Of a DNA stretch of 64,000 nt, positions 1-64,000 are shown in pieces. Numbering within the stretch: the stretch's first letter is position 1; each line of letters starts with the position of its first letter. Origin of the DNA: a virus; the IMG/VR virus record IMGVR_UViG_3300042868_006787, positions 18,054-82,053 of that record; one strand, written 5' to 3'. Under the pieces are notes generated by a model. The model made no database searches. It was not told where the DNA came from and worked only from the letters and a program-made list of their open reading frames with translations. Both the position numbers and the translations under genes were made by a program.

Positions 1-804
1 TACTTCTCCCCCGCTATCATTTGAAATAATGTGAAACTCTGGTTTTCCAACTAAGTTTTTTTCATGCCATGACTTTAGCATGTCTAATTCAATTTCACCA
101 TTGCTTATTTTTCTGTGTGACCAAACACCTTGGCCCATAATGGTGTATACACGATTTCTAACCTCTACTTCTGACATTTCTAAACTTATTACTAATGGAG
201 ACTTTCCTTGTTTCCATGCTTGTACCGCAAAATAAAGAGCAAGCCAAGATTTGCCAATTCCTGGATACGCAAGGAAAACACCAAGTTGGCCTGGCATAAT
301 TCCAGATGGAAGGTAGTTGTCAAATCCTGGCAAACCTGTTTTAATTCCAACCGATCCTAGTTCTTTCATTTTTTGCACATTGGTAAAATAGGCAACGGCA
401 GAATCTAAATCTGTGGCATCAATATCTCTAATTGCAGCAACATTCTTTTTTAACTCTGATGTTTTATTAATCAATCCTGTTAGGGCTATGTCTCCATTCC
501 CACTCTGAACATCAGTTGCAGCAGATCTTAAAATATCTTTTAGACTATCGGTTAGATATTCTGCCTGCAATTCTTCTAAATGATATTTAGTTGCACCAAC
601 ATTCTCTATTGTTTGAAAATCTCTAAATTTTTCAACGACTAGTGATTCAGGGGGGACTGCATTATTTGCTTCATAATACTTTCTTATAAACAACCAAAGG
701 TCAGTATGTGTTTTTAAAAGATTTTCAACATTAGCCTGCAAAAGAACATGCATTTGTTTATCTTTAAGTAGCGCCGTTATAAGTTTAGACTCTGTGTTAT
801 TCAC
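1..804 (-). CDS. dnaB: DnaB-like replicative helicase (N-terminal part; runs off the window)
   Basis: Manual translation from GTG at 804 gives GIKTGLPGFD...GIMPGQLGVFLAYPGIGKS (Walker A)...VISLEMS, the SF4 helicase H1/H1a motifs. Confidence 0.9.
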   Translation of the reverse strand, partial: MNNTESKLITALLKDKQMHVLLQANVENLLKTHTDLWLFIRKYYEANNAVPPESLVVEKFRDFQTIENVGATKYHLEELQAEYLTDSLKDILRSAATDVQSGNGDIALTGLINKTSELKKNVAAIRDIDATDLDSAVAYFTNVQKMKELGSVGIKTGLPGFDNYLPSGIMPGQLGVFLAYPGIGKSWLALYFAVQAWKQGKSPLVISLEMSEVEVRNRVYTIMGQGVWSHRKISNGEIELDMLKSWHEKNLVGKPEFHIISNDSGGEV

Positions 805-1105
805 TTAGCCATTCCTTTCCTTTTTTCCTACGCTCTGCACGCTCTTCATCATCTTTAATTTTATTTAGTCTTGTCTGAAATATTTTTTCTGCATTATAAG
901 CAAAGTAACTCCAAGAAGGGGACAAGGAAACGCTAAAGTAGTAATCAAGTAGGTCATAACATTTTCCTATCCCATAAGACTCTATTAGCGCATCAGAAGC
1001 CCACTGTTCAACATTTAAGTTCAACGATGGCTTTTCTTCGTACTTTATAGTATGTAGTTTACTATATCTACTTAGCAAAGCCATTCGGTCTTTGCGTTCA
1101 GCCAC
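797..1105 (-). CDS. Hypothetical phage protein, translationally coupled to the helicase
   Basis: 102-aa ORF overlapping both neighbours. Confidence 0.7.
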   Translation of the reverse strand: MAERKDRMALLSRYSKLHTIKYEEKPSLNLNVEQWASDALIESYGIGKCYDLLDYYFSVSLSPSWSYFAYNAEKIFQTRLNKIKDDEERAERRKKGKEWLSE

Positions 1106-1311
1106 TATTCGTCTATTTCTACTTTGGCTTCGTTAATTTTTTCGGTAAGTTTATCTTCAACAAACTTATAAACTCTTTCAAAAGCATCATTAATGTTTTC
1201 GCCTTCACGTCGACTATCAGTAATGCCAAGATCTAATCTTAGTGATTGAAAATTACCAAGATTTAATGTATAACCTAGCGTAACGTTTACTTTTGTTTCT
1301 TCGTTATTCAT
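1105..1311 (-). CDS. Hypothetical phage protein
   Basis: 68-aa ORF with GGAGG RBS upstream. Confidence 0.7.
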   Translation of the reverse strand: MNNEETKVNVTLGYTLNLGNFQSLRLDLGITDSRREGENINDAFERVYKFVEDKLTEKINEAKVEIDE

Positions 1312-1328
1312 TGTCCCTCCCAGGGAAA

Positions 1329-1874
1329 TTATTTTATTGATTCATTCCAAACAGGAATAAATCTTCCATCTTCAGTTTTTGTATATGTAAGTATACCATC
1401 GCCCATCTTTCTTGTCAATTCTTGTTTGGTTGGCGTCATATTGTTTGTAATTAATCCATCCTTTCTAGGTTGGCCAATATGTATACTTGCAAGTATATCA
1501 CGTATCTCTTTTACTTGCGATTCAGAATAATATGCTCTTATCTGATATCCACGTTTTCCATTTTCAGAACAACCAAGTGGGACGGGAATGACTCCTCGTT
1601 TTATTAAACTTGGCATGTACTTTCTATGTCTATTGACAAGTTTAGCAGTTTCTGCTATAGTATATGCCCTTTCTCTATTTTTTTTAAAATCTAAAATAAA
1701 ACAAAGTTCAAGTTTATTTTTTACAATATTATAAATAGCAACAGTACCATCTGATCTGTTATAGTGGTGAACTCTTACTAAGTCTTTATTTAAAAACCAA
1801 ACAGCCCCACTACCTTTTATTACAGATGACTGATTGTACTCTTGGCCCTCAATTTTTCCTTTTGCAGTAGCCAT
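1329..1874 (-). CDS. Putative HTH (MerR/excisionase-like) DNA-binding protein
   Basis: YTIAETAKLVNRHRKYMPSLIKRGVIP...YYSESQV resembles a MerR-type winged HTH. Confidence 0.6.
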   Translation of the reverse strand: MATAKGKIEGQEYNQSSVIKGSGAVWFLNKDLVRVHHYNRSDGTVAIYNIVKNKLELCFILDFKKNRERAYTIAETAKLVNRHRKYMPSLIKRGVIPVPLGCSENGKRGYQIRAYYSESQVKEIRDILASIHIGQPRKDGLITNNMTPTKQELTRKMGDGILTYTKTEDGRFIPVWNESIK

Positions 1875-2011
1875 AGCCCCTCGCTTGACGTTGATGGTGG
1901 ATTATAAAACTTTCTGTTGCCACATTTTAAACAAAATGTTTCAAGATGTTCAGGATTAGTGTATTGCCTATCAATAAACATTCTTGATTTACATTTTAAG
2001 CATTTAATCAT
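1820..2011 (-). CDS. Small Zn-ribbon protein
   Basis: Two CxxC pairs (CLKC...CLKC); likely start ATG at 2011 overlapping the upstream stop. Confidence 0.65.
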   Translation of the reverse strand: MIKCLKCKSRMFIDRQYTNPEHLETFCLKCGNRKFYNPPSTSSEGLWLLQKEKLRAKSTISHL

Positions 2012-2454
2012 TAATTTGGAATGCCTACAATAATAAGATTTACCCATACAGATAAATCTCCAGAGGCTCCAAATTTAACGCTACCCTCCACACGAGAGGT
2101 CGTAATGTTTTTTAAAATTACAGACACATTTTTACCCGCTGGAGTGTTGCCTACGTTAACTGGAGTTGCAGTAACAATTGGTGCATATTTAAAGTTTGTA
2201 GTAAAATTATAAAAGAAATCTTTTTCTGTTGTTGGCGTTACAGTTGTATTATTAAAAATTTCAACTCTGCCAGCAACAACTCTTAGTTCTGAAGTTTTTA
2301 CATTTGCTTTATCGGACCCCGTAGTATCTACAGTTGCATAATTAGAGGTGGTTGAAGAAACCTCTGTTGCAACATCATTTATTGCCTCGGCTAACTGATA
2401 GATATACGTTACATCTAAAGGTTGCCCTCTTTCTGGTAATGGTATCTTTGACAT
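2011..2454 (-). CDS. Putative tail-tip/fibre-associated protein (H-type lectin-like C-terminus possible)
   Basis: Last gene of the tail block; beta-rich, F..APIVTAT...V...NIT pattern. Confidence 0.5.
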   Translation of the reverse strand: MSKIPLPERGQPLDVTYIYQLAEAINDVATEVSSTTSNYATVDTTGSDKANVKTSELRVVAGRVEIFNNTTVTPTTEKDFFYNFTTNFKYAPIVTATPVNVGNTPAGKNVSVILKNITTSRVEGSVKFGASGDLSVWVNLIIVGIPN

Positions 2455-2475
2455 TTTTCTCCTTTTATTATTATA

Positions 2476-3030
2476 TCAGTTTATGTTTTCTAAGTCACTA
2501 ATTAGATATGTTGCTGCATCAAATGGTCCCTTTACTATGGTCACCTTTTGTATTCTAATCTTTATCTGATCTGGCGCCCCTGACCCATGTGGGTAAGAAA
2601 GAGAATAATTAGTGCTTGTAGATTTTCCAACCCAAATCCAATTACTTACAACTTCACCTGTTTTCCATTGAACATAAACATCAAACTCTGTAATTGCAGC
2701 CTGCTTTTCCTGTAATATTTTTTCTTCTTCTGTTGGGTTTACAATTAATAATGCAGGCATTGTCCATGAAATGTTAACTATATTTGCTTGACTATCAACG
2801 TTAATGCTATATGGAATATTTGTAGTTGCTAAATTATTTGGATCAAAGCCAGTTTCATCAAATGTATTATTTATTGTTATTTCTTTTATTGGAGACCAGT
2901 GCGAAAACCTATTCTTATCTTCTGACAATATACGATATCTTAATGTGTAAGTTAGGGTTTGATTGTCTCCTAGTGTTGGGGGAAGATCTGATGATTTTAT
3001 TATAGTTCTTTTAATTCCAGCGTCTGCCAT
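2476..3030 (-). CDS. Putative minor tail protein (FN3/Ig-like)
   Basis: Position in tail operon; ISW...FDVYVQW beta-sandwich pattern. Confidence 0.5.
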   Translation of the reverse strand: MADAGIKRTIIKSSDLPPTLGDNQTLTYTLRYRILSEDKNRFSHWSPIKEITINNTFDETGFDPNNLATTNIPYSINVDSQANIVNISWTMPALLIVNPTEEEKILQEKQAAITEFDVYVQWKTGEVVSNWIWVGKSTSTNYSLSYPHGSGAPDQIKIRIQKVTIVKGPFDAATYLISDLENIN

Positions 3031-4154
3031 TATCCGACACCAATAGCAAATTTAAATTCTACATAATTGCTTGTATTTGGAGATTTAATAATTGCTGAAG
3101 CAGTATCATTTTGAACTACCGAGTATCCAACCATTCCATAAAGTGGGTTAGGCGTGTTTAAATTTTCAAATCTTAGTGCATCTAAAACAACATAAAAATC
3201 ATCTGACGCAGTTCCACCATCTACAACTGAAGCATAAATGTTAATAGTATCGGCAGATGTCCATGTAAAATTTGATGTGGTATAAAGTTCTTGTCTTTCT
3301 TTTGTTACAACACAATATCTATTGGTTGAAAAATCATGTTGTCCAAAGCCAGTACCATTTGCTAAAGTTGTTTCAAATCTAGAAAATTTAGTTGCATCAA
3401 TACTGCTAGTAAACTCAACAATAATTTTTACTGTATCTGGAACAGATAAAGAATCTCCATCTTTATTAATTACAGAAAAAGCAAATCTTAGTTCATCTGA
3501 TGGAGCATTTTTAGAAAAATCTAAAGAGATTCCAGTTGCCCTAATATATTCTGGACCTGTTGCTACAACTAAATGTTCGCCAGAAGTTGTCATTGTAGAG
3601 GAATCTCCACGCAAGGCAATAATATTGTTATAATATCGGCAGCGCTCATATCGTGCTGCTCTGTTTGTATTGTAAAATATTTTATTGTCTGCATTGGTTT
3701 CGAAAACTTTTGACGTAGTTTCAATAATATTATCTGACAATGATCCGTCTAATGGCTGAGTAATTCTTAAAATATCCGTAGTAGCACTTGGGGATATATG
3801 TTGCCAATTTTCTCCCTGAGTAAATGTTAAAATAGTTCGACTGTCATATGATGCAGCGTACGGGTTTGATCCAGCAGAATATATAGCCACTTCAGAAATT
3901 TCATATCTTTCTTCCGTTGGCAGTTCTGCGGTTAGTACTAGTTTTGATTGACCGTCTTCTACAATATACCCCCTAGAACTTATTGGTATACGAAACATTT
4001 CAAAATCTAAATTTTGTTTTGCGGAGTAGTCCAAAGGTGTATCGGATGTGTCTAAAGGCTTAGCACCGCATCCCAGGGCCATATAAGAGGCATAGGCTGG
4101 GGTTTGACCAAGCAAGTACTTTGCAATAATATACTTCCCAGTATTAGTTATCAT
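3030..4154 (-). CDS. Putative baseplate/minor tail protein
   Basis: MITNTGK...YMALGCG...EMFRIPI...ISEVAIY N-terminus typical of tail/baseplate attachment domains. Confidence 0.6.
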   Translation of the reverse strand: MITNTGKYIIAKYLLGQTPAYASYMALGCGAKPLDTSDTPLDYSAKQNLDFEMFRIPISSRGYIVEDGQSKLVLTAELPTEERYEISEVAIYSAGSNPYAASYDSRTILTFTQGENWQHISPSATTDILRITQPLDGSLSDNIIETTSKVFETNADNKIFYNTNRAARYERCRYYNNIIALRGDSSTMTTSGEHLVVATGPEYIRATGISLDFSKNAPSDELRFAFSVINKDGDSLSVPDTVKIIVEFTSSIDATKFSRFETTLANGTGFGQHDFSTNRYCVVTKERQELYTTSNFTWTSADTINIYASVVDGGTASDDFYVVLDALRFENLNTPNPLYGMVGYSVVQNDTASAIIKSPNTSNYVEFKFAIGVG

Positions 4155-4975
4155 GATTCCACTACTCCAAGCATTATAGTATACATTGTACCACCTATGC
4201 TTAATTGAACTTCTACCTGCTCATCTATATCTAAATTAACTAACTCAATAATAACATTTTGAGATTCATCTAGGTATATATTTTCTCCGTTTAGACCGTT
4301 ACCAACAAATGGTATCTTATTCTCTAATTTAATACCAAAATTAGAAAAATATTTGTCTGAGGTATTTTGAAGGCTTAGCAAACGTTTTGAAGAAAATTCC
4401 TGATTTAAGGATGTAAGATTTTTAATTAATTGGTTTGGAATATAGTTGCCACTGACTATGTCATGCCTAGACATAGATAAGAGTTCTTGACCGCCTATAT
4501 CTTCAAATAAGATATCTGTTAATGTTTCTATAGGCAAAGTTTCATCATCAAATAAAATTATTTCTGGGGTGGCAACTTTTACTTTATAAGTAGTGGCTGG
4601 CGGTGGAGGAGGGGGTGGCAGTGTTACTGGAATTGCTGCAACAGTTGGCGTAAAAATAACTTCAGGAGATCCTGAAAATGGAATAGGATTAAATATTGGT
4701 TCTGGAACTTTCTTAGGTGGATCTTCTCTTTCTCCTTCTCTATAAGTAACCCGCTCTTTATTTATAGTTTGTGACTTGGGGGTTTCTTTTTGCTTTTGTT
4801 CTTCTTGTCTCCAACCCGCTAAATCTTTAGCAACTTGAGCACGGTTATTTTCTCTTCTGGTTTCTGAATCCATTGAATTTTGGTAAGCCAAATCCCTAGC
4901 AATCTGAGCACGATTGTTTTCTCTTCTAGTTTCTGAATCAATGGTTTTGCCATGACCTGAATTTTCTCCTGGCAT
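4151..4975 (-). CDS. Tail-region protein with duplicated N-terminal motif and polyproline linker
   Basis: DSETRRENNRAQ(I/V)A(R/K)DLA twice; LPPPPPPPA linker. Confidence 0.6.
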   Translation of the reverse strand: MPGENSGHGKTIDSETRRENNRAQIARDLAYQNSMDSETRRENNRAQVAKDLAGWRQEEQKQKETPKSQTINKERVTYREGEREDPPKKVPEPIFNPIPFSGSPEVIFTPTVAAIPVTLPPPPPPPATTYKVKVATPEIILFDDETLPIETLTDILFEDIGGQELLSMSRHDIVSGNYIPNQLIKNLTSLNQEFSSKRLLSLQNTSDKYFSNFGIKLENKIPFVGNGLNGENIYLDESQNVIIELVNLDIDEQVEVQLSIGGTMYTIMLGVVES

Positions 4976-4976
4976 T

Positions 4977-7900
4977 TTACACCTCCGCCAAATATACTGT
5001 CATGCTTGGTCCGTTTGAATTTCTCTGATAGTCCATGTTATAAATAACAAACTGTTTGGCTGGACTGCAGATTAAATCTACTCCATCTTTATTATAGTCA
5101 ATTTGTACAAGATCCCCTAATTGAAGTATTGGTAAAGAAAATATTTGTGCTCCGACAAGTTTTTTAGGTTTCATTGATTTTTTAACAATCCATCCTAAAA
5201 TATTTTCAGCATCGGACAATGTTTGAATATATGGAGTCTCTAAAGTAAAACTACTAATACCATGATTTAATCTACTTTGTTTTATATAGTTGTAATCTTG
5301 AATGCTTACCAGATTAGATCTAATTGTATTATTATCTAAATTATCCAATTCAGCAAAATTTGATTTTTTATTAAAATAATCATCTACGGATACGGTATAT
5401 GTAGTATCTTGTGTAAATGTTATTCCTTGAATTTTTAAATAGTTTCCGCCAGTTTCATCTAAATTAAGTGCAGAATCTGTTGCATTAAATACTAAAAATT
5501 CTGCTCCGTAAGAGTCTGCCTGAAATCCAGAAACAACATATCCCTTTGTTGTGTTTGGTGTTGGAGATATTTTTGCATATAGCGCTGGATAGGCTTTATC
5601 ATATTTAACATTAAAGTATGCAACTTCTCTAAAAATAGAACCAAACTCATCATAATACATGTTGTATTTTGGTGGCTGCAAACTAGATATACCCTCTAAA
5701 TATGTAGATTGAACAACCCCACTCATTGCATATTTTCTTAATGCTGAGTTTGCATTAATTTCATTTGCTCCAAACACAGAAGATATAGAGTCAGCAACAT
5801 TAAAAACTGTGTTTTGAGAATAGTTTTCGTTTAAAGCATAAATATTTTCAAACATACATTTTGATGATCCTCTAACAAAAAGAGAAACATTGTTATACAC
5901 CGGAAGTGGATCTGTGTCATCAACTATGCCAATTAGTTTGTTATTAATATATAAATAAAATTTTCTTGTTGTTCCAACATTAGAATACTCTACTGCTAAA
6001 TCATAAACTGTCGGGTTTTCTTCTCCAGACATTCTGTATTGACCAGTAAATTTACCATCATCTACTAAAATATTAGTTAGTCCTGACCAAAGTTTTATTG
6101 GAATAGCATTGCCAGCACTGTCTTTTTTAATTTTATAAAAAACGATATTTGAAATATTATTTTCAGATGAACCATCAGACTTAATCTTTAAGTATGATTC
6201 AATATTTTTTTCTGATAACGCAATTATCTCAAAATAATATCCATTGTTTGTTTCTGGGTTAATCATAATTCCTAAGCCACCAGAACCACCACCAATGTTT
6301 GTACTTTGGTTTGGTTGTGTTGTTGGCACTTGGTAATATGTTGTGCTTCCGATTGGAGTCTGAAGTCTATCTTCGCTTGTATTTACGCTACCAACAATTC
6401 TCATTCTAGTTCCAAAATGTTTGTAAGAACTATCTAACGGTTTATATACATAAGATATAAAATCAACTGGAGTATCTGTAGAACTAAAAGATGGGCCAGA
6501 CATTACTAATGCCGATGATTGAATTGTTCCAGTTTGAGTTGATTGCAAACTATTTAATTCTGTTTCGGTTAAGTAATTGCTTGTCATAAAGTTTTTAATT
6601 ATGCCAGTTCTTGAACATTTTTTAGCCAGCGTATTATTAACTCCAGCAGCACCAACTGTAAGATCTATAGGGTATTCAATTTCTGGACTAGTTGTAAATA
6701 AATAATTAGACTTCATATTGCAACCACGAAGGTATGTGTCTTCTGTCCAATTGTTTGATATGCCTGCTGTATGGCTGGCAACCAATGTTCCAAACTGTCC
6801 TCTTCCATGTTCAAAAACTGGACCATTTTTTATTTTTGTGTCGCCATCAATTGTTTCGTAGTAGGGGTTTGCTAAAATTCTAATTAATCCTGTTGGATAT
6901 ATTTTTCCATTAAACGGAAGCGATCCCATATATTCCTGATACTCCTGATTGTTTGATATCCAGATATTACCAATTCCTGTTATGTTAAATTGAACAGCGT
7001 CATATCTTATAACCTCCCCGCTAGAATAAAAATATCCTTTATATTTGGTTAACCAATAAACATTTTCTCCTAAATCAACGGTATTATCAATAATAAATCC
7101 ATTAGATACTGAAGGAATAGATATTGGTAAATCAGAATTAATGGGGACCGCACCTAAAACAAAACTTGATTGTTTGTCTACTTGGGAGTTTATTGTTTTT
7201 AATACATCTTCTCCAGATGCTTCCCATAACAATGATGGTTTATAGATCCAGGTTTTTTCTTTGTCTACTAAAGTGCTTTGTTTAATTGACCCATAAGATC
7301 TTTGTATATATCTTGAGGTATAGTTAATTTTTCCATCATTATATATTTTTTTATCTTGTGAAGATATAGAAATAATATTTGGCAGGTCTGAAGACAATGG
7401 TTTGTTTTTGATTACATCTAAATTTTCTTGATTATTCATTATGCCTTTTAATTCTTGTTGGTTATTTGTGCCAACTAAAGTAAATGATGACTCTCTTTCT
7501 CCAGCCTCTGGCATTATATAATTTTTGCTCATGATAGTAAAATTATTATATTCATCAAAAAACATTGCAGTCTGAGTTGACACTGCTAACTCATTTAAAA
7601 CCTGAGCCAAACTCTGATCTGGTGCAATAAAAAAATAAGGGATAATTGGATCTTTTTCTAATCCAATTCTTTTAAATGTATAATTTGAAAATCCTACAGA
7701 ATCTAATAATGTTGATATTGCAAAACTTAAAGATACGTCAGTCAAAAGCATCCTTGGTGCTGTTTGAGATTCAAAATAAAAATAAAAATCACGAAGACTA
7801 ATTGATATTGTAGATCCATCGTCAGTTGCCTGCGGAAAATTGTCCGAATATAAAGTTTTAATTGGAACAAAATAGTTTATTGTTAAATTATCATTGTATA

Positions 7901-9137
7901 TATTTTCATAAAAAACAAACTTAATATTTTTGTTTAAATAATTTTTTATAATACTATTTTCATTATTTTCATTAAAGGCCAACTCTTCATCAAAAATAGT
8001 AACGGTGCCATTAGAGGCAAGTAATTGGCCTACCGGAATAGCACCTTGGGACATATCAGACATTGTTTTTGTTATTTGAAAGTCTAAAACATTATTTGAA
8101 ATATTTACAGAAAGTCTTGGAGACATTTCAATTAAATCAAAAACCGAATCAAATTTATTCATTGATAAAACTACTATTCTTATTCCATCAATATAATCAA
8201 ATTCATTATAAAAAAATGTATTATCTATCTTAGTAGTTTTTATCGGATCAGAAATTTTTGTAACAAATGAAGTATTGTAGTCAACTGACTCAGATTTTAA
8301 AAACCATTCATTGTTTAAATATGACAATTCTAAATATCCATCTGGCCCAATGATATCAGAGTCGTCCAATCTTCTGCTATTTTGATCAACATTTAAAATA
8401 TCTATCCAGTTATTATTTTTTAAAATTTGTACCTTAAATTTATTTGGAATGGTTTTATTTTGATTGCCATAAAATGGGCTAGAGTCTGTGCCAACAATGT
8501 CTTGAAAATTTCCAGGATCATTCTGCCCAACATTCGTTTGCATTTTTACAACAATTCTATTGCACGGGACGCTTTCTTTGTATACGACAAAAGGACATGA
8601 GTCTTCTATATAGTTAATACCATTAATTGTTTTATTTGCGATACCTCTTTCAGTTCCATTTTCTTTTCTATAGGATGACCAGTATTTAAAAATATCGTTT
8701 CGTGATGACATGTAATATCTTGGAGCATTGTTTCCAAACATAACATTTGTTGGTATATATTTTTTATCAAAAAATGACATCTTGTTAATGCCAGATCTTG
8801 GCCTAAATGGTTTAAGACAATCCTCCAAAGAATAATATAAAGATTTTTTTTGATCTAAAGATTGAAATAGTTGTAGTGTGTCGTTGGTATTATATGTATT
8901 TTGTATTTGTTCATAAGATAATTCAGCATTTGTATAGTAATCTCCGCTGTCCTCTAAATCAAAAGTGTTAGGAATATTTTTATAAATACTAGAAATATCA
9001 TTTGGTCTATATCTATAATTTCCTACCTTTTTAATGTTGCCAGGCACGTTCATATTCCATTCAGCAATAACGACTGACTGCAAAGATATATCGTTGGATG
9101 TTTTTAAATATTCTACAAGGTCACTATTGCTAAACAC
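4977..9137 (-). CDS. Large minor tail protein (tail tip/hub)
   Basis: 1386 aa, second gene after the tape measure; C-terminal LQLGDLVQI pattern typical of hub/Tal-like proteins. Confidence 0.7.
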   Translation of the reverse strand: MFSNSDLVEYLKTSNDISLQSVVIAEWNMNVPGNIKKVGNYRYRPNDISSIYKNIPNTFDLEDSGDYYTNAELSYEQIQNTYNTNDTLQLFQSLDQKKSLYYSLEDCLKPFRPRSGINKMSFFDKKYIPTNVMFGNNAPRYYMSSRNDIFKYWSSYRKENGTERGIANKTINGINYIEDSCPFVVYKESVPCNRIVVKMQTNVGQNDPGNFQDIVGTDSSPFYGNQNKTIPNKFKVQILKNNNWIDILNVDQNSRRLDDSDIIGPDGYLELSYLNNEWFLKSESVDYNTSFVTKISDPIKTTKIDNTFFYNEFDYIDGIRIVVLSMNKFDSVFDLIEMSPRLSVNISNNVLDFQITKTMSDMSQGAIPVGQLLASNGTVTIFDEELAFNENNENSIIKNYLNKNIKFVFYENIYNDNLTINYFVPIKTLYSDNFPQATDDGSTISISLRDFYFYFESQTAPRMLLTDVSLSFAISTLLDSVGFSNYTFKRIGLEKDPIIPYFFIAPDQSLAQVLNELAVSTQTAMFFDEYNNFTIMSKNYIMPEAGERESSFTLVGTNNQQELKGIMNNQENLDVIKNKPLSSDLPNIISISSQDKKIYNDGKINYTSRYIQRSYGSIKQSTLVDKEKTWIYKPSLLWEASGEDVLKTINSQVDKQSSFVLGAVPINSDLPISIPSVSNGFIIDNTVDLGENVYWLTKYKGYFYSSGEVIRYDAVQFNITGIGNIWISNNQEYQEYMGSLPFNGKIYPTGLIRILANPYYETIDGDTKIKNGPVFEHGRGQFGTLVASHTAGISNNWTEDTYLRGCNMKSNYLFTTSPEIEYPIDLTVGAAGVNNTLAKKCSRTGIIKNFMTSNYLTETELNSLQSTQTGTIQSSALVMSGPSFSSTDTPVDFISYVYKPLDSSYKHFGTRMRIVGSVNTSEDRLQTPIGSTTYYQVPTTQPNQSTNIGGGSGGLGIMINPETNNGYYFEIIALSEKNIESYLKIKSDGSSENNISNIVFYKIKKDSAGNAIPIKLWSGLTNILVDDGKFTGQYRMSGEENPTVYDLAVEYSNVGTTRKFYLYINNKLIGIVDDTDPLPVYNNVSLFVRGSSKCMFENIYALNENYSQNTVFNVADSISSVFGANEINANSALRKYAMSGVVQSTYLEGISSLQPPKYNMYYDEFGSIFREVAYFNVKYDKAYPALYAKISPTPNTTKGYVVSGFQADSYGAEFLVFNATDSALNLDETGGNYLKIQGITFTQDTTYTVSVDDYFNKKSNFAELDNLDNNTIRSNLVSIQDYNYIKQSRLNHGISSFTLETPYIQTLSDAENILGWIVKKSMKPKKLVGAQIFSLPILQLGDLVQIDYNKDGVDLICSPAKQFVIYNMDYQRNSNGPSMTVYLAEV

Positions 9138-9138
9138 T

Positions 9139-9741
9139 TTAGACCTCTTCTAGCGTTATATTAATATTCCATAGGTCATGATTAGTAAATCCTCTTTTTA
9201 CTACAGAATAAGAAAAATCTCTAAAATACATTTGAACAATTTGATTATATTTTGTTTTATCATCATATCTATCATATGCTAAATAAACCCAAAATGGTCC
9301 TTTGTGATTTTCATACCATCCTAATAATTCTAATCCCCCTGCACCACCATCAACAGTAAATTCGCCTAAGCCTCCACGAAGATTTGTCAATCCATTAGAA
9401 TCAAAAGATGGGTTATCTATGTATGACTTTGATGGCAACAATTGCCAAGAAGTTGATAAATTAATTTTATCTGCTATGTTATAGGCTCTCATGTTTCCGT
9501 TAATCATTCTTTCTCTTTTTTGAATTCTTTCTTGGCCAAAAGACAGTTCATTCCTATTGTGATCTGATAAAATTAAAAATGTATTTTTCTCATTTTCTGA
9601 TACGCCAGTCAAATTTGATCCAATTTCGTATCCATCAGGATAATAGAATCCGTTAGATAGGGTTCCTGGATTTTCAGACCAAAGCATAGCCTGTGGCAGT
9701 ACATATCTACGTCTACCTGCTAAATACGCTGCACTAGCCAT
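9139..9741 (-). CDS. Putative distal tail protein (Dit-like)
   Basis: Directly after the tape measure; ends WNINITLEEV. Confidence 0.55.
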   Translation of the reverse strand: MASAAYLAGRRRYVLPQAMLWSENPGTLSNGFYYPDGYEIGSNLTGVSENEKNTFLILSDHNRNELSFGQERIQKRERMINGNMRAYNIADKINLSTSWQLLPSKSYIDNPSFDSNGLTNLRGGLGEFTVDGGAGGLELLGWYENHKGPFWVYLAYDRYDDKTKYNQIVQMYFRDFSYSVVKRGFTNHDLWNINITLEEV

Positions 9742-12700
9742 CAGTATCTATTCCCCCTCAATCTTTGAGCATCCATATTTCTAATTTGTGTAATTACTGT
9801 TCTTGCAATGTCGTCTGGGCTTGCAGAAGTTCCGTTTACCCCAACACTTAAACTATAATTATACACTGAAGTGTTGCTATTTTTTGCTGAGTTATTGCTA
9901 ACCACATTTACTGCAGGAGTTCCTCCAAGTGATAAACTTCCTGGATATTTAGACTCATTCATCCTTTCTAGTAATGGTCCAAATTTTTGTGAAGCAGCCC
10001 TATTCATGACAAATTCTCCTGGAGTAAGCATGGTAGGAACTTTATCTAGCATTCCACTTCCAGAAACAACGCCTCCATACATTTTTCCTGGAACTTTAAC
10101 TGTTGTTCCGTTAAAGATTGTATTTCCATTATTATATTTAGGATTGCTGGTTAATACTGGGTTTATGGCAAGCAATTCTTTTACGGTTGTATTGTTTGCC
10201 TTAGCAATACTAGATAATGTTTGTCCGTTTTTGGCTGTAACGCTTATAAGGTTTGTTTTGGCTGGGGGTTTGTCTTTCTCTTCGTCATTTTTAATTTTAT
10301 CCTTTGGGTCTTCAACTGCTCCTGTAATGCCTCCTAGATCTGCTGATGTTTTACTGCCTAGAGTCGCCCATAAAATTGCCATTCTCTTTAAAACGTTTTC
10401 TGCGCTTTCTAATGCTTTAATATAATCTTTAGTTTTAACTTCTGCACTTTTAATAGCAAGTTCTGCTTCTGCATATTTTAGTCTTTGTTGTTCAATAAGT
10501 TTTATTTCGTTATCAAGTAGTCCTTGTGCTTTTGCTAACTCCCCAACTTTTAAGTTATAGTTTTTATCTTGAAGCACAACAATTTCTGCTGCAACAACTG
10601 CCTGCTTTTGTTCTAGAGAGTATATTTCTTCTCCCAAGGTATAAATTTTTTGTTCAATTTGAAGTTTAGATAATCCGCCTGCTGATCTTAAAGCATTTAT
10701 TTCATTGGTTTGGGCAATCTCTAAAGCATTTAAACTTTGCTCTTTTGCATAAACCTGTTCTTGATTTCTAATATCTTGTACTATTTGTGCTGCCTGAGAA
10801 ATATCTCCAGTTGTTAATGCATCAGCAAGGGAAATTTTAGACTTTTGTTGATCGGCAATTCTTTGGTTAATTGAATAAACTTGCTCTAAAGCGTCCCTCT
10901 GTTTGCCATATTTTTCAGTTATTGTTGAGGCTGTTTTTTCTATTAAGGAAAGATCGTGGTTTAGTTCTGTGATTTCAGACTGACGTTGTTGAATTGGTCT
11001 GTCATAAGTGATCTCAGAGTAGCGTTGTTTGGCCTCTATTGCTTTTTCGTTTGCTTCAATTAAACCATTTACTCTATCAATTTCTGGTTGATATTTAGCC
11101 CTAGCCTGCTGTTCTTGAACATCTAGCATTTCACTAACTTTGGCCATATCATTTCTAAATGCTGTAATTGGGTCATTTTGTCTTGCTGTTTTATCAATTA
11201 AATCTTTTGCAGTTTTATATGTTTCTATCCACTTTTCTAACTCTTTAATATCTTTTATACGTGAAATAGCAATTGCCAAGTTTGCATCAGCAACTAACTC
11301 TAAGGCCTGTGCTTGATTTACTCCTGCTGCAGTTAACCTTACAAATGCAGTTCTTTGTGCTTGCGCTCCATTAATTGCATTTATTTGTTCAGCATTAAAT
11401 AAACCAAGTGCCTTTTCGTCAAATGCTTTTTGAGCAGCCTTTCCCAAAGCAGTTATTGTAACTATGCCATCTTTTGCCACTTTAATTAACTTATTTTGAA
11501 TTGCTTTTTCTGCTCCGCCGACCCAATCAATAAAATCTGTATTTGCACCAAGGCTTGCTAATTGTTGATCAATGCCATTAAATATTTTAATGTCTTTGGC
11601 TCCACCAAGAACTCTTAGAAGTTCTCCTGCGCCTTTAGTTGCATTTATTGTGGCATCTCTTGTTCTCTTAAGATTAATTAAAATATCGTCAAATGTGGTA
11701 TCTCTATTGCCACTTTGTACATTTTTATTACCACCTGGGATTGTGTTATCTATACTAATCTTTGTTACTTTTTGTGCAAGTTCGGCCAAATAATCTAATA
11801 CAGTTTTGTCTGGATTTTGTGTTAGCCAATTTTGAATTGCTTCTGCATTATTGCCCTCAATGTTTGCTACTGTCGTAAGTGTCTGCAAATATACCTTTTG
11901 TTGTTCTGGTGGAAGGTTGCTAAAATATTCTTGATCTTTTCTTAAAACCTCCATCTCTTTTGCCCCTAATATTTTTGTTGCAATTTCTAAATCAATTTTT
12001 CCTTTTTGCTCATTAATTTTATCTATTGTTGATTGTAGGTTTGCTGCTTCAATTGGATTATTACTATAATATGTTAATGCAACTTCAATATCCATAACAT
12101 TTCCAACCCTACTTATATCTGCAAAAAGTTTTAGATATTTTTCTGCTTCTTCTGAAGTTTTACCACTAATGTCCGCAATAAATTTTGTCTGCTGTTCTTT
12201 AAGCGGATTTCCATTTTTATCCTGGAATAGGTTAACAACTGACATGGCTTGATTAGCAAAAGCACCACCAAACTTTGTAACAATATTCATAACTTTGGTT
12301 AAAGTTTCTGAATCTTGTCCAAATGTTTCCATTAAATTAACAATTTGCATTGGGTCCATTTGACCAGATGCTAGTTGCATTTTTAAAGTAAATTGTGCTT
12401 CTTTAGACAAAGACGAACCACCTAATAAATCTGTAGCAAGCGGTGCTATATCTGCCATAGCAGTATCTTTATATTTACTTGTAATCTGTTTGTCTAATCC
12501 AGTTTCAAGCGCTCCACGAACTGCTCCAGATGAATTTTTATATGTGTTTTGTATATCTGTAACTAATTTTCCATTTTGCTCAAGCAGTGTAGTGTTTGCT
12601 CGTTGATATTCATTTTGCAATTGAATTGCTTTTACAGTGTCTCCAGCAGCCTTAGCGTTAGCAATTCTTTGTTCATACTCAAGTCTTAAAGAGTCTTGCA

Positions 12701-15700
12701 TTTGTTGGCTTTGTTCTAAAGCCATTTTTTGCATAGCAACATTTGCTCCAGATGCCCTGCCAAGTTTTTCTTGTTGTCCTTTTTGACTATACCATAATGC
12801 TCCAGCACCAATTGCTGCACCGATTGCTGCGCCAATTGCAGTTCCAACAACTGGAACAACTGATCCAGCAGTGGCACCAACTGCTGTAGCCCCTAACACT
12901 CCACCGCCAATCGCACCCATTGCACCTAAACCTATTGCGCCAACCTTTGTTTGTGTTTTTGTCATTGCTCCTGCTCCAGCAGATGATAAAAGTTTTGATT
13001 GTTTTGCCAAACCTTGACGTGATTCTTCCATCAGCGTTACTCTTAACTTTAATGGGTCTTTCATTAGATTTTCTCCATTAACGCCAATCAAATCTATAAG
13101 TTTTGCATTAACACTAATTCCAAATGAATAGTCTCCTATTTCTGATGCTATGTTGGCAGCAATACTTCTGGCTTGTGCTGGATTAATTGCGCCCGCAGCA
13201 ATTCCGGTTGCTAACTGATTTAATAATTGCCCCTGTGCAGATTGAGTCCCCCCAGTTTTAATAGATTCAGAAACACCAGACACCATAGATTTGCCTGTTT
13301 CAGACTTAACAAAGTTTTCGCCAAATGTTGTTTTACCAGTTTGGACTGCAAAAGGATTAAGAAGATTCCCCCTTCTTCTATCCATAATTTCTCCAGCACT
13401 TACCCTGTTTGAAAATATAGCAAGATCTTGTATTGCCTTATCTCCACTTCCCATCGCCTCAGACATTTTCATAGCACTATCTTGTGCGCTATCAAATGCC
13501 CTTCTAATAAGAACAACAGATGCTGCTAACGCTGTTAATCCTGCTGCTGCTGCACCTAGTGGATTTGCAAGCATTGGAGCAATCATTGCTAACCCAGAAA
13601 CTCCCATAGCAACATTTCCTAAACCAGTATTTCCTGTGGCATAACCAGCCATTGCAGCAGTTCCTGCAACCATAGACATTGGACCTGCTATGCTGGTCAT
13701 ACGGTTCATTCTTTGTGCTTTTGCTTCTCTTTTTGATTGTTTATCATTTTGTGTATTTTCTTTAGATGAATCAGTATTTTTTTCTATTGCATCAATAAGT
13801 TTAGATTCTGGAACATATAGGCCACTTGCAGTTTGTGAAAATGATTTTCCAGTCATTAAGGATGAATCTTCTGCTCCACCCATTGCACCAGAAAATCTTG
13901 GACCCTTGACGCCGTATGGAAAAATTCTTGCCAAATTAGATGTAGGCATAAGTCTTGTATCTCTTGGATTTGCTGTTATTGTTTTACCACTTGGTTTTGG
14001 TTCTCCAGTTTGTCCACCAACTACGCCAGTTTTTCCATCTTTAGTTTGATAAATTTCTCCTTTGGCTACTGCCAGAGTAGATGCTGTAGATTGGTAGCCT
14101 TTTGCTAAAGATTTATCTGAAAAATAAATTCTATTGGCCTTTGACCCACGACCAAGACTTACCTCTTTTCCATCATTAGTTGTAACAATAAGACTCTTTG
14201 TTCCAGTTGCTCCAGATTGTCTTTGTCTTGTTTCAACTCTAAAATCTTTAATAATCCCAGCACGTTTTGCTTGCTCTAAAACTTGAGCGCTAGTTTGAGG
14301 GGTAGACCCTAATCCTTTTCCTAAAGAGTATCCGCCAATTCTGTCATACTGACTTAGCATTTTTTGATATGCTGGAGTAGATTTAATATTGTCAGGAACA
14401 TTCTTAAAAGCATTTTCTATAACAGCATCAGTAACCCTTGGAGATCTTCTTATTTGATCCATCATTGCTGAATCAATTGCTTGAGTTTGTGATGAAGTTA
14501 GTCCTGAAGGTGCCCACTTGTTTGGGCGACTTGCCCATTCTCTTTCAAAATCGCCTAACGACACACCATTTCTTGTTGCCAAACCTTTATTTAGGTTAGG
14601 ATCAAATGAAAGTGCTAAAGAACCATATGCTCTTGCTTCTGGAGATTTTCCTGTTGCTTTTAACACATCTCTATATACTTGGGCTTGAAGTTTTTCATTT
14701 TCTGTTAGTCTTCCTTGTGCAATTATGTCATCTATATTTGTTAATCTTCCCCCGCCTACGTGAGTATAGTCATCTCCTGCAGAAACAGTTCCCTTTCCGT
14801 ATTTTTTAATTTTTCCAGTAACAAGCGCTGCCACAAGTGGTTTATATCTATTATCTTGTGCAGTATCTGTAGGAATAACAGCCTCTCCTGGCATTAATAA
14901 AGATGGGACAGAATCTTTTCCTGGAGTTCCACCGACAACGCCAGTTGTGCCTGATGCAAATTTCTTAGGGCCAAGATTTCTAAATCCTGGATTCATCATT
15001 CCTGGATTTGTTCTGGCAAAATTTGCTGCTGCTACTGTTGCGTCAATATATGCTTTTCTTAATGCTTGAACTGCTACTGCTTCTATTGTAAATGATTGAG
15101 TAAGTCTGTTGTGCGCCTGATCCAATGAAGTTGCAACTGTTGCTGCTTCTAGTTGTTCTGAATTTAAATAATTTGTTTGATCAGCCAAAACTTTGGTACT
15201 AGCCCCAGATTTTAAAAATCCAGCCCTTAGTGTTCCAAACAATTTAACAATATTTGCCGTAGCATTTAAAACTAAACCAAATGTCATTAACAACACAGGG
15301 CCAATAACTCCAACTAAAGTTCCTGCTACAACAATAAACTTTTTAGTACCTTCACTCAAATTATCAAATTTATCTAATAAGGATCCTATAACCTTTACCA
15401 TAGGAGTTACGGCTTGCAAAAATGTTTTTCCTATTGGCGCAATTGCAACTTTTAATTTTTCAACAGATTCTCTAAAGTCAGTTCCTATAGCATTTTCTAC
15501 AGTCTTTAATTCTCGTTCAGATAAAATTGCAAGTTCTTCAATTGACGCTGAGGCAAGGCCTAAGACCTTAGAAGCCTGAGTGCCTTCTTTTGTTATGTTC
15601 TGAAATAGTGTTGATAAACGTGAAAATTGAAACTTGCCGAATAGTTGTTCAATTGCACGGGAGCGATTTAGCGGATCTAGTGTGTCTAATGCCTGAGCAA

Positions 15701-16964
15701 AATCTACAACTGTTTCTCTAATATTGCCTTGGTTGCCCTCAACAATTGCTTTAATGTTAACTCCAAAACCAGCCAACATTTCGCTAGCCTTTTTGCTTGG
15801 ATTAATTAATGATGCAAGACCAGACTTAAGTGCGTTAGCGCCTTCTGATGCATTAATTCCTCCTTCTTTCATTGCGGTTAAGAAAAATGCTAAATCTTCA
15901 ACAGATCCGCCAAGTTGTTTTATTACTGGGCCTGCTTTGGGGATTGCAACAGTTAAATCTTCAATAGATACTACAGTTTGGTTTTCTACTGCGTTAAGGA
16001 AGTTAATTTTACTTGCTAGGTCTTCTGCTGCTATTCCAAAAGCGTTTGTTACTGATATGGTCGTTTCTAGTGCTTGTTCTTGTTCTACCCCGCCAAGAAC
16101 TGCAAGACGAGTTGCTTGTGCTACTTGTGCTGTAAGGTCTGCTCCAGTTTTACCCATTGCTGCTGCTTTGGCAGCCATTTCCATAGTTTCAGTAACTGCG
16201 ACACCATATTTAGTAAACCCTTCAGCAAGAAGTTGTATTTCTTTTAATGCTTTATTAGTTTCATCTGCAGTTGTAAAAATATCTCCATAGACACGTTTAA
16301 ATTTAATGGCTTGTGCTTCAAGATCCATAAATGTTTTTGATGCTGCTGTTCCAAAATATGCAAGTGGTATTGTAAAACCTACCATTAATTGACGACCTGC
16401 CCACTGAGTGTTTTTACCAAAATTTAAAAGATTTGTAGATCCTTGCTTTAATAGTTGATTAAATAATGCTTGTTTCTGTGCTGCTAGCGCTGTTTTAGTT
16501 GCATAGTCATTCATGTCCAATGTTCTTGGAGTAATTGACATTGCCTTAATTGCTCCAGATGCATCACGACCCATTTTAATATATTGAGTCTGCATCTTTT
16601 TAACACGTTCTTCAGCAACTTTCCCGATAGTGTTAAATTCTTGTTTAAATAATTTTCCAAAAGTTCTGGTAGATCCGCCTGCATAACGGAAATACTCACG
16701 CATTGAAAGTTTGTTTGTTTCAAGTGAGTGAGTAAAGGATTCTGTAGAACTTCTTACTAATCCCATTTGGGCAGTAAATTTGCCCGTAGCATTAATTGAA
16801 TTTAAAAGATTAGTAGATAGATTTTTTTGCGCTGCGACAGAGGCTGCGCTGCCTTTTGATAGAGATGAATGAAAGGCTGCTAGTTGCCTCTGTAAACTTT
16901 TTAATTCTGCTAAAGCGGCGGATGCATCTATACTTACGCCAATTTTAGCGTTTACATCAGCCAT
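9741..16964 (-). CDS. Tail tape measure protein with C-terminal LysM domain
   Basis: 2407 aa, Ala/Gly-rich helical; TP901-like core (GINASEGANALKS); two G..D.VP..L.PGE.V motifs; LysM GQTLSSIAKANNTTVKELLAINP...IFNGTTVKVP. Confidence 0.95.
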   Translation of the reverse strand: MADVNAKIGVSIDASAALAELKSLQRQLAAFHSSLSKGSAASVAAQKNLSTNLLNSINATGKFTAQMGLVRSSTESFTHSLETNKLSMREYFRYAGGSTRTFGKLFKQEFNTIGKVAEERVKKMQTQYIKMGRDASGAIKAMSITPRTLDMNDYATKTALAAQKQALFNQLLKQGSTNLLNFGKNTQWAGRQLMVGFTIPLAYFGTAASKTFMDLEAQAIKFKRVYGDIFTTADETNKALKEIQLLAEGFTKYGVAVTETMEMAAKAAAMGKTGADLTAQVAQATRLAVLGGVEQEQALETTISVTNAFGIAAEDLASKINFLNAVENQTVVSIEDLTVAIPKAGPVIKQLGGSVEDLAFFLTAMKEGGINASEGANALKSGLASLINPSKKASEMLAGFGVNIKAIVEGNQGNIRETVVDFAQALDTLDPLNRSRAIEQLFGKFQFSRLSTLFQNITKEGTQASKVLGLASASIEELAILSERELKTVENAIGTDFRESVEKLKVAIAPIGKTFLQAVTPMVKVIGSLLDKFDNLSEGTKKFIVVAGTLVGVIGPVLLMTFGLVLNATANIVKLFGTLRAGFLKSGASTKVLADQTNYLNSEQLEAATVATSLDQAHNRLTQSFTIEAVAVQALRKAYIDATVAAANFARTNPGMMNPGFRNLGPKKFASGTTGVVGGTPGKDSVPSLLMPGEAVIPTDTAQDNRYKPLVAALVTGKIKKYGKGTVSAGDDYTHVGGGRLTNIDDIIAQGRLTENEKLQAQVYRDVLKATGKSPEARAYGSLALSFDPNLNKGLATRNGVSLGDFEREWASRPNKWAPSGLTSSQTQAIDSAMMDQIRRSPRVTDAVIENAFKNVPDNIKSTPAYQKMLSQYDRIGGYSLGKGLGSTPQTSAQVLEQAKRAGIIKDFRVETRQRQSGATGTKSLIVTTNDGKEVSLGRGSKANRIYFSDKSLAKGYQSTASTLAVAKGEIYQTKDGKTGVVGGQTGEPKPSGKTITANPRDTRLMPTSNLARIFPYGVKGPRFSGAMGGAEDSSLMTGKSFSQTASGLYVPESKLIDAIEKNTDSSKENTQNDKQSKREAKAQRMNRMTSIAGPMSMVAGTAAMAGYATGNTGLGNVAMGVSGLAMIAPMLANPLGAAAAGLTALAASVVLIRRAFDSAQDSAMKMSEAMGSGDKAIQDLAIFSNRVSAGEIMDRRRGNLLNPFAVQTGKTTFGENFVKSETGKSMVSGVSESIKTGGTQSAQGQLLNQLATGIAAGAINPAQARSIAANIASEIGDYSFGISVNAKLIDLIGVNGENLMKDPLKLRVTLMEESRQGLAKQSKLLSSAGAGAMTKTQTKVGAIGLGAMGAIGGGVLGATAVGATAGSVVPVVGTAIGAAIGAAIGAGALWYSQKGQQEKLGRASGANVAMQKMALEQSQQMQDSLRLEYEQRIANAKAAGDTVKAIQLQNEYQRANTTLLEQNGKLVTDIQNTYKNSSGAVRGALETGLDKQITSKYKDTAMADIAPLATDLLGGSSLSKEAQFTLKMQLASGQMDPMQIVNLMETFGQDSETLTKVMNIVTKFGGAFANQAMSVVNLFQDKNGNPLKEQQTKFIADISGKTSEEAEKYLKLFADISRVGNVMDIEVALTYYSNNPIEAANLQSTIDKINEQKGKIDLEIATKILGAKEMEVLRKDQEYFSNLPPEQQKVYLQTLTTVANIEGNNAEAIQNWLTQNPDKTVLDYLAELAQKVTKISIDNTIPGGNKNVQSGNRDTTFDDILINLKRTRDATINATKGAGELLRVLGGAKDIKIFNGIDQQLASLGANTDFIDWVGGAEKAIQNKLIKVAKDGIVTITALGKAAQKAFDEKALGLFNAEQINAINGAQAQRTAFVRLTAAGVNQAQALELVADANLAIAISRIKDIKELEKWIETYKTAKDLIDKTARQNDPITAFRNDMAKVSEMLDVQEQQARAKYQPEIDRVNGLIEANEKAIEAKQRYSEITYDRPIQQRQSEITELNHDLSLIEKTASTITEKYGKQRDALEQVYSINQRIADQQKSKISLADALTTGDISQAAQIVQDIRNQEQVYAKEQSLNALEIAQTNEINALRSAGGLSKLQIEQKIYTLGEEIYSLEQKQAVVAAEIVVLQDKNYNLKVGELAKAQGLLDNEIKLIEQQRLKYAEAELAIKSAEVKTKDYIKALESAENVLKRMAILWATLGSKTSADLGGITGAVEDPKDKIKNDEEKDKPPAKTNLISVTAKNGQTLSSIAKANNTTVKELLAINPVLTSNPKYNNGNTIFNGTTVKVPGKMYGGVVSGSGMLDKVPTMLTPGEFVMNRAASQKFGPLLERMNESKYPGSLSLGGTPAVNVVSNNSAKNSNTSVYNYSLSVGVNGTSASPDDIARTVITQIRNMDAQRLRGNRY

Positions 16965-16983
16965 TCATTTACACCCCGTTTAT

Positions 16984-17319
16984 TTATTCGTTATTTGCAA
17001 GTACTGTATTTAAAAGAGCATTTGCATCTGCTAATTTAATTCCAGAGGCTGCTTCAATAATTTTATAAGTTGTTGGAAGATCTAATATTTCTTCTAACTT
17101 ATCAATGTCTTTAGATAATTCAGGACTAAATTGCTCCATAGCAATTTGAGCACATTCTACGAGTAATGTCATAGACTTATCATTATCTTCGGCTACTGCT
17201 GCGACCTGCTCAAACTTCTTCATAAATGGTCTTAACAACGAAAGTTTTAGTGGTCTAACACTAATCTTTGTTCCATCCATCAAGACGAGTTCTGTTCCTT
17301 CTGATTTTACTGTTGGCAT
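16984..17319 (-). CDS. Tail assembly chaperone (short form)
   Basis: Between tail tube and tape measure; paralogous to the N-half of 17381-18061. Confidence 0.75.
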   Translation of the reverse strand: MPTVKSEGTELVLMDGTKISVRPLKLSLLRPFMKKFEQVAAVAEDNDKSMTLLVECAQIAMEQFSPELSKDIDKLEEILDLPTTYKIIEAASGIKLADANALLNTVLANNE

Positions 17320-17380
17320 ATACTTCCCTTCCTGTTTAGGTTGAACTTAATTATATCACAAAACCTTGTTTTTTTATACA

Positions 17381-18061
17381 TTAATTTAGATTTTCATAAT
17401 CTAACCCCATGCCAATGCCAAAGCCTGCTCTCCTCGCTTTGTCGCCTTTATAGGTAAGAATGTCATTATCTTGTCTTCCGCCATTAAATACTTTATTTTT
17501 TAACTTAGTCCAGGGGTCTTCTTCTTGTGGTTTATTCTTATCTAAATCAATACCCTGGATAGCAGCAAGAAATTTTTTCTCTTCATTATCAACTTCTCTT
17601 TTTGATTTAAGAATGGCCATTAGTTCTGGCATAGATATAGAAGTTTCTAATTCATTGTAGTCTTTCCATATTCCCAGCAAAAATGCTTCTGATTCTAATT
17701 TTACTAAATCTAGATCTGCCCAAACCGATTTGTCCTCTGTAACGTTTTTTGCCACGGAATCTTTTGAGTCTTTATTGACTTTGATCCCTGCTGCTACATC
17801 TAATATTTCAAATATTGTCGGCATGTCAAAATTGTCCTCTACATCTTTTTTATTTTTAGACCATTCTGGATGAAACTGTTTCATGCATATTCTAATGCAC
17901 TCAATCAAAACATCTGTGGCTTCATCATCGCCATTAGTATCTTTGACTAATTGAAAGGTATCCATAAATTCCCTTAAATATTTAATTTTTAAAGGACTAA
18001 CTTCTATTTCAAAATTATCAACAGAGTATACATTTTTAATATCATAAACAGTGTTTGCCAT
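17381..18061 (-). CDS. Tail assembly chaperone (long, GT-like form)
   Basis: N-half paralogous to 16984-17319; C-half W.DY.ELE..ISMPEL resembles a T-like domain. Confidence 0.7.
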   Translation of the reverse strand: MANTVYDIKNVYSVDNFEIEVSPLKIKYLREFMDTFQLVKDTNGDDEATDVLIECIRICMKQFHPEWSKNKKDVEDNFDMPTIFEILDVAAGIKVNKDSKDSVAKNVTEDKSVWADLDLVKLESEAFLLGIWKDYNELETSISMPELMAILKSKREVDNEEKKFLAAIQGIDLDKNKPQEEDPWTKLKNKVFNGGRQDNDILTYKGDKARRAGFGIGMGLDYENLN

Positions 18062-18076
18062 AATTCCATTATATCA

Positions 18077-18109
18077 AAAAAAAGACCCACCAGTTTGACT
18101 AGTGGGCCC
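18077..18109 (-). terminator. Intrinsic terminator after the tail tube gene
   Basis: GGGCCCACTAG-TCAAA-CTGGTGGGTCT hairpin followed by a T run on the minus strand. Confidence 0.8.
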
Positions 18110-18130
18110 TTCTTTTCTTTATTAAGTTTT

Positions 18131-18775
18131 TTATGAACCTTGGATTGTACGGTCAATAATTTTTCCGTAAGATCCTGTTGAGTCTTCTGGTAGAAGACGG
18201 AAAGTAACATCAAACATTGTTGCTGTGTCACGCTTTGCTGATACTGTAACATTTTCAATAGAAAGTGCACGGTATGCAACATAAACACGCTCAACGCTAG
18301 ATGACTCGTCACAATCACCTGTTCCTGGACCTACTGCAATCAAAGCACGCTCTACTGGACATTCACCGATATCGCCAGAAGCGAGGTTGAGTGTGCGTCC
18401 TGCAGATGTTGTTTTGCTGCCTGAAAGATCATCGCCTTGTCCTGCGATTGAGAACAATAGATTTTCTAGAGTTGCTTCTGCAAAAGAAGTAGCAAGTGTT
18501 ACTTGCATACCTTGTTTGTAAAGTTTTGCAACGTCAAGAATTTGGTCTACTTGAACTTCGCCGAAATCAGGTTGGAATGTGATTTCAATACCATTACTTG
18601 TATATCCTACGTTTTCAATTCCGCCAGCGATATTAGCGCTATTAGATAGAGTCGTTTTGTAAGACTCAGTTGAAACGAAAGCAGGGACAGTTCCTGGTGT
18701 TAATGTACTATCTGCTGTAAACAGTGCAGCAGCGCCAACGATAATATCGCTAGATGTACCTCTTGTATATGCCAT
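18131..18775 (-). CDS. Major tail (tube) protein
   Basis: VGYTSNGIEITFQP...VDQ...TSFAEATLENL pattern; RBS GAGG; followed by a terminator. Confidence 0.85.
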   Translation of the reverse strand: MAYTRGTSSDIIVGAAALFTADSTLTPGTVPAFVSTESYKTTLSNSANIAGGIENVGYTSNGIEITFQPDFGEVQVDQILDVAKLYKQGMQVTLATSFAEATLENLLFSIAGQGDDLSGSKTTSAGRTLNLASGDIGECPVERALIAVGPGTGDCDESSSVERVYVAYRALSIENVTVSAKRDTATMFDVTFRLLPEDSTGSYGKIIDRTIQGS

Positions 18776-18844
18776 TTATTCACCTCTTTTTGTGGTTAGT
18801 ATATGGACGATTTGTTTCCTCATCCATAATTATACAGCCTTTTA

Positions 18845-19459
18845 TTATGATTCTTCTTGTGGCCATTGTGGATGTAATGGCCTATCAAATTCAAGAAAGT
18901 CTATATTGTCTTTTAGATGATAGTCGTATTCTACTATGTACTTGTGAACACTTCCCCTTCTGTATCCGTCCAACTCAACCAAGTCTTGAGACTCGTCTGC
19001 TTGAAAGACCCTGATGCTTCTAAAAAATACTTTCATGGGTAACTCTTTTGCAACAAGGCTTGCTTTGTTATCGGTCATCCATTTATTTAAATCTTGAGCA
19101 GAGTAGTCTTCTCGATCTAGGACCGCTAGCATTACATTTCCAATATTAGTACAACTTTCAATATCTCCGTATACTGTATACAAAACTTGCTCTCTTTTGC
19201 CTACTGGAAAAGCGCTAGATCTTAGGCGCATCATTCGGTCATAAAATAAAACAGCAGGAAGTTTTTCATTTGCCGATGTCTGTAAATCCTGATAAATGTC
19301 TGAAATATTAACTGCTTGTGCTGCAGGCAAAAATGGAATATATGATGGTACATTTGGATTTATAGCCATGTTTATATCTTCATATTTACTAAATTGCTCA
19401 TGCAAATACTCATTGATATATGATGCTGGAAAATCAAAGTTTGCTCTGGCGAGTACCAT
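18845..19459 (-). CDS. Putative tail terminator/completion protein
   Basis: Position immediately upstream of the tail tube gene. Confidence 0.5.
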   Translation of the reverse strand: MVLARANFDFPASYINEYLHEQFSKYEDINMAINPNVPSYIPFLPAAQAVNISDIYQDLQTSANEKLPAVLFYDRMMRLRSSAFPVGKREQVLYTVYGDIESCTNIGNVMLAVLDREDYSAQDLNKWMTDNKASLVAKELPMKVFFRSIRVFQADESQDLVELDGYRRGSVHKYIVEYDYHLKDNIDFLEFDRPLHPQWPQEES

Positions 19460-19463
19460 ATTA

Positions 19464-20141
19464 CTATTCTACCTCAACTTTTGCATTAACCATCCATTTA
19501 AATCCCGTTGCTTTTCCTACTGACCTACCGCCTTTAATTCCTGCTGTAAAATTCTTTTTATATATCTTAGGATTATCTAGGTATTGATAAAGGCCTGTTG
19601 AGGTTAAAAATGATTGAGCAAAGTATGTGTTCATAAATCCATCAAATACTTTTTCGTAAGACCCTTTAACCTCTCTTCCTCCAGGGGAGTTATTAACTAT
19701 TGTTTTTTTAGTAAATACTGTGACTCCGTCGTCCTCAAAAACAAGGACATTGCTATTCTTTGGCTTTATAACAACAGGAACTCCTTCTTCCATAATTTTT
19801 GCCTTATTATAAAATGGTTCATAAGATCCAGATTGAATAGATTGAGATTGTCTAAATTTAGAAGTAATAGATATTCCTAGACTTGTTACTCTATATTCAA
19901 TGTCAAACAATCTTTGTCCCCTATTGCCTGTTTGGTACCATTCATATACGTGGTGCAATGCTTGTGGGTTACCTCTTGCCATAGCGTCTATGTATAATTT
20001 TAATCCCTCAATAGTTCCCCTTGCAAGATTATCTAAAAATATTTTTTTGCCATCTTCGGCTCCTTCTAAAAATCCAAAGGAGTACTCAACCATATTGTCT
20101 AGTTGTTTTTGAAAAAGTTTAGTATTTAACCTAACTAACAT
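19464..20141 (-). CDS. Putative head-tail joining/neck protein
   Basis: Synteny; start placed at MLVRLN overlapping the upstream stop. Confidence 0.5.
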   Translation of the reverse strand: MLVRLNTKLFQKQLDNMVEYSFGFLEGAEDGKKIFLDNLARGTIEGLKLYIDAMARGNPQALHHVYEWYQTGNRGQRLFDIEYRVTSLGISITSKFRQSQSIQSGSYEPFYNKAKIMEEGVPVVIKPKNSNVLVFEDDGVTVFTKKTIVNNSPGGREVKGSYEKVFDGFMNTYFAQSFLTSTGLYQYLDNPKIYKKNFTAGIKGGRSVGKATGFKWMVNAKVEVE

Positions 20142-20587
20142 TAATCTACCGACGCTTGGCTTTCGGTACGTCTCCAAACCATCTGATATGACTCTACGTT
20201 TCCAAAAGGGCCGACAAAGGGCTGTATTGTTGCAATTTCATAGATTGTACCTTTTCCAGAACGAATACCAGATGTTTCTTTATATATCATATTTCCATGC
20301 ATATCTCTTACGTTTGTAATCAATATGTCAGTAATTGCATATGGCTTATCAAGAGATGAAATTCTTAGATCTGTTGAGGATCTTGCAATTAGTTTGTTGT
20401 TAAGTTGAGAAATCATTTTTGGATCTAATTCTTCAATATTTTTTCTAGTAGAAGGGGCAGCATTGCAGGCAATTGTTCTATCGACTAGCCATTCTTTTTT
20501 TATTTCTCCATAACCACCTTGGGTAGATATTGCATAATAAATATCTGCACACATTGGATGTATAAAGTCATTTGGTTCGCATAACAT
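20141..20587 (-). CDS. Putative head closure (stopper) protein
   Basis: Synteny and size (148 aa). Confidence 0.5.
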   Translation of the reverse strand: MLCEPNDFIHPMCADIYYAISTQGGYGEIKKEWLVDRTIACNAAPSTRKNIEELDPKMISQLNNKLIARSSTDLRISSLDKPYAITDILITNVRDMHGNMIYKETSGIRSGKGTIYEIATIQPFVGPFGNVESYQMVWRRTESQASVD

Positions 20588-21495
20588 TAAATCACTCCAG
20601 GTTTGACAATATTGGTTACATATTTGTCTAAAATTTTATCAACTATCATGTTTCCAGTACCTTCTAAAATTTTCTTATTAAATTGAATTTTATATTGATC
20701 TGTGTCGTATGAAGTAACATATCTTTTGTAGTAATCTAATTTTCCACATTTTAAATCTTCTATTAATAAAGTAGTGGCATATTTTACATCTTCGGGAACT
20801 GTTTTATATCCTGCGTCTAAAACAAAAATATAATCATATCCTCTTGGGAAGTCTACAATTCTTCCACTTCCAACAGACCCCAAATCTCCGTATGCTGGTG
20901 GTAACACAATTGAACCTTGTTCAACACGGTTATACTGTGAATCAAAATAACGTTGTATTCCTGAGTTGTCGGCTGTAATATTAAATGTGTATATGTTGTC
21001 ATCTGGAGTTTCAAAATCATAAATTAAAATATTATTTTCGTATACTTTTAAAATTTTGTTAAACCTTTTCCAAATACTAAAATAATCAGAGCCTTGACCG
21101 ACTCCTTGAATTATTTCTTTTGAATTATAAAAACCACCCTGGACAACTGTATCTATAATTGATCTAGCAATCATCTCTAACTGTGTGTATTCTGATACTT
21201 CAGATGCGGTTGATCCAAGCAGGTTTGGGTCAATGTATGGTCTTTTTATTTCTATTGTGTCCTCTATAACAATGTTTTCATCTTCGTCTAATACTTGAAA
21301 CAAAAAATTTCTATCCAATAATAAATCTGACTGGGGAAATGCATATGTAACTTTAGAGCCTGTCGTAGATGTTACATTTGAACTCTGTAACACATGATCT
21401 GCCAAATCTTCAACGTAAATTGTATAGTCACTATTTGCATCTGGAACATCCCAGGTAGTTACTTTAGGGTATGTAGGAACTCTTAATATATCCAT
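20587..21495 (-). CDS. Head-tail adaptor/connector protein
   Basis: AGYKTVPEDVKYATTLLI...VDKILDKY, an adaptor-type motif. Confidence 0.7.
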   Translation of the reverse strand: MDILRVPTYPKVTTWDVPDANSDYTIYVEDLADHVLQSSNVTSTTGSKVTYAFPQSDLLLDRNFLFQVLDEDENIVIEDTIEIKRPYIDPNLLGSTASEVSEYTQLEMIARSIIDTVVQGGFYNSKEIIQGVGQGSDYFSIWKRFNKILKVYENNILIYDFETPDDNIYTFNITADNSGIQRYFDSQYNRVEQGSIVLPPAYGDLGSVGSGRIVDFPRGYDYIFVLDAGYKTVPEDVKYATTLLIEDLKCGKLDYYKRYVTSYDTDQYKIQFNKKILEGTGNMIVDKILDKYVTNIVKPGVI

Positions 21496-21496
21496 G

Positions 21497-21787
21497 TTAT
21501 AGACCGTACTCCTTTGCTACCTCTTCTGGACTTGCAATTCTAATCCCTGGCCTTGTAAGCCATTTTTCAGCATTAATTCTTTCTACTATGTTGTAGCCTT
21601 TTAATATTTTTCCAAAACCTGAAGAGTATATGTTTTTGTTAGAATATATGGCTACGTTGTCTTTTACGGGCTTTTCTTTTTTTTCTTTGATTTCTGAGAA
21701 TGACTCTGAAGATGCAACAACAGTACCAAATACATTATCAGCAATTGGTCCAAGGGATTGTATATTTTTTTGTTTAACATCAGACAT
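21497..21787 (-). CDS. Hypothetical protein downstream of the major capsid gene
   Basis: 96-aa ORF with AGGAGG RBS and its own TGATATAAT promoter. Confidence 0.65.
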   Translation of the reverse strand: MSDVKQKNIQSLGPIADNVFGTVVASSESFSEIKEKKEKPVKDNVAIYSNKNIYSSGFGKILKGYNIVERINAEKWLTRPGIRIASPEEVAKEYGL

Positions 21788-21824
21788 AGTATCCTCCTTC
21801 TTGTATTATATCATTATAAATAGA

Positions 21825-21862
21825 AAAGGGGGACAAGAGAATTAACTCTCATCCCCCAAAAA
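21825..21862 (-). terminator. Intrinsic terminator after the major capsid gene
   Basis: GGGGGA-TGAGAG...CTCTTG-TCCCCC hairpin flanked by T/A runs. Confidence 0.75.
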
Positions 21863-21873
21863 CTGTTTACAGA

Positions 21874-23019
21874 TTAAGAATCTGAAGCAGCGTCAGCGAA
21901 CGCAATTGCATCCTGCTCTTCCCATTGAATACCAAAGCGAACAAATACTGTATATTCTACAGTGTCTTTCTTTGCCTTGTACTCACGGTTAACAGTGATA
22001 TCACGTTGGAAACCCCATACACGGTTTGCTGGGAATGTAAGATCTACATAGCCTGCAGGGTAGTAAGGAACTTCTTGAACCGCAACACCAAGAACACGAG
22101 TTGTACGTGCTCCACCGAATGTTTGGCCCATTCCATCTAGGTAGTCTTGACGATTTGCTTGAGTGCTTCCTGGTACTTGACCAGCAAAAGCCTCTGCAAC
22201 AGCATCTGCAAGAGTACCATTATTCTTAACAATACCTTGGAAAGCATCTGTACCAGCATAGAACTTTAGGTTCTGCTTGATAGCACGATACTTACGTGGC
22301 ATTGCTAGGATGATATCTTGCATAACGCCTGTTGTCCAAGCATTATCTACTACGGTCACTTCTGACTCGTGAGCATCTCCATCTGTCTTGACCTTATTAA
22401 CGAAACCATCCATAATTGAAAGGAATGATCCTGTTGATCCGTCACCATTAATGGCTAGATCTTCAATGTCATTACCAAATGCGTTTGTCATAAGACGAAC
22501 GATGTGGTCTTCTAGTTGTGCACCTTCGATGTTATCTTCTAGTGCTTCTGCTGCAACTTCCCAATCTAGACGAATCTTCTTGGTTGTAAGTTCTACCTTA
22601 CTGAATGTTGCTCCTGCGTTAGTGTAGTCACCAACTGCTTGTGAAGCAGCACGGATTACACGCTCACCAACGTTAACTTTTTCAAGTTCCATGGTGTTAG
22701 CCTTCATTGTTACACGACGACCATCTTGAGCAAGTACTGTTGCGTCCCAAACATAGTCAATAAAACGACGTGCTTGTTCTGGACGAAGAATACCGCTTCC
22801 GACATCACCTGAAGGGTTTACTGCGTTTGCGCCTGTTGTTACGCCTGCTAGTGCGACTGGAATATTTCCAAGTTCTCCACCATCACCGTAATTTCCCGGT
22901 ACGTTTGCTGCTGCGTCTGAACCTGATGCGAATGCACCCTGACCTTGGTAAAGGCCTGGAGTTGTTCCGCCCAGTTGTCCGCTTGTACCTGGCTGGTTTT
23001 TCTTAATTTCTTCCGACAT
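21874..23019 (-). CDS. Major capsid protein (HK97 fold)
   Basis: GILRPEQARRFIDYV...ALEDNIEG...FGNDIEDLAINGDG; AGGAGG RBS; follows the protease gene. Confidence 0.92.
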   Translation of the reverse strand: MSEEIKKNQPGTSGQLGGTTPGLYQGQGAFASGSDAAANVPGNYGDGGELGNIPVALAGVTTGANAVNPSGDVGSGILRPEQARRFIDYVWDATVLAQDGRRVTMKANTMELEKVNVGERVIRAASQAVGDYTNAGATFSKVELTTKKIRLDWEVAAEALEDNIEGAQLEDHIVRLMTNAFGNDIEDLAINGDGSTGSFLSIMDGFVNKVKTDGDAHESEVTVVDNAWTTGVMQDIILAMPRKYRAIKQNLKFYAGTDAFQGIVKNNGTLADAVAEAFAGQVPGSTQANRQDYLDGMGQTFGGARTTRVLGVAVQEVPYYPAGYVDLTFPANRVWGFQRDITVNREYKAKKDTVEYTVFVRFGIQWEEQDAIAFADAASDS

Positions 23020-23039
23020 TATTACACCTCCTAAGTGAT

Positions 23040-23621
23040 TTATCTAAATAGATCGGCTGTTTTGAGGAAACGTCCGCCCCATAGGGATTTCTCAACCATT
23101 TCTGGTTGTTCCTGAACAATCTCACCGAGATCGCCAGATTTTCGGAATGCTGTATCTGCTTCAACGGCATCTACACGCTTTCCAAATTCATTAAACTCAT
23201 CTCTTGTTGCAGAAACATCTTGTGCTACTGCTCCAATTGATTTTGTAATTGCATTAACCTGCTCTTGCAGAGACTTAACGGTTGCAACTAGATCGCCAAA
23301 GGCTGATGTGAGAGTATTGTTGATTTCTGTAACTGCTTCTGCAATTACTACATCAGACTTAGATACTTCTTCAGTCTTAACTTCAGAAACTACCTCTTCA
23401 GACTTAGTAACTTCTGAAACTGTTGGCTCTTCTGCCTTAGTTACTTCTGCTACCACAGCCTGCTCGGTTGTTAAAATTGTTTCTGCTACAACATCTTCTG
23501 ATTTTGTAACTTCAGCAACTTCAACTACGGCATCTTCTTGTGGAGCGACCTGAACATCTTCAACAGTAGCAATAGATTTCTCAACAATTTCTGTTGCTTC
23601 TTTTTTTGTTGTTTTTGCCAT
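23040..23621 (-). CDS. Probable nested scaffolding protein from an in-frame internal start
   Basis: AAGGAGGAAAATCCT-ATG (MAKTTKKE) in frame inside the protease gene. Confidence 0.6.
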   Translation of the reverse strand: MAKTTKKEATEIVEKSIATVEDVQVAPQEDAVVEVAEVTKSEDVVAETILTTEQAVVAEVTKAEEPTVSEVTKSEEVVSEVKTEEVSKSDVVIAEAVTEINNTLTSAFGDLVATVKSLQEQVNAITKSIGAVAQDVSATRDEFNEFGKRVDAVEADTAFRKSGDLGEIVQEQPEMVEKSLWGGRFLKTADLFR

Positions 23622-24374
23622 AGGATTTTCCTCCTTGTCTATCTTAGAAATACTTGTGCCATTAGCACTTTCAACTAAGAACTTGATCATGCTTGTTTTC
23701 TCGTTGTCTGTTTTTTCAACGAAACCTATGTTTTGCATTTGAATACCAGAGGTAGGGCTTAATTCTGATTCATTTTCTGAAACCATAACAATTCCAGATT
23801 CTTTATCCCAAAAAACATTTTCAATTGGTGTATCCATACCTTTTACAATATCTACACCATCTACTTTTTCTACAGAAACAATATTTGCAAATTGGTTTGC
23901 TGGACTATCAACTAGTGACAATTCTACTAAATCATAATCTTTAATAACTCTAATTTGTTTTTGTACTTGATCGTCATATGCTTCGTCCCATTTATTCATT
24001 TTTCCACCTATTGAAAATCCTGTGTATGTTCCATCTAAAACTTTTTCCCATGCATTTTGTGCACCCTTTGAAATATATGCAGAAACTAAAACTCCGTTGT
24101 ACATTTTTTCTGATTTTGTATCATAATATTTATCTTCTTTAAACGAAACCATTTTTCCAACAGCAGATGGCTGATGCATTTCACGAATGTTTCCACGAAA
24201 TTTTTTAAATGCTTTTAAACTTGCTTCTGTTGTAACAATGTCATCTTGTTTGTCAACGTTATCTAATGTGGCAAAGCCTGAAACTGTGCGTCTTTCTTTA
24301 TCTACCTTACTAAAAGGCATTGAAAGTCGAAGTTGCTCGCCCTCAGTGTTCCATTGGGCCTTAGTTATAATCAT
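23040..24374 (-). CDS. Prohead maturation protease fused to a C-terminal scaffolding domain
   Basis: VSGFAT...VDKQDD...IREMH...GFSIGG...LVELSLVDSPAN (HK97-type protease); acidic coiled-coil C-terminus. Confidence 0.9.
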   Translation of the reverse strand: MIITKAQWNTEGEQLRLSMPFSKVDKERRTVSGFATLDNVDKQDDIVTTEASLKAFKKFRGNIREMHQPSAVGKMVSFKEDKYYDTKSEKMYNGVLVSAYISKGAQNAWEKVLDGTYTGFSIGGKMNKWDEAYDDQVQKQIRVIKDYDLVELSLVDSPANQFANIVSVEKVDGVDIVKGMDTPIENVFWDKESGIVMVSENESELSPTSGIQMQNIGFVEKTDNEKTSMIKFLVESANGTSISKIDKEENPMAKTTKKEATEIVEKSIATVEDVQVAPQEDAVVEVAEVTKSEDVVAETILTTEQAVVAEVTKAEEPTVSEVTKSEEVVSEVKTEEVSKSDVVIAEAVTEINNTLTSAFGDLVATVKSLQEQVNAITKSIGAVAQDVSATRDEFNEFGKRVDAVEADTAFRKSGDLGEIVQEQPEMVEKSLWGGRFLKTADLFR

Positions 24375-24415
24375 CTTACTGTATAGTATAAGGCACTTTT
24401 TTTACAATATCTCAA

Positions 24416-26005
24416 TTATTGAGACGCTCTGCCAGAACCCTTTGGATTTCTACCAGAAACTGTTGCTGCCCCGTCAGATTGAGTATTTGTTCTTTCAGAA
24501 TCTCTTTGTCGATTTGCAGTGTCATTTGCTGCGTCTTGTGGTTTTAATTGAAATGGTTCATCTCCATGTGGCGCTTGAGGGAGTCCAAGTTGCTGTCTTG
24601 CTTCGTTTGGAAGCATAACTTGAGTCTTTACGTATCTTTCAAGAATTTGAGATTGAGCAATTTCATCTGTAAGTGTTAGTTCGTTAAATTTAAATTCTAA
24701 AATATCAGTTTTTTCACGAATAACTTTATTAATCATTTTTTCTATTTGGCGCTGTGCTGGTCTTGCAACTTGCTCTTTAAATGTACGATCTTGGGATAGG
24801 GCTGCTGCAATTGCAGAAGAATCAGATCCCCCTAATTTTGATAATGGAACTTGATGAGCAATCAAAATATCATCACGATTTTGTTTTCTGTATTCTTTAA
24901 AAGAACCATCTTGAATACCATTTTCAATTGGCTCCATTTTAAACTCAACCTTATTGTTATCGCTATCTCCGGGAAGAGGAATATAAAGAGTTCTATGAGA
25001 TTGTCCTTTTAAATTTGTCTGCAAAAATCTAAACATCTTATCTTCAGCATCTGAAGAAAGTTTTGCTCCTTTTAATGTAACAACATATCTTGGAACAGCC
25101 TTGTTAGAAAAATAATCTATATTGTATTGAGATGCCAACTGATCTCCATGTAATGAAGAAATGGCAGAAATAATATCTGGCACTCCATAAAATGTGTTTA
25201 ATGGAGAGTATTGTTTTAAATGAATAATTTCATTTGGACGATTGTCTAGTGTGACTGGATTAGGATTTTTAGCCCCAAAATTTCTAAAATAAACTACCTT
25301 GTTTGCAATAATTTGAACAAAACCATCACGCATGCGACGCACACGCATTGTTGTTGCAGGAATATGTCCAACATACCCAATTTCTCCTCTTGTAGTTCTT
25401 CCAATTTCTAGGTAACCATTTCCTGTTGCTTGCACGTCTGTATAAACTTTTTCCATAGTTGTTGTAAATGAATCATCTGTATTTAAACTTTCTAGCCAGT
25501 CTGTAAGTTCAATTTTTGATCTTTCAATTCTTTTACGAGCACGGTCGGTTGATGCAGTATCCATAGATGCTTCTAGTTTTAACATTGTTCTGGGAGAAAT
25601 TTCAAATTTGTAACCAAGTCCAACAATATTCTCTACTTTTGCATCGATTGCTGCATGGTTAGCAAAAGATGTATCGTAATAATTTGCCAATTCATAAACG
25701 TTCCATGGTGGGGTAATAACATCAAATAAACCATAAGCATTTCTATACAAAACTCCTGGATTAATTTCTTTAGATTTTGCGTCATCACGTCCTGAACTAA
25801 TTGCAAGAGCACTATTCATGTATGCTGGACTTGCTTCTACTTTGGACATTCTTGCAGCACGTCTTTTAAAATTATTATCTAAACCAGTTAAATTTTTTAA
25901 TTCATCCCAAGTTTTATTAAAAGGATCGCTTTTTTTAAATTGATCATTTATATCAACTAACTCATCAATGCTTGCACCAATATTGTATTGCGTTTCTTCA
26001 CTCAT
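24416..26005 (-). CDS. Portal protein
   Basis: ATGNGYLEI...EIIHLK...YGVPDI...YFSNKAVP...IAHQVP...LPNEAR, portal motifs. Confidence 0.92.
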   Translation of the reverse strand: MSEETQYNIGASIDELVDINDQFKKSDPFNKTWDELKNLTGLDNNFKRRAARMSKVEASPAYMNSALAISSGRDDAKSKEINPGVLYRNAYGLFDVITPPWNVYELANYYDTSFANHAAIDAKVENIVGLGYKFEISPRTMLKLEASMDTASTDRARKRIERSKIELTDWLESLNTDDSFTTTMEKVYTDVQATGNGYLEIGRTTRGEIGYVGHIPATTMRVRRMRDGFVQIIANKVVYFRNFGAKNPNPVTLDNRPNEIIHLKQYSPLNTFYGVPDIISAISSLHGDQLASQYNIDYFSNKAVPRYVVTLKGAKLSSDAEDKMFRFLQTNLKGQSHRTLYIPLPGDSDNNKVEFKMEPIENGIQDGSFKEYRKQNRDDILIAHQVPLSKLGGSDSSAIAAALSQDRTFKEQVARPAQRQIEKMINKVIREKTDILEFKFNELTLTDEIAQSQILERYVKTQVMLPNEARQQLGLPQAPHGDEPFQLKPQDAANDTANRQRDSERTNTQSDGAATVSGRNPKGSGRASQ

Positions 26006-26409
26006 TAGTCGTCTGATCCCCATTTCTTTACTGTTTGCTGCGCTGCGTGCACTGCTCCTAAATCGTTCATATTTGGTATTAGCCCTTGAGACATTCTGTC
26101 TTTTTGTTCTGAATATTCTTCTTCTGAAATTCTATTTAAACCTGGAACAAAAATGCACTCACCGTCTCCTGGGTCTCCATAGTGTTTTGCGGCATTTTTT
26201 AATTCTGATATTTTTGATATGTCCCCTTTCATAGCGGGAATATTTAAAACAGATCCAGTTCCATCGGTAAACCATTTTCCATTTGATTTCTTATAAACAT
26301 AAAGGCCCCAATCATAGTATTTATCAATTACTTTTATACGAGACTCTCCAACTTGGCCCTTCATTTTAGGCAAGGCTTTACTCTTTTTAGGCTTATTATT
26401 TAAATTCAT
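26005..26409 (-). CDS. Hypothetical protein upstream of portal
   Basis: ORF with TGGTATACT 7 nt before ATG at 26409. Confidence 0.65.
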   Translation of the reverse strand: MNLNNKPKKSKALPKMKGQVGESRIKVIDKYYDWGLYVYKKSNGKWFTDGTGSVLNIPAMKGDISKISELKNAAKHYGDPGDGECIFVPGLNRISEEEYSEQKDRMSQGLIPNMNDLGAVHAAQQTVKKWGSDD

Positions 26410-26427
26410 AACCATCAGTATACCATA

Positions 26428-29400
26428 TTAGACTGGTGTTACGGTTTGTGTTTGCCAAGACATTTCAGAATATATTTTAACAGAATCTGCAATAAAATTC
26501 AAACTTTCAGAAGTATTGCTATCGATGACAAATTTATTTCTGCCAATATATGCTTCATATACGCTTGCTGGGTTTACTCCATATAATTCTGAAGAGGACA
26601 AAACCAACACCCCGTCCCAATTATAAGATGTATACCAATATGTCCAATATAAGTCTGAGGACCCACTATTTTTTACTCTAAGCCACGGCCTGTAGACTTT
26701 GCTCTGAATCTCTTGCAAAGCAGTAGATTGATAACTGGCAATGTTATTAAATACAAAGGGCCCATTTAAATTTATATGCCCCAAAAAGTTATCCATATTA
26801 ATGCTACTTGCAAAAGAAACACCAATAACAGACCACTCTTTTGCTTCTAAAATTGGATCTTTTACTAAGTTTCCATTAATATAAAATGCAAGCCCATTTA
26901 CTTGTTGCCCAGTTGCCTTATTGACTGCAAACAATTTTCCTCTATTTCCCCTTTGACTGGAGGCAGAAACAAAAAATTGAATTATGTCATTTTTATGTTC
27001 TAACTCAAAAACTTGCGTTGCACCATAAGGAAACTTATCAAAATCATATCTTAGCCACATTTGTAAGGCAGTTACTCGATAATTATTTGAAAGGCTGCTA
27101 TTTATTGGAATTCCAATACCTCTATTTACGTATGGGTGAAACGATCCTCTTACCTCTATTCCACTTTTTCTTGTTGAGTATAAGTACGGAACACTTTCTT
27201 TAAAAATACTAATTGGGTTTTTTGCTTTATAGTCATAATAAATTCCAGATTTTTTGTATGGGTATATTGGAGTTCCAAACCTTGTTCCAATTTTAGTTGC
27301 ACTGTTATGGTCAAATGCTTGTGATGCAATTTCTAATTTTTTTAAACCTAGATTTTTGTTTTGAGTTCCTTTTAAATTAAAAACTAAATGAACAACAACC
27401 GCTAATAAATTAAAATCTACACCTGTTGGCGGATAAATAATTGTGTTATCTGCAACCTCAAAAACTGTATTTTGCCAATTTGAATAATTAGATATATCTA
27501 ATATTTTATCATTTCTTAATGCTTGGACAATAGAAAACTCATTTAAGTTCTTATTAGCCCCTGCCGTAATATATTGAATACTTATATAACTTTTGACTGC
27601 AGAGTTGTCTGTATTATAAAAATATGATTTAATAGACTGTTGCTCAATGTCCTCATAGTTTTCCCAGCCAGAAAAAAGAGCATTATCTAATTGGTTGTAA
27701 GATTGTTGAACAGTATGATCATATCTGAGTTCTAAATCATTATAATCCCATGGCGCTTGTTGCTCTGTAGAATAAATAACTGTAGGGGATGGATAATCAA
27801 TATTGAACTGTAACAAATCAAGATCGTAATGGTTTTTTCCTTCTAGGTCATCAATATAAGAACCAAAATATGATAAAGGTATGTAGTCTTCCCAATACCC
27901 AGCAGATGCTGTGTCTAAATAAAATTTGTTGTATCTTAATTCAGGAATTAAAGTATACGTAGATGTGTGGGCCATAAAACTATTTCCGGCTTCTACATCT
28001 GCTAAGCCGTTTATTTCAAATAGGCTAGAAACCAAACTTGAGTTATAATTGCTAAAAATATGAAATTTATAAAATTTGCCTTTAAAATTTTCAAGACCAC
28101 TATGATTTGCCCCCAAATAAACTCTTAACCTATTTTTACTTCCAAAAAATGTTGATAGGTTAGAGCCAAAATATTCAATCATTTTTGCTAACTTAAAACC
28201 TATTGGTAAATATGCATTTGGCAATACCGAAGCACTTTCATTTAGCACTATAACGTTATTGTTATATGAAAAATAATATTTTATTACGTCATCTTCGAGT
28301 GTTGCTTTAAAATAATTTCCATTGTCAATATTGTAGATTTCAAAAATTGTTTGTATATCTTCCGATGCCTCTTCAAACTTTATGACTCCGACAAGGCCAT
28401 GAATGTCTTCTTTTATGATAGAAAAATTATCAAAATATGCATATGTTTTTTTATTATTCCAGTCTTCATTTGGCCTAAATGTAAAATAATTAACGGACTC
28501 GTTTTGAACTAAAGAGTTGTCATTTAAAAATTTTTCATTTGTATAATCATCTAAAAACATTGTTGGCAGATTGTATTTTGCAAGAGACATAGTTTTTGCT
28601 GTAATAGAAAGATTGTCGGTTGTTGCCTGTGACCACTTTCCTATATCTGGATATGTATAGTTTGCCGCATATTCTGCAAACGGATAATCAATATATGCTG
28701 ACGTTGCTCCATATGCCGAATTGATACTTTCGGGAGAGGTTACTGCTTGACCATAAACCCATCTTTTTTTTGCCACAAGGTCTGCAACTAGGTACGAATA
28801 AATAGCAATACAATCTATCTCATAGGGATAAACATTTTCATAAGAATAAAAGCCTAGCCAGTCTAATTCTTTGTTAGACTCATTAAACTCTAATGGCAAA
28901 TCTATATTTGACATATCAATATTTAAAGCAATAACTTGTTCTCCATTTATTAATAATGAAGCATTATTTGAAGAAAGTTTTATTTGAACAAGCATTGGCC
29001 TGTACCATTCTCCAACATAGTGAGATGCAAAATGTTTTCCAATGACAAGAGTTATAAAGCCATCTTCTACATATAAGCCATCTGTTGACCCAATTGGTCC
29101 AAAAATTCTTAATGCGGTATTTGAGTCAGGGCTAATTTTTATCCACATCTCTATTGTGTATTCTTTATATCTTCCAGTTTCATTTAGAAAGCCAAAACCT
29201 GGAATAATTAGTGATGGATTATTTTCATTTGGAATAATTTTTGTAATACTGTCAGATCCATAGACCATCGGAATGCTTGAGTTTTTTGCAGTTAAACTAT
29301 TATTATTTACTAAATAATATCCATTTTTTATACCTAAAGCATAAGAATTTAAGTCTACAACGCCATCTATCCCAGTTAATCCAATGTTGGATGGAAATGG

Positions 29401-30018
29401 AGAAACTGTCTGTCCTAAAGAAGTTGTATTAAAATTTTCAGAACATTGTGCAACAGTTATTCCATTAGTAAAAATTTGATAACTATCTGTAGAAGCAGCC
29501 CCTCCCTCAAATTTTATTTTTAATATTGGTCTAAAGGATGTAACTTGATCTGGAAATATTGAGGTGTGAGAAATAAAAATCCATTTTCCAAAAATACCAG
29601 AAGAGTACTGAGTAACCTTTTCAATAGTTTCAGCAGAAGAAGTATCATTATATTCAAACCCAATTGATACTGATTTCAAGTATGGGCTATCTGTATAGAT
29701 ATAACATCCTGTAGTTAGAGTTTCTAAATCAAAGTTTAGTTCATTTAAGTTTTCTAAATCATCCCCGACAAATTTAATTTCTTTTTCTGTGCCAACAAAA
29801 TCGTCAAATTCAACTAAGTTCAGTATGCTGTTTGCAAAAGGCTTGTTTAAATCTTGGCTACTAGATATGACATTCGCACCAACAAAGTCCCAGTTTATTA
29901 AATTTCTTTGTGTATTGGAAATTAAAGATAGATAATCGACGTCATCGTCTAATGACCAAAGACCTATGGGGTGCTCTGCAAAAATTTTTTCTGCATATAA
30001 ATTAGATTTAATAGACAT
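26428..30018 (-). CDS. Large virion-associated protein with concanavalin A/LamG-like domains
   Basis: 1196 aa; HPIGLWSLDD N-terminus; YTIEMWIK...LLINGEQV LamG-like pattern. Confidence 0.6.
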   Translation of the reverse strand: MSIKSNLYAEKIFAEHPIGLWSLDDDVDYLSLISNTQRNLINWDFVGANVISSSQDLNKPFANSILNLVEFDDFVGTEKEIKFVGDDLENLNELNFDLETLTTGCYIYTDSPYLKSVSIGFEYNDTSSAETIEKVTQYSSGIFGKWIFISHTSIFPDQVTSFRPILKIKFEGGAASTDSYQIFTNGITVAQCSENFNTTSLGQTVSPFPSNIGLTGIDGVVDLNSYALGIKNGYYLVNNNSLTAKNSSIPMVYGSDSITKIIPNENNPSLIIPGFGFLNETGRYKEYTIEMWIKISPDSNTALRIFGPIGSTDGLYVEDGFITLVIGKHFASHYVGEWYRPMLVQIKLSSNNASLLINGEQVIALNIDMSNIDLPLEFNESNKELDWLGFYSYENVYPYEIDCIAIYSYLVADLVAKKRWVYGQAVTSPESINSAYGATSAYIDYPFAEYAANYTYPDIGKWSQATTDNLSITAKTMSLAKYNLPTMFLDDYTNEKFLNDNSLVQNESVNYFTFRPNEDWNNKKTYAYFDNFSIIKEDIHGLVGVIKFEEASEDIQTIFEIYNIDNGNYFKATLEDDVIKYYFSYNNNVIVLNESASVLPNAYLPIGFKLAKMIEYFGSNLSTFFGSKNRLRVYLGANHSGLENFKGKFYKFHIFSNYNSSLVSSLFEINGLADVEAGNSFMAHTSTYTLIPELRYNKFYLDTASAGYWEDYIPLSYFGSYIDDLEGKNHYDLDLLQFNIDYPSPTVIYSTEQQAPWDYNDLELRYDHTVQQSYNQLDNALFSGWENYEDIEQQSIKSYFYNTDNSAVKSYISIQYITAGANKNLNEFSIVQALRNDKILDISNYSNWQNTVFEVADNTIIYPPTGVDFNLLAVVVHLVFNLKGTQNKNLGLKKLEIASQAFDHNSATKIGTRFGTPIYPYKKSGIYYDYKAKNPISIFKESVPYLYSTRKSGIEVRGSFHPYVNRGIGIPINSSLSNNYRVTALQMWLRYDFDKFPYGATQVFELEHKNDIIQFFVSASSQRGNRGKLFAVNKATGQQVNGLAFYINGNLVKDPILEAKEWSVIGVSFASSINMDNFLGHINLNGPFVFNNIASYQSTALQEIQSKVYRPWLRVKNSGSSDLYWTYWYTSYNWDGVLVLSSSELYGVNPASVYEAYIGRNKFVIDSNTSESLNFIADSVKIYSEMSWQTQTVTPV

Positions 30019-30038
30019 TGTTAGTCTATTTTATCATA

Positions 30039-30638
30039 TTAACGGTTTTCCCAAAGAGGATTTCCCCAATAGATGTCCTCATACTTTAAACCTGGATAGG
30101 GAGACTGTCCAGTTGGAGCATTCCAAAAATCAGATATAAACATTGGTTTTTTTTCAACAGTAGTAATCTCTCTTGAAAATTCCTCAGTTTCTGGGAAAAT
30201 TATACAATCTCCAGCAATCAAATTTTTTGCAATTTTATAGTTATTAAATTTAAAGATTCCTCCATCATGGCAATCATTCCACTTTATAATTGACCTAAAC
30301 ACATTTTCAGGCCTATCTGCTGAATGACCTGCTGAAATATTTTTTCCTGGGGCATATCTCATAATATAACTCTTTCCTAAAATAGGTGGGTCATATTTAA
30401 TTCCAGACATTTGAGAAACGGCTTCCTGTATTGCATTACAATATTTTTCAAAGATAGAAACAACCTCTCTTGGCATATCTCCATAAGTGGTTATGTCAAA
30501 GTTTATTCCTTCTTGGCTAAATAGAGGGTCATGTAATGGGATATGATCTTCTTTAGTATTAAATTTAACTGAATCAACAAATTTGCCAATTAGTTCTAAG
30601 TTTTCTGCTGTTGCTACATTTATTATTTGATAATTCAT
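30039..30638 (-). CDS. Putative 2OG-Fe(II) oxygenase (prolyl hydroxylase-like, possibly degenerate)
   Basis: IMRYAPG...HSAD...WND.HDGGIFKF...GDCIIFP; distal His not evident. Confidence 0.55.
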   Translation of the reverse strand: MNYQIINVATAENLELIGKFVDSVKFNTKEDHIPLHDPLFSQEGINFDITTYGDMPREVVSIFEKYCNAIQEAVSQMSGIKYDPPILGKSYIMRYAPGKNISAGHSADRPENVFRSIIKWNDCHDGGIFKFNNYKIAKNLIAGDCIIFPETEEFSREITTVEKKPMFISDFWNAPTGQSPYPGLKYEDIYWGNPLWENR

Positions 30639-30647
30639 TTTATCTCC

Positions 30648-32678
30648 TTAGTAAAACTTAATTTCGCAGGCATCTGTACTACAATAAGCCTCGCCCTGTG
30701 CTTCTAAATTTTTTACGCCATCGTAAATAGCAGACCAATCAATCTTTCCAATTTTTCCAACATAAGAATTATATTCTTCTTTGGTTATTTGAGTATAAGG
30801 TTGCTGTGGATATGTTTTATTTCCCATGGGCAAGAATGATACTGCTTTTAATTGCCCCTCGTACATGTGTAAGGCGGGAGCAATAAACTTAGACTCTGTT
30901 TCTTTATCAAATGAAAGTGTTACAGATACCCCATTGTCTGACCAATATTTTTGAGCAGTTGCTGCTAGACCAATTTTTTCAAAAAGACTTACATCTTTTT
31001 CAGATCTTGGGTGCCCAGATGCTACTGGGAAATATACTACTGAAGTGTTTGCTGATACTACATCATCTTCAATTTTATATCCTGCTGCTTTAAATAAATG
31101 CATCATTGGATCTGTATTGCCAAACCTTATAGCACGAAGATAAAATTCTCCTCCTGGACCCCAATGAACTCCTGGAGTAGCACCAGAAAGCAATGAAACA
31201 GAGCCAGAAGGTTTGACGGTAGTTACACGAATTGACTCTCTAACGCATAGCCATTCCGAATAACTATGGTCATATGAGCGAATCTTTCGATACCCTTCAT
31301 CCATCCATTGTCGTACCGTTGGCATACCTTTAGTGTCTGCAAAAGATGCAATTCCAGTTAAAGATGTTCCAATACGACGATTACGTTGCATAATTCCATT
31401 TGTGGTTTGCCAGTGTGTTGGCATGAGTGTTACAGTTTTGCCATATAGATATGCAAACTTCAATGTGCGTAAAAAATCTTCTTTGTCTTCATGTCTATTA
31501 AGATGAACTTCTACTAATGTGCAAAGTTCGTAAGACTCTAGTGGTTGTTCAGCGCAAGGATTAAATCCCATGATACGAGAATCTTTTCCATCTGCAGGAT
31601 CTGCAAGGCGTCCATAGTTACGAGCAACATCTAGCCAAATAAAACCTGGCTCTCCGTTATCTACAATTAGGTCAACATAGTCTTCATATTTTGTTCCAAC
31701 TTCTGCTGAAATAGAATTATTAGACATCCAGGCCCATCCTGGATTTTCTGAATCAAAAGAATTTCTATCTGGAAAAACCTCTGCATTTTTTAAATTAATA
31801 AAATCTTTATCTTCTGGTAACCCTAAAGCCAATGTAGCAGAACGACGAACATTTCCAGAAACAACACATGTGCCAATAAGGTTTACAATATCTACTATTG
31901 CACGAGAATCAAGTGTTTCTCCTGCTCTACCACCAATTACTTTATCTATCTTATTGTGTAATGCAATAAGTGGTCCTGGGCCGCTGGCAACCCCTCCAAA
32001 GCCTTTTATAGGGGCTCCTAGAGGACGGATAAGGTCATAGTTAAACTTTTGTATAGCCTGATTAGGGCGCAGGTATGAATTTAAAAGCATTCTTACAGAA
32101 TCTACCCAGCCTTCACGAGTATCTGGAATATCCCAGATATTTTCTGGTTCTGTTGGAGAGTAAATAGACATTTCTTTATCTTGTCCAAGAGTATCGAACC
32201 CTACTCCTATGCCTAACATTAATGCATCCATAACCCAAGCGAACAATGCTCCTGGATCGTTTCTGTCAATATCACGGGTAGAGACCATTGCACAATTTTG
32301 AAGAGATGCAGAGTTACGGCTTTCCATAGTCATTGGAGTTCCAAAAGCCCAAAGACCACGACCAGGTGGTGTCCATTTTAATGTAAATAAACGGTCGTAT
32401 GCTTCTTGAGCAGATTTTTGAGCCTTATAATCATTCCACGGGAGTCTATTTTCTTTAGCATGATTTTTTTGTACTGAATACATTCCTTCAACTACACGTT
32501 TGCAAACTTCATGCCATCTTTCTTTAGTCCCATCTTCTTTCATCCTAGAATAAGTACGAATAAAAGTGATTTCTCCTAAAGAGTTAGTAGCAGCATCTTT
32601 AAATCCAAAAGGAGGTTCTGTTTGTTTATAACTCTCTAGGAATTCTGGCGATAATTTAAAAGAAAAAAAGTCTAACAT
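30648..32678 (-). CDS. nrdJ: Class II (adenosylcobalamin-dependent) ribonucleotide reductase, monomeric RTPR type
   Basis: PPGRGLW, LQNC, VVSGNVRRSA, GFNPCAEQ, TTVKPSGSVS and C-terminal CSTDAC. Confidence 0.95.
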   Translation of the reverse strand: MLDFFSFKLSPEFLESYKQTEPPFGFKDAATNSLGEITFIRTYSRMKEDGTKERWHEVCKRVVEGMYSVQKNHAKENRLPWNDYKAQKSAQEAYDRLFTLKWTPPGRGLWAFGTPMTMESRNSASLQNCAMVSTRDIDRNDPGALFAWVMDALMLGIGVGFDTLGQDKEMSIYSPTEPENIWDIPDTREGWVDSVRMLLNSYLRPNQAIQKFNYDLIRPLGAPIKGFGGVASGPGPLIALHNKIDKVIGGRAGETLDSRAIVDIVNLIGTCVVSGNVRRSATLALGLPEDKDFINLKNAEVFPDRNSFDSENPGWAWMSNNSISAEVGTKYEDYVDLIVDNGEPGFIWLDVARNYGRLADPADGKDSRIMGFNPCAEQPLESYELCTLVEVHLNRHEDKEDFLRTLKFAYLYGKTVTLMPTHWQTTNGIMQRNRRIGTSLTGIASFADTKGMPTVRQWMDEGYRKIRSYDHSYSEWLCVRESIRVTTVKPSGSVSLLSGATPGVHWGPGGEFYLRAIRFGNTDPMMHLFKAAGYKIEDDVVSANTSVVYFPVASGHPRSEKDVSLFEKIGLAATAQKYWSDNGVSVTLSFDKETESKFIAPALHMYEGQLKAVSFLPMGNKTYPQQPYTQITKEEYNSYVGKIGKIDWSAIYDGVKNLEAQGEAYCSTDACEIKFY

Positions 32679-32802
32679 AGGCGTAAATCCTCCGAATTTA
32701 TTTGAATAATTAGTAGTGTAAGTATAGCAGAGTTTTTTAAATTATAAAACTCTGTCTAAAGTTAAAGTATAGAGTTTTAAAGTTTAACAAACTGTCCAGA
32801 TT

Positions 32803-33498
32803 TTATAATAACACAAAACTATTATCATTATAGGTTTCTATAGGATCTATATTTTTATTAATAGGAAAAATATCGTATGCAATTGTAATCCTATCCTTTG
32901 AAAGATTCCAAGGAGCCATAGCATGTGCGTGGCCTGTTTCTGAAAGAATTGCAACATTGTTTTTATTATTAATAATTACATCTTTACCAAAAATTTTATA
33001 ATATGTTTTAGAAGGCTCTGCTGAAACCGAATAATAGCCATGAAGAAATGGGAAGCCTTCTCCTCCATGATCGTGCCAAGGCATTTTTTCTATCATCTCT
33101 TCAGTTATCTCAATATCCTCATTTGTACTATTTTTTACACTATATAAATTAAACCATCCATGAATAGAAAAGTCTTGATCTTCAAAATTTACACCATAAT
33201 ACTCGCAAGCCTCAATAGTCATAGATCTTATAGATTTTAATAAATTAATTAATGCTGGATGTTTAAAATTAAATATATTGTAATACTCGGTTGTCATTGA
33301 TGGAATTCCATCTTTTTTATCAATAAACATTTCCTTTGGAAATTTAGTCATTGTATGATCTGTAACCTCATTAATCTTAAAAAATTGCTCGGCATATATT
33401 AAGTAATTAACTTTATGCAGAAATGAGTATAAATCTTCTAAGTCATTATCTAATTCCCTAGAAAAAAATTTATGCTGTTTTTTCAAATGATTTTTCAT
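32803..33498 (-). CDS. Putative 2OG-Fe(II) oxygenase/cupin-fold protein, paralog 3
   Basis: HGWFN...WHDH...HGYY...SETGHAH...RITIAYD; ATGA coupling to the upstream paralog. Confidence 0.75.
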   Translation of the reverse strand: MKNHLKKQHKFFSRELDNDLEDLYSFLHKVNYLIYAEQFFKINEVTDHTMTKFPKEMFIDKKDGIPSMTTEYYNIFNFKHPALINLLKSIRSMTIEACEYYGVNFEDQDFSIHGWFNLYSVKNSTNEDIEITEEMIEKMPWHDHGGEGFPFLHGYYSVSAEPSKTYYKIFGKDVIINNKNNVAILSETGHAHAMAPWNLSKDRITIAYDIFPINKNIDPIETYNDNSFVLL

Positions 33499-34154
33499 GA
33501 TAATGGAATCCATTTTCCTGGTTTGCCACCAGACATCATAGCAGATGGAACTATATCATAGGCAATTGTTATTCTTGGGTTTTTTTGAAACCAATCATCT
33601 CTTCCATGTGGGTGACCAGTTTCTGAAATAATTGCTCTATTGTTTTTATTTACATTTTCAAAAATTTTATCTTCATTTCTGTCTATTTTATAAAAAGTAG
33701 AAGATGGCTCTGCATCTACACAGTAATATCCATGAAATGCTGGTGCGCCAATTCCATTCATATGATCATGAAAATGATTTGGATACTTTAATGGATTAAC
33801 TCCCCCATTTTTTCCTTCATTTGGAGTTTCCTGGTCTAAATTGAACCATCCGTGAATTAAATATTTTTCTTTATCCATATCTATTTCATAATATTCACAA
33901 ACATCTTTCATTAATTTTCCAAGAGACTTGTAGAGTTGATAAATGCCTGGATGAATAAAAGTAAAAATATTATAATGATCAATGCCTAACTTTGTTAAAG
34001 ATCCCATCCCTTTTCCATGCTTAAGCATTTCTTCTTTTGAAACATTTAGAATATTTTCATCTAAAATTAAAGATTCCATATCAACTAGATAAGACTTAAG
34101 ACTATTTAAATCATTATCTAAAACAACATTAAAAAATTTTTGTGGTTTACTCAT
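33495..34154 (-). CDS. Putative 2OG-Fe(II) oxygenase/cupin-fold protein, paralog 2
   Basis: HGWFN...FHDH...HGYY...SETGHPH...RITIAYD; start MSKPQ overlapping the upstream TGA. Confidence 0.75.
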   Translation of the reverse strand: MSKPQKFFNVVLDNDLNSLKSYLVDMESLILDENILNVSKEEMLKHGKGMGSLTKLGIDHYNIFTFIHPGIYQLYKSLGKLMKDVCEYYEIDMDKEKYLIHGWFNLDQETPNEGKNGGVNPLKYPNHFHDHMNGIGAPAFHGYYCVDAEPSSTFYKIDRNEDKIFENVNKNNRAIISETGHPHGRDDWFQKNPRITIAYDIVPSAMMSGGKPGKWIPLS

Positions 34155-34798
34155 GCCAGTGGAATCCAGTGCTGTTCCCAATTATGCATAATTCCTTTAA
34201 AAGGAATAACATCATAGGCAATTGTTATTCTTGGACCTTCCCAGTCCCAATCAGCCATGGCATGGGGATGGCCAGTTTCAGAAAGAATGGCTCTATTATT
34301 TTTATTTATATTTTCAAATTCTTTATCAAATACTTTGTAGTGAGTTGTTGATGGTTCTGCTTTTACAGAATAATAACCGTGAAACCACGGAGCGCCAGAG
34401 CCACCATGTTCGTGCCAATCAAGTTTTCCGGTGTGATTGTAATTAACATTAAACCAACCTTGTACCCAAAAATCCTCTTTTTCAAAATCAAGATCATAAT
34501 GTTTACAGGCTTCAATAGTCATAGACCTTACAGATCTAAACAATTTATGAATTGCTGGATGATAAAATTGAAAAACATTATATTTATTCCATTTGCTTGT
34601 AGTTATACTTCCAGAAGAGTCCCAAAGCGTCTTTTCATCTTTATCATTTTTTAATATTTCGCCTTTTTTAATACGTTCAGATTGTATAATTAAAAAATTT
34701 GATAAATTATCTAGGTCAGAATCTAAAGTTCTTTCAAAAAATTTATGAGGAACGTTTTTATTTTGACTAGTGCTGTTTAAAGAAATATTTTCGTACAT
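34151..34798 (-). CDS. Putative 2OG-Fe(II) oxygenase/cupin-fold protein, paralog 1
   Basis: QGWFN...WHEH...HGYY...SETGHPH...RITIAYD. Confidence 0.75.
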   Translation of the reverse strand: MYENISLNSTSQNKNVPHKFFERTLDSDLDNLSNFLIIQSERIKKGEILKNDKDEKTLWDSSGSITTSKWNKYNVFQFYHPAIHKLFRSVRSMTIEACKHYDLDFEKEDFWVQGWFNVNYNHTGKLDWHEHGGSGAPWFHGYYSVKAEPSTTHYKVFDKEFENINKNNRAILSETGHPHAMADWDWEGPRITIAYDVIPFKGIMHNWEQHWIPLA

Positions 34799-34846
34799 TT
34801 AGTCTCCATTTCTTTATATAGTATATCATAAAGATAAATGAGATTT

Positions 34847-36127
34847 TTACTTATTATGTACTAGATAATCTCCAGCAATAAACCAGTCTTGTGGCTCACA
34901 GTTAAACTGATAGACTACGGACTCTGAAATATCAGTTGTTATAGATACAATTTCTATTTCTGAAAAAGATCCATCTTGTTCAACTTTTATTAAAATATCT
35001 CCTTCTTCTATTTCAGAAGCATTTTTAACAACATAGGATGACCCCACTTTAGCAAAAAATGGCTGTGTCATTGAATATTTGCTATGGGATTCTCCATTAA
35101 AATATACAACTGAATACTTTGTTGATGGAACAATATTTACAACAGTTGTTGAAACTATTCCATTTGAAGTTAATGCTGAACTAGAAAATTCTGAGTAGTC
35201 ATAATCTCCAGCATCCCCTTCAGTTGACAATTCTGACAAACCTACTGAGTATACAGCATCTCCAACCTGAATATCTTTTGCTGCAACCAAACCAGTTGGC
35301 GTTCTAATTAGTGTGTCTGCTTCAATACAAGCACGTCCTCCTGGTGAAAAACCAAACGGTGTAAATCCAAATGGTGTAAATCCAAATGCGCCAAATGGTG
35401 TAAATCCAAATGCGCCAAATGGTGTAAATCCAAATGGTGTAAATCCAAATGCGCCAAATGGTGTAAATGAAAATGCATCAAACGGTACAAAACCAAATGC
35501 ACCGAATGGTGCAAAACCAAATGGTGTAAATGAGAATGATGTTACTGATCCTGAAGCAGCAGATGTGCCTGAATTACCGTTAGCGTTAGTTGCATAAACG
35601 GTGTATGTTTGTGCTGTTCCCGCTTCTTGCCCTACAGAAACAGATGTTCCCGCCTGTGTTGCTCCCTTGCCATCGCTAGAAGCCCAAGTGTAAGAAGTAA
35701 TAGCACTTCCACCAGTTGCTGGTGCTGACCAAGAAACGTCGTCGTTTGCCGCTCCACCTTGTGCAGTTGCGCTAGGTGCTGATGGAGTTGCAGGAACTGT
35801 TGTTGCAGTTACTGAGCCGCTTGCTGCACTTGCTGCCGATGTTCCATAAGTATTAGTTGCAGTTACTGTAAATGTATAAGCAGTATCACTTGATAAACCT
35901 GTAACCCGAATTGGAGAACTCGAGCCAGAAGCGGTGTAACTTCCTGGGGTTGATAAAACTGTATAAGAGGTTGCAGCATTTCTTGGGTCTGCAGTGAAGG
36001 AAACATCTACAGCACCATCATTATATGGACGAGCAGTTCCAACATTGGATGCAGAATCAATTGTTGGTGCATATGGCATTAAAAAGTCATTAGCACCTTG
36101 CGATTTACGACCACTTCTTTTACTCAT
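34847..36127 (-). CDS. FN3-FN3 + F(G/S)FTP repeat + C-terminal Hint-domain protein
   Basis: FN3 motifs (VTGLSSDTAYTFTVTATN; VSWSAP...YTVYATN); ten FxFxP units; Hint CIEADTLIRT...DIQVGD...VYQF...FIAGDYLVHNK. Confidence 0.85.
   Translation of the reverse strand: MSKRSGRKSQGANDFLMPYAPTIDSASNVGTARPYNDGAVDVSFTADPRNAATSYTVLSTPGSYTASGSSSPIRVTGLSSDTAYTFTVTATNTYGTSAASAASGSVTATTVPATPSAPSATAQGGAANDDVSWSAPATGGSAITSYTWASSDGKGATQAGTSVSVGQEAGTAQTYTVYATNANGNSGTSAASGSVTSFSFTPFGFAPFGAFGFVPFDAFSFTPFGAFGFTPFGFTPFGAFGFTPFGAFGFTPFGFTPFGFSPGGRACIEADTLIRTPTGLVAAKDIQVGDAVYSVGLSELSTEGDAGDYDYSEFSSSALTSNGIVSTTVVNIVPSTKYSVVYFNGESHSKYSMTQPFFAKVGSSYVVKNASEIEEGDILIKVEQDGSFSEIEIVSITTDISESVVYQFNCEPQDWFIAGDYLVHNK
35345..35538 (-). 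repeat. Coding tandem repeat (15/24-bp units, FGFTP and FGA-FGFTP)
   Basis: Repeated AAATGGTGTAAATCC / AAATGCGCC on the plus strand. Confidence 0.95.
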
Positions 36128-36171
36128 AAACTCTTCTCCCCTTATTTATTAATTTTTTTCCTGTCTAACAA

Positions 36172-37911
36172 TTACGCTGAAAGATCTCCAAAGACTACCC
36201 AAGAGTTTTCTGCTCTCTTAAATAATGTTGCAGATGACCAACGTGTACGAAGTTTAAGTCCAGGAGTAGCATTTACTGTTACTCCAGCATCGCCAGCAAT
36301 TGTAACCTGTCCAGTGTTAGTCTGTAGAATATCCAATGTGGTTCCTACTGGATAAGCAACTGCGCTATTTAGTGGGATGGTGATTGTTGTTCCTGATTCT
36401 GAACTTACTTCAATTAATGAGTCTCTTTCTGATTCTGCTGAAAGAGTATAAGAAGCAGTCTTTGAAATAATTGGTGTTCGTGAAGGAACGCCTTCTTTTG
36501 TTTGTGTTCCGTCTGGGAATACTACTCCAGATGAGGGGGTTACTGTTGTAGCCTCAAGTGCAGCAACTTTAATGTCATCAAGTGACCCTTCTGTAAAATC
36601 AATGGTAGTTGTTGGCTCTGTTGTTACGCCTTTAAACAGTTTCCACTTAGCATCAGATGCGTCTCTTACTAATCCTGAGTGTTTTGCTGTTCCATCATTG
36701 TATGCAACTACAAGGCCAAGGTCAATCGTATTTGCTGGATTTTCGTGAGCAAGTTGAAGAATATTGTCTTCAACTGTAATACTCGTTGATGATACTGCAA
36801 AGGTATTTCCATTTACTGTTAAATTTCCATCTACAGTAAGAGCGTCAACTGTTGTTGTTCCTGTAAATGTTGGTCCTGCAAGATTAGCCTTAAGATCAAG
36901 GGCTGTCTGTGTAGCACTTGATACTGGCTTATTTGCATCTGATGTATTGTCAACATCTGAAAGCCCTACCATAGTCTTTGTAACTGCTCCTTCTGCAATT
37001 TTTGCAGTAGTTACTGCTGCATTAGCAAGTTTTTCTGTTGTAACAGAAAGGCCACCAAGTTCATTAGTTCCAACTGAGTCATCACTTAAATGTGATTGTG
37101 AAATTGCATTGTCTGCAATCTTAGGTCCAGTTACTGCTGCATTTGCAATTTTTGCTGTTGTGACAGAATCAGAAACTGGAGTTCTTTCATCTGAAAGACG
37201 TGAATCGTTTGTGTAAACAAGGTTTAGTGTATTTGAAATACCATGTACGCTTGTATTTCCTGATTCATGGTCTGCTAATGAATTAGAAACTGCAACAAGA
37301 TCTTCGTCATAGACTAGACTAAATACGTTTGAGATACCATGGACATTTGAGGTTGCTGATTCATGACCTGCTAATGAATTAGAAACTACATCAAGATCTT
37401 CATCATAGACTAAGGTAAAAGCGTTTATAATACCATGGACATTTGAGGTTGCGTTAGCATGATTTTCAACTGAAGTTTTGACTGCATAATGATCTTGATC
37501 AAGTACTGACAAGGCATTATTTGTGCTTGCAATAGAGTTGCTAAGGCTAGAATTAGTATTACTTTGCTGTGTTAAAACATTTTGGATGTTTGCAAGATTT
37601 TGAGTAATCGAATTTGCAAATCCTGCGTCATCTCCAATTGCTGCTGCAATCTCATTAAGAGTATTTAGTGTGTTTGGTGCTGCGTCGATAACCGCATCAA
37701 TTGCATTATTTATAGCAGTAGTAACCTCTGATGAATCAAATACAATGGAGGCATCTACGAAATATTGTAGGCTTGCAAATGCAGTACTTCCATTACCTAC
37801 TTTAAACTTGTTGGTATCTGTTTCAAAGCCAATTTCTCCTGCGCCCAGTACTGGATTTGCTGCAGCCCATTGTGCTGCTGTACCTCTGCGCTGTTGCATT
37901 CTAGTTGCCAT
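36172..37911 (-). CDS. Tail fibre-like protein (Mtd/hyaluronidase-type N-terminus, HGI and VTxAKIA repeats, shared C-terminal domain)
   Basis: QQRRGTAAQW...GEIGFETDT.KFKVG.G N-terminus; APNTLNTLNEIAAAIGDD; C-terminus TPGLKLRTRWSSATL...WVVFGDL. Confidence 0.8.
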   Translation of the reverse strand: MATRMQQRRGTAAQWAAANPVLGAGEIGFETDTNKFKVGNGSTAFASLQYFVDASIVFDSSEVTTAINNAIDAVIDAAPNTLNTLNEIAAAIGDDAGFANSITQNLANIQNVLTQQSNTNSSLSNSIASTNNALSVLDQDHYAVKTSVENHANATSNVHGIINAFTLVYDEDLDVVSNSLAGHESATSNVHGISNVFSLVYDEDLVAVSNSLADHESGNTSVHGISNTLNLVYTNDSRLSDERTPVSDSVTTAKIANAAVTGPKIADNAISQSHLSDDSVGTNELGGLSVTTEKLANAAVTTAKIAEGAVTKTMVGLSDVDNTSDANKPVSSATQTALDLKANLAGPTFTGTTTVDALTVDGNLTVNGNTFAVSSTSITVEDNILQLAHENPANTIDLGLVVAYNDGTAKHSGLVRDASDAKWKLFKGVTTEPTTTIDFTEGSLDDIKVAALEATTVTPSSGVVFPDGTQTKEGVPSRTPIISKTASYTLSAESERDSLIEVSSESGTTITIPLNSAVAYPVGTTLDILQTNTGQVTIAGDAGVTVNATPGLKLRTRWSSATLFKRAENSWVVFGDLSA

Positions 37912-37958
37912 TTTTTATTTCCTCCTGGGGGTTATGGGTATAATTATAACAGATTATT

Positions 37959-38414
37959 TTAGTTAAAATTATCTGTTGCTGTTCCGCCATCATACGTTAA
38001 TGTCCAAGATGATGTTGATGGTAATCCTGCATCTTGTGGTGTTCCTTGTGGTGCATTATAAAATCCACTACTTATAAATTGGCTGACTATAAAACCAGTT
38101 CCATCTATTGCTGTATCGTGAATGTGATCTGGTAGTGTTTGTGTATCATCAATTGTTGCAATTGTAATCCAAGAACCATTGTAATAAACGTTGACTCGAG
38201 ATGTTAACGTATCAAACCATAGTTGTCCATTTGTTGGAGAAACGGGGGCAGTTGATGATGCTGGCATTGCGCCAGTTACTGAATCAACATATGCTTTAGT
38301 GGTTGCATGGGTGCTTTCAGTTGGAGTTCCAACTACTACAGCATTTCCAAAACTACCGCCAGCAGTAACAATAAGGCCATTTTTGATCTTAAAGTCTTTT
38401 TCTACTGTTGCCAT
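37959..38414 (-). CDS. Fibre/decoration-associated protein
   Basis: MATVEKDFKIKNGL N-terminus; HATTKAYVD and P.NGQLWFDT fibre motifs. Confidence 0.65.
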   Translation of the reverse strand: MATVEKDFKIKNGLIVTAGGSFGNAVVVGTPTESTHATTKAYVDSVTGAMPASSTAPVSPTNGQLWFDTLTSRVNVYYNGSWITIATIDDTQTLPDHIHDTAIDGTGFIVSQFISSGFYNAPQGTPQDAGLPSTSSWTLTYDGGTATDNFN

Positions 38415-38443
38415 TTATCTCCCCCGTTTTTAGTTATTTTTTA

Positions 38444-39919
38444 TTACGCTACTAGTGTTCCGACAACTGTTACTGTTGAACTGTTATTAGCAGTTGTTAC
38501 ATTGAGTCGGACATCTGCTCCTGAAATACTTGCTGAAATTGTTGATGCTGAACCATTGGTTCCAACAATTGCGTATTCAGTGATTGCAATGTTATCTGAA
38601 GTATCAAGTGTCAAAAGGACCTTTGAAATTTCAGTGTGTGCTCCGTAAGCAACCTTTACAAGGTATTCTGCTGAACGATATTCAGCCTTTGCAAAAGAAT
38701 GTGCTACTTGAATTCCTGCTGTTGGTGCTGATAGTTGTGCTGCAACCTGCTTAGCAACTGAGGATAACTCAACTGCTACAAAGTTTGGAACAACTGCTTC
38801 AAGAGCAGATACTGCACGAGCATTTGAGAAGTAAAGGTTTGAAGTTCCTTCTACTAAATCATCAGTATCAGAATCTCCTACACCGTTTTCAGCGGTAATA
38901 GTAAGTCCTGCGCCTGAGCCTGTTATTGTAATGTTTGAAAGTGTTGCACCAGTTAAAAGATCTGCTGCTGCTGACTTTGAACGAGCATTTGAGAAATAAA
39001 GGTTACTTGCTCCTTCTTCAATATCGTCTGTGTCAAGTGCTGCGATTGCATTTGCTGCGGTTCCTGCTGCGTCATATGATGCTGCAGTTGCTGCTTGTGC
39101 ACGAGCATTTGAGAAGTAAAGATTAGAAGCACCTTCTGAAACATCATCTGTGTCAAGGCTAGTTACAGAAATTGTATTTCCTGTAATATCAATGTTTGAC
39201 CCTGCAGTTAAAATGTTTTGCTTTAATGCAACTGAGTTAGCAAGTGTTACAGCAAAGTTTGCGTCATCACCAATTGCGTTTGCTAATTCATTAAGAGTAT
39301 TAAGCAAATCTGGTGCTGAATCAACAATTGCTGCTACAGCGTTGGCTGCTGCTTCATCTGCATAATCTTGTGCATCTGATAATGCATTTGCTGCTGCGCC
39401 TGCAAGATCGTATGATCCAGCAAGTGCTGCTTGGGCACGTGCATTTGTAAAGTAAAGGTTTGTTGTACCTTCTGTTAGGTCGTCAGTATCAGAATCTGCT
39501 ACACCGTTTTCTGCAGAGATAGTAAGTCCTGAACCTGATCCTGTAATTGTAATGTTTGTTAGAGTTGCACCAGTTAAAAGATCTGCTGTTGCAGACTTTG
39601 AACGTGCATTTGTAAAGTAAAGGTTTGAAGTTCCTTCTGATAAATCATCAGTATCAAAGTTTGAAATGTCTGATACTTGACCAGTTACATCTCCAACAAG
39701 ATCTGCTGTAATTACGTTTGCAGCAAAGTTTTTGTTGCCATCACGAAGTACAATAGCATTTGCTACTGATGCTGAGTTTGCTACTCCACCAATAAGTCCC
39801 TGTATGTAAGTTGTGTCTCCTGCTGATTTTGTAAGAACGTCATTTCCGTTAACGGTTGCTGTCGCACCTTCAACGATTAGACCATATTTAACTTTAAAAT
39901 CTTTTGTTACTGTTGCCAT
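38444..39919 (-). CDS. Fibre-like repeat protein (DTDDL.EG..NLYF.NAR repeats)
   Basis: Five copies of the repeat; APDLLNTLNELANAIGDD; N-terminus MATVTKDFKVKYGL. Confidence 0.75.
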   Translation of the reverse strand: MATVTKDFKVKYGLIVEGATATVNGNDVLTKSAGDTTYIQGLIGGVANSASVANAIVLRDGNKNFAANVITADLVGDVTGQVSDISNFDTDDLSEGTSNLYFTNARSKSATADLLTGATLTNITITGSGSGLTISAENGVADSDTDDLTEGTTNLYFTNARAQAALAGSYDLAGAAANALSDAQDYADEAAANAVAAIVDSAPDLLNTLNELANAIGDDANFAVTLANSVALKQNILTAGSNIDITGNTISVTSLDTDDVSEGASNLYFSNARAQAATAASYDAAGTAANAIAALDTDDIEEGASNLYFSNARSKSAAADLLTGATLSNITITGSGAGLTITAENGVGDSDTDDLVEGTSNLYFSNARAVSALEAVVPNFVAVELSSVAKQVAAQLSAPTAGIQVAHSFAKAEYRSAEYLVKVAYGAHTEISKVLLTLDTSDNIAITEYAIVGTNGSASTISASISGADVRLNVTTANNSSTVTVVGTLVA

Positions 39920-39934
39920 TTTGTATCTCCTAGG

Positions 39935-40381
39935 TTATGCCTTAAGTCCCATACGTGCGTAACGTACGGTGATCGGGCGGATTGATATGTCTGGGTCTAC
40001 TGTTAAATAAACAGTGTTTCCACTTCTAGAGACGCTTATGGTGCCAATATTCCCATCATTGTCTATCGTGCCGTACTCGCTTACGGAAATGTCGCTTCCA
40101 TCTACAAGTATTGTCATCTCTGTGGCATAAAATTTATTATCGCCAGCAGAAGTCTTTGAAATTGCTATCAGATATTTAACCATTCGCCATTCAGTTGCAC
40201 TGAAACTGTCTATTGTGGTTAAATTTTCAATACCATTAATAGTATTATCATTGTTACCCGCAGACCCTAAACTTGTTGCTTGGGATGCAGTAGTATCAAT
40301 AAGATTTATGTAATCGGCCTGTGTAGGGCGGTCACCTGTTTGGAACAAATTCTTTACATTTGGGATTGATATGATTGCCAT
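39935..40381 (-). CDS. Virion-associated protein sharing a C-terminal domain with 38444-39919
   Basis: FQTGDRPTQADY; F.A.EWRMVKYLI...SEYGTI versus F...EYRSAEYLV...TEYAIV. Confidence 0.6.
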   Translation of the reverse strand: MAIISIPNVKNLFQTGDRPTQADYINLIDTTASQATSLGSAGNNDNTINGIENLTTIDSFSATEWRMVKYLIAISKTSAGDNKFYATEMTILVDGSDISVSEYGTIDNDGNIGTISVSRSGNTVYLTVDPDISIRPITVRYARMGLKA

Positions 40382-40404
40382 GGCATTATTATAACATTAT
40401 TTTA

Positions 40405-40968
40405 TTACAGTTTTTCAATCCAAACTTGATACCCTTTTTGTAAAATTTTAATTCTAAGTTCGTTGTTTTTTAAAAACCTATCAATACCATTTAAAGGTTT
40501 TAAGTCAACATTTCGACTTGGGTGCTCCCATCCGTAATCATCAAACGCAAGGATTCCTCCTGATTTTAAAAGCGGGAATGCTAAAATTGCATCATTGTAA
40601 ACACCTTCTGCTGAATGATCTCCATCTATATATATAAAGTCAAACTCTGCATCAGAAGAAGATAGGTATTCTTTGCTATCTTTTTTGATCTTTATAGAAT
40701 TCGGGAACTGGCTCATTTTTTCATCATACATTGACTCAATTTCATCCCAGTCAAATTCTGTGTGAATTTTTTCTTTTGAGCCTTTCCAAGTATCTATGTC
40801 TGTAAGGCTTGATGTTTTGTCTGTTAATATATTTTTTAACAGCCATTCAGAGCCATGACCAAGGTATACGCCAATTTGTAAAAAATTAACATTTGGAAGG
40901 TCTTTATACTTGTTTAAAAATTTTTCAAATATTTGAATGTTGCTAGAAAACCAGTTTGGGTATTTCAT
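40405..40968 (-). CDS. Class I SAM-dependent methyltransferase (Methyltransf_24-like)
   Basis: FLQIGVYLG...IDTW...FDFIYIDGDH...LLKSGGILAFDDY. Confidence 0.85.
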   Translation of the reverse strand: MKYPNWFSSNIQIFEKFLNKYKDLPNVNFLQIGVYLGHGSEWLLKNILTDKTSSLTDIDTWKGSKEKIHTEFDWDEIESMYDEKMSQFPNSIKIKKDSKEYLSSSDAEFDFIYIDGDHSAEGVYNDAILAFPLLKSGGILAFDDYGWEHPSRNVDLKPLNGIDRFLKNNELRIKILQKGYQVWIEKL

Positions 40969-41692
40969 GGTTTCTCCAATAGTCCAAGGTTTGTTCTTTT
41001 GATGTTGTGTGAATAGAGAACTTGCCAGTTTCTTCTGCGGTCTTATCAAACTCCAAATTAATTGAAGAGCCATAATCCATTGTGTAAGTAAAAAGTGGAA
41101 TAGATAAGGTTTTGCAACCTTCGTATATCAAAATATCTGCTAATGCTGCTCGTGAACTTGGCAAAACATATTTTCCATCAATAAAATATTTCTTTAATAA
41201 GGCTTCTGCCCTATTTCTTTTAATTAAATAGCATGCTGCAGACCAGTCTCTTTTTTCTTTCATATGTAAGGATGGATTGACCCTATAGTTATGAATAATG
41301 CAAAGTTGTAACATGTCGTATGGTTTTTTTATTGATTCTACAAAATTAGAAAATTCAAAATTCCAAAAATCTACAGTCTCTAAACTTAAATCGTCTTCAG
41401 TAATAATTGCATATTCAGAATCTGAAGTCTCTAGCCAATGTTTGATTGTTTCAAGATGCGAGATAGTTGCCCCTAATTCATTTTTTGCCAACTGAAGTTT
41501 ATCTTTTTCAAAAACAATTTTATCAAAATCAAAAGTGTCACCATCATAGGCTGTAATAATTTTATAATCTTTTATTTCATACTTTTCAAAATGATTTTTT
41601 ATATAGTCTAGCCTGTCTGTCTTAGACTCAAGATTAATCACATATATTGGGGAGAACCCCTTTAATTTATTTAAACCAGTATGTTCCAGCAT
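40943..41692 (-). CDS. Glycosyltransferase family 25-like
   Basis: IYVINL...DR...ELGATISHL...AIITEDD...ACYLI. Confidence 0.85.
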   Translation of the reverse strand: MLEHTGLNKLKGFSPIYVINLESKTDRLDYIKNHFEKYEIKDYKIITAYDGDTFDFDKIVFEKDKLQLAKNELGATISHLETIKHWLETSDSEYAIITEDDLSLETVDFWNFEFSNFVESIKKPYDMLQLCIIHNYRVNPSLHMKEKRDWSAACYLIKRNRAEALLKKYFIDGKYVLPSSRAALADILIYEGCKTLSIPLFTYTMDYGSSINLEFDKTAEETGKFSIHTTSKEQTLDYWRNHEIPKLVF

Positions 41693-42380
41693 GGGACACC
41701 CTCACGTATGGCGCAAGATAAATTTTTCCACCACTTTCTTTCCATAGTTTACAAAATTGATAATCTTCAGATAGCAGTCTTTCGCTTTCGTCATCAATTG
41801 TTGTTTGCCAAAAATCATATATTGGGTCTCCAAAAACAATGCTACCAATCTGTGGTTGATCGCACCTATATTGTTTAATGTCTTTTTTAATTGTTTCAAA
41901 AACATTCCTGGATATTAGCATTAAGCCAGTGCCCATGTAATCAACCTCTGCTATGGTATTTGGATTTTCTTTTAACATTTTTCTTTGTTCTTTGTTCATA
42001 TTTACATTAAATATTGCAGTGTGCTCATCTAAGTTTTCTTTACCATCTAGAACGGCCTTTTTAACTCTTGCCCAATTAATGGCCTTCATTGGTACTGCTG
42101 CGCCAATAAGGTCTACATTTTCATCTATCATTCTTACGACAGCCTGTGCGTCAAACCCTTGATCCGCATCTATAAATAAAAGATAATCGCTCATACTTCT
42201 TAAAAACATTTCTGTCAAAGTATTTCTTGCTCTAGTAATTAAAGATTCATTAGAAAGATCAATAAAATTAAGTTGGTGCCCTGAATTAGAAACTGCCTGA
42301 GCCAATTGTAAAACACTTTTCATAAAAGCACCACTACAGACACCACCATACATTGGTGTGGCTAACGTAATATGAGCCAT
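41667..42380 (-). CDS. GT-A fold glycosyltransferase-like protein
   Basis: ATPMYGG...NESLITRARN...LLFIDAD (DxD)...GTGLMLISR...LSEDYQFC. Confidence 0.8.
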   Translation of the reverse strand: MAHITLATPMYGGVCSGAFMKSVLQLAQAVSNSGHQLNFIDLSNESLITRARNTLTEMFLRSMSDYLLFIDADQGFDAQAVVRMIDENVDLIGAAVPMKAINWARVKKAVLDGKENLDEHTAIFNVNMNKEQRKMLKENPNTIAEVDYMGTGLMLISRNVFETIKKDIKQYRCDQPQIGSIVFGDPIYDFWQTTIDDESERLLSEDYQFCKLWKESGGKIYLAPYVRVSHAGTYWFK

Positions 42381-42391
42381 AATTCTCCTAT

Positions 42392-42616
42392 CTATAAAAT
42401 GTAGTTACTGTATCCAATTACTTGCAGTGGAATTGGAGGGGGGTTAGTAGAACTATACCCCTCAATCCCAATGTTAATAAACTTTATGCGAAACGGTAAA
42501 ACATCATTAATTTTTACAACTCTTGTTTCTGGAACAATCTTTGTAATTGAATAATTTTCTAAAGTTATACTTTTTGTTTTATTGGCGCCCTTGTTGGACA
42601 GGACTGCTTTTGCCAT
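42392..42616 (-). CDS. Hypothetical protein
   Basis: 74-aa ORF coupled to the upstream gene. Confidence 0.6.
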   Translation of the reverse strand: MAKAVLSNKGANKTKSITLENYSITKIVPETRVVKINDVLPFRIKFINIGIEGYSSTNPPPIPLQVIGYSNYIL

Positions 42617-43026
42617 TAATCTGTTACGTCTTCTAGGATAACCATACTACCCTGGGCAACTGTCCAGACCTGAAGATTACCAGCAGAAGAAAGTTGTATG
42701 TCGAAGATGTCTCCTGTTTGAAGAGATACTGATTCTGATGCCTCTAGAGAAACTGTAAATTCGCCATCGCCATCATCTGCATCATGAATTGGTGTTAATG
42801 CCATAATTGTAGTTGCATCATCTGTAATGACACCTTTATTTTGTGCAAGAGTTGGACGTTTAATTTTCATTGTAATTGTCCAATCTGGAATATTTAATGG
42901 CTCTTTGGCGTCATCGGTTACGTAAACACGAAACGCAGATGTGTCTCCACGAACTACTGTCCAAGTTACTGTTGGAGGTTTGTTCCCAACTTCATATTGA
43001 CCGCTACTGCTTCTTGTTGTTGCCAT
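42616..43026 (-). CDS. RGDT-motif (BppU N-terminal-like) virion protein
   Basis: WTVVRGDT...FDIQL...TVAQG; paralog of 48079-48441 and 49386-49772. Confidence 0.6.
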   Translation of the reverse strand: MATTRSSSGQYEVGNKPPTVTWTVVRGDTSAFRVYVTDDAKEPLNIPDWTITMKIKRPTLAQNKGVITDDATTIMALTPIHDADDGDGEFTVSLEASESVSLQTGDIFDIQLSSAGNLQVWTVAQGSMVILEDVTD

Positions 43027-43042
43027 GATTTAATTATAACAC

Positions 43043-43573
43043 TTAAAGTCCGTTTTTAACAGCACCCCAGGTGGCATTTCCTCCCTTAATTGGCGAAACT
43101 AATATTTTTCCACTTGTTGCATGTGAATATGAAACAACACCAATAACACCAGAGCCATTTGTTGGTCGGGCATTGACTAGCCCACCAGAAGCCCCTATAT
43201 ATAACTTATCTCCATTAGAATATGTAGAAGTATTAATGTCATCTAAAACTCCAACCGTTACTACAACACCTTCTTGTCCATCTAATATTTGAGCCTTGAC
43301 CAAACCAACACATGGGAATGTATTAATATCATCAGACTCACATTTATCGATAGTTGCTCTGCCACTAGAGTATCCAGTTATGTATACAGGAGTTCCTTTT
43401 ATTAATGTTGCCCCGCTTATATTTTTTACATCAAGAGATAAATAAGGGACTTGTAGGGCAGTTAATATATCATTTACCTTTTCTGCCATTTCTTGCATGT
43501 CAGAATGAACGTTTACAGGATCATCTGCTAACGGATATGGTATTAATTGCGGATTTGTTGAACCTGATGCCAT
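43043..43573 (-). CDS. Virion decoration/cement-like protein
   Basis: IPYP...DPVNVHSDM; KGTPVYI...GVV...G.L.DINTS.Y..GD.LY. Confidence 0.5.
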   Translation of the reverse strand: MASGSTNPQLIPYPLADDPVNVHSDMQEMAEKVNDILTALQVPYLSLDVKNISGATLIKGTPVYITGYSSGRATIDKCESDDINTFPCVGLVKAQILDGQEGVVVTVGVLDDINTSTYSNGDKLYIGASGGLVNARPTNGSGVIGVVSYSHATSGKILVSPIKGGNATWGAVKNGL

Positions 43574-43607
43574 AATTTTATTATTATACCACTAAAAGCA
43601 TTGGTAG

Positions 43608-43637
43608 TTGACAAAATTGATTTGGGGTTGATATAAT
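43608..43637 (+). promoter_or_regulatory. Sigma70/SigA-type promoter of the lysozyme-like gene
   Basis: TTGACA-N18-TATAAT with TG extension; GACACC-GAAA-GGTGTT hairpin and AGGAGG downstream. Confidence 0.75.
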
Positions 43638-43683
43638 TAAGGTATTGACACCGAAAGGTGTTATTTTACTTATAGGAGGATCT

Positions 43684-44214
43684 ATGAATAAAGAAGATTT
43701 TATTACTGGAATTGCCGGAAGTTTTATTGCTGCCGTAGTTGGTTTAACTGGGGCTAACGCAAATCTAGAAGAAATTGTACCTATAGAAACTGCAAATGAA
43801 AAAGTTGAGTCGGGGACTCCGTCCGCAATAAAAGCAAAATATTCTAACGTTACAACCCTGTCAGATAAAGAGTTAAAGGTTTTATTGAAAGCGGTTGGCT
43901 TTGACGGACAAGGTTTAAAAATGGCATGGGCAGTTGCTAAAAAAGAAAGCAATGGCAGGCCTCTGGCCTTTAACGGCAACAAGGACACTGGCGACCACTC
44001 GTTTGGAATATTTCAGATTAATATGAATGGAAGATTAATGGAGGATAGACTAGAAAAATTTAATCTTAACTCGGTCTCTGATCTTTTTAATCCAGTAACC
44101 AATGCAGAGATTGCTTTCTACATGACAAAAGGCGGAAAAGATTGGTCATCTTGGACTTATCTTGAGGGACAAAGAATTAAAGAATTTTTAACTAAATATC
44201 CGACAATTAATTAA
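43684..44214 (+). CDS. Secreted lysozyme-like/lytic transglycosylase
   Basis: Signal peptide-like N-terminus ending ANA; AVAKKES (catalytic Glu), DHSFGIFQIN, NAEIA...DWSSW. Confidence 0.8.
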   Translation: MNKEDFITGIAGSFIAAVVGLTGANANLEEIVPIETANEKVESGTPSAIKAKYSNVTTLSDKELKVLLKAVGFDGQGLKMAWAVAKKESNGRPLAFNGNKDTGDHSFGIFQINMNGRLMEDRLEKFNLNSVSDLFNPVTNAEIAFYMTKGGKDWSSWTYLEGQRIKEFLTKYPTIN

Positions 44215-44834
44215 AAATAGGCAATAGCCGTATATTTTGTTCCAGAAGTAACTCTAAGTTCTCTGTGTCTATAGTTTTTGTTTGCTGGATATATCAAAAC
44301 ATCTCCTGCAGATAAACTTATAATTTCGTTGCCAACTCTATTTTCAAATTGAAATTCACCACCAGCATAGTTGTCGTTTAATGCTATAACAATTGTATAA
44401 AAATGTTTTTGTCCATCTCTATCTAAATCATCGTGAAAATCAGAACTTTCAATTTGTTCGTAAATTGTAAAATTTTTTATTTTTTTTATTGACAGTTCGT
44501 ATTCTTTTATATAATCATACAGAAAGGGAAAGGCATAGTCAATTAATTCAGATTTTAAATTACTTTTTTTAATAGATTGCCCTAAATTGTTTGCCACTAA
44601 GTTAATTTCTGAAATTACTAAATTAGGAACCAATAAAAAATTATCTTCGCTTGGCAAGTTAATAACTTTTTGATTGACAATATGATCAGTATCTCTAATA
44701 TTTTTTAAAGAAGAAATGCTCCATACATTTTTTGTTGATGGCTCATTGTTTACTGTCTGTAACAATTCTATAAAATTTTTATTTTTATTCTCAGAATAAA
44801 GGATAACAAAGTTATCTAAAAAAGTTTTATTCAT
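44211..44834 (-). CDS. 2OG-Fe(II) oxygenase (prolyl 4-hydroxylase-like)
   Basis: FHDD (HxD)...LNDNYAGGEF...GDVLIYP...YRH...VTSGTKY. Confidence 0.8.
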   Translation of the reverse strand: MNKTFLDNFVILYSENKNKNFIELLQTVNNEPSTKNVWSISSLKNIRDTDHIVNQKVINLPSEDNFLLVPNLVISEINLVANNLGQSIKKSNLKSELIDYAFPFLYDYIKEYELSIKKIKNFTIYEQIESSDFHDDLDRDGQKHFYTIVIALNDNYAGGEFQFENRVGNEIISLSAGDVLIYPANKNYRHRELRVTSGTKYTAIAYF

Positions 44835-44836
44835 AA

Positions 44837-45448
44837 TTAATTTTCTTCCATTATTAAATGACTAAGACATATAAAGTTTTCGGTTAAAAAAAAGTAATTA
44901 TCTAAAAGTACTAAAGAAACTGAAATTTGGTTAGAAATTTTTGATTCAAAATCTTCAATTTTTGTTTTTAAAAATGGTTGATCTGGGTTAACAAAAATAT
45001 TGTCATCTAAAGTTTCTACATTTAGATTAAAAGGCTTAGAATCTAAAGATTGAATAAAATAGTTTTCTTCATTTTCACTAGATATCATTTTACCAATAAT
45101 ACTATCTGCATTTTTTAAATACATGTGATCTACCTCTAAATCTTTCTGTATTAATATTGGATCTATTCCTGACAATATATTGTTGTTTAAACTTTTAAAA
45201 TTTCCAAAATTTTTATGAACAAAAACAGAATATACTGTTGCAGAACACAAAACAGTATCTCCTGTTTGAATAAAAAATCCTTCTCTTTTGTTATTTAATT
45301 TTATGTATCGATGATAAAATTCTGAATGAGTTAAAATTTCTGAATCTTTTGTTTTAATAGATAAAATTTTATCACCAAACTGTAAATCTTCAATGTTTTT
45401 TAAAGTTTTATCCTCAAGATATACTTTTGTTCCAATTGGGAATCCCAT
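44837..45448 (-). CDS. Stand-alone Hint-like domain lacking the catalytic Cys1 and terminal HN
   Basis: MGFPIGTKVYLEDKTLKNIEDLQFGDKILS matches Hint block A/N1 with Gly in place of Cys; C-terminal NYFFLTENF. Confidence 0.6.
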   Translation of the reverse strand: MGFPIGTKVYLEDKTLKNIEDLQFGDKILSIKTKDSEILTHSEFYHRYIKLNNKREGFFIQTGDTVLCSATVYSVFVHKNFGNFKSLNNNILSGIDPILIQKDLEVDHMYLKNADSIIGKMISSENEENYFIQSLDSKPFNLNVETLDDNIFVNPDQPFLKTKIEDFESKISNQISVSLVLLDNYFFLTENFICLSHLIMEEN

Positions 45449-45453
45449 AAGGC

Positions 45454-46398
45454 CTACTTATTATGCACTAAATAATTACCCGCAATAAACCAATCTGCTG
45501 GCTCACAACTAAATTGATAAACAGTTGTGTCTTTTATTAATGGAGTTATAGTTTCAATTAAAACTTCTGTAAAACTTCCATCTTCATTTACTTGTATCAA
45601 ATAATCTCCGACCTGTAGAGCCCCTGTTGGAACTACTTGATAAAAGTCATTTGATTTTGTAAACATTGGCTGACTAATTGAAAATAATTTTTCTAAATCA
45701 TCATTAAAATATATTACTTCGTTTTTTGCAAAAGGCTCTATAGCAACAATGCGTGTGGTTGTTTTGTTTAATGGTGTAAGAGTTTTTGAAATCATTCCTA
45801 CATAATCAAAATCATATTGCCCTGTAATATCGCTTTGTGGAATTTCTAATAAATTAACGCTGTCAATTTCATCATCAACTTTTAGGTCTTTGGCTGCAAT
45901 TGGGCCATTAGGTGTGCTAATTAAAGTGTTTTCATCTATGCAGTTTGGTGGCGTAAAACTAAAAGGCCCAGGATTTGGTGCAAAAGAAAAAACTGGAGTA
46001 AAGCCAAATGGGGTAAAACCAAATGGGGTAAAACCAAAAGAAACAACTGGGGTGAAACCAAAAGGAGTAAAACCAAAAGAAACAACTGGGGTAAAACCAA
46101 AAGCAACAACTGGGGTGAAACCAAAAGGAGTAAAACCAAATGCTCCGAATGGAGTAAAACTAAAAGTATAATTTACTAAATTTACATTAGTACCAACAGC
46201 CTGAACTTCTCCTGCCACAATGCTTTGAGATTTAATTGTGTTATTTAGCCCAGCATCTCCTGTGTTTTCGTTTGTTGTGTTATAAACAAAGCCAGCGTTA
46301 GTTAAATTTGTTTCTGCAGTAGTTTTTGCAACTCCAACTACGTTTGGTATTGAGTTTTTTCGTGATCCTTTATTTCCACGTCCGATATTTTTTGCCAT
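45454..46398 (-). CDS. PASTA-like + F(G/S)FTP repeat + C-terminal Hint-domain protein
   Basis: IPNVVG...AETNLTNAGF...IKSQS..AG...GTNVNL (PASTA-like); eleven FxFxP units; Hint CIDENTLIST...DLKVDD...VYQF...FIAGNYLVHNK. Confidence 0.85.
   Translation of the reverse strand: MAKNIGRGNKGSRKNSIPNVVGVAKTTAETNLTNAGFVYNTTNENTGDAGLNNTIKSQSIVAGEVQAVGTNVNLVNYTFSFTPFGAFGFTPFGFTPVVAFGFTPVVSFGFTPFGFTPVVSFGFTPFGFTPFGFTPVFSFAPNPGPFSFTPPNCIDENTLISTPNGPIAAKDLKVDDEIDSVNLLEIPQSDITGQYDFDYVGMISKTLTPLNKTTTRIVAIEPFAKNEVIYFNDDLEKLFSISQPMFTKSNDFYQVVPTGALQVGDYLIQVNEDGSFTEVLIETITPLIKDTTVYQFSCEPADWFIAGNYLVHNK
45946..46166 (-). repeat. Coding tandem repeat (FGFTP with VVS/VVA/FGA spacers)
   Basis: Repeated GG(G/A)GT(A/G)AAACCAAA on the plus strand. 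Confidence 0.95.
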
Positions 46399-47018
46399 TA
46401 TGCAACCAAATCTCCCATAGCAACCCAAGTATTTGCTGCACGTTTTACTAGAGTTACGCTAGACCACTGTGCTCTAATTTTTAGACCTGGGGTAGCATTT
46501 ACTGTAACTCCCGATGCTCCTGCAAGTGTAACTTGAGAAGAAGAAGTTTGTAAAATATCAATAGCAGTTCCAATTGGAAAGTCAACACTAGAGTCAAGTG
46601 GGACCGTTAATGTTCCTCCAGCAGACATTTCTATCATTTTAAAAGAATCTGAAATAACAAGAGTGTAAGAAGATGATTGTTGATTAAATGTGTATAAAGG
46701 ATCTACGATTGATAACCAATTTGTTCCATCATAAACCTGTAAATCATTTATAACACTTCCGCCAGCATTTTGTTTTAAAAATATAATAGTTCCGTAAATT
46801 GGTGTTGGAATTGCTGCTAATGCTGCTGCTGGGTTTAAGAATATATTAACATTTTTTGCAATTACGGTAGAGTTTAAAGATACAGTTGAATCAAATGTTT
46901 GCCCTGCAGTCCAAGTGTATGCTGCTGCAGTGTTTACTTTACCTGCAAGTTCATACCACTGGTCGGTGGCTTCATCATAAACATATCCTGGCCTTGGTGT
47001 TGAATTAAATGTTGCCAT
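46398..47018 (-). CDS. Short fibre-like protein with the same C-terminal domain as 36172-37911
   Basis: SYTLV.SD...IE...TLTVPL.SSV.FP.GT..DILQT...VT.AG..GVTVNATPGLK.R..WSS.TL.KRA.N.WV..GDL.A. Confidence 0.75.
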   Translation of the reverse strand: MATFNSTPRPGYVYDEATDQWYELAGKVNTAAAYTWTAGQTFDSTVSLNSTVIAKNVNIFLNPAAALAAIPTPIYGTIIFLKQNAGGSVINDLQVYDGTNWLSIVDPLYTFNQQSSSYTLVISDSFKMIEMSAGGTLTVPLDSSVDFPIGTAIDILQTSSSQVTLAGASGVTVNATPGLKIRAQWSSVTLVKRAANTWVAMGDLVA

Positions 47019-47461
47019 TAGATCACCTGAATAAAAGCGGTAGTGTTAGAATCATAAACATACATCTCTAACGGGGATGTTCCTTTTTTTACCCACAATA
47101 AACCATCAACAAGTCCGGATGCTGGGGTTGTGTTTTGATAAACTGATGTTGCTGATAAAGGACTTCCTGTTACAGAGGTTGCAGTGTTTACCCACAAAAA
47201 TCCATCTACTGGAGAGGTTGGCTCTGTGTTTTGGACTTCTGCAGCAGCAGCGGGATTGTTTAAATTATCTGCAATTTGTTCTTGTAAGTCATTAATTGTA
47301 TATGCTAATGATGGATTTAATAGTTGAGCAGTATCTGTATTGTTAACATCGTAAGTTGTTGATCCGTAATGATATAGTCTTAGTGCTGCTTGTATGTCAG
47401 CAGCATCGTCATACCCAGGAATTTTGCTTGGGTACAAATTTCCAATATTTTCAGAAGCCAT
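47018..47461 (-). CDS. Virion-associated protein
   Basis: IPGYDDAADIQAALRLYHYG; P....DG.LWV repeated twice. Confidence 0.6.
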   Translation of the reverse strand: MASENIGNLYPSKIPGYDDAADIQAALRLYHYGSTTYDVNNTDTAQLLNPSLAYTINDLQEQIADNLNNPAAAAEVQNTEPTSPVDGFLWVNTATSVTGSPLSATSVYQNTTPASGLVDGLLWVKKGTSPLEMYVYDSNTTAFIQVI

Positions 47462-47485
47462 AGTTCACCGCCTTCATTTATTATA

Positions 47486-48079
47486 TCACGATTCCTCTGA
47501 AATTGGCTCTAAAATAACTGTAATTAAAGTGTGTACCGTAACTGGGGCTGATAGGTTTTGCCAAGTTCCAGAAGTTAGTTCGGCTGCTTTAAGAGTTATT
47601 ACTAAGTTTTCATTGCTAGAGCCAGTTATCGCAACAGAAGATATTGAGGCTGCAACAGGGTTAGAGTGTCCTACTGAAAACTTAATTGAAAAATTTTCTT
47701 CTGTTAATGGAGTTCCAGTTATTTGAACAATATTTGCAATTGGAATTGTTATGTTTGCGCTGCCGGATGTCCAGTTAGAGACAAGATGATTTGCTGAATA
47801 AATAGTTGGGTTAACTTTTAAAATTGGGACCCAAGTATTAGTTCCAAGACTAGAGATGTATTGATATAGATATGAGTATTCGTTTCCTGGAGCATTATTA
47901 ATATATAAATCGTTTAAAATTGGAGTTTGGCCTATTGTAATTGCATTTGGATTCCCAGTTCCTACAAACACCTGACTGCCACGATTTCCAGTGGCGCCAA
48001 TGTCTAATTGAACTTTAACTTCTGCTGGAGGTCCTAAAACTGTAATGTCGTCAGTATTAACTAAAACTTCTACTGACAT
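47486..48079 (-). CDS. Virion-associated protein
   Basis: GATGNRGS..F.G.G.P...DLYIN fibre-type motif. Confidence 0.55.
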   Translation of the reverse strand: MSVEVLVNTDDITVLGPPAEVKVQLDIGATGNRGSQVFVGTGNPNAITIGQTPILNDLYINNAPGNEYSYLYQYISSLGTNTWVPILKVNPTIYSANHLVSNWTSGSANITIPIANIVQITGTPLTEENFSIKFSVGHSNPVAASISSVAITGSSNENLVITLKAAELTSGTWQNLSAPVTVHTLITVILEPISEES

Positions 48080-48441
48080 TAAATTGCTCCAGTAACGTCA
48101 TCGGTTATTGTAATGTTTCCAGTAAGCAATGTAATGATATTCGTAGAACTAGAATTTATCTGGATATCATACACGTAGGTTCCTGCAGCAAGAGTTCTTC
48201 CAACTGCTGGCAAGATAGTGCAAACAACAGTATCGTTAGTTGTATTAATTACCGCCTGTGCAGAGGTTTTTGTTCCTGCAACTCCTCGAGCCGTAGCAAT
48301 TGTATAAATTGCACTGTTTACTCCTGCTGGAGCATAACTATCTAATGCAAAAACTGTTCCATCAGAATTTTTTGGAGAAAGAACAAATTGGTGTGTGTCT
48401 CCACGGTAGTAGTTAAAGTTATATGTTCCTGGAAATGCCAT
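48079..48441 (-). CDS. RGDT-motif (BppU N-terminal-like) virion protein
   Basis: YNFNYYRGDT...GTYVYDIQI...TLLTGNITITDDVT. Confidence 0.6.
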   Translation of the reverse strand: MAFPGTYNFNYYRGDTHQFVLSPKNSDGTVFALDSYAPAGVNSAIYTIATARGVAGTKTSAQAVINTTNDTVVCTILPAVGRTLAAGTYVYDIQINSSSTNIITLLTGNITITDDVTGAI

Positions 48442-48464
48442 TTTTTGTCTCCTTGTGCTTTAAT

Positions 48465-48535
48465 CTTTGAGTGAAGGAATCGGACCTTCATTGTCAGGTT
48501 CGGAACCTGGGGTCCGACCATTAGACGAACTCAAA
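48465..48535 (-). tRNA. Atypical tRNA with anticodon CCG (Arg), no encoded CCA
   Basis: Cloverleaf TTTGAGT/ACTCAAA, GTCT/GGAC, CCAGG-TTCCGAA-CCTGA, GAAGG-TCCGATT-CCTTC; TGGTATAAT promoter just upstream. Confidence 0.7.
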
Positions 48536-48560
48536 TTTTTAAAGCGTTATCATTATACCA

Positions 48561-49283
48561 TTAACAGATAGAAATAGTCATGCTTTTTAAAATCATATCT
48601 GAGGGGAAGTCAGTCCTTATTTGTGGCTTTGCTATGCCTTTAAAAGATGCATCTTCTATATACAAGGTTTGATCTATAACAAAATCATAAGTATTTTGAT
48701 ATTTTAAAGATCCCACAAAATTTACATGCTCTGTGTTATTTTTTGTAAAAAGCGTTCTTACCCAAACGTCAGTGTTTGCAGAGTAAGTTGATAATTGAAT
48801 ACTGTAAGAAATCTGTATTTTTGTTCCTACCTTAAGGCCTAAGAAATTAAACCCTTGTGCTTCGTCAATCCATAGCCGTTCGTTGTCTTTGGGCAAAAAC
48901 TCTTCATTACTTAACTTTCTTTTAAAATTAAGAGTTACCCAACCTTTATCTCCTTCGGTTATTCCTAAATTTATTTTTTGTGTTTGCGAATTATAATATT
49001 TTGCCCAACCTGGTTGTTGTCCAGATAAAGATATTCCGTCTTTACCAGGCTTTCCTTCTTTTCCTTTTGCACCTGGAGGCCCTGTAAGTCCAGGGTCGCC
49101 TTTAGGGCCTTGTGCGCCTTCTAGTCCTGGTAAACCTTGGGGTCCTTGTGGACCTTGAATTGGAACATATGTTTGAGGTGTGGGAAAAGTTTCTGGGGTT
49201 ATGTTTTGTTGCGCTTCTATAACTTTTTCAATATATGCATCTTTTGTTGCAAATGGCGTTGGCACGTTTTTACTTATTGCCAT
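48561..49283 (-). CDS. Collagen-like (Gly-X-Y) protein
   Basis: [40 protein letters not shown]. Confidence 0.85.
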
Positions 49284-49287
49284 AAGG

Positions 49288-49386
49288 TTACTTCTTTATT
49301 TTTATTGTTTTGCTAACTCCAGATGCAGTTATACGAATAACATCTGGCAAATTACTCTTAACATTACTAACTTTAACGATAGCCAT
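49288..49386 (-). CDS. Small basic protein (32 aa)
   Basis: MAIVKVSNVKSNLPDVIRITASGVSKTIKIKK; start overlaps the upstream stop. Confidence 0.5.
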   Translation of the reverse strand: MAIVKVSNVKSNLPDVIRITASGVSKTIKIKK

Positions 49387-49772
49387 TATAAACTTCCAGA
49401 CACATTGCCAATTACAGATATAGTTCCAAGAACAGGAGTCCAAATAGTTTTATTTACATCATTTAGTGCAACCTGTAGGTCAAAAGTTAACTCTGCTACA
49501 ATTCCATTATAGGTGCTTCCCCAAAATGATGTAATTTCGGCAGGGGCAGTAATAATAACATATCCGTCATATGATACAACCTCTAATTCATCTATAACAT
49601 CTGTCTTTTTATCATAAGCACTGGCCGTGTATGACCAATCATCGGTATCAATATATGTAACTTCGTCATTGTTTAAAAAATCAACTCTTAGGGTGCAAGT
49701 ATCACCACGGACAATGGTCCATTTAATATTTGCTGGATCTGACCCAAAAATCTCATTTTCGCAAGAAGACAT
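49386..49772 (-). CDS. RGDT-motif virion protein
   Basis: WTIVRGDT...FDLQV...WTPVLGTI. Confidence 0.6.
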   Translation of the reverse strand: MSSCENEIFGSDPANIKWTIVRGDTCTLRVDFLNNDEVTYIDTDDWSYTASAYDKKTDVIDELEVVSYDGYVIITAPAEITSFWGSTYNGIVAELTFDLQVALNDVNKTIWTPVLGTISVIGNVSGSL

Positions 49773-49966
49773 AATAGGATTATACCACTAAATATCAAAA
49801 AAAATATATGAAGGTTTTATAACAATTTGGTAACTTTTAAAAAACTGTCTCACTCTTTAAGATTTGGCCCCAGGATACAAAATCTATAGTGTATACTTAA
49901 AATATATAAAGAAAAAAGAATACCTTTAAACCTTAGATATCTTTATATATTATATATAGTAAAAAA

Positions 49967-50233
49967 TTATTTTTCAGTTTTTGATATATGGGATAATAGA
50001 GCATCAAACATTTTATCTATTTTAGCGTCCATCTCTTTTCTCATCTCATTTGCTTCTGTCATCCGAACCTCTAACCTTGTGACCTGGTCCTTTAAACTTG
50101 ATCCAGAATTGGGGCGAATTTCAGATAGTATTTCGTCAAAATAGTGTTTTGTTAACCACTTGATACTTCCAATGACAAATGCTACAATAGTAAAGATAGA
50201 TACAATTAGGGCTGCGGTATCAGTTGTTGACAT
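49967..50233 (-). CDS. Single-TM membrane protein (holin/lysis-accessory-like)
   Basis: N-terminal TM helix, PNSGSSLKDQV.RLE and a coiled coil. Confidence 0.55.
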   Translation of the reverse strand: MSTTDTAALIVSIFTIVAFVIGSIKWLTKHYFDEILSEIRPNSGSSLKDQVTRLEVRMTEANEMRKEMDAKIDKMFDALLSHISKTEK

Positions 50234-50274
50234 AATAAAGTAATTATAACATTATTATTTAGGAGAAATTAAAA

Positions 50275-51033
50275 ATGAAAGACGCTATATTGGAAACGCT
50301 AAGTAAGTTTCAAAAAATTATAATCTCTCCAGATATTGATGGTTTTATGTCGGCGGAGTTGTTAAGTCGAAAATTTGATTCGGTTGTTGTTGGTACGTAC
50401 GATAAAAATTTGTTATGTCTTGCTGACGATGTTAAGCCTGAAGAGTGTCTTTTTTTGGATTGCGATATGAATACAAAAGATTTTGTTTCGGTCGGAAATC
50501 ATATGAGAATTGAAAATGACAATATGGCTGATTCGTCGTTTAATCCAAATCGTTTTTGGAATACGAAAATGTATACCTCTAAGTTTCCTTACGCAACCTG
50601 TTTTTTAATTTCGTCGGCAATAGAGGTTGATTTAGACCTGTATGACCTTAAACGCATGGCTCACGCTGATTCAACACTAACTAATATGGACAATTACAGC
50701 GCTAACATGCTTAGATGGTCTAGTAGGCTTAGAGAAGTGGATATCAAACCAATTATTGAAAAAACCTTAGATATATCAGATATCCGAGCAAAGTATCCAA
50801 CACAATCTTTTGTATCAAGAAGGTTTGGACTAGATAGGTATCTAGTTACGTTAAATGCTGCTCTAATTTCCGAGGGGATAAAACATCTACCAATAACTAC
50901 GGGTAAGCGCTATATGGCTGATAAGGTTGGTATAAACACCCTTATGCGTTATATGAACGATATAATATCTTATGCAGAAATATACTCAGGCGAGTATAGT
51001 GTGACGTATAACCAGGAGATGGAATGGAGATAA
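50275..51033 (+). CDS. DHH-family-like phosphoesterase
   Basis: ISPDIDGFMSA (DxDG motif), FLDCD, GNH. Confidence 0.5.
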   Translation: MKDAILETLSKFQKIIISPDIDGFMSAELLSRKFDSVVVGTYDKNLLCLADDVKPEECLFLDCDMNTKDFVSVGNHMRIENDNMADSSFNPNRFWNTKMYTSKFPYATCFLISSAIEVDLDLYDLKRMAHADSTLTNMDNYSANMLRWSSRLREVDIKPIIEKTLDISDIRAKYPTQSFVSRRFGLDRYLVTLNAALISEGIKHLPITTGKRYMADKVGINTLMRYMNDIISYAEIYSGEYSVTYNQEMEWR

Positions 51034-51087
51034 TGGCAATAGGTTTGATTATGTTTACTATTGGGCTTATGGCTGTTATTAAGAAAT

Positions 51088-51288
51088 ATGTCCGATGACG
51101 TTAAGCCTTGGGATTTGTTTAATCCTAATCAGCCAAGAAGCCAAGAGGATCTTGTTAATTCCCGCTTAAAAATATGTAGAGCATGTGAATATTTTAGACC
51201 TAAGACTGAAACCTGTCGTAAGTGTGGATGCTTTATGAAATTAAAGACTACGCTAGAAAATGCTAAATGTCCAATTGATAAGTGGTAA
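51088..51288 (+). CDS. Small Cys-rich Zn-binding protein
   Basis: RLKICRAC...CRKCGCF...K......CPIDKW. Confidence 0.7.
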   Translation: MSDDVKPWDLFNPNQPRSQEDLVNSRLKICRACEYFRPKTETCRKCGCFMKLKTTLENAKCPIDKW

Positions 51289-51308
51289 AAGCGTGTTATA
51301 ATGATTAC

Positions 51309-52052
51309 ATGAGTGTTAAAAGAATAGAACCAATTGAAATAGATAAATTTTTTACAGAAAAAGAAATGGACCTTGTCTATGGCGTTATTGATGCAAAAAT
51401 AGAAAAGGGTCTTACAGAAAAAAATGATCCATATGCAGAAATGTTTAAGTTTTCAAATAATGGTTTTATTACAAGTAATAGAGACTGGCCGAAAGAACTG
51501 ATTGATGTTATTAAAAATAAAGCAGAAGAACTAGGCCAAGGTAATGTTTCATATGAGAATATAGTTTTAATTTTTTGCCGATACACGCATGATAGTGGTG
51601 GGGCTCCAAACTTAGTTCCCCACGCAGATGTTGTTGTAAATAAAACTATGTACACCGCTACAGTGAGACTTAAAAGCAGTAAGCAATGGGATTTTTATGT
51701 AGAAGATAAAAAATTTGATATGGGAGAGTATGGTTCTGCTGTATGGTTTACTGGAAATCAAGATGTTCATTGGAGACCAGATATGAAATTTGAACCACAT
51801 GAATATTATGATATTTTGTTGTGTCAGGCCTGGACAGATACTAATAATGACCTATATCCAGAAAATCATTTTGACATCATGCTCGAAAAACAACGTGCTT
51901 TGCAAGAAAAATACAAAGACATGTTAACAATTGCAGGCACTGAAGACAAAAACACCAATACAGATTGTACAGGCATGTCTGATGGTCAAACTATTGAAGA
52001 GGCTGTTGCAATTGCAAAAGAGTTTGGCAGTAGAGCAACAAGAACAAACTAA
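51309..52052 (+). CDS. 2OG-Fe(II) oxygenase-like protein
   Basis: LVPHAD (HxD)...W.FYVE...AVWF.G....HWR; TGTTATAAT 6 nt before ATG. Confidence 0.7.
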   Translation: MSVKRIEPIEIDKFFTEKEMDLVYGVIDAKIEKGLTEKNDPYAEMFKFSNNGFITSNRDWPKELIDVIKNKAEELGQGNVSYENIVLIFCRYTHDSGGAPNLVPHADVVVNKTMYTATVRLKSSKQWDFYVEDKKFDMGEYGSAVWFTGNQDVHWRPDMKFEPHEYYDILLCQAWTDTNNDLYPENHFDIMLEKQRALQEKYKDMLTIAGTEDKNTNTDCTGMSDGQTIEEAVAIAKEFGSRATRTN

Positions 52053-52231
52053 TCTAGAGAGTGATCTACCTCAGATTTACAAGTACAGCCATCGCAACAA
52101 AATTCTTGAAAAACCTTTAACGCCAAACCATCATTTATAACAGGTTCGTTATCTTGTAATCTTGCTATGTTAAGGGGTGTTTCATATCCTTTAGGAGTTT
52201 GTCTACTCCAAGAATCTGGATACTCGCTCAT
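52049..52231 (-). CDS. Hypothetical protein
   Basis: 60-aa ORF with CCxxCxC. Confidence 0.5.
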   Translation of the reverse strand: MSEYPDSWSRQTPKGYETPLNIARLQDNEPVINDGLALKVFQEFCCDGCTCKSEVDHSLD

Positions 52232-52731
52232 TGACCAAATACCCCGAAAAATATTACTGCCAAACCAATTATAATTATTGATGCAATAACTTGTAATGCA
52301 ATTACTCTCATTAAGAATCTTTTCATGAATTTATTATACTACTATATAGTCCACCAGGTGTTGTTATTGAAGAAGAATCCGACTTTTTCTCTGTATGCTG
52401 CATACCCCGCATTAATTGTATTCCAATCAGGATCGTGCGTTGTCAAACCACAGTATCGGCATAAGCCATGTCCTACATAGGTATAAGCGTGTTGACACAT
52501 ATCTTTATTATACTACCTGGAAAATCTGAAAAAATTTTTATTTTGACAAAATCTGAATATTTTGTTTAGATGTACGATGCAGCATTTAGAAAATAAAAAC
52601 CACAAAATATAGTGAGCACATAAAGGGGGGAAGCCCTCTATGCTTGCTCTGGGTAGTGTGTCCTATCGTAGTCAGCAAGTGTCCCACCATTGTCTAGATG
52701 GGCCTTGCGTCTTAACTGTTCAGCAGAATAC

Positions 52732-52917
52732 TCAGACACTCTTGCGTCCTTGTATCCAACCCGAATGAATACCAATTAGCGGTGCGTTAATGTTAACCGC
52801 TGTTCCTAATGGTAATGCGTCAGCATATCTCTCGATAAACTCTAACACCCTGTCCTTGTTTTCAAACGGCATCTCTTTTACTGTACCGCTTACTGATGTT
52901 AGTTCTACTGTTATCAT
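52732..52917 (-). CDS. Small early protein, paralog of 54919-55101
   Basis: AGGAG RBS; aligns with 54919-55101 over its length. Confidence 0.7.
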   Translation of the reverse strand: MITVELTSVSGTVKEMPFENKDRVLEFIERYADALPLGTAVNINAPLIGIHSGWIQGRKSV

Positions 52918-53140
52918 CTATCTCTCCTAATTAACTTAATTGAATAGATGAAAGCAATAGTGCCAACTAATAACCATGATGGTATGTCTAGTGCTAGACC
53001 AATGCTGTCAATGTATAGACTAAAGTAGTCTAGATCAAAATATAATTCCATTTATTCTTCGTCCTCTCCGAACATCTCTACTAACGCTTTGTTAGCATTT
53101 TGTAAAGCCTCTATGGCTTCGTTAATCTTATCAGCGTTAG

Positions 53141-53341
53141 TCATAGCGAGAATCCTAATCTATTAGAAGTGATAGCCTCTACCTGTGCTAATTGCTCAGG
53201 AGTAGCGTTGCGATAAGCGTTAATGCTCTCAGCAATCCATGGAAAACTTTCCATAGCAAGCGCATGCTCTTTAGCATAGCGAGCCTGTTGGGCTTTTCTA
53301 ATATCCGCAATAATGTTATTGTTAGGGTTATTGTTTATCAT
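53141..53341 (-). CDS. Hypothetical early protein
   Basis: GAAAGGA RBS; downstream of the PafBC-type promoter at 53381-53402. Confidence 0.65.
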   Translation of the reverse strand: MINNNPNNNIIADIRKAQQARYAKEHALAMESFPWIAESINAYRNATPEQLAQVEAITSNRLGFSL

Positions 53342-53380
53342 TTATAGTTATCCTTTCAAGATACTTTCTTTATACCCCCT

Positions 53381-53402
53381 AGTCTAGCAGGGGGGACTGA
53401 CA
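53381..53402 (-). promoter_or_regulatory. PafBC/RecA-NDp-type promoter
   Basis: TGTCAG-TCCCCCCTGC-TAGACT on the minus strand. Confidence 0.65.
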
Positions 53403-53441
53403 TTTTGGGGACTTTCCCCTAGTGTCGTGGTGTGAGATACC

Positions 53442-53569
53442 TCACTTAATTGCTACGCTCATCCTATTGCTAGGCTTATTTGGTAGGCTCATTGAGGCTA
53501 TCTAATCTCTAACTCACTTACTTGCTAGGCTCATCCTCTTATCGAGGGTTATTTGCTAGGCTCATTGAG
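53442..53569 (-). repeat. Array of five 13-bp repeats (ATGAGCCTAGCAA consensus); minigene- or iteron-like
   Basis: Copies at 53450, 53467, 53480, 53522 and 53553. Confidence 0.85.
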
Positions 53570-53732
53570 TCTGCTTCTTTATTTTTTTGTATAATGGAAT
53601 TATAGCAGAGATAACCCCAAAAGTCAAGACGACACGCCGTAAATAACACGCATGTAATTAGTGATATACACCACACGACAATTCGGACATATTGGACATG
53701 TAGCCCGGCGCTATCGGGTGTGTCTGAGAGAG

Positions 53733-53797
53733 TTATCCACATGATATAGATCACATACCCATTTCACGCTTAAGTTATCCACATGACCTACATCACA
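53733..53797 (+). promoter_or_regulatory. Two DnaA boxes, each overlapping a CRP-like box (42-bp period)
   Basis: TTATCCACA at 53733 and 53775, each continuing as CATGA-N6-TCACA. Confidence 0.7.
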
Positions 53798-53837
53798 CGA
53801 CACAATGTCCGATTTGTCCTACCTACTAGTCAGTAAA

Positions 53838-53859
53838 TGTCAGTGGTAGGTGTTATACT
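53838..53859 (+). promoter_or_regulatory. PafBC/RecA-NDp-type promoter
   Basis: TGTCAG-TGGTAGGTGT-TATACT. Confidence 0.65.
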
Positions 53860-53910
53860 TCTAGTATAAAGAAAGTTGAGAAAGGTTCTCAAACTTAGAA
53901 AGGAATTCAA

Positions 53911-54084
53911 ATGAATTCAGTTATAAATAAAGTGTGTAAGCATACACCTAATAAAAATGCTATCTCTATCGTTAATGACGAAAGATTTACCTTCTGCGAG
54001 AATTGTGAGCAGAATATAACTTCTCACTATCGTGAGGATAATGACTTCATGTCTTATTGGACTTCTTGGAAAGTTGGTAAGTAA
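53911..54084 (+). CDS. Small Cys/His protein (57 aa)
   Basis: GAAAGGA RBS; CKH...FCENCEQ. Confidence 0.6.
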   Translation: MNSVINKVCKHTPNKNAISIVNDERFTFCENCEQNITSHYREDNDFMSYWTSWKVGK

Positions 54085-54186
54085 ATGATAGATTTATTTT
54101 GTAAAGTTTGCGATGGCTTTGTGCTATCGCTTCCTGCTGATGAAGCAGAAGACTTAACTGTTAAATGTTCTAGTTGTTGGGAATAA
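54085..54186 (+). CDS. Zn-ribbon microprotein (33 aa)
   Basis: CKVC...CSSC. Confidence 0.55.
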   Translation: MIDLFCKVCDGFVLSLPADEAEDLTVKCSSCWE

Positions 54187-54190
54187 TAAA

Positions 54191-54316
54191 ATGTTAAAAG
54201 AAATAAAAAACAAAATTATTCGTATTCAAGAATTGCGTCGTAGTAATGCTGCGACTCCAATTCCAAATAAAAAAAAGTATTCAAGAAAAACAAAACATAA
54301 AAATAAATTGCAATAA
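54191..54316 (+). CDS. Small basic protein (41 aa)
   Basis: MLKEIKNKIIRIQELRRSNAATPIPNKKKYSRKTKHKNKLQ. Confidence 0.6.
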   Translation: MLKEIKNKIIRIQELRRSNAATPIPNKKKYSRKTKHKNKLQ

Positions 54317-54351
54317 AAAAACCCGGCGCACCTGGCGTGTCGTACACAGGC

Positions 54352-54387
54352 TGTGGATAACTTACGTACGATGTGATTTTTCTCACA
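54352..54387. promoter_or_regulatory. DnaA box (reverse) and perfect CRP/GlxR-type box
   Basis: TGTGGATAA at 54352; TGTGA-TTTTTC-TCACA at 54372. Confidence 0.7.
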
Positions 54388-54435
54388 AGACTTGAGCGTC
54401 TCATTATTTGGAATTACTGGCTAGTAGGTTGTAAA

Positions 54436-54457
54436 TGTCTGCTAATTCTGATAGACT
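54436..54457 (+). promoter_or_regulatory. PafBC-type promoter (variant)
   Basis: TGTCTG-CTAATTCTGA-TAGACT. Confidence 0.55.
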
Positions 54458-54494
54458 TACGGAGTAAGAAAATAAAGAAAGGAAGTGGCTAACA

Positions 54495-54698
54495 ATGGCT
54501 AACTTATACACAATAGAAAATCTCCTAGTGGGAAAAACTTATAACTCAAAAACTTTGTCTGGAGAAATTGTCTCAGCAGAGAAATCTAATCAACCAATTT
54601 GGTATGGAGAAAATACGGAAGCGTATTTGGTAGAAATTTTTTCTCCTCATACTTTGCGTAATAAATACCGCACAATTGCGGTGAAGGTTGGTGAATAA
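54495..54698 (+). CDS. Hypothetical early protein
   Basis: GAAAGGA RBS; 67 aa. Confidence 0.65.
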   Translation: MANLYTIENLLVGKTYNSKTLSGEIVSAEKSNQPIWYGENTEAYLVEIFSPHTLRNKYRTIAVKVGE

Positions 54699-54700
54699 TA

Positions 54701-54823
54701 ATGGGATATATTGAGATATTTCGCCTTGATGAACAAGGTGCTGGGTGGGTTGACCTTTCTGAGGCTACCCCCGCAGAATTGCTTGACCTAGAAATTGGCT
54801 TATTCCAAGAAGGGGCTTTGTGA
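54701..54823 (+). CDS. Small acidic protein (40 aa)
   Basis: MGYIEIFRLDEQGAGWVDLSEATPAELLDLEIGLFQEGAL. Confidence 0.55.
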   Translation: MGYIEIFRLDEQGAGWVDLSEATPAELLDLEIGLFQEGAL

Positions 54824-54884
54824 GATAAATCACAAGGCAACACACCCCCCGCAGGTTGAAAATGTCGGTGGGATTTGATAGGAT
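54819..54884 (+). promoter_or_regulatory. Perfect CRP-type box followed by a PafBC-type promoter
   Basis: TGTGA-GATAAA-TCACA at 54819; TGTCGG-TGGGATTTGA-TAGGAT at 54863. Confidence 0.7.
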
Positions 54885-54918
54885 AGTCTTATCAAACAAT
54901 AAAGAAAGGTGGTCAGAA

Positions 54919-55101
54919 ATGACTTACACTATAAAACTAGAAACCTATAATGGCGCAGTAAAAAATATTTACTTAACCACTAAAGGACAAGTGGCTGAGT
55001 TTATTAACACTTATCCAAACCAATTACCTGTTGGCGTATCTGTTAAATTAGATTGCGATATGCTAGGGATTAGAGGAACGCTAAGAGGTAAAAAACAATG
55101 A
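54919..55101 (+). CDS. Small early protein, paralog of 52732-52917
   Basis: GAAAGG RBS, start MTYTIKLET. Confidence 0.7.
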   Translation: MTYTIKLETYNGAVKNIYLTTKGQVAEFINTYPNQLPVGVSVKLDCDMLGIRGTLRGKKQ

Positions 55102-55247
55102 TTAACTCTGTTATGCGTTTTGATTGTAATGATTGCAATGGGCAAGGTCTTATCTTTTGGGGTAATGACCTTGACTACAATGTGGAAAAATGCGAGTGTA
55201 ATGATTTCGCACTAGGAACTTTATTTACTACGAAAGAGGCTGACTAA
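55098..55247 (+). CDS. Zn-finger microprotein, paralog of 55751-55915
   Basis: CNDCNGQG...GN..DY.V..CECN. Confidence 0.6.
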   Translation: MINSVMRFDCNDCNGQGLIFWGNDLDYNVEKCECNDFALGTLFTTKEAD

Positions 55248-55439
55248 ATGACTAGAAAAGACTATATCAAAACCGCAAACATATTGGCTGGATTTGTAGA
55301 TGAAGTTCCACAAAACACTTATGAAGATTTAGTTCAAGAGTTTGCTGAGTGGTTCAAATCAGATAACGAAAACTTTGACTTTGCAAGATTTGAAAAGGCT
55401 TGCGGAATTGATGAGATTGGATTAATAAATGTTAACTAA
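55248..55439 (+). CDS. Hypothetical phage protein
   Basis: MTRKDY...F..DN.NFD.ARF..AC, a recurrent small phage protein pattern. Confidence 0.65.
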   Translation: MTRKDYIKTANILAGFVDEVPQNTYEDLVQEFAEWFKSDNENFDFARFEKACGIDEIGLINVN

Positions 55440-55592
55440 TTTAGATGTGATTGCAATAATAATTGCGCTACTTGGTTGCTTAACTGTTATGGGTTTATTT
55501 TGGAAACAAAATATTGCACAACAAAAAGAAATTCGCAGATTGCAAATTGCGTTGCGAACTGAGCGACTTAAAAACAAATAAACAAAAGGCCC

Positions 55593-55608
55593 TAGAACAT
55601 ACGTTCGA
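55593..55608. promoter_or_regulatory. LexA (SOS)-like box, actinobacterial/Gram-positive type
   Basis: TAGAAC-ATAC-GTTCGA, one mismatch to TCGAAC-N4-GTTCGA. Confidence 0.55.
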
Positions 55609-55704
55609 AAGGCCCGGCGCTGACGGCGTGTCGCAATCAATAGTCTTTACGTGTGGTTAAGATCACACCCCAGATTCTCCAGATTATGGTGTCTAATTAG
55701 ATTT

Positions 55705-55726
55705 TGTCGGTTGTATCTGATAGGAT
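55705..55726 (+). promoter_or_regulatory. PafBC-type promoter
   Basis: TGTCGG-TTGTATCTGA-TAGGAT. Confidence 0.65.
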
Positions 55727-55750
55727 AAAGATATAAAGAAAGAAGGCAAA

Positions 55751-55915
55751 ATGGGTAAAGTAAAAGCAAGCGTAATGGATATATTGGAGTGCGATAGTTG
55801 TTATGGCTATGGTTGGCAATTCGTAGGAAATGCTATAGACTATGATGTATGGGCGTGCGAGTGTAATCCTTACAATATCCCTGCCGACAACCTACTAGAT
55901 TGGAAACTAAACTAA
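55751..55915 (+). CDS. Zn-finger microprotein, paralog of 55098-55247
   Basis: CDSCYGYG...GN..DYDV..CECN. Confidence 0.6.
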   Translation: MGKVKASVMDILECDSCYGYGWQFVGNAIDYDVWACECNPYNIPADNLLDWKLN

Positions 55916-56124
55916 TGGAATATACTTATTCACTTACTACTTCGTATGACGGAGAGTTAATTCATACCCTGCGAGTTAGCGATTTGTTTGACGCCGTTCA
56001 TGCTTGGGATAAATGCGTGGACTATGGCTTTGCTAAAGAATACGCAACCTATAACTTGTCTGACCCAACAGGTAAGATGTATACTAAAACCTTCTACACC
56101 AACGGAAAGGTATCAATTAAATAA
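55915..56124 (+). CDS. Hypothetical early protein
   Basis: TAATG coupling at both ends. Confidence 0.6.
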   Translation: MEYTYSLTTSYDGELIHTLRVSDLFDAVHAWDKCVDYGFAKEYATYNLSDPTGKMYTKTFYTNGKVSIK

Positions 56125-56408
56125 TGGGATCAATAACAGCAATAGGTTTAGCAGATACAACGCTAGACCTAGAAACACAATTAAAGTATCACTTGCAAGG
56201 TAATCATTATCCACCAATACCAACAGTAATGGTGCAGCCTTGCATCGAGGCTATTGACGCTTACTATGATGAGGACTACTCTCGTAAAATAGAGTTGCCA
56301 ATTGTTGATGGATTCCAGATTAGTTGGAAGGGTAATACTTGGACTACCGCTAGTGCATTGGTATCACACGCACACCTAGAGTGGTTTATCGAGCCAGTAG
56401 ATGAGTAA
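56124..56408 (+). CDS. Hypothetical early protein
   Basis: 94 aa, HLQGNHYPP. Confidence 0.65.
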   Translation: MGSITAIGLADTTLDLETQLKYHLQGNHYPPIPTVMVQPCIEAIDAYYDEDYSRKIELPIVDGFQISWKGNTWTTASALVSHAHLEWFIEPVDE

Positions 56409-56489
56409 AGACTTGCAAGATAAACTAGATGCAGTTGCGCTAATCTTAGAGCCTATTCTATGGGAAACACTAGCAGAAATTGAGGAACA

Positions 56490-56729
56490 ATGAAAACATT
56501 AGAAAACGATGATATTATTCTAATTATGGATTACTATAAAGTTGATATGTTAACTGCAGGACAGTTAATGGTTGACGATAACATTCTTGTTGATGGCGAG
56601 GTTGTTTGTATTACTGAAATAATTTCATTAGCCGATGGATACACTTTAGAAATTATAAATGATTTTGGTGAAAGAGATACTATTGAAGTTTCTGAGTATC
56701 AGCAATTTGATTTAATGATGTTGAAATAA
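56490..56729 (+). CDS. Hypothetical acidic protein
   Basis: 79-aa ORF with GAGG RBS. Confidence 0.55.
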   Translation: MKTLENDDIILIMDYYKVDMLTAGQLMVDDNILVDGEVVCITEIISLADGYTLEIINDFGERDTIEVSEYQQFDLMMLK

Positions 56730-56813
56730 GAGGCGCCCGGCCAATGTCCGTTTTGTCCCATTTTGTTAATTACGTATACTTGTATTTTTCCCCTAAAAAT
56801 GTTATACTTAATT

Positions 56814-57536
56814 ATGACCCAATTAAAGAGATCGCATGATAGAAAGGTCGCTAACCTTGTTACAAAAAATGGAAAGCAAGCCGCAATTGCAAACACGTTC
56901 GGATTACCCGCAGGAAAAAACTTTTCATGTCCTGGTGCTACGTCTATCTGCGAGACTGTTTGCTACGCTGGGAAACTTGAAAAACTATTCAAAGGAGTAA
57001 AGGCTAACCTCCTTCACAATTGGGAGTTATTAAAAGACGCAGACGAATCAACTATGATAAGTCTATTAGATAATATGATTAATGATTTTAAAAAAGATTG
57101 TGAAAAGAAAAAAGCCCCACTACTATTTCGCATTCATTGGGACGGTGATTTCTTTAATGACACGTACACCAAAGCATGGAAGCAGATCATCCTTAACAAT
57201 GCAGATATAAAATTTTGGGTATATACACGAGTAGAAGCAGCAGCCTTAATGCTTAAGGGTATTGATAATCTATCTTTATACTATTCAACAGATAGCGAGA
57301 ATAAGCAAATAGGTGTTAGTTTAAAGAAAGATCATGGAGTGCGCCTTGCATACCTTGCACAGAATTTTGCTATAGGTCAAGCAGATATGAAAAAATTGTT
57401 TGATAAACCTGGCGCTAAGTGTCCTGAGAACCTAAAAGCCATTCCCCTAATCTCAAATGCTGGAAGTGCTTGCGTATCATGCGGATTGTGTGTATACTCT
57501 AAAAGCGATATTGTTTTCTCATCATCTAAAAAATAA
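56814..57536 (+). CDS. GP88-like (radical-SAM-related) Fe-S protein
   Basis: FGLPAG..CPGATSICETVCYA...FRIHWDGDF...FWVYTR...CVSCGLC; TGTTATACT 5 nt before ATG. Confidence 0.7.
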   Translation: MTQLKRSHDRKVANLVTKNGKQAAIANTFGLPAGKNFSCPGATSICETVCYAGKLEKLFKGVKANLLHNWELLKDADESTMISLLDNMINDFKKDCEKKKAPLLFRIHWDGDFFNDTYTKAWKQIILNNADIKFWVYTRVEAAALMLKGIDNLSLYYSTDSENKQIGVSLKKDHGVRLAYLAQNFAIGQADMKKLFDKPGAKCPENLKAIPLISNAGSACVSCGLCVYSKSDIVFSSSKK

Positions 57537-57642
57537 GGAGTGGTGCTTGGAACTCTTAATAGGACTATCAATTATATTCGTCTATTTATTGTTTGCTGGT
57601 CTAGGACACTAAATGTCCGTTTTGTCCGTTTCTATACGCTGG

Positions 57643-57683
57643 TGTGAGATACATCACAGATATCACATCTCAAAATATGAGAT
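57643..57683. promoter_or_regulatory. Perfect CRP-type box plus ATCTCA-N5-TGAGAT palindrome
   Basis: TGTGA-GATACA-TCACA at 57643; palindrome at 57667. Confidence 0.65.
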
Positions 57684-57761
57684 TATTAGAAATATAACTT
57701 GTATTTTTGACCAAATAATGTTATTCTTAGGTAGTAAGCCAAACCAACAAGAAGGAGAACC

Positions 57762-57926
57762 ATGTCCGTATCAACCGCAACATACAAAGTAGGCGACACC
57801 TACACATCACAAAAATCAAAGGTAGTAGGAACTATTACCGAAATTGTGCCAACTAACAAGAACACAGTTAGAGTTAAGTTAGATGTTAATGGCTCAACTC
57901 GCTGGACTACTTGGACAGCAAAGTAA
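57762..57926 (+). CDS. Small beta-rich protein (54 aa), paralog of 58521-58691
   Basis: AAGGAG RBS; Y.VGD...S.K..V.G.I....P.......RV.L. Confidence 0.65.
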   Translation: MSVSTATYKVGDTYTSQKSKVVGTITEIVPTNKNTVRVKLDVNGSTRWTTWTAK

Positions 57927-57928
57927 TC

Positions 57929-57971
57929 TTAGCCTAGTGGCTAAAGTCCTGAGCATGACCAAAAACTGCTC
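57929..57971 (+). ncRNA. Hairpin + H-type pseudoknot motif, copy 1
   Basis: TTAGCC/GGCTAA hairpin, then GTC-CT-GAGCA-T-GAC-CAAAAAC-TGCTC. Confidence 0.6.
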
Positions 57972-58011
57972 AACTTAAAAGCCCCACTAACAGAAACGGA
58001 AACCCATCACA

Positions 58012-58434
58012 ATGGCAAGAAGCAAACCCATCAGCGTAAAAATCGCTACTGCTAAGGTTATTACAGCCTTAGAAAACAGATTAGCCGAACTAGAGGCTAA
58101 CTATAAAACACAAGACGAGAACGAGGCAAAGTTCCAAACCCAAATAGACGCTTGGAAAAAAGAACTATTTGCTTTTGCTATCGCTAATGTTTCTAAGGCA
58201 GAAAACCTTAGAACTAACTATCGCCAATGGAACAACAACCTTAATGTTGATTTTGATTTAACAGTTAAAGAAGGCGAGTTCCCTGCTGAACCTGAGCGTA
58301 AGTTTGAGCAAATCCATGTTCATACTTATCGTGAGCAGAAAGAGGAAATGGAAAACGCTATCCGTATCCTTAAAATGACCGACGAGGAAACAGTTAGCAC
58401 TAGCACATATAACGCTATCGCTAGATACCTTTAA
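58012..58434 (+). CDS. Hypothetical coiled-coil protein
   Basis: 140-aa helical ORF. Confidence 0.7.
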   Translation: MARSKPISVKIATAKVITALENRLAELEANYKTQDENEAKFQTQIDAWKKELFAFAIANVSKAENLRTNYRQWNNNLNVDFDLTVKEGEFPAEPERKFEQIHVHTYREQKEEMENAIRILKMTDEETVSTSTYNAIARYL

Positions 58435-58520
58435 TAGTTTGGGGGTATTTGACTATGCCCCCAAAATATGTTAGACTAGATAAGTAATGACCCAAACCCA
58501 AACAGAAAGGCAAGACCCAA

Positions 58521-58691
58521 ATGACACTAGGCGGATACACATACCAACTAGGTGATTTATTCACCACAAGCAAAACAGGTATTACAGGTAGAATTGTAAA
58601 GTTCTCACCTATTAACTCTAAGACCACTAGAGTATCCTTACAATTAGCAAATGGCGCAAGACGCCTTGCTATGGTAAGCACAACTAAATAA
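58521..58691 (+). CDS. Small beta-rich protein (56 aa), paralog of 57762-57926
   Basis: GAAAGG RBS; Y.LGD...SK...G.I....P.......RV.L. Confidence 0.65.
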   Translation: MTLGGYTYQLGDLFTTSKTGITGRIVKFSPINSKTTRVSLQLANGARRLAMVSTTK

Positions 58692-58692
58692 T

Positions 58693-58770
58693 TTATCTCT
58701 GATAAGCACTTGGCTCATCTGCTAAGTTATTCCTGAGATAAGACTCCTGAGCATGAGTTCTAAACTGCTC
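58693..58770 (+). ncRNA. Hairpin + pseudoknot motif, copy 2
   Basis: TTATCTC...GAGATAA, then GACTC-CT-GAGCA-T-GAGTT-CTAAAC-TGCTC. Confidence 0.6.
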
Positions 58771-58905
58771 ACCTTTTAATTGCCCCGCAAAAACCCGGGC
58801 ACATGTGATGTAGATCACGTCCCACTATGTGAGACTAATTAAGAACTGAACTTGCATTTCACAGGCCATGGTGATATTATTGTATTAACAGAAAAGGAAC
58901 CCCTA

Positions 58906-59403
58906 ATGAGCGAAGTAATGTTACAAGATCAGTTAACTGTTTCTTATAATCCCAACCTACTTGTGACCTACAAGTATATACCTGAACTGACACCTTCACA
59001 TGGTGTGCAACTAGGGGAAGAGCCAGCAGCAACATTCATGACTGATAAAGTTACTGAGATTGAATGGCAACTTCATAAGTCACGAGAGTATGCAGCAAGA
59101 TCATCTGCATTGGCTGCAGAGCGACGTGGTGACATTGAGTGGCTTGAAGAGCACATTGTTGAATGGTATGACCCAAACTATTCCAAAGAAGAAGTTTTAA
59201 AAGCGCTAGCAGAACACTTTGCTATTAATCCTATGAAGGAGATTAGCGTATACGGAACTGTTACATTCAGCGGAACAATACAGGTGCCACTGGATGAGGT
59301 TGAAGATTTTGACCTAAGCAATGTAACCATTGACGCAGAAATAAGTTCATATGACTATGAAGCGGACCTAACTGTGGACGATGTATCACTGGAAGAGAAC
59401 TAA
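58906..59403 (+). CDS. Hypothetical acidic protein
   Basis: AAGGA RBS before MSEVML. Confidence 0.65.
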   Translation: MSEVMLQDQLTVSYNPNLLVTYKYIPELTPSHGVQLGEEPAATFMTDKVTEIEWQLHKSREYAARSSALAAERRGDIEWLEEHIVEWYDPNYSKEEVLKALAEHFAINPMKEISVYGTVTFSGTIQVPLDEVEDFDLSNVTIDAEISSYDYEADLTVDDVSLEEN

Positions 59404-59442
59404 TAAGAGATCTGTAGCATCCGCTGCAGGGACCGTTTAAAT

Positions 59443-59487
59443 TTGATAGGGGGCTATCAAGATCCTGGACATGATCATAAACTGTCC
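59443..59487 (+). ncRNA. Hairpin + pseudoknot motif, copy 3 (covariant)
   Basis: TTGATAG/CTATCAA, then GATC-CT-GGACA-T-GATC-ATAAAC-TGTCC. Confidence 0.65.
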
Positions 59488-59563
59488 TATTAAAATGCCC
59501 GGCCCGCCCGAAATGTCCGATTTGTACTATTTAAGAAGATTAAACCATTTCCCCCAATCCTAT

Positions 59564-59592
59564 TTGACATTGTCAGCCATGACTGCTAAACT
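59564..59592 (+). promoter_or_regulatory. Dual SigA (-35 TTGACA) and PafBC-type promoter of the DUF932 gene
   Basis: TTGACA-T-TGTCAG-CCATGACTGC-TAAACT. Confidence 0.65.
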
Positions 59593-59618
59593 TAGTTAAA
59601 ACGATCGAAAGGAAAAAA

Positions 59619-60635
59619 ATGGCCCATGAGTTAGAAACTCAAAACGGTGTGGCAAGTTTTGCATCATTCCGTGAACCTGCATGGCACAATCTTGGTACTG
59701 TATTTGATACTGAGAAAAACACTAACGAAATGTTAGTTGCTGCTAATCTTAATAATTGGAATGTTAGACTAGAGGATTTAGAAATCCCATCTAGTTTAGT
59801 ATCTGACAAACAATATCAATATGTTGTTCGCACAAATCCTACTGACAAATCTCAAACTGATGTTTTGGGAATTGTTGGTGAGCGTTATGTTCCACTACAA
59901 AATGAAGATTTATTTTCATTCGGTGATAATATTCTTGATGGTGGTGGACGATGGGAAACTGCTGGCTCTCTTAAGGGTGGGCGTGTAGTATTTGGCTCTC
60001 TTGCATTAGAGCGTGAAACTGTATTAGACCCAAATGGTGTGGCAGATGTTGTTAAAACTTATTTGCTTATCAACACATCACACGATGGCTCAATCGCTAT
60101 TCAAGCAAGCATAACACCCGTTCGTGTTGTGTGCGCTAATACTCTTAATGTTGCACTTAACCGTACACGCAAGAAAGATGGCGTCAAGCAATCTTTCAAA
60201 ATCCGTCATACTCAAACTGCTCAGGGCAAAGTTGCTGTTGCTCGTCAAGCATTAGGTATGGCTAATTCATACATGGACGCATTTGATAAAATGGCTCATG
60301 CTATGATAACAAAAGAAATCACCGCACAAGATTTCAATAACATTATTCTTGCTGCATATCCTAAACCTGAAACCGATAGCAAGGGCTCTCTAAAGAAATG
60401 GGAAAACAAAGTAGATATGATTAACGATATCTATACTGGAGAGTTTAACGGAATGATTAGTGGAAATGCTTGGGGTGCGTTCAATGCACTAACTGAGCGT
60501 TTAGACTGGTATCGTTCTGCTCGTGGTGGTAATAGCGAAAGCATGTTTGCTGCTGCTTCTGGATTTGACCCTGTAATAAATGCAGAGAAAAATCGTTTGC
60601 TAACTATTGTTCAAAATACTTTGCAACTAGTTTAG
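59619..60635 (+). CDS. DUF932 family (phage/plasmid TIGR03299-like) protein
   Basis: MAHEL...REPAWH.LG...LG.VG.RY..LQN...ETAGSL.GG..VF...SHDGS...TPVRVVC.NTL...IRHT. Confidence 0.85.
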   Translation: MAHELETQNGVASFASFREPAWHNLGTVFDTEKNTNEMLVAANLNNWNVRLEDLEIPSSLVSDKQYQYVVRTNPTDKSQTDVLGIVGERYVPLQNEDLFSFGDNILDGGGRWETAGSLKGGRVVFGSLALERETVLDPNGVADVVKTYLLINTSHDGSIAIQASITPVRVVCANTLNVALNRTRKKDGVKQSFKIRHTQTAQGKVAVARQALGMANSYMDAFDKMAHAMITKEITAQDFNNIILAAYPKPETDSKGSLKKWENKVDMINDIYTGEFNGMISGNAWGAFNALTERLDWYRSARGGNSESMFAAASGFDPVINAEKNRLLTIVQNTLQLV

Positions 60636-60640
60636 CAATA

Positions 60641-60668
60641 AAATCCTGAGCATGATTTAAAACTGCTC
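60641..60668 (+). ncRNA. Pseudoknot motif, copy 4, abutting tRNA-Asp
   Basis: AAATC-CT-GAGCA-T-GATTT-AAAAC-TGCTC. Confidence 0.6.
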
Positions 60669-60672
60669 CGCT

Positions 60673-60746
60673 GGTCCCATAGATCAATTGGTTAGATCGT
60701 TACCCTGTCACGGTAAAGGCTACGGGTTCAAGTCCCGTTGGGATCG
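60673..60746 (+). tRNA. tRNA-Asp(GTC)
   Basis: GGTCCCA/TGGGATC acceptor, GATC/GATC D-stem, TTACC-CTGTCAC-GGTAA, ACGGG-TTCAAGT-CCCGT; no CCA. Confidence 0.92.
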
Positions 60747-60840
60747 CAAGTGGGCCCGGGCATGACTATTTAAATAATAACACACAATTGTTTCATTAAG
60801 AACGCTTGACTTTTTTCCCAGTTGCCTGTAAAATATTAAT

Positions 60841-61062
60841 ATGACCCTAAACGTAGAAATATATGAAATGGATTACTCATGCTCTCCTGGTGGAGTTAAC
60901 TGTTGGGAAGTATCTATTGACGAGTGGTGTGTCTCTGATTTTAAAACCGCAGGGGACGCAATACAATACGTGCTTGACAAATACCCTTATGATGAGTTAA
61001 ACTTAAATGTAAAATCCCTTAACTGGTACTTTAAGGAGTATGCAGATGATTACGCAGTTTAA
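60841..61062 (+). CDS. Hypothetical protein (probably leaderless)
   Basis: TTGACT-N17-TAAAAT, 6 nt before ATG. Confidence 0.6.
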   Translation: MTLNVEIYEMDYSCSPGGVNCWEVSIDEWCVSDFKTAGDAIQYVLDKYPYDELNLNVKSLNWYFKEYADDYAV

Positions 61063-61606
61063 ACCCAAAACCATAAACCAATTAGTAGAAACCATATACG
61101 AGGATAATTTCTCACACCTAGATCTAATAGACAACATGGCTAGCGGTGATTGTGATTGTCGTATCCATATCACTCTTAATACTATCTTAGAATATTGGGG
61201 TGAGTAATGTCAATGCTAGGGTATGAAAGAGATGATTTAGATAATATGGTTCTTGCAGTTGAATCTGCTCTAACTACCGTGAATTCTGACGATGATCCTT
61301 GGCTACACAGAAACCTTACACAAGCCTCTGACTTCTTGCAAGGCCTATGGGCAGAGGGGTACTTTGAATAATGGCTCCTCAATATTCTCAAGACCACGGT
61401 GCAATTATAGATAAAATTATGGAACTTATAAACACAGATGGTGAGGTCCTGTCTGATGAAGAGGTTGTTAATAGTATTAGGGGACTTCTTGAAGAGAACC
61501 CTCAAACCTATTGGGGTGGAGTGTGATGTAGATCACCTTACGATACCTTGTAATTTTTCCCAGTTCGTAGTAAAATTGTATTAAGAACCCTAGAGAAAGA
61601 AGCCCA

Positions 61607-61930
61607 ATGCCCAAGTTAGTAGAACTTACAGAGGATGAATGGTTTAAACAGTTCAAGCCTATCCCAAACCATTTAGACGAGAATGCCTCATTCAATGACG
61701 GTGAACATGGCTATATGTTTGAGACATATGGTGATGAGGTAGAGTTTGTTAGAGACCATGCGTTTCTACATCCCAACACTGTATGGACTTACTGTGACGG
61801 AGATAACGGTGGTACGTATATCTCTGACGGTATGCATATGGTTAATAGGATTGGTTACTTTGTAACTACCGTGCCCTACGATGACAAACAGTATTATCAG
61901 ATACAACTAATTGCAGGAGAGGACGACTAA
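61607..61930 (+). CDS. Hypothetical phage protein
   Basis: 107 aa; promoter and CRP-like box upstream. Confidence 0.7.
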   Translation: MPKLVELTEDEWFKQFKPIPNHLDENASFNDGEHGYMFETYGDEVEFVRDHAFLHPNTVWTYCDGDNGGTYISDGMHMVNRIGYFVTTVPYDDKQYYQIQLIAGEDD

Positions 61931-62487
61931 TGCATACCCTACATTATCTAGCAGTTGAAGCAGATAACAAGCAAGAGGCTTTTGACAAAGTTGTTGTAAG
62001 CCTACAAACAAACGAAGACGGATACCGCATAGGCGATTGGTCAGATTGGCACGTCGTTGGCGGAGGAAGGTGGAGCACTAATGCACAAAAATCTAAAGAT
62101 TTTATGGACGGTTATAACCATGACAGTACTGATGTTATTGGCTATGCTGAAAATAAAGAAAAGTTCCAAGAAGTAATTAAGGATATCTTAAGGTTCCGCT
62201 CTCAAACCATGAACAGAAACATAGTAGAGATTAAGACTGATAAGTTTATTAGTCAAATGGTCGACTATGCTTCAGAGGGTGGCAGGGGTCCCTGGAATGG
62301 GGATACCCTAATGAATGTTTATTCTATTAAACAAGCAGCAGAAATGCTCATGGGCTCTTGGACATCCGACAGTGGGTTTTACGATCTTCAAGAACATGTC
62401 TCAGAATTCGAGTATTTAAATGAGCGACTTGACAAACCTGAACAGTCTGCTCTACAATATCTAGTACCAGTAGACTTTCACTTCTAA
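61930..62487 (+). CDS. Hypothetical phage protein (WSDW.VVGGGRW...VDFHF family)
   Basis: Coupled ORF. Confidence 0.7.
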   Translation: MHTLHYLAVEADNKQEAFDKVVVSLQTNEDGYRIGDWSDWHVVGGGRWSTNAQKSKDFMDGYNHDSTDVIGYAENKEKFQEVIKDILRFRSQTMNRNIVEIKTDKFISQMVDYASEGGRGPWNGDTLMNVYSIKQAAEMLMGSWTSDSGFYDLQEHVSEFEYLNERLDKPEQSALQYLVPVDFHF

Positions 62488-62496
62488 GGAGACCCA

Positions 62497-62829
62497 ATGA
62501 TAAAAACAAAAACCTTAATCCTAGCAGGCCAAATAGGAATTGATAGCGGACAAGCAATGGTTGGCGACCCATGTTATTTAGAGCAATGGGATACTAACCA
62601 AAATGATGAGTGGAATATTGACGGCAAGCAAGGGCAATATTCTTATCATGGCGCAAGTGCCACCACACTTTCTAATGCTTACGGTCAGTTAGGTAATGGC
62701 ACGGCAGTAGTATTTAATACAGGATATGGCGATGGCGTATATCCAGTCTATGTTCAGATGAACGAGGACGGCAGAGTTTCTAAAGTCGTAATCGATTTCG
62801 AGGGGGACCTAGATGAGGAGAATGACTAA
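62497..62829 (+). CDS. DUF4241-like protein
   Basis: IGIDSGQAMVGDP...TGYGDG.YPVY...VVIDF. Confidence 0.6.
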   Translation: MIKTKTLILAGQIGIDSGQAMVGDPCYLEQWDTNQNDEWNIDGKQGQYSYHGASATTLSNAYGQLGNGTAVVFNTGYGDGVYPVYVQMNEDGRVSKVVIDFEGDLDEEND

Positions 62830-62974
62830 TGGCTACATGGGATGTTGAAATAATCTTTGAGCCCACAGGTACTTATATGAATTTTGAATATGAGACTGAC
62901 ACTGAAGACGAGAACGATATCTTTAATGAGATAACAAATCAAATATCAATTATACCTGAGAGAACGGATGACTA

Positions 62975-63346
62975 ATGGGAGCACGCTGTACATTCGTATT
63001 TAAACAATCAGAGGACCTAGCAGTAGCACTGTACAGTCATTGGGGCGAAGACAGTATGTATACAGATCTGGCTCAGGCCCTAAAGCATGCAGCGGTACGT
63101 AAAGGGGATACAGAATACTATACCCGCATGGCTATTAGTTATTTGATGCAAGACTCTATCTTGGATGAGACAGGGTTTGGAATCTATGCATGTAATCCTA
63201 ATGACTTAGGGTTTGCGGACCATCCAATATTAATCGACCTAACAGATAATACTATTAGTCATGATGGCGTAGACCACAAAGACATTGATAGTTTTATTTC
63301 TTATAATTGCTCTACGGATACGCCCGTAGGAGCGCTGCAGGGGTAG
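62975..63346 (+). CDS. Hypothetical phage protein
   Basis: MGARC...LYSHWG. Confidence 0.65.
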   Translation: MGARCTFVFKQSEDLAVALYSHWGEDSMYTDLAQALKHAAVRKGDTEYYTRMAISYLMQDSILDETGFGIYACNPNDLGFADHPILIDLTDNTISHDGVDHKDIDSFISYNCSTDTPVGALQG

Positions 63347-63440
63347 GGTCACCACCTGCTAAAAACGAGGGTAGGGCACCGACTAATGGGTGGTTTGTGT
63401 CCTACCCCATTTTTTGATATACTGGGGAGTAAGGAGAGTT

Positions 63441-63674
63441 ATGTATCGTATTAGTAGGGCTAAGCAAACAACCAACGAGGAGAAGGTTGCTATTGCTATG
63501 GGCAAACACCTTGCTGACTTTTATCTTGATTTAGAAAAGGTTGGATATTATTTGGCTAAGGCAACCCCTTATTTAATTTATCGCAGGGCATTAGAAGTGC
63601 TGGAAAGTGCTAAGTTTCAAGAGGACGAGATAGAGCATGCTAAATTACAGTATGATCAAAGAAGGCTTCCATAA
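63441..63674 (+). CDS. Hypothetical protein
   Basis: AAGGAG RBS before MYRISRAK. Confidence 0.6.
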   Translation: MYRISRAKQTTNEEKVAIAMGKHLADFYLDLEKVGYYLAKATPYLIYRRALEVLESAKFQEDEIEHAKLQYDQRRLP

Positions 63675-63701
63675 CAATGAATAGTTTGGTATACTTATAA
63701 G

Positions 63702-64000
63702 ATGAGCGAAACAGGACCAACCACTAAGTTAAAAATTCTTTCTGAGTTGTGGTTAACTTATCGTGATGAAGAAGCCTTTGAAGAGTTTGTAGACTATAAC
63801 GATATAGGACTACCACTAGCCTACGCTATTCATACTGACATTGTTGCTCCTTCTCCAAGGTCTGATCTTTATACACAAGAAACCTTTGATATGCTTTTGG
63901 CATCTCTAGGGTTTGTAGATGAGGCAGGGGATATTGTAGATAAAGGCTGGGAAGATTTAGAAGATATGTTAAATAATTCTGAGTCTTATATTAAAGATAA
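63702..64000 (+). CDS. Hypothetical protein (partial, probably leaderless)
   Basis: TGGTATACT 6 nt before ATG; open to the window end. Confidence 0.6.
   Translation, partial: MSETGPTTKLKILSELWLTYRDEEAFEEFVDYNDIGLPLAYAIHTDIVAPSPRSDLYTQETFDMLLASLGFVDEAGDIVDKGWEDLEDMLNNSESYIKD

Follow-up and report, generated by a model that had tools for sequence, protein, structure and literature searches.

What does a Hint domain do at the end of a phage protein encoded directly behind a tail fibre, and why does this arrangement occur twice? The analysed window, 64,000 nucleotides from an uncultured phage (IMG/VR record IMGVR_UViG_3300042868_006787), contains the same gene order at 32803-37911 and at 44211-47018, namely a fibre gene, a partner gene for a protein with a Phe-rich tail and a Hint domain, and one or more genes with an oxygenase fold. 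This doubled architecture had been proposed in an original prediction and was recovered here: every gene it named is an open reading frame of the minus strand with the coordinates it had assigned. Missing from the prediction was a separate gene in the second set, which encodes a degenerate Hint-like protein. Anatomy, homology, folds, conservation and synteny of the sets are established below, and we favour, with moderate confidence, the interpretation that the region represents two copies of a tail-fibre accessory module in which the partner's Hint, of the bacterial intein-like (BIL) type, would be a cap that removes itself. We found no published description of the module in the literature.

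The first set opens with a tail fibre or minor tail protein of 579 aa (36172-37911) with an Mtd_N-type N-terminus (Pfam Mtd_N, 1.7e-15) and hits to many PHROG tail-fibre families, the second with a short fibre-like protein of 206 aa (46398-47018) whose C-terminus matches phrog_8780, 21978 and 18179. Only the last ~96 residues are common to both (57% identity, E 2e-32 in pairwise comparison), as had been expected from the closely similar ends of the two proteins. This tip domain (36175-36462, ending GDLSA, and 46401-46688, ending GDLVA) corresponds in the first fibre to the C-terminus of phrog_8780 and is ~48% identical to the C-termini of minor tail proteins from 223 Gordonia phages, to which the second tip is likewise similar. 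In cultured Gordonia phages the domain is part of minor tail proteins, and the next gene, 3-5 nt further on, encodes a small protein whose N-terminus is basic. The similarity to Gordonia phages, a GP88 match, LysM and PASTA lean towards an actinobacterial host; a WhiB gene was not found in the record. Among 76 viral loci, which were retrieved with the partner protein as query, a fibre-tip gene lies directly upstream of the partner wherever upstream DNA exists, and of 104 distinct proteins encoded beside a tip gene nearly all carry an aromatic-rich low-complexity stretch. The conserved core of the module is the fibre-tip/partner pairing, the family around it is large, and the Hint domain is an optional component. 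Of the predicted linkage between three gene types, that of fibre tip and partner proved tight and that of the oxygenase looser.

The two partner proteins share 50% identity across repeat and Hint (E 1e-70) and differ in the domain in front. Partner 1 (426 aa, 34847-36127), identified by Pfam and its similarity to partner 2, starts 44 nt past the fibre stop, with a ribosome-binding-like GGGGAG shortly 5′ of its ATG. Its basic N-peptide is followed by an FN3 and a second Ig/FN3-like domain (residues 34-189, 35561-36028; fn3 4.8e-7 for residues 34-102, weak PKD_6 match for 119-189), a Phe-rich tract of 69 aa (35330-35536) with 10 FxFxP units and 25 Phe, and the Hint. Partner 2 (314 aa, 45454-46398), identified in the same way, really begins at the ATG of MAKNIG, which overlaps the fibre stop as TAATG; its basic N-peptide precedes a PASTA domain (residues 17-75, 46174-46350; Pfam 6.1e-6, 26.5 bits with a cut-off of 23.2; block pLDDT ~80-92), a tract of 74 aa with 11 units (45943-46164) and the Hint. 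The second tract is predicted to be disordered, with residues 85-149 below pLDDT 50 (block means 36-47) in the AF2 model. Units were counted as F-[GSA]-F-[TSAVG]-P, and the tracts are encoded differently, Thr being ACA in 7/7 cases in tract 1 versus ACT, ACC or ACG in 10/10 in tract 2, and Gly mostly GGA versus GGT. Both the anatomy and the divergent codon use thus agree with the original prediction.

The Hint domains comprise 160 aa (34850-35329; Cys1 in A/CIEADT, block B S-M-T-Q; profile and alignment) and 162 aa (45457-45942; Cys1 in N/CIDENT, block B S-I-S-Q; profile, model, Foldseek and alignment), and both end in LVHNK. Their identity as Hint, originally recognised from the sequence alone, is confirmed by profile matches to inteins (1.4e-4) and to the BIL domain 2lwy (1.2e-3) as well as by Foldseek, where Tetrahymena BIL2 (6y75, E 3e-7), 2lwy (TM 0.81), inteins and Hedgehog are the top matches; the predicted fold, for which most of the domain reaches block pLDDT values of ~90, is best matched by BIL domains and inteins. 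Among 123 close relatives Cys1 and the block B Ser are invariant, the penultimate His and the last Lys are each kept in 121 and the Asn in 119, and position 1 is occupied by Cys or Ser in each of 72 locus proteins and 96 scorable wider representatives. Such conservation indicates selection on the catalytic residues. As had been argued before, Lys and not Cys, Ser or Thr follows the terminal Asn, which rules out canonical splicing.

Judging from this conservation, self-cleavage is the most likely activity of the Hint. The gene for a fibre or minor tail protein with a ~100-aa C-terminal tip domain is followed by the translationally coupled or nearly coupled partner gene, the partner consisting of a short basic N-peptide, a putative wall- or glycan-binding-type domain (2xFN3 or PASTA), the disordered FxFxP tail and, in the window phage, the BIL-type Hint capping this tail. 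After folding, Cys1 would attack the preceding peptide bond in an N-to-S acyl shift, and the thioester would be resolved by hydrolysis or by transfer to the conserved last Lys. With its resolution the Hint would depart and the mature tag-domain-tail protein would be freed, so that the aggregation-prone tail would have been capped by the Hint only temporarily. Gene adjacency suggests that the mature partner is then probably seated on the fibre tip as an additional adhesin; we infer cleavage, docking and adhesion alike. In support of a removable Hint, 26 of 103 partner proteins are Hint-less and end at the corresponding junction, and the Hint state (Cys, Ser or none) switches at least ten times in a tree built from the N-terminal module. 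Two observations speak against the cap. The two window copies and 111/123 close relatives have Gln in place of the block B His that the acyl shift normally requires, a loss that is compensated in other inteins according to work cited in PMC8616854 (ref 67), and plain hydrolysis would leave the strictly conserved Lys after His-Asn unexplained. From the original Hint hypothesis, the real Hint domain with its retained catalytic positions and the fibre/partner linkage stand, and the missing block B His counts against it.

The prediction further held that the downstream oxygenases tailor the repeat, for example by hydroxylating the Pro of FxFxP, so that the locus would encode a substrate together with its modifying enzymes. 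The gene at 44211-44834 encodes a P4H-type 2OG-Fe(II) oxygenase of 207 aa (PF13640, 2OG-FeII_Oxy_3, 1.1e-6, 29.9 bits with a cut-off of 27; phrog_61) in which HxD (FHDD), distal His (YRH) and Lys (GTKY) are all intact in the alignment. Behind partner 1 lie paralogues A (215 aa, 34151-34798), B (228 aa, 33495-34181; 42% identity to A) and C (236 aa, 32803-33513; 45% identity to A), for which Pfam and PDB sequence searches gave no match. These three genes are oxygenase-like by predicted structure only, which indicates a real 2OG-oxygenase fold: the AF2 model of A (pLDDT 87) matches 3bvc/2rg4 with Z 17 and prolyl hydroxylases with Z ~13, its atlas neighbours carry PF13759, and the paralogues keep the invariant His, His and Arg-x-Thr columns. 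Oxygenase genes directly follow the partner in close relatives and lie within 3-4 kb in distant ones, even the divergent loci L042 and L068 have a P4H-type gene abutting the partner or immediately behind it, Pro-rich tracts precede the Hint in wider family relatives, and the P4H of PBCV-1 acts on Pro-Ala-Pro-Lys repeats (PMC3634087). However, of 79 loci anchored on the paralogues, 18 lack a fibre tip and 28 a Hint within the fetched locus, and the family also occurs with neither tip nor Hint within 10 kb upstream. In locus L105 the paralogue is located between ribonucleotide reductase and a deaminase putatively assigned from sequence, and in the window a paralogue likewise abuts a ribonucleotide reductase gene. 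Among P4H-type orthologues in the same slot, those of L014, L006 and L042 have lost the first iron-binding His and that of L003 the Asp, the 2OG-binding Lys is missing in L006 and L042, and proline-free aromatic tails (GFYH.., FFSVF.., FYN..) fill the position of the repeat with a paralogue still downstream. Nearby in the window a collagen-repeat protein (48561-49283) and a GT25 glycosyltransferase are encoded, which provide other candidate substrates. Tailoring of the repeat was therefore not borne out and appears possible but doubtful; the oxygenase-fold genes are better described as candidate modifiers of virion proteins.

A variant with a different chemistry, which we consider rather unlikely, is a one-residue splice or Lys-directed ligation, in which an amine instead of water attacks the thioester at the tail end. 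The attacker might be the +1 Lys, which Asn cyclisation would free or position, or a Lys in the fibre tip or another protein, and the tail would end in Lys or become isopeptide-linked to the virion. The His-Asn-Lys-stop is conserved like the catalytic residues and wider relatives end in HNK or HN-x-K (tails of 20-45 aa beyond the Hint occur only in Ser-clade relatives), Arg or Lys is the last residue, right after repeats of several types, in 19 of the 26 Hint-less homologues, and the amino acid that precedes the Hint is Lys in 30/45 Ser-clade proteins and usually non-basic in the Cys clade; Lys transfer would leave every form with the same basic C-terminus. Tetrahymena BIL2, the best structural match, forms an isopeptide between a Lys epsilon-amine and its N-extein (PMC8616854), and BIL trans-splicing without nucleophilic side chains has been published (Aranko 2013, as cited in PMC7664689). 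An invariant Lys is present in the fibre-tip domain as well. The basis is purely comparative, and sequences do not distinguish hydrolysis from aminolysis. Moreover, one third of the Cys clade already has Arg or Lys at -1 and nonetheless keeps HNK, and the invariant tip-domain Lys is also found next to Hint-less partners and hence does not track the Hint.

The replaced block B His might instead mean that the Hint has lost catalysis and stays on the mature protein in a structural or binding role. A dead relative is present in the same cassette, a stand-alone protein of 203 aa (44837-45448; weak Pfam Hint match, 88% and E 3e-6 in hhalign against the Hint profile, restricted to the N-terminal half), whose gene lies between those of partner 2 and the P4H-type oxygenase and occupies the same slot in 9 PASTA-type loci; its retention shows that non-catalytic Hint folds are tolerated there. 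Yet this clearly dead paralogue has Gly in the Cys1 position and no His-Asn end, whereas the partner Hints keep Cys/Ser at position 1 and the penultimate His below 30% identity, and Hint-less homologues terminate exactly at the junction, which makes a dead domain improbable. A RiPP-like precursor, finally, whose FxFxP cores would be excised, modified and released as small peptides, was suggested originally by short repeated units beside oxygenases and an autoprocessing domain, and is rejected as highly implausible, because the units are contiguous and lack recognition or protease sites at their borders, a folded FN3 or PASTA domain stands at the N-terminus instead of a leader, protease, cyclase and exporter genes are all absent from the cassettes, the gene constantly adjoins a fibre-tip domain, and the family was found in one cellular-genome contig only, a 7.6-kb piece of a MAG.

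Among known systems, Nup98, an FG-repeat nucleoporin with disordered Phe-Gly repeats followed by a eukaryotic autoproteolytic domain (peptidase S59) that cuts at its own C-terminus, is an analogy only, its fold being unrelated to Hint. Tailspike C-terminal chaperone domains of the Peptidase_S74 type also remove themselves once their job is done. The partner further resembles tail-fibre chaperones and caps in being encoded directly after a fibre gene with a product acting at the fibre tip, as in the 'transient chaperone caps' of Alteromonas phages (PMC10579305), and secondary receptor-binding proteins use a docking peptide (PMC13352976). All of these chaperones, caps and Peptidase_S74 domains differ in fold and chemistry, and neither a Hint domain nor an aromatic repeat is described for fibre chaperone/cap systems in the literature searched. 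With PBCV-1 the locus shares a virus-encoded P4H-type 2OG oxygenase and low-complexity Pro-containing repeats (PMC3634087), but the phage enzyme-substrate pairing is putative, some phage orthologues have lost iron ligands, and paralogues A to C fall into another branch, with the uncharacterised 3bvc/2rg4 nearest by fold. Hedgehog/Hog proteins (1at0) match in fold by Foldseek and in the C-terminal position of the Hint, and there the first acyl shift alone releases and possibly modifies the N-terminal part (PMC7664689, PMC2362128); Hog carries a sterol/adduct recognition region beyond the Hint, whereas the window proteins end at HNK. BIL2 of Tetrahymena BUBL (6y75, 6tmm) passes the N-extein C-terminus to a Lys epsilon-amine (PMC8616854), with a ubiquitin-like N-extein and an acceptor Lys in the following domain or substrate in place of the Phe-rich tail and single Lys of the phage. 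A-type BIL domains (Clostridium thermocellum, 2lwy) share the HINT fold at the scores given above, Cys1, the C-terminal His-Asn and the lack of Cys, Ser or Thr at +1, a likeness drawn from fold, profile and terminal residues. Like the phage Hint they reside in variable, non-housekeeping proteins, and as BIL domains without a +1 nucleophile mainly yield cleaved products, cleavage is expected over splicing (PMC7664689, PMC7765530). In contrast to them, the phage Hint forms the extreme protein end with one Lys after the Asn, is in every case preceded by a disordered tract rich in aromatic residues or Pro, has Gln for the block B His and is phage-encoded within a tail-fibre module.

Our analysis did reveal two sets of genes with the same architecture, as the original prediction had described, with all parts present and encoded on the minus strand. 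In set 1 a fibre gene (36172-37911) is followed by the gene for partner protein 1 (34847-36127) and by three paralogous genes of 215-236 aa that end at 32803, with a ribonucleotide reductase gene next to them. Set 2 consists of a fibre-like gene of 206 aa (46398-47018), the gene for partner protein 2 (45454-46398), a stand-alone Hint-like gene of 203 aa (44837-45448) that had been left out of the earlier description, and a gene for a 2OG-Fe(II) oxygenase (44211-44834), again all on the minus strand. By partner protein we mean the product of the gene after the fibre gene, which in both window sets has a basic N-terminal peptide, an FN3 or PASTA domain, an FxFxP tail and a C-terminal, intein-like Hint domain. 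The start ATG of partner gene 2 overlaps the fibre stop (TAATG), and that of partner gene 1 lies 44 nt past the fibre stop, with a GGGGAG site shortly 5' of the ATG.

The source is, by gene content, a siphovirus-like phage. The 82-kb record (estimated completeness 76%) encodes an HK97-type capsid protein, a portal and a protease, a tape-measure protein of 2407 aa with a LysM domain close to the C-terminal end (9741-16964, minus strand), and a member of the GP88 family, which is known from mycobacteriophages. A search of the 82-kb record found no WhiB, and an actinobacterial host is thus a leaning only. Between about 26 and 50 kb the genes are all in minus orientation apart from a lone plus-strand gene (43645-44214), which is SLT_3 lysozyme-like and convergent with the set 2 oxygenase; its promoter-like site (43608-43637) is a perfect TTGACA-18-TATAAT with a TG extension. 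The scan for promoters and terminators gave a signal no better than in shuffles. An open frame of 1196 aa adjoining the portal gene (26428-30018, minus strand) had no match in Pfam or PHROG. Two tRNA genes were seen, tRNA-Arg(CCG) at 48465-48535 (minus strand) and tRNA-Asp(GTC) at 60673-60747 (plus strand).

Both fibres gave matches to PHROG tail families, the fibre of set 1 also to Mtd_N, and they are by homology phage tail fibre or minor tail proteins. Common to them are only the last ~96 residues (57% identity, E 2e-32), which agrees with the predicted similar fibre end of ~95 aa. Pfam and PDB sequence searches with this tip domain gave no useful match; it shares ~48% identity with the C-terminal end of proteins annotated as minor tail proteins in 223 Gordonia phages. 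In those phages the product of the gene 3-5 nt after the minor tail gene has ~200 aa, a basic N-terminus and neither repeat nor Hint. Among them, the tip domain ends the minor tail protein in Gordonia phage Lilbeanie (gp35-gp36, L159:2201-4911) and in Bjanes7 (L160:2051-4908). In 76 viral loci the gene immediately 5' of the partner gene is the tip gene in every case that includes upstream DNA. This adjacency, taken with the varied partners, makes the fibre tip with its downstream partner the conserved core; the cargo of the partner is variable. Neither the partner protein nor 20 kb of the DNA matched the cultured-phage collection.

The two partner proteins are 50% identical across repeat and Hint (E 1e-70) and differ in their N-terminal domains, for which Pfam gave fn3 and a weak second Ig-like domain in partner 1 and PASTA in partner 2, so that the domain proposed as swappable is indeed exchanged. 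We counted 10 FxFxP units in partner 1 and 11 in partner 2, the expected numbers, and the two tracts do use different codons, Thr being encoded by ACA in one (7/7) and by ACT, ACC or ACG in the other (10/10). In the AF2 model of the PASTA-type protein the PASTA domain is confident (block pLDDT ~90 over most of the domain) and the FxFxP repeat is disordered (pLDDT <50, block means 36-47). An aromatic-rich low-complexity stretch occurs in nearly all of 104 distinct proteins encoded right after the tip gene; the majority of these tails are of the Phe/Pro type and about one eighth are proline-free (GFYH.., FFSVF.., FYN..). These counts are based on classification gene by gene rather than on a crude statistic of aromatic windows after the tip gene, which at its best threshold gave 89/103 versus 51/400 and has a high background in AT-rich DNA. 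One locus (L088:6638-7765) and its relatives L083-L097 encode in the same slot a PASTA-like protein with a proline-free Gly/Phe/Tyr/His repeat (GFYHGFYHGFGHY...) and a Ser-type Hint cap, and FFSVF or FYN repeats fill the slot after the tip gene in other loci.

The Hint block of the same AF2 model has a pLDDT of ~90 over most of the domain. The top 40+ Foldseek matches were BIL domains, inteins and Hedgehog, led by Tetrahymena BIL2, 2lwy, inteins and 1at0, and a profile of 23 diverse Hint domains matched inteins (E 1.4e-4) and the Clostridium thermocellum BIL 2lwy (E 1.2e-3). By model and profile the window domains are thus placed in the HINT superfamily, with a predicted horseshoe Hint fold. 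Residues were counted in 123 cluster representatives close to the Hint proteins of the window. Position 1 is Cys in both window copies and in 123/123 of these relatives, and the block B Ser is likewise kept in 123/123. Both copies end in LVHNK, the penultimate His being kept in 121/123, the Asn in 119/123 and the final Lys in 121/123. The Thr-x-x-His of block B is absent from the window copies (S-M-T-Q and S-I-S-Q), and among the close relatives the His position is Gln in 111/123 and His in 12/123. Over a wider range (72 locus proteins and 96 wider representatives) position 1 was Cys or Ser wherever it could be scored. Distant relatives of the Ser clade, defined by Ser at position 1, have S/T-x-x-H in block B, and distant relatives end either in His-Asp, then Ser and a 20-45-aa tail (...LYQQWK...), or in (F/Y)-D. 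Since the N-terminal nucleophile is the sole catalytic feature kept universally, the conserved chemistry would appear to be the first acyl shift, which is also the chemistry described for Hedgehog and BIL domains (PMC7664689). We judge the proposed Hint-driven activation or release of the C-terminus to be most likely the right reading.

The Hint is also optional. It is lacking in 26 of 103 distinct complete partner proteins, which stop at the equivalent junction, and in 19 of these 26 an Arg or Lys comes straight after the repeats (...GFR, ...PPFR, ...FTPR, ...SFLK), in four or more repeat types. Lys directly precedes the Hint in 30/45 proteins of the Ser clade; in the Cys clade (n=119), to which the His-Asn-Lys ending belongs, the preceding residue is usually non-basic (Ser 42, Arg 21, Lys 20, Pro 12, Asn 11), and the window copies have Ala and Asn. 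On a maximum-likelihood tree of 49 partner proteins (N-terminal tag and first FN3, 115 columns) the Hint state (Cys, Ser or none) changes at least 10 times, and well-supported branches force at least four changes for each state; given the short alignment and likely recombination, this tree shows modularity and not the order of events. An optional Hint and basic tail ends fit a Hint that removes itself, in which case Hint-less genes would encode the mature form directly. On balance we favour the explanation that the module is an accessory adhesin of the fibre tip whose aromatic tail is disordered and which would be made with a self-removing BIL-like cap. A view of the Hint as a selfish passenger is compatible with this explanation.

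For the Cys clade, transfer of the last Lys to the tail, or ligation, has to be weighed as well. The Hint might then be a protein-splicing element with a single-residue C-extein: Asn cyclisation and the Cys1 thioester would together transfer the last Lys to the terminus of the Phe-rich tail, or else the thioester would be captured as an isopeptide by the side chain of this Lys or by a Lys of the virion. BIL2, the best structural match, does form an isopeptide between a Lys epsilon-amine and the N-extein (PMC8616854), and BIL ligation without nucleophilic side chains is reported in a passage of PMC7664689 that refers to Aranko 2013. If Lys were moved, the mature product of the Hint-less, Ser-clade and Cys-clade forms alike would be an aromatic tail that ends in a basic residue. 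Lys transfer or ligation is the most interesting alternative, though an unlikely one, and a splicing element of this kind is likewise an unlikely identity for the Hint. The RiPP-like multi-core precursor, offered originally as another possible product, is very unlikely, as the units are contiguous and without site-like spacers, the N-terminus consists of folded domains instead of a leader, and the cassettes contain no dedicated maturation protease or cyclase.

Set 1 continues with the three paralogues (34151-34798, 33495-34181 and 32803-33513), which had no match in Pfam or PDB sequence searches; with PF13759 (2OG-FeII_Oxy_5) included, Pfam matched 0/23 members of their family even at E up to 10. 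The AF2 model of a paralogue (pLDDT 87) has a double-stranded beta-helix fold, with Z 17 to the uncharacterised 3bvc/2rg4 and Z ~13 to PHD2, P4H, SnoN and FtmOx1, and the neighbours closest to the paralogues by protein language model are viral clusters with PF13759. The columns H131, H140, H179, R190 and T192 are among the invariant ones; the putative first metal motif is H-[DE]-H (H129, D130, H131) rather than H-x-D, and the distal His followed by Arg-x-Ser/Thr is present (H179, R190, T192). The paralogues very likely belong to the 2OG-oxygenase superfamily as active enzymes. They are only loosely linked to the partner protein. Across 79 paralogue-anchored loci a fibre tip was found in 61 and a Hint in 51 within the fetched locus, always upstream, and several of the 79 had neither; in one locus (L105) the paralogue is flanked by a ribonucleotide reductase gene and by a gene whose sequence reads as a putative deaminase, and the window paralogues border a ribonucleotide reductase gene too.

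The P4H-type oxygenase of set 2 matched PF13640 (2OG-FeII_Oxy_3) with 29.9 bits against a cut-off of 27, and its iron triad and basic 2OG-binding residue are intact (FHDD, YRH, GTKY). In other loci the orthologue in this slot lacks the first His (L014, L006, L042), the Asp (L003) or the Lys (L006, L042) and cannot function there as an iron enzyme; the orthologues of L014, L006, L005, L042 and L003, with iron or 2OG ligands lost, may be pseudo-enzymes. Given these lost ligands and the tails that have no proline, the module cannot have prolyl hydroxylation of its tail as a general purpose. Tailoring of the repeat by the oxygenases, as originally proposed, is no more than a possibility for the window phage. 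A protein with collagen triple-helix repeats is encoded just upstream of set 2 (48561-49283, minus strand), and a GT25 glycosyltransferase (40943-41692) and a methyltransferase (40405-41073), both on the minus strand, lie between the sets; these three are possible alternative clients or partners of the hydroxylase-like enzymes. Distant loci such as L019 (L019:8805-16163) contain a ~7-kb island after the partner gene, between fibre-like genes, with DUF6065-like proteins, oxygenase paralogues, P4H-type oxygenases, a glycosyltransferase-like gene and a short-chain dehydrogenase.

For the stand-alone Hint-like protein of set 2 the hhalign match (88%, E 3e-6) covers the N-terminal half of the Hint profile; position 1 is taken by Gly or a different residue, and the His-Asn end is missing. 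Its gene occupies the same slot in 9/9 PASTA-type loci with downstream DNA and is kept even next to partner proteins that themselves lack a Hint.

Relatives of the partner protein numbered more than 451 in a word-indexed search and are all metagenomic; they come in a PASTA form of ~270-310 aa and an FN3 form of ~410-435 aa, and their clusters are annotated as 'hypothetical protein' only. In a full HMMER search the Hint-domain profile matched 668 clusters (50% identity) at E up to 1e-10. Among 185,579 prokaryote species, represented by one genome each, there was a single match, on a 7.6-kb MAG contig that is probably phage DNA, and the family is therefore in effect phage-only. Known Hint domains include those of inteins, of Hedgehog proteins and of bacterial toxin or variable proteins. 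The literature searched contained no paper describing a module of fibre tip, aromatic tail and Hint, nor a large phage family with a Hint that ends a disordered aromatic tail in a receptor-binding gene block. If the cap cleaves, the module would show how phages make and deliver an aggregation-prone sticky appendage, would offer compact natural modules for C-terminal cleavage or ligation, and would be a concrete test case for many orphan phage 2OG oxygenases. The basic C-terminus recurs, which turns the choice between hydrolysis and Lys transfer into a sharp chemical question; Lys transfer, if true, would put intein chemistry to a new use in phage particles.

With canonical (class 1) inteins the window Hints have the terminal His-Asn (block G) in common. 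A class 1 intein is nevertheless rejected and canonical splicing excluded, as had been foreseen, since no Cys, Ser or Thr comes after the Asn: Lys and then a stop follow His-Asn in both copies and in 121/123 relatives. Hedgehog (Hog) proteins have a sterol or adduct recognition region after the Hint, whereas the window proteins end one residue past it, and a tail after the Hint is present only in the Ser-clade relatives. A-type BIL domains are defined by Cys1, a conserved C-terminal His-Asn, no +1 nucleophile and a location in variable, non-conserved proteins (PMC7765530). Cys1, the C-terminal His-Asn and the missing +1 nucleophile are likewise found in the window Hints, and the variable setting is found in the repeated swapping of the Hint state relative to the N-terminal module; the putative assignment to the A-type BIL class is based on this definition together with the matches to the single BIL 2lwy in sequence and in predicted fold.

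What the first reader, a model, noticed from the sequence alone, without database searches (positions are those of the whole stretch)
53381..59592. Six early promoters match the actinobacterial PafBC DNA-damage promoter
Seen: TGTC(A/G/T)G-N10-TAnnnT with exact spacing at 53402 (minus), 53838, 54436, 54863, 55705 and 59571, each just upstream of an SD and a gene. Known: mycobacterial PafBC, a WYL-domain nucleic-acid-sensing activator, recognises TGTCGG-N10-TA-N3-T (RecA-NDp) by sigma adaptation. Inference: the phage couples early transcription to the host LexA-independent damage response, perhaps triggered by infection, or encodes its own WYL-type activator elsewhere.
Basis: partly seen in the sequence, partly recalled or inferred. 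Interest (0 to 1): 0.82.

Follow-up and report, generated by a model that had tools for sequence, protein, structure and literature searches.

The report
Lake phage promoters resembling PafBC promoters
An uncultured lake phage of actinobacteria starts six early transcription units from promoters that carry, at exactly the right place, the short DNA box that the host DNA-damage activator PafBC reads, but they also keep ordinary promoter signals, so borrowing that host switch is plausible and untested.

Summary
Observation confirmed. All six sites exist at the stated coordinates, each in front of a ribosome-binding site and a start codon. The window has 8 matches against 1.73 expected. In 80 related lake-phage loci the 10-nt spacing gives 467 matches, against 10 and 39 at 9 and 11 nt.

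The phage is an actinophage. Its portal is 46% identical to Streptomyces BE phages, and WhiB is present in 4 of 4 complete relatives.

Sequence, spacing and position equal the published PafBC consensus tGTCgg(N10)tA(N3)T (PMC8635444). No WYL, sigma or cNMP-binding gene was found in the phage or its complete relatives.

The promoters are not plain copies of host PafBC promoters:
- All six have an extended -10, and 3 of 6 have a -35-like TTG (124 of 235 in the family).
- Sixteen host recA PafBC-type promoters have 0 and 1 of these respectively.
- Most carry a phased CRP-like palindrome upstream.

The host is unidentified, and 8 of 30 sampled actinobacterial genomes lack both WYL genes and the recA motif.

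Best reading (0.45): hybrid sigma-A promoters that PafBC-loaded polymerase can also use. Main rival (0.3): a phage-encoded factor.

The scan noted the same reading before in at least 56 other genomes.

The parts
53381..53402 (-). Class A promoter (TGTCAG-N7-TGC-TAGACT), leftward. It drives the 66-aa gene at 53341-53141. The -35 position reads CCCAAA.
53838..53859 (+). Class A promoter TGTCAGTGGTAGGTGTTATACT in front of gene 53911-54084. The -35 position reads CAGTAA. It shares 17 of 22 nt with a recA-type site of high-GC actinobacteria.
54436..54457 (+). Class A promoter TGTCTG-N7-TGA-TAGACT with TTGTAA at the -35 position, in front of gene 54495-54698.
54863..54884 (+). Class A promoter TGTCGG-N7-TGA-TAGGAT with TTGAAA at the -35 position, in front of gene 54919-55101.
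55705..55726 (+). Class A promoter TGTCGG-N7-TGA-TAGGAT in front of gene 55751-55915. The -35 position reads TAGATT.
59564..59592 (+). Class A promoter with a consensus -35: TTGACA-T-TGTCAG-N7-TGC-TAAACT, in front of the DUF932 gene 59619-60635. Among 58 distinct orthologous upstream regions, the TTG is kept in 58 and the TGTC in 52.
53431..53446 (.). CRP-like palindrome (TGTGA-N6-TCACT). Its centre is 52.5 nt from the -10 of the leftward promoter.
54372..54387 (.). CRP-like palindrome TGTGA-N6-TCACA, 72.5 nt from the -10 of the 54436 promoter.
54819..54834 (.). CRP-like palindrome, 52.5 nt from the -10 of the 54863 promoter.
55652..55667 (.). CRP-like palindrome (one mismatch), 61.5 nt from the -10 of the 55705 promoter.
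56780..56808 (+). Class B promoter (TTGTAT-N17 including TGT-TATACT, no TGTC box) in front of the GP88-family gene. It serves as a comparison class.
57699..57727 (+). Class B promoter with no TGTC box. A CRP-like palindrome at 57643-57658 lies 71.5 nt upstream of its -10.
58449..58477 (+). Class B promoter TTGACT-N17-TAGACT.
58852..58880 (+). Class B promoter TTGCAT-N17-TATTAT. A CRP-like site at 58804-58819 lies 63.5 nt upstream.
56057..56078 (+). Pattern match inside the ORF 55900-56124, without TGn. It is probably not a promoter. An identical 22-nt match is found in relative G003; I did not check that it lies in a homologous ORF there.

Best explanation
The six sites are early promoters for the host housekeeping (sigma-A) RNA polymerase, and they have a hybrid build.

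The build has four parts:
- an extended -10 (TGnTAnnnT);
- an optional -35-like TTGnnn at 17 nt;
- usually a helically phased CRP-like palindrome upstream;
- a strongly conserved TGTCAG-type box at -28 to -23.

The box has the sequence, place and spacing of the '-26 element' that the actinobacterial activator PafBC reads when it sits between sigma region 4 and the DNA ('sigma adaptation').

Most likely the promoters work in two modes:
- Unaided polymerase can fire them through the extended -10, with or without the -35.
- Polymerase carrying PafBC activated by single-stranded DNA can also use them through the box, although that polymerase can no longer read a -35.

Early genes would then stay on, or rise, when the host's single-stranded-DNA alarm is triggered by damage or by the infection itself.

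Shown: the elements exist, are conserved and have an exact geometry; the setting is actinobacterial; no phage WYL or sigma gene was found. Inferred: that PafBC, or any protein, binds the box; that the host has PafBC; the two-mode logic.
For: - The match to the published consensus in sequence, spacing and position is exact.
- Spacing is strict in 80 related loci: 467 matches at N10 against 10 and 39 at N9 and N11.
- When only TGTC is required, the next two bases are still A (86%) and G (93%). TGTCAG makes up 192 of 235 sites.
- TGTCAGTGG, which is the form printed in the S. coelicolor SCO6735 primer text of PMC5087735 and the recA form of three high-GC genomes, makes up 51 of 304 distinct phage sites.
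- The site at 53838 shares 17 of 22 nt with that recA form.
- 111 of 235 family sites have no TTG at the -35 position.
- Actinobacterial host: WhiB in 4 of 4 complete relatives; portal, DUF932, GP88 and WhiB are closest to Streptomyces and Rhodococcus phages.
- No WYL, no sigma70 region 2 and no cNMP-binding domain was found in the phage or its complete relatives.
- Across 30 published actinobacterial genomes, TGTC-N12-TAnnnT upstream of recA tracks the WYL genes: 15 of 18, 1 of 4 and 0 of 8 for two or more, one and no WYL matches. One of the positive genomes has about 38% GC.
- Cultured Streptomyces BE phage NootNoot has TGTC at the same offset in 7 terminal-repeat promoters.
Against: - The host is unidentified.
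- Of five sampled genomes whose recA locus has 40% GC or less, only one has WYL genes.
- Host recA PafBC-type promoters have a -35 TTG in 0 of 16 and TGn in 1 of 16. Phage sites have a TTG in 124 of 235 and TGn in about three quarters.
- The DUF932 promoter keeps a near-consensus -35 in 58 of 58 variants together with the box. An activator looks unnecessary there, and in the published structure PafBC and sigma region 4 cannot both contact that DNA.
- In NootNoot the box reads TGTCC[CT], not the TGTCAG of Streptomyces-type recA promoters, and equals a half-site of another shared motif, TGTCCGnTTTGTCC.
- Rhodococcus relative Grayson shows no enrichment.
- All known carriers may be one phage lineage, so a lineage-specific factor would explain the box equally well.
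- No transcription start or induction data exist. The RNA contigs were uninformative.
Confidence: 0.45

Rival explanations
1. A phage-encoded protein that is not a WYL protein reads the box. It could be a middle-gene activator that works with sigma A, as MotA/AsiA do at T4 middle promoters. It could instead be a repressor that shuts the strong early promoters off. On this reading the likeness to the PafBC box is coincidence.
For: - The box co-occurs with a near-consensus -35 and an extended -10 at the DUF932 promoter in 52 of 58 variants. That suits an operator better than an activator site.
- A fixed position could be kept simply by the 17-nt spacer constraint.
- Other TGTC-containing motifs shared with BE phages (TGTCCGnTTTGTCC) point to a lineage-conserved DNA-binding protein.
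- A 63-aa helix-turn-helix protein resembling sigma region 4 or GerE is conserved in 6 of 6 phage genomes and in 35 Streptomyces and Rhodococcus phage records. The reverse complement of the box, CTGACA, resembles a -35 hexamer.
- All carriers seen so far may be one phage lineage.
Against: - The promoters head the block of small genes at the divergence point and next to a likely origin, so they probably fire before any phage protein exists.
- A 6-7-bp asymmetric site is short for a repressor.
- The coincidence with the PafBC core, spacing and host phylum, and with the longer TGTCAGTGG form, would go unexplained.
- Nothing links the HTH protein to the box.
- Grayson has the HTH protein but not the box.
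Confidence: 0.3
2. Another host factor reads the box or the whole upstream region. Candidates are a domain resembling sigma region 4, such as WhiA (GACAC motif, with GACA on the bottom strand here), or a response regulator.
For: - The bottom strand of the box reads CTGACAW. WhiA's motif GACAC can lie on either strand at variable distance (passages of PMC10243135).
- Complete relatives encode WhiB, WhiA's partner.
- GGCGTGTCG, which is GACAC on the bottom strand, occurs three times in the same region.
Against: - In the passages read, the WhiA motif is placed relative to the -35 and WhiB contacts DNA upstream of it; none places the motif in the spacer.
- The fifth base is A or T in all 235 sites (49% A, 51% T), never the C of GACAC.
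- I know of no response-regulator motif that fits (recalled, not searched).
Confidence: 0.12
3. The box has no function of its own. It is a remnant of repeated duplication of one ancestral promoter cassette.
For: Promoters in the block share the leader ATAAAGAAAGG and their general layout.
Against: - The rest of the spacer has decayed to 0.05-0.44 bits while the box stays near 2 bits, with A at 86% and G at 93% even when they are not selected for.
- The box is kept across variants with 82-100% protein identity at one orthologous promoter while the spacer changes.
Confidence: 0.05

Closest known systems
PafBC-dependent (RecA-NDp) promoters of Mycobacterium and other Actinobacteria, read by 'sigma adaptation' (PMC8635444, PMC11804915; Gamulin et al. 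2004 is recalled, not read)
   Same: - TGTC(A/G)G box at -28 to -23.
- Exactly 10 nt to a TAnnnT -10.
- Actinobacterial setting.
- The longer TGTCAGTGG form is frequent.
- About half of the sites lack a -35.
   Different: - Located in a virulent-looking phage, in front of small genes of unknown function.
- An extended -10 TGn is present in about three quarters, against 1 of 16 host recA sites.
- A -35-like TTG is present in about half, against 0 of 16.
- The three bases upstream of the box are A/T-rich.
- Phased CRP-like sites lie upstream.
- Dependence on PafBC is untested and the host is unknown.
T4 middle promoters (MotA box at -30 plus -10; sigma appropriation by AsiA/MotA). Mentioned in PMC8635444; the details are recalled.
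   Same: A phage promoter class defined by a short asymmetric box at a fixed distance upstream of a normal -10, in the place where the -35 contact is made.
   Different: - The box sequence and position differ.
- T4 encodes its own factors. Here no candidate beyond a small HTH protein was found, and MotA/AsiA homologues were not searched for.
- Many sites here keep a -35.
Class I CRP/GlxR-activated promoters (TGTGA-N6-TCACA). This is established knowledge, recalled.
   Same: - A perfect CRP-type palindrome occurs 250 times in 80 loci, against 0-4 at other spacings.
- Its distance to the -10 peaks at 10-bp steps.
   Different: - The centres lie about 3 bp further upstream than the E. coli -61.5 and -71.5 positions, if transcription starts 12 nt after the first base of the -10.
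- The factor is unknown. The phage has no cNMP-binding protein.
Early promoters in the direct terminal repeat of Streptomyces BE-cluster phages (NootNoot, MF347636.1). Seen here; I found no paper describing them in the listing.
   Same: - Related phage lineage (portal 46%, DUF932 54%, GP88 50%).
- TGTC at the same offset from TAGACT in 7 promoters per repeat.
- The TGTCCGnTTTGTCC motif is shared.
   Different: - The box reads TGTCC[CT].
- About 56% GC in the 11.4-kb stretch read here (a BE2 relative is reported at 49.3%, listing), against 35% here.
- The host is Streptomyces.
- These are cultured phages, so the question can be tested in them.

Membership tests
PafBC-dependent (RecA-NDp) promoter | -26 element tGTCgg at -28 to -23, with an invariant GTC | tested here: met
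   - 6 of 6 window sites read TGTC[AGT]G.
- In the family, 192 of 235 sites with TGTC at that offset read TGTCAG.
- The consensus was read in PMC8635444.
PafBC-dependent (RecA-NDp) promoter | Exactly 10 nt between the box and a TAnnnT -10 | tested here: met
   - 467 matches at N10 against 10 at N9 and 39 at N11 in 80 loci.
- In G003, 8 matches at N10 against 0-5 at other spacings.
PafBC-dependent (RecA-NDp) promoter | No -35 consensus (hybrid promoter lacking the -35) | tested here: not met
   - TTG at the -35 position in 3 of 6 window sites.
- 124 of 235 family sites have it.
- 58 of 58 DUF932-promoter variants have it.
- 0 of 16 host recA sites have it.
- About half of the phage sites do lack it.
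PafBC-dependent (RecA-NDp) promoter | The host encodes the PafB-PafC pair (two WYL proteins) | not testable with these tools
   - The host was not identified.
- 46 of 58 published sampled actinobacterial genomes have WYL matches (49 of 61 with three unpublished ones), but only 1 of 5 with a recA locus of 40% GC or less.
PafBC-dependent (RecA-NDp) promoter | Transcription depends on PafBC and is induced by single-stranded DNA or DNA damage | not testable with these tools
   Lake metatranscriptome contigs cover parts of the region but show no starts, strand or induction.
Sigma-A (sigma-70 type) extended -10 promoter | TGn directly upstream of TAnnnT | tested here: met
   6 of 6 window sites. In 329 distinct family sites, T is at 70% and G at 77% of those positions.
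Sigma-A (sigma-70 type) extended -10 promoter | -35 TTGnnn at 16-18 nt | tested here: inconclusive
   3 of 6 window sites. The generic scan calls only 2 of the 6 at 9 of 12 matches or better.
Class I CRP/GlxR-type activated promoter | TGTGA-N6-TCACA palindrome on one face of the helix upstream of the core promoter | tested here: met
   - 4 of 6 class A window promoters have one with at most one mismatch, at 52.5, 52.5, 61.5 and 72.5 nt.
- In the family, 110 of 149 class A distances fall in the bins 51-53, 61-63 and 71-73.
Class I CRP/GlxR-type activated promoter | A CRP-family protein binds and activates | not testable with these tools
   No cNMP-binding domain was found in the phage or 4 complete relatives. 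The host is unknown.
T4-type sigma appropriation (MotA/AsiA) | Phage-encoded activator plus co-activator that remodel sigma region 4 | not tested
   No search for MotA or AsiA families was run. Only sigma70_r2, sigma70_r4_2, GerE, WYL, WhiB and cNMP families were searched.

The most novel reading that the evidence does not exclude
An abundant family of lake phages wires its first genes to the host's single-stranded-DNA alarm. Cultured Streptomyces BE phages would do the same in a variant form. Polymerase carrying PafBC reads the phage box by sigma adaptation, and a cAMP-receptor-type site adds a second host input. This would be the first virus shown to exploit a WYL-family activator, and it would mean that the act of infection switches on the phage programme through the host's own damage sensor.
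Probability: 0.4. Interest if true: 0.8.

Novelty: new variant of a known kind. Interest (0 to 1): 0.62.

Why it matters
PafBC and sigma adaptation are known only from host DNA-repair genes. A virus that copies that promoter grammar would show the mechanism being exploited. It would give a natural set of several hundred variant sites for working out what PafBC reads. It would also link infection to the damage alarm in some of the most abundant freshwater bacteria.

If a phage protein reads the box instead, it would be an unknown sigma-directed factor in Actinobacteria, which is also of interest.

A related box sits in cultured Streptomyces BE phages, so the question can be taken to the bench with standard laboratory strains.

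In three searches (listings) I found no paper that links PafBC-type promoters to phages.

Tried and rejected
- Phage-encoded WYL activator: no match in the contig or in five relatives, four complete and one 96% complete.
- Phage sigma factor: no sigma70 region 2. There were only sub-threshold region-4/GerE-like matches to a 63-aa HTH protein.
- Phage CRP: no cNMP-binding domain.
- Pfam on ten small early proteins: nothing above the cut-offs.
- Host identification failed in three ways.
  - The genome-contig scan with the relatives' WhiB found only four short contigs that encode a WhiB like the phage's (67-82% identical). They have about 33-39% GC and lie in MAGs labelled Saccharibacteria, Acidimicrobiaceae and Chitinophaga. 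Two other loci of the Acidimicrobiaceae MAG have 70-72% GC, so I take these contigs to be mis-binned.
  - WhiB identity to 401 actinobacterial genomes gave no outlier apart from those contigs.
  - BLAST of 20 kb of the window against 401 genomes gave mostly tRNA-Asp-like hits, those contigs and five other short weak hits.
- Relatives could not be drawn for a virus record.
- Transcript starts: four lake metatranscriptome runs are held only as contigs. They cover parts of the region but show no starts. Parts without cover mean nothing.
- The generic sigma-70 scan finds no more sites than shuffles do (21 against 21.3), so it was not used as evidence.
- Rhodococcus phage Grayson shows no enrichment of the geometry (20 against 26 for the control).
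- The pattern with D at position 5 is not enriched in NootNoot (4 against 4). Only the relaxed TGTC form is.
- I considered that the box plus the -35 form a palindrome (TTGACA-T-TGTCAG). I rejected this as a general reading because TTGACA is at the -35 position in only 18 of 235 sites.
- I looked by eye for a hairpin in CCCGGCGC...GGCGTGTCG and saw none. It was not folded.
- Supplementary files were not opened. The host-prediction table of PMC6802176 and the promoter lists of PMC8635444 might bear on the host and on the motif.

Full report
WHAT THE DNA IS. The window is bases 18054-82053 of an 82,053-bp virus contig with 35.3% GC, which CheckV rates 76% complete. Structural genes lie on the minus strand. 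They include a portal, a head protease and a capsid-like protein. RecA, a DnaE-type polymerase and a primase lie just outside the window.

The portal is 46% identical to Streptomyces BE-cluster phages and the DUF932 protein is 54% identical. A GP88-family gene is present. Four of four complete relatives (105-118 kb) encode a WhiB over the Pfam cut-off. That WhiB is 40.7% identical to BE-phage WhiB and 40% identical to that of Rhodococcus phages.

Eighteen lake-water metagenome runs hold at least 91% of the sampled words of the stretch. IMG/VR holds 483 relatives of the DUF932 gene. This is therefore an abundant, uncultured lake actinophage.

THE OBSERVATION. Each is 24-51 nt upstream of an ATG preceded by a GAAAGG-type ribosome-binding site. 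Two more matches, at 2906-2927 (-) and 56057-56078, lie inside ORFs. The window has 8 matches against 1.73 expected, and 0 of 100 shuffles reach 8.

All six intergenic sites also have TGn in front of the -10, which makes them extended -10 promoters. Five are followed by ATAAAGAAAG. I read that as an extended Shine-Dalgarno sequence pairing with the 16S rRNA tail; this is inference.

CONSERVATION.
- In 80 related loci (1.118 Mb), TGTC[AGT]G-Nx-TAnnnT gives 467 matches at x=10. It gives 10 at x=9, 39 at x=11 and 5-153 at the other spacings tried.
- These are 329 distinct sites, 289 of them on the gene strand.
- Without presupposing the box, I took all 3794 distinct TGnTAnnnT contexts and asked which 4-mers are enriched at which offset. 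Leaving aside a rarer CGGC word at -35 (52 against 2.8), the leading signals are TGTC at -16 (235 against 13.2 expected) and TTGA at -23 (298 against 24.4).
- So there are two promoter classes. Class A has the box. Class B has an ordinary -35 at 17 nt.
- With only TGTC required, the next bases are A (86%) and G (93%). The three bases upstream are A/T-rich. The rest of the spacer carries 0.05-0.44 bits.
- Phylogenetic footprints of four window promoters show the same conserved blocks.
- In five complete relatives the matches (7, 16, 8, 15, 13 against controls 2, 1, 4, 4, 1) lie mostly in one block of about 3-11 kb.
- Class B promoters also occur in the replication and structural modules.

COMPARISON WITH PafBC. 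Passages of PMC8635444 give the consensus tGTCgg(N10)tA(N3)T. The 5' part lies at -23 to -28, no -35 is present, the GTC triplet is strictly conserved across actinobacteria, and PafBC sits between sigma region 4 and the DNA. The phage box matches in sequence, place and spacing.

A primer printed in PMC5087735 shows TGTCAGTGG...TACGGT directly upstream of the SCO6735 start codon, the region where that paper reports a RecA-NDp promoter. TGTCAGTGG makes up 51 of 304 distinct phage sites.

I dropped two unpublished ones, which left 30.
- TGTC-N12-TAnnnT lies within 450 nt upstream of the aligned part of recA in 16 of 30.
- By number of WYL matches the figures are 15 of 18 genomes with two or more, 1 of 4 with one and 0 of 8 with none.
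- One positive genome has about 38% GC at the locus.
- The host hexamers are TGTCAG in 6 sites, TGTCAC in 3, TGTCGC in 2, TGTCGT in 2, TGTCCC in 2 and TGTCGG in 1.
- The window site at 53838 shares 17 of 22 nt with the recA form TGTCAGTGGCAGG[CG]GTTAGCGT.

WHERE THE PHAGE SITES DEPART.
- Host recA sites have TTG at the -35 position in 0 of 16 and TGn in 1 of 16.
- Phage class A sites have TTG at -23 in 87 and at -24 in 37 of 235. They have T at 70% and G at 77% of the TGn positions.
- In the window the -35 positions read TTGTAA, TTGAAA and TTGACA at three sites, and CAGTAA, TAGATT and CCCAAA at the other three.
- At the orthologous DUF932 promoter (58 distinct upstream regions from 79 loci), TTG is kept in 58 of 58 and TGTC in 52 of 58, while the spacer changes.

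The phage promoters are thus hybrids. By established knowledge of extended -10 promoters they should fire without an activator. In the published structure PafBC and a sigma region 4 contact with the -35 exclude each other. Hence the two-mode reading, which is inference.

FACTORS ENCODED BY THE PHAGE. I found no WYL, no sigma70 region 2 and no cNMP-binding domain. Ten small early proteins have no Pfam family. A 63-aa HTH protein (L001:6210-6401, minus strand) gives sub-threshold region-4/GerE matches in 6 of 6 phage genomes. It hits a PHROG 'DNA binding protein' family and has homologues in 31 Streptomyces and 4 Rhodococcus phage records. It is a candidate for the rival reading, but nothing links it to the box.

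UPSTREAM CRP-LIKE SITES. TGTGA-N6-TCACA with at most one mismatch occurs 7 times in the window, all between 53431 and 61537, against 2.84 expected for the whole window. In the 80 loci there are 250 perfect copies, against 0-4 at the other spacings tried (N3-N5, N7-N9).

The distance from the palindrome centre to the first base of the -10 peaks at 52.5, 62.5 and 72.5 nt for class A; 110 of 149 distances fall in three 3-nt bins. For class B it peaks at 41.5, 51.5-52.5, 62.5-63.5 and 71.5 nt; 114 of 123 fall in the corresponding bins. This helical phasing suggests a CRP-type activator that touches the polymerase. Which protein does so is unknown.

CULTURED RELATIVES. In Streptomyces phage NootNoot the terminal-repeat block of small genes has 7 promoters per repeat with TGTC[CT][CT]-N10-TAGACT or TAGAGT. 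The whole record has 26 matches of TGTC-N12-TAnnnT against 12 for the control. Rhodococcus phage Grayson has 20 against 26.

The NootNoot box, TGTCC, differs from the TGTCAG of the three recA loci of 69-72% GC, which I take, unnamed, to be Streptomyces-like. It equals a half-site of TGTCCGnTTTGTCC. That motif is shared by NootNoot (11 copies), this phage (4) and G003 (5), against 0-2 for the controls. In both phages, copies of the motif flank the GP88 gene.

THE HOST. It was not identified. Of 58 published sampled genomes, 46 have WYL matches. The 12 genomes without a match are 1.3-3.2 Mb (9 of them at most 1.8 Mb), and the 7 of them whose recA locus I read have at most 55% GC there. Of five genomes whose recA locus has 40% GC or less, only one has WYL.

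BE phages are reported near 49% GC (BE2 phage CeilingFan, 49.3%; listing), and from memory Streptomyces genomes are near 70%. A 35% GC phage therefore does not fix the host's GC. If the host is a streamlined lineage without pafBC, the best reading falls.

LITERATURE. Three searches for PafBC or RecA-NDp together with phage terms (listings only) showed no paper on phage promoters of this type. In PMC11804915 'phage' occurs only in the reference list. A search on BE-cluster promoters found none described (listing). Of the papers on lake actinophages, I read part 1 of 2 of PMC10202952, and passages of PMC6802176 and PMC10914622. They describe whiB-encoding lake phages, mostly with unresolved hosts. 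The cultured Planktophila phages are 39 kb and belong to another family.

EARLIER NOTES OF THIS SCAN. The same reading was noted in at least 56 other genomes, and the eight summaries returned describe it in lake or aquatic actinophages, most of 95-111 kb. One note also mentions CRP sites. I treated these notes as leads. My counts of -35 and TGn disagree with summaries that say the usual -35 is lacking, though those concern other genomes.

VERDICT. The sites are hybrid sigma-A promoters with a PafBC-type -26 box, so I do not file them as plain members of the PafBC promoter family. Confidences: PafBC-responsive 0.45, phage-encoded factor 0.30, other host factor 0.12, no function 0.05.

Noticed in passing
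window 53431-53446, 54372-54387, 54819-54834, 55652-55667, 57643-57658, 58804-58819, 61522-61537: CRP/GlxR-type palindromes TGTGA-N6-TCACA sit upstream of both promoter classes. In the family their distance to the -10 steps by 10 bp. There are 250 perfect copies in 80 related loci against 0-4 at other spacings.
   Followed up: yes
window 53806-53819, 56745-56758, 57614-57627, 59514-59527; NootNoot MF347636.1 4370, 5231, 7780, 10024, 12691 and their repeat copies: The direct-repeat motif TGTCCGnTTTGTCC is shared between this 35% GC lake phage and Streptomyces phage NootNoot. In both it flanks the GP88-family gene on both sides, but in opposite orientation relative to the gene. The binding factor is unknown.
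   Followed up: partly
window 53630-53638 (-), 54334-54342, 55625-55633: GGCGTGTCG carries GACAC, the WhiA motif, on the opposite strand. One copy abuts the -35 of the leftward class B promoter at 53627. The relatives encode WhiB, so these could be WhiA/WhiB-type sites. With one mismatch allowed, the window count of 5 against 1.66 expected is weak (5 of 100 shuffles reach it).
   Followed up: partly
window 53438-53585 and 53733-53741, 53775-53783, 54352-54360 (-): Iteron-like repeats (TTGCTAGGCTCAT and longer units) and three perfect DnaA-box sequences TTATCCACA lie in the divergent control region. This is possibly the replication origin.
   Followed up: partly
L104 (NootNoot, reverse complement of 1-11424): 2173, 3202, 3666, 4092, 4608, 8288, 10097: Seven terminal-repeat promoters of a cultured Streptomyces BE phage have TGTC[CT][CT] exactly 10 nt upstream of TAGACT or TAGAGT. 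This gives a tractable system for testing what reads the box.
   Followed up: partly
L001:6210-6401 (-), outside the window (G000 6210-6401): A 63-aa helix-turn-helix protein gives sub-threshold matches to sigma region 4 and GerE. It is conserved in 6 of 6 phage genomes searched and in Streptomyces and Rhodococcus phages, where it is annotated as an HTH DNA-binding protein.
   Followed up: partly
loci L105-L137 (recA regions of unnamed actinobacterial genomes): Presence of TGTC-N12-TAnnnT upstream of recA tracks the number of WYL genes: 15 of 18, 1 of 4 and 0 of 8. The genomes without WYL are mostly small, and those whose recA locus I read have at most 55% GC there. Several recA loci, with and without WYL genes, carry a LexA-type GAAC-N4-GTTC box.
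   Followed up: yes
L096-L099 (genome contigs): Short phage-like contigs of 33-39% GC sit in MAGs labelled Saccharibacteria, Acidimicrobiaceae (70-72% GC elsewhere in that MAG) and Chitinophaga. I take this as mis-binning and not as evidence for a host.
   Followed up: partly
window 57762-57926 and 58521-58691: Two small proteins of 54 and 56 aa, each behind its own class B promoter, look like paralogues by eye (shared Y-x-x-GD...G-x-I...V-x-L pattern). They were not aligned or searched.
   Followed up: no
window 53300-60700: Contigs from four lake metatranscriptome runs cover parts of the early region, some at 99% identity or more. They are consistent with expression in nature, but DNA carry-over cannot be excluded.
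   Followed up: partly

What the first reader, a model, noticed from the sequence alone, without database searches (positions are those of the whole stretch)
57929..60668. Four-copy hairpin + H-type pseudoknot RNA motif with covariation in both stems
Seen: consensus [S1]-CT-[S2]-T-[S1']-..AAAC-[S2'] at 57946, 58742, 59461 and 60641. S1/S1' are GTC/GAC, GACTC/GAGTT, GATC/GATC and AAATC/GATTT; S2/S2' are GAGCA/TGCTC three times and GGACA/TGTCC once (a double compensatory change). The CT, T and AAAC linkers are invariant. Copies 1-3 are directly preceded by unrelated hairpins (weaker in copy 4). All lie just 3' of stop codons, and copy 4 ends 4 nt before tRNA-Asp. Inference: a structured RNA under selection, such as a small ribozyme or processing signal, an exonuclease-blocking element, a ligand- or protein-binding aptamer, or a mimic of type III antitoxin pseudoknots. 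I cannot assign it to a known family.
Basis: partly seen in the sequence, partly recalled or inferred. Interest (0 to 1): 0.85.

Follow-up and report, generated by a model that had tools for sequence, protein, structure and literature searches.

The report
Phage gene-end RNA pseudoknot family
The four repeats are real copies of a tiny (about 27-base) interlocked RNA fold that many unrelated phages and some bacteria place a few bases after a gene's stop codon or just before a tRNA gene. It is in no RNA catalogue I could search and probably acts as a roadblock that shields message ends, but that is untested.

Summary
Observation confirmed. Four + strand copies (57946-57971, 58742-58770, 59461-59487, 60641-60668) match nnUC-CU-GNNCA-U-GAnn-(n)nAAAC-UGNNC. 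The pattern gives 4 hits against 0.01 expected, with no further copy in the 82-kb phage record.

The motif is widespread. All nine base pairs of both stems covary. The unpaired CU and AAAC are nearly invariant.

It lies between genes on the coding strand. There is a hard floor of 7 nt between the stop codon and TCCTG. 19 of 261 copies sit 4-14 nt upstream of a tRNA. No Rfam 15 family matches, and 7 literature searches found no description.

The closest known relative is the coremin / xrRNA-WCC pseudoknot of eukaryotic RNA viruses. The coremin requirement for a second hairpin is not met.

Most likely it is a protein-independent roadblock at cistron boundaries, against exonucleases and perhaps ribosomes. 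This and the side it protects are untested. The preceding hairpins are not part of the family.

This scan had already reported the same motif on at least 8 other genomes.

The parts
57946..57971 (+). Pseudoknot copy 1. S1 is 3 bp, L1 is CU, S2 is GAGCA/UGCUC, L2 is U, L3 is CAAAAAC. S1 starts 19 nt after the TAA at 57924-57926 of a 54-aa ORF. The next ATG is at 58012.
   Evidence: 43.8 bits, E 2.7e-10
58742..58770 (+). Pseudoknot copy 2. S1 is 5 bp including one G-U, S2 is GAGCA/UGCUC, L3 is CUAAAC. TTTT at 58774-58777 follows. It lies 50 nt after the TAA at 58689-58691.
   Evidence: 33.8 bits, E 1.4e-7
59461..59487 (+). Pseudoknot copy 3. S1 is GAUC/GAUC and S2 is GGACA/UGUCC, a double compensatory change relative to the other copies. 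L3 is AUAAAC. It lies 57 nt after the TAA at 59401-59403. A sigma-70-like TTGACA-17-TAAACT lies at 59564-59592.
   Evidence: (38.3 bits)
60641..60668 (+). Pseudoknot copy 4. S1 is AAAUC/GAUUU, S2 is GAGCA/UGCUC, L3 is AAAAC. It starts 5 nt after the TAG at 60633-60635 of the DUF932 gene and ends 4 nt before tRNA-Asp.
   Evidence: 44.4 bits; DUF932, E 7e-48
60673..60747 (+). tRNA-Asp (GTC), immediately downstream of copy 4. The same order, DUF932 gene then pseudoknot then tRNA-Asp, recurs in 15 of the 261 copies examined (the window's own among them).
59619..60635 (+). DUF932-family gene (338 aa) whose stop codon anchors copy 4. This is the commonest upstream gene family in the sample, with 24 copies.
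57929..57944 (+). 6-bp hairpin just before copy 1. It is local context, not a conserved part of the motif.
58693..58741 (+). Long imperfect hairpin just before copy 2. It contains a half-copy, TCCTGAGAT, at 58731-58739. It is local context, not a conserved part of the motif.
59443..59460 (+). 7-bp hairpin abutting copy 3. Its fold is not better than shuffled sequence (z -0.7). It is local context.

Best explanation
Each copy folds in the mRNA into a compact H-type pseudoknot.

**Proposed fold.**
- S1 is about 4 bp and S2 is 5 bp, stacked on each other.
- The invariant L1 (CU) would lie in the deep groove of S2.
- The invariant AAAC of L3 would lie in the minor groove of S1.
- The fold class resembles the luteovirus frameshifter and the coremin / xrRNA-WCC pseudoknots.

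**Proposed function.**
- It works without a dedicated protein, as a mechanical roadblock at cistron boundaries.
- Enzymes that thread single-stranded RNA stall at it. These could be 3'-5' exonucleases arriving after RNase P, RNase E/Y or terminator cleavage, the 5'-3' exonuclease RNase J, and possibly ribosomes.
- The neighbouring message segment therefore keeps a defined, protected end.
- It sits as close to the stop codon as a terminating ribosome allows without unfolding it.

**Which side is protected.** I favour protection of the upstream message's 3' end (about 0.3 of my belief) over protection of the downstream RNA's 5' end (about 0.15). It may do both.

**Shown and inferred.** The fold, its conservation and its placement rules are shown. 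Roadblock activity, the enzyme blocked and the direction are inferred.
For: **Fold.**
- In 124 of 128 IMG/VR matches the free NN of S2 pair: 122 are exact complements (1 in 16 expected by chance) and 2 form G-U pairs.
- S1 is at least 4 bp in 113 of 126 copies, against 19% when arms are swapped between copies.
- On 88 canonical copies the covariation score is 0.453 against 0.135 in shuffles (0 of 500 reach it). Slid controls give 0.04-0.09.
- A relaxed scan finds 88 further copies with 1-4 departures from the 'invariant' letters, against 0 in reversed sequence. Those departures are compensatory at every one of the 9 pairs.

**Placement.**
- The stop-to-TCCTG distance has a hard floor: 35 copies at 7 nt, 20 at 8, 13 at 9, and none at 0-4 or 6 (154 copies).
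- That leaves 5 nt before S1. From recalled knowledge, this is the stretch an A-site-stop ribosome keeps single-stranded.
- In intergenic regions of at least 120 nt, 54 copies hug the upstream stop, 12 hug the downstream start and 70 do neither.
- 19 of 261 copies lie 4-14 nt upstream of a tRNA (Asp, Asn, Leu, Ser, Lys). None has a tRNA ending within 24 nt upstream. RNase P cleavage would therefore leave the knot as the 3' end of the upstream RNA.
- A terminator-like hairpin lies within 50 nt downstream in 17 of 239 copies and within 50 nt upstream in 2 of 239.
- At one orthologous intergenic site the relatives L032, L065, L175 and L240 carry the knot, whereas the window has a plain hairpin at 58438-58465.

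**No dedicated partner.** No gene family is shared by all loci.

**Analogy, from papers I read in part.**
- Coremin has a short hairpin closed by C-G and an essential AAA followed by C and U in its spacer. It stalls Xrn1 and scanning ribosomes and stimulates -1 frameshifting. The frameshift screen that yielded its variants was run in E. coli (PMC6546385 passages; PMC10321173 Introduction and part 1 of 2 of Results; PMC10520033 abstract and Introduction).
- A flavivirus xrRNA also blocks bacterial RNase J1 (PMC5760640 passages).
Against: **No experiment.** The RNA runs available were contigs only and show no RNA ends.

**More conserved than a barrier needs.** A plain hairpin suffices as a 3' exonuclease barrier. 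That does not explain six nearly invariant unpaired letters across phyla.

**Contexts that do not fit a 3' cap.**
- In about 24 anaerobe MAG loci the stop codon of a tiny ORF lies inside the knot and a terminator follows, so a 3' cap would be redundant there.
- In 4 Firmicutes phage lineages the knot lies 30-65 nt upstream of the scaffold and major capsid genes. In 3 of the 4 it lies after a terminator. This fits a 5' cap for the downstream message better.

**Limits of the coremin analogy.**
- Coremin needs a second hairpin directly 3' to stall Xrn1. Here such a hairpin occurs in 23 of 243 copies, against 22-49 of 243 at control offsets.
- Frameshifter pseudoknots without it did not stall Xrn1 (abstract of PMC10321173).

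**Host range.** A Vibrio phage carries the knot. By recall, its host class lacks RNase J.

**Sampling bias.** The pattern-based samples fix the conserved letters, which biases the placement statistics towards consensus copies.
Confidence: 0.45

Rival explanations
1. A ribosome-directed element. The knot sits at the mouth of the mRNA channel when the stop codon is in the A site. It would tune termination, block read-through or post-termination ribosomes from entering the next element (a translational insulator), or, in the tiny-ORF class, stall ribosomes before the stop.
For: - The exact 5-nt floor between stop codon and S1, with the peak at the floor, matches the geometry of frameshift and read-through stimulators (recalled).
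- In the tiny-ORF class the stop lies inside the knot at a fixed offset of -6 in 17 of the 24 loci where the ORF was found (26 examined).
- Coremin blocks scanning ribosomes and stimulates -1 frameshifting, and the frameshift screen was run in E. coli.
- The knot directly abuts folded RNAs: tRNAs and the DUF2800 RNA.
Against: - There is no extended reading frame past the stop. Median extension is 7, 8 and 5.5 codons in the 0, -1 and +1 frames.
- No slippery sequence is conserved upstream.
- Many copies lie 20-250 nt from any stop, including window copies 2 and 3.
- The distance floor is equally explained by the knot merely needing to stay folded.
Confidence: 0.15
2. A specific binding site (aptamer) for a conserved host protein or a small molecule. 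By the usual criteria it counts as a 'sophisticated' RNA: several phyla, a pseudoknot and invariant unpaired letters. It would regulate the stability or expression of its neighbours in response to that partner.
For: - Unpaired CU and AAAC are nearly invariant across phage and bacterial phyla while the stems vary freely.
- Weinberg et al. 2017 state that RNAs in several phyla with a pseudoknot and several nucleotides at least 97% conserved usually perform sophisticated tasks (PMC5737381 passages).
- The size and architecture resemble the smallest riboswitch aptamers (recalled).
Against: - There is no consistent neighbouring gene or pathway.
- Several copies occur per phage behind unrelated genes.
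- There is no expression platform. The RBS lies 15-40 nt away and does not overlap the knot, and only 27 of 125 viral copies are followed by a U-run.
- The junction nucleotide L2, where a ligand-pairing base would sit, varies (U, A or C).
- The loop conservation is what a triplex-stabilised knot needs anyway.
- No Rfam riboswitch matches.
Confidence: 0.13
3. A processing signal. It would be either a very small self-cleaving ribozyme or the recognition element of a host endoribonuclease (RNase P, E, Y or III) that cuts polycistronic phage RNA at gene boundaries.
For: - It lies at boundaries between cistrons and 4-14 nt before tRNAs.
- Downstream there is an A at +1 (76% in viral copies) followed by a G-poor, pyrimidine- and A-rich stretch that could be a cleavage site.
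- The stacked helices followed by A resemble an acceptor-stem mimic (inference).
Against: - At 27 nt with only two short helices it is far below any known natural ribozyme (recalled).
- No Rfam ribozyme family matches.
- The coaxial helix is 9-10 bp, shorter than a tRNA minihelix, and no CCA follows.
- The sequence beyond +1 is not conserved.
Confidence: 0.1
4. A transcription element. The knot would act as, or assist, a terminator or pause signal, or as an RNA-polymerase-modifying antiterminator.
For: - A U-run lies within 12 nt downstream in 27 of 125 viral copies, against 2 of 125 at the upstream control position. In bacterial copies the figures are 17 and 9 of 120.
- Window copy 2 and the S. 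aureus phage copy are followed by U-runs.
- Promoter-like sites follow window copy 3 and the tRNA that copy 4 abuts.
Against: - 78% of viral copies have no U-run.
- Many copies lie 15-40 nt upstream of the next RBS inside apparent operons.
- A separate canonical terminator often follows the knot.
- Promoter-like hits in the window are not above the shuffled level: 7 found against a mean of 8.4.
Confidence: 0.07
5. An anti-defence decoy, for example a mimic of type III antitoxin RNA or another immune RNA ligand.
For: - It is a small pseudoknot found in phage early regions.
- Its neighbours, DUF932, DUF3768-like and SSB-like genes, are typical of early or leading regions.
Against: - Copies are single and dispersed (about 700-1200 nt apart in the window), not tandem arrays.
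- It also occurs in chromosomal small-gene contexts and in late head operons.
- I did not search for toxin genes.
Confidence: 0.03

Closest known systems
Coremin motif (xrRNA-C) and its Watson-Crick variant xrRNA-WCC, from beny-, cucumo- and other eukaryotic RNA viruses (Dilweg et al. 2019 PMC6546385; 2023 PMC10321173 and PMC10520033)
   Same: - A short first hairpin closed by C-G.
- The first loop letter is a pyrimidine followed by G. The published loop rules are YGAD and YGNNAD; here the loop is C-U-G-N-N-C-A-U.
- A spacer whose 5' part tolerates insertions and whose AAA, followed by C and U, is essential. Here this is the variable-length L3 ending in the invariant AAAC-U.
[quoted passage not shown]
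- The variant's S2 is Watson-Crick, as here.
   Different: - S2 is 5 Watson-Crick pairs here, against 3 in xrRNA-WCC and a non-canonical contact in coremin.
- The loop is 8 nt here, against 4 or 6 in the forms whose loop rules those papers give (they also report Xrn1-resistant forms with longer loops).
- The second hairpin that coremin needs for Xrn1 resistance is not conserved here.
- The carriers are DNA phages and bacteria, which have no Xrn1.
- Placement is tied to stop codons and tRNAs.
- Exonuclease resistance has not been tested.
Luteovirus-type -1 frameshifting pseudoknots (BWYV and PLRV, as described in the Introduction of PMC10321173)
   Same: A compact H-type knot with a 1-2 nt L1, a single junction nucleotide and an A-rich L3 that could line the S1 minor groove. 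It begins 5 nt or more after the A-site codon.
   Different: The codon in front is a stop codon, not a slippery heptamer. No overlapping extended frame follows. The knot is intergenic.
RNase III hairpins of T7 early RNA and REP-type 3' stabiliser hairpins of bacterial operons (recalled, no call)
   Same: Structured elements between cistrons of polycistronic messages that set and protect segment ends.
   Different: Those are plain, sequence-variable hairpins. This is a pseudoknot with invariant loop letters shared across phyla.
GP20-a and GP20-b RNAs (RF02991, RF03003) and other candidate RNAs upstream of phage GP20/scaffold genes (Fremin et al. 2023, PMC10690425 passages)
   Same: In S. aureus, Lactobacillus, Geobacillus and Streptococcus phages the knot lies in the same place, just upstream of the scaffold (GP20-like) and major capsid genes.
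   Different: No Rfam hit at E up to 1 in those loci. The knot is much smaller, and most of its copies lie elsewhere.

Membership tests
Coremin / xrRNA-C | 5' hairpin (hp1) of 3-5 bp with a C-G (or U-A) loop-closing pair | tested here: met
   S1 is typically 4 bp. Its closing pair is C-G in 88 of 88 canonical copies, though the search pattern fixed it. In the relaxed scan it stays C-G in all but one listed copy. The rule comes from passages of PMC6546385.
Coremin / xrRNA-C | hp1 loop follows YGAD (4 nt) or YGNNAD (6 nt) | tested here: inconclusive
   The loop here is 8 nt, C-U-G-N-N-C-A-U/A/C. It has the same order of letters with two extra positions. The papers report that longer loops can work, but the text I read gives no rule for 8 nt.
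Coremin / xrRNA-C | Conserved spacer with an essential AAA followed by C-U; its 5' part tolerates insertion | tested here: met
   L3 is 4-13 nt long and always ends in AAAC, followed by U (pattern-fixed). AAAC is kept in nearly all relaxed hits.
Coremin / xrRNA-C | A second hairpin (hp2) directly 3' of the spacer, required for Xrn1 resistance | tested here: not met
   A hairpin starting 0-3 nt after the knot occurs in 23 of 243 copies. Control offsets +20 to +80 give 22-49 of 243.
Coremin / xrRNA-C | Stalls a 5'-3' exoribonuclease in vitro | not testable with these tools
   Needs enzyme assays.
xrRNA-WCC | [quoted passage not shown] | tested here: met
   S2 is paired in 100% of 88 copies, with compensatory changes. 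All five pairs covary in the relaxed set. S2 is 5 bp here against 3 bp there.
-1 frameshift stimulator pseudoknot | A slippery heptamer 5-9 nt upstream and an overlapping extended frame | tested here: not met
   A stop codon occupies that place. Median open extension is 7, 8 and 5.5 codons in the three frames, over 154 copies.
Any Rfam 15 family (including preQ1, hammerhead, twister, pistol, hatchet, HDV-like, GP20-a/b) | Covariance-model match | tested here: not met
   Nothing lies at the motif at E up to 10 in window 55000-64000. In a 61-nt slice the only hit is a chance SNORD64 match of 11.8 bits against a gathering score of 40. Nothing lies at the motif in 8 cultured-phage loci at E up to 1.
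Type III toxin-antitoxin antitoxin RNA | Tandem array of repeats next to an endoribonuclease toxin gene | tested here: not met
   The four copies are about 700-1200 nt apart and separated by genes. Cultured phages carry one copy each. I did not search for the toxin gene.
Intrinsic terminator | GC-rich hairpin immediately followed by a U-tract | tested here: not met
   A U-run within 12 nt occurs in 27 of 125 viral and 17 of 120 bacterial copies. In the window only copy 2 has TTTT. The terminator scan reports none at the four copies on the + strand.

The most novel reading that the evidence does not exclude
This is the first natural exoribonuclease-resistant RNA class of prokaryotes and their DNA phages. 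A 27-nt triplex pseudoknot would by itself halt bacterial processive RNases (RNase J, PNPase, RNase R) and perhaps ribosomes, punctuating polycistronic messages. It would share its fold solution with the coremin xrRNA of eukaryotic RNA viruses, which would mean either convergence or transfer across domains.
Probability: 0.35. Interest if true: 0.9.

Novelty: new variant of a known kind. Interest (0 to 1): 0.8.

Why it matters
**If it is a roadblock.**
- A 27-nt element with all nine pairs covarying and six nearly invariant loop letters would add a new, very common layer of gene-expression control in phages: segmental message protection without a protein.
- The element occurs in phages of Actinomycetota, Bacillota, Cyanobacteriota, Pseudomonadota and Patescibacteria, and in some bacterial chromosomes.
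- It would extend the xrRNA concept from eukaryotic RNA viruses to bacteria.
- It would give synthetic biology a minimal, portable insulator or stabiliser.

**If it is a binding site instead.** It would be among the smallest natural aptamers.

**Either way.**
- It deserves an Rfam family.
- It is directly testable in cultured systems: Mycobacterium phage Labelle, Arthrobacter phage Molivia and the S. aureus phietaviruses.

Tried and rejected
**RNA evidence.** Four lake metatranscriptome runs were laid on window 57700-60900. They are stored as contigs only, so they show no RNA ends, strand or level. Contigs of three runs stop at 59444-59452, just before copy 3. This may be strain variation and I draw nothing from it.

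**Associated protein.**
- All-against-all clustering of ORFs in 120 sources found no family shared by most loci. The largest, DUF932, is in 30.
- Upstream and downstream ORF clustering and a PHROG scan of 103 downstream ORFs show mixed functions: primase/helicase, PhoH, nucleases and one scaffold protein.

**Closest cultured relative.** Streptomyces phage Jay2Jay has the closest DUF932 (53% identity) but carries no copy.

**E. coli.** A BLAST search with one 31-nt variant found nothing in 5,426 genomes. This is a weak test, because other stem variants would be missed.

**Tiny ORF.** It has no significant Pfam or NCBIfam match.

**Literature.**
- Seven searches found no description of this motif in phages or bacteria.
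- I searched passages of two 2026 genome-language-model preprints and of Fremin 2023 without finding it.
- Supplementary tables of Fremin 2023 (10,006 candidates) and of Weinberg 2017 were not visible and might contain it.

**Readings rejected.**
- preQ1-I-like riboswitch: no Rfam hit and no queuosine context.
- boxA-like NusB/E site: the UGCUC covaries with its partner, and the sequence after it is not conserved.
- Selenocysteine reading of the tiny ORF: the stop precedes the knot in 7 of 24.
- DNA-level element: pseudoknot covariation together with strict coding-strand orientation.

Full report
**The observation**

- The window is bases 18054-82053 of an 82,053-base IMG/VR phage record.
- The pattern CCTGNNCATGN{4,14}ACTGNNC hits these four places and no other in the window, against 0.01 expected from shuffles. 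It hits no other place in the whole record.
- A covariance model built later finds the same four at E 1e-7 to 1e-10. The next best hit has E 0.84.
- Copy 3 carries GGACA/UGUCC where the others have GAGCA/UGCUC. S1 differs in all four copies while staying paired.
- tRNA-Asp(GTC) starts 4 nt after copy 4.

**It is a large family, and both stems covary**

- Of 128 matches, 122 have exactly complementary NN, where 1 in 16 is expected. Seven pair combinations occur. Two more form G-U pairs.
- S1 was not part of the pattern beyond UC/GA. It is at least 4 bp in 113 of 126 copies, against 19% when 5' and 3' arms are swapped between copies.
- On an ungapped alignment of 88 distinct canonical copies (out of 132 matches, 92 canonical), the two free S2 pairs are paired in 88 of 88. 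The third S1 pair is paired in 88 of 88 with four Watson-Crick types plus one G-U. The fourth is paired in 78 of 88. A fifth candidate pair is mostly unpaired.
- The covariation score is 0.453 against 0.135 in shuffles (0 of 500 reach it), and 0.04-0.09 when partners are slid.
- Because the pattern fixes 17 letters, I also scanned all loci for the bare architecture (4-bp S1, 5-bp S2, L3 of 4-11 nt) and counted departures from the fixed letters.
  - 195 copies show none and 88 show 1-4. In reversed sequence there are 0 with up to 4 departures.
  - The departures are compensatory at the 'invariant' pairs too: UC/GA becomes AC/GU or CC/GG, G-C becomes A-U, C-G becomes U-A or U-G, and A-U becomes G-C.
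  - All nine pairs therefore covary.
- L2 is U, A or C. L1 (CU; CC in a Vibrio phage) and the AAAC of L3 are nearly invariant.

**Who carries it**

My own estimate of chance matches is about 3.
- Many hits are Saccharibacteria and other Patescibacteria, Clostridia, Bacteroidota, Aminicenantes, Thermodesulfobacteriota and Actinomycetes. Some MAG contigs are clearly phage, for example L175 and L201.
- BLAST with two 31-nt variants finds it in cultured phages:
  - 83 S. aureus phage records.
  - Streptococcus, Lactobacillus, Bacillus, Geobacillus (D6E) and Moorella phages.
  - Mycobacterium phage Labelle, Arthrobacter phage Molivia and Paracoccus phages.
  - Cyanophages.
  - One Vibrio phage group of 27 records.
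- Five cultured phages hold one copy each. In B236 it is a variant that the pattern missed, seen.
- The window's phage is probably an actinophage of a freshwater host.
  - Its DUF932 protein is closest (54% identity) to large Streptomyces phages.
  - A neighbouring gene is Pfam GP88.
  - The stretch is held in many lake metagenome runs.
- The closest cultured relative tested, Jay2Jay, has no copy.

**Placement rules**

- The motif lies between genes, on the strand of the flanking genes.
- For 154 copies with an upstream frame of at least 50 codons, the distance from the stop codon to TCCTG is never 0-4 or 6 nt. It is 5 once, then 7 in 35 copies, 8 in 20 and 9 in 13, and it decays from there.
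  - This leaves 5 nt between the stop and S1.
  - By recalled ribosome biochemistry, that is what a ribosome with the stop in its A site keeps unwound. The knot therefore sits as close as it can while staying folded.
- Six copies in that count have the stop inside the knot (offset -6). They belong to the tiny-ORF class described under 'A separate class'.
- In long intergenic regions 54 copies hug the upstream stop, 12 hug the downstream start and 70 do neither. My gene calls are crude.
- 19 of 261 copies lie 4-14 nt upstream of a same-strand tRNA (15 Asp, plus Asn, Leu, Ser and Lys). Only 4 have a tRNA ending within 300 nt upstream, the nearest 25 nt away.
- After the knot comes A (76% of viral copies), then a G-poor stretch.
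- A U-run within 12 nt follows in 27 of 125 viral copies, against 2 of 125 at a control position.
- A terminator-like hairpin lies within 50 nt downstream in 17 of 239 copies and within 50 nt upstream in 2 of 239.
- A hairpin directly before or after the knot is no commoner than at control offsets. The hairpins before window copies 1-3 are therefore local features.
- At one orthologous site, after the gene ending ...YNAIARYL, four relatives have the knot where the window has a plain hairpin at 58438-58465.

**A contrasting context**

- In S. aureus phage B236, Lactobacillus phiEF-1.1, Geobacillus phage D6E and Streptococcus Javan271 the knot lies 30-65 nt upstream of the scaffold (GP20-like) and major capsid genes.
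- It lies 10-125 nt after the previous gene. In three of the four it comes just after a terminator-like hairpin with a U-run.
- This fits a 5' cap for a highly expressed downstream message better than a 3' cap.

**A separate class**

- About 24 MAG loci of anaerobes have a tiny conserved ORF, MKRF..PR.AHC..GC, with synonymous third-position changes.
- Its stop is usually the UGA inside the knot, and a terminator follows.
- Their neighbourhoods are chromosomal, not phage.

**What it is not**

- No Rfam 15 family matches. This includes riboswitches, the small ribozymes and GP20-a/b.
- The DUF2800 RNA (RF02960) directly abuts the knot in L164 and L174.
- There is no extended frame past the stop, so it is not a classic recoding site.
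- Copies are dispersed, so it is not a type III antitoxin array.

**Comparison with known elements**

- Earlier agents of this scan reported the same motif on at least 8 other genomes and named coremin as the closest relative. I took that as a lead and read the papers.
- Coremin is a short hairpin with a C-G closing pair and a YGAD or YGNNAD loop.
  - Its 10-nt spacer tolerates insertions at its 5' end.
  - Its AAA cannot be changed, and the letters after it are C-U-A-C.
  - A second hairpin is required for Xrn1 resistance.
  - A non-canonical loop-spacer pseudoknot is proposed.
  - Sources: PMC6546385 passages and the PMC10321173 Introduction.
- Selected and natural 'Watson-Crick' variants form a 3-bp S2 (part 1 of the Results).
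- Coremin stalls Xrn1 and scanning ribosomes and stimulates -1 frameshifting. Ordinary frameshifter knots do not stall Xrn1 (abstracts; Introduction).
- A flavivirus xrRNA also blocks bacterial RNase J1, which argues for a general mechanical block (PMC5760640 passages).
- The phage knot shares the closing pair, the loop letter order, the insertion-tolerant spacer ending in AAAC-U, and the topology. It has a longer canonical S2 and lacks the second hairpin. It works like coremin at best, and I do not file it as a member.

**Mechanism**

- I commit to a protein-independent roadblock at cistron boundaries (0.45).
- The stop-codon floor, the tRNA and terminator placement and the interchange with a plain hairpin favour a 3' cap for the upstream message.
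- The coremin analogy and the Firmicutes head-operon context favour a 5' cap for the downstream one.
- The knot may do both.
- The rivals are ribosome control, a specific aptamer, a processing signal and a transcription element. None is excluded, and none of these functions has been tested by experiment.

**Novelty**

- The motif is not in Rfam 15, and none of my 7 literature searches found it.
- Supplements that might list it were not visible.

Noticed in passing
L213:2064-2150 (-), L208:135-236 (+), L170:5289-5363 (+), L163:5087-5191 (-), and about 20 further loci: A tiny conserved ORF of about 18-25 aa, MKRF(M/T)(V/I)PR(V/I/T)AHCxxGC, occurs in Aminicenantes, Thermodesulfobacteriota, Syntrophorhabdus and other anaerobe MAGs. 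It shows synonymous third-position changes. Its stop is usually the UGA inside the pseudoknot, and an intrinsic terminator follows. It has no significant Pfam or NCBIfam match.
   Followed up: partly
L164:912-1071 (+); L174:1-137 (-): A DUF2800 RNA (Rfam RF02960; 157 and 121 bits) starts 1-2 nt after the pseudoknot in two Clostridia prophage-like loci. The knot directly abuts another folded RNA.
   Followed up: partly
window 58438-58465: A plain 8-bp hairpin (UUUGGGGG...CCCCCAAA) lies after the gene ending ...YNAIARYL. Relatives L032, L065, L175 and L240 carry the pseudoknot at the orthologous site. A TTGACT-17-TAGACT promoter-like site (58449-58477) overlaps the hairpin.
   Followed up: partly
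window 58731-58739: A half-copy of the motif's 5' part (TCCTGAGAT) lies inside the hairpin just upstream of copy 2. It is also present in relative L108. It may be a remnant of a duplication or decay.
   Followed up: no
L245:2501-2526, L246:1501-1529, L249:1501-1526, L250:1501-1525: In S. aureus, Lactobacillus, Geobacillus and Streptococcus siphoviruses the knot sits just upstream of the scaffold (GP20-like) and major capsid genes. L246, L249 and L250 also share a CUUAUGCAA box 7-33 nt further on, and L245 and L246 have a hairpin (CGUGG...CCACG-like). A larger 5' UTR element may exist there.
   Followed up: partly
L244:1497-1527: Vibrio phage D456 and 26 sister records carry a copy with L1 = CC instead of CU. 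The annotated genes around it lie on the opposite strand (short hypothetical calls).
   Followed up: no
window 59444-59452: Contigs of three lake metatranscriptome runs (X19, X20, X22) end here, 9-17 nt before copy 3. The cause could be an RNA end or strain variation.
   Followed up: no
window 56763-57536 and 59619-60635: A GP88-family protein (Pfam PF17338, E 5e-51) and a DUF932 protein whose best cultured matches are large Streptomyces phages (54% identity). Together with the lake metagenome holders, this points to a freshwater actinobacterial host.
   Followed up: partly
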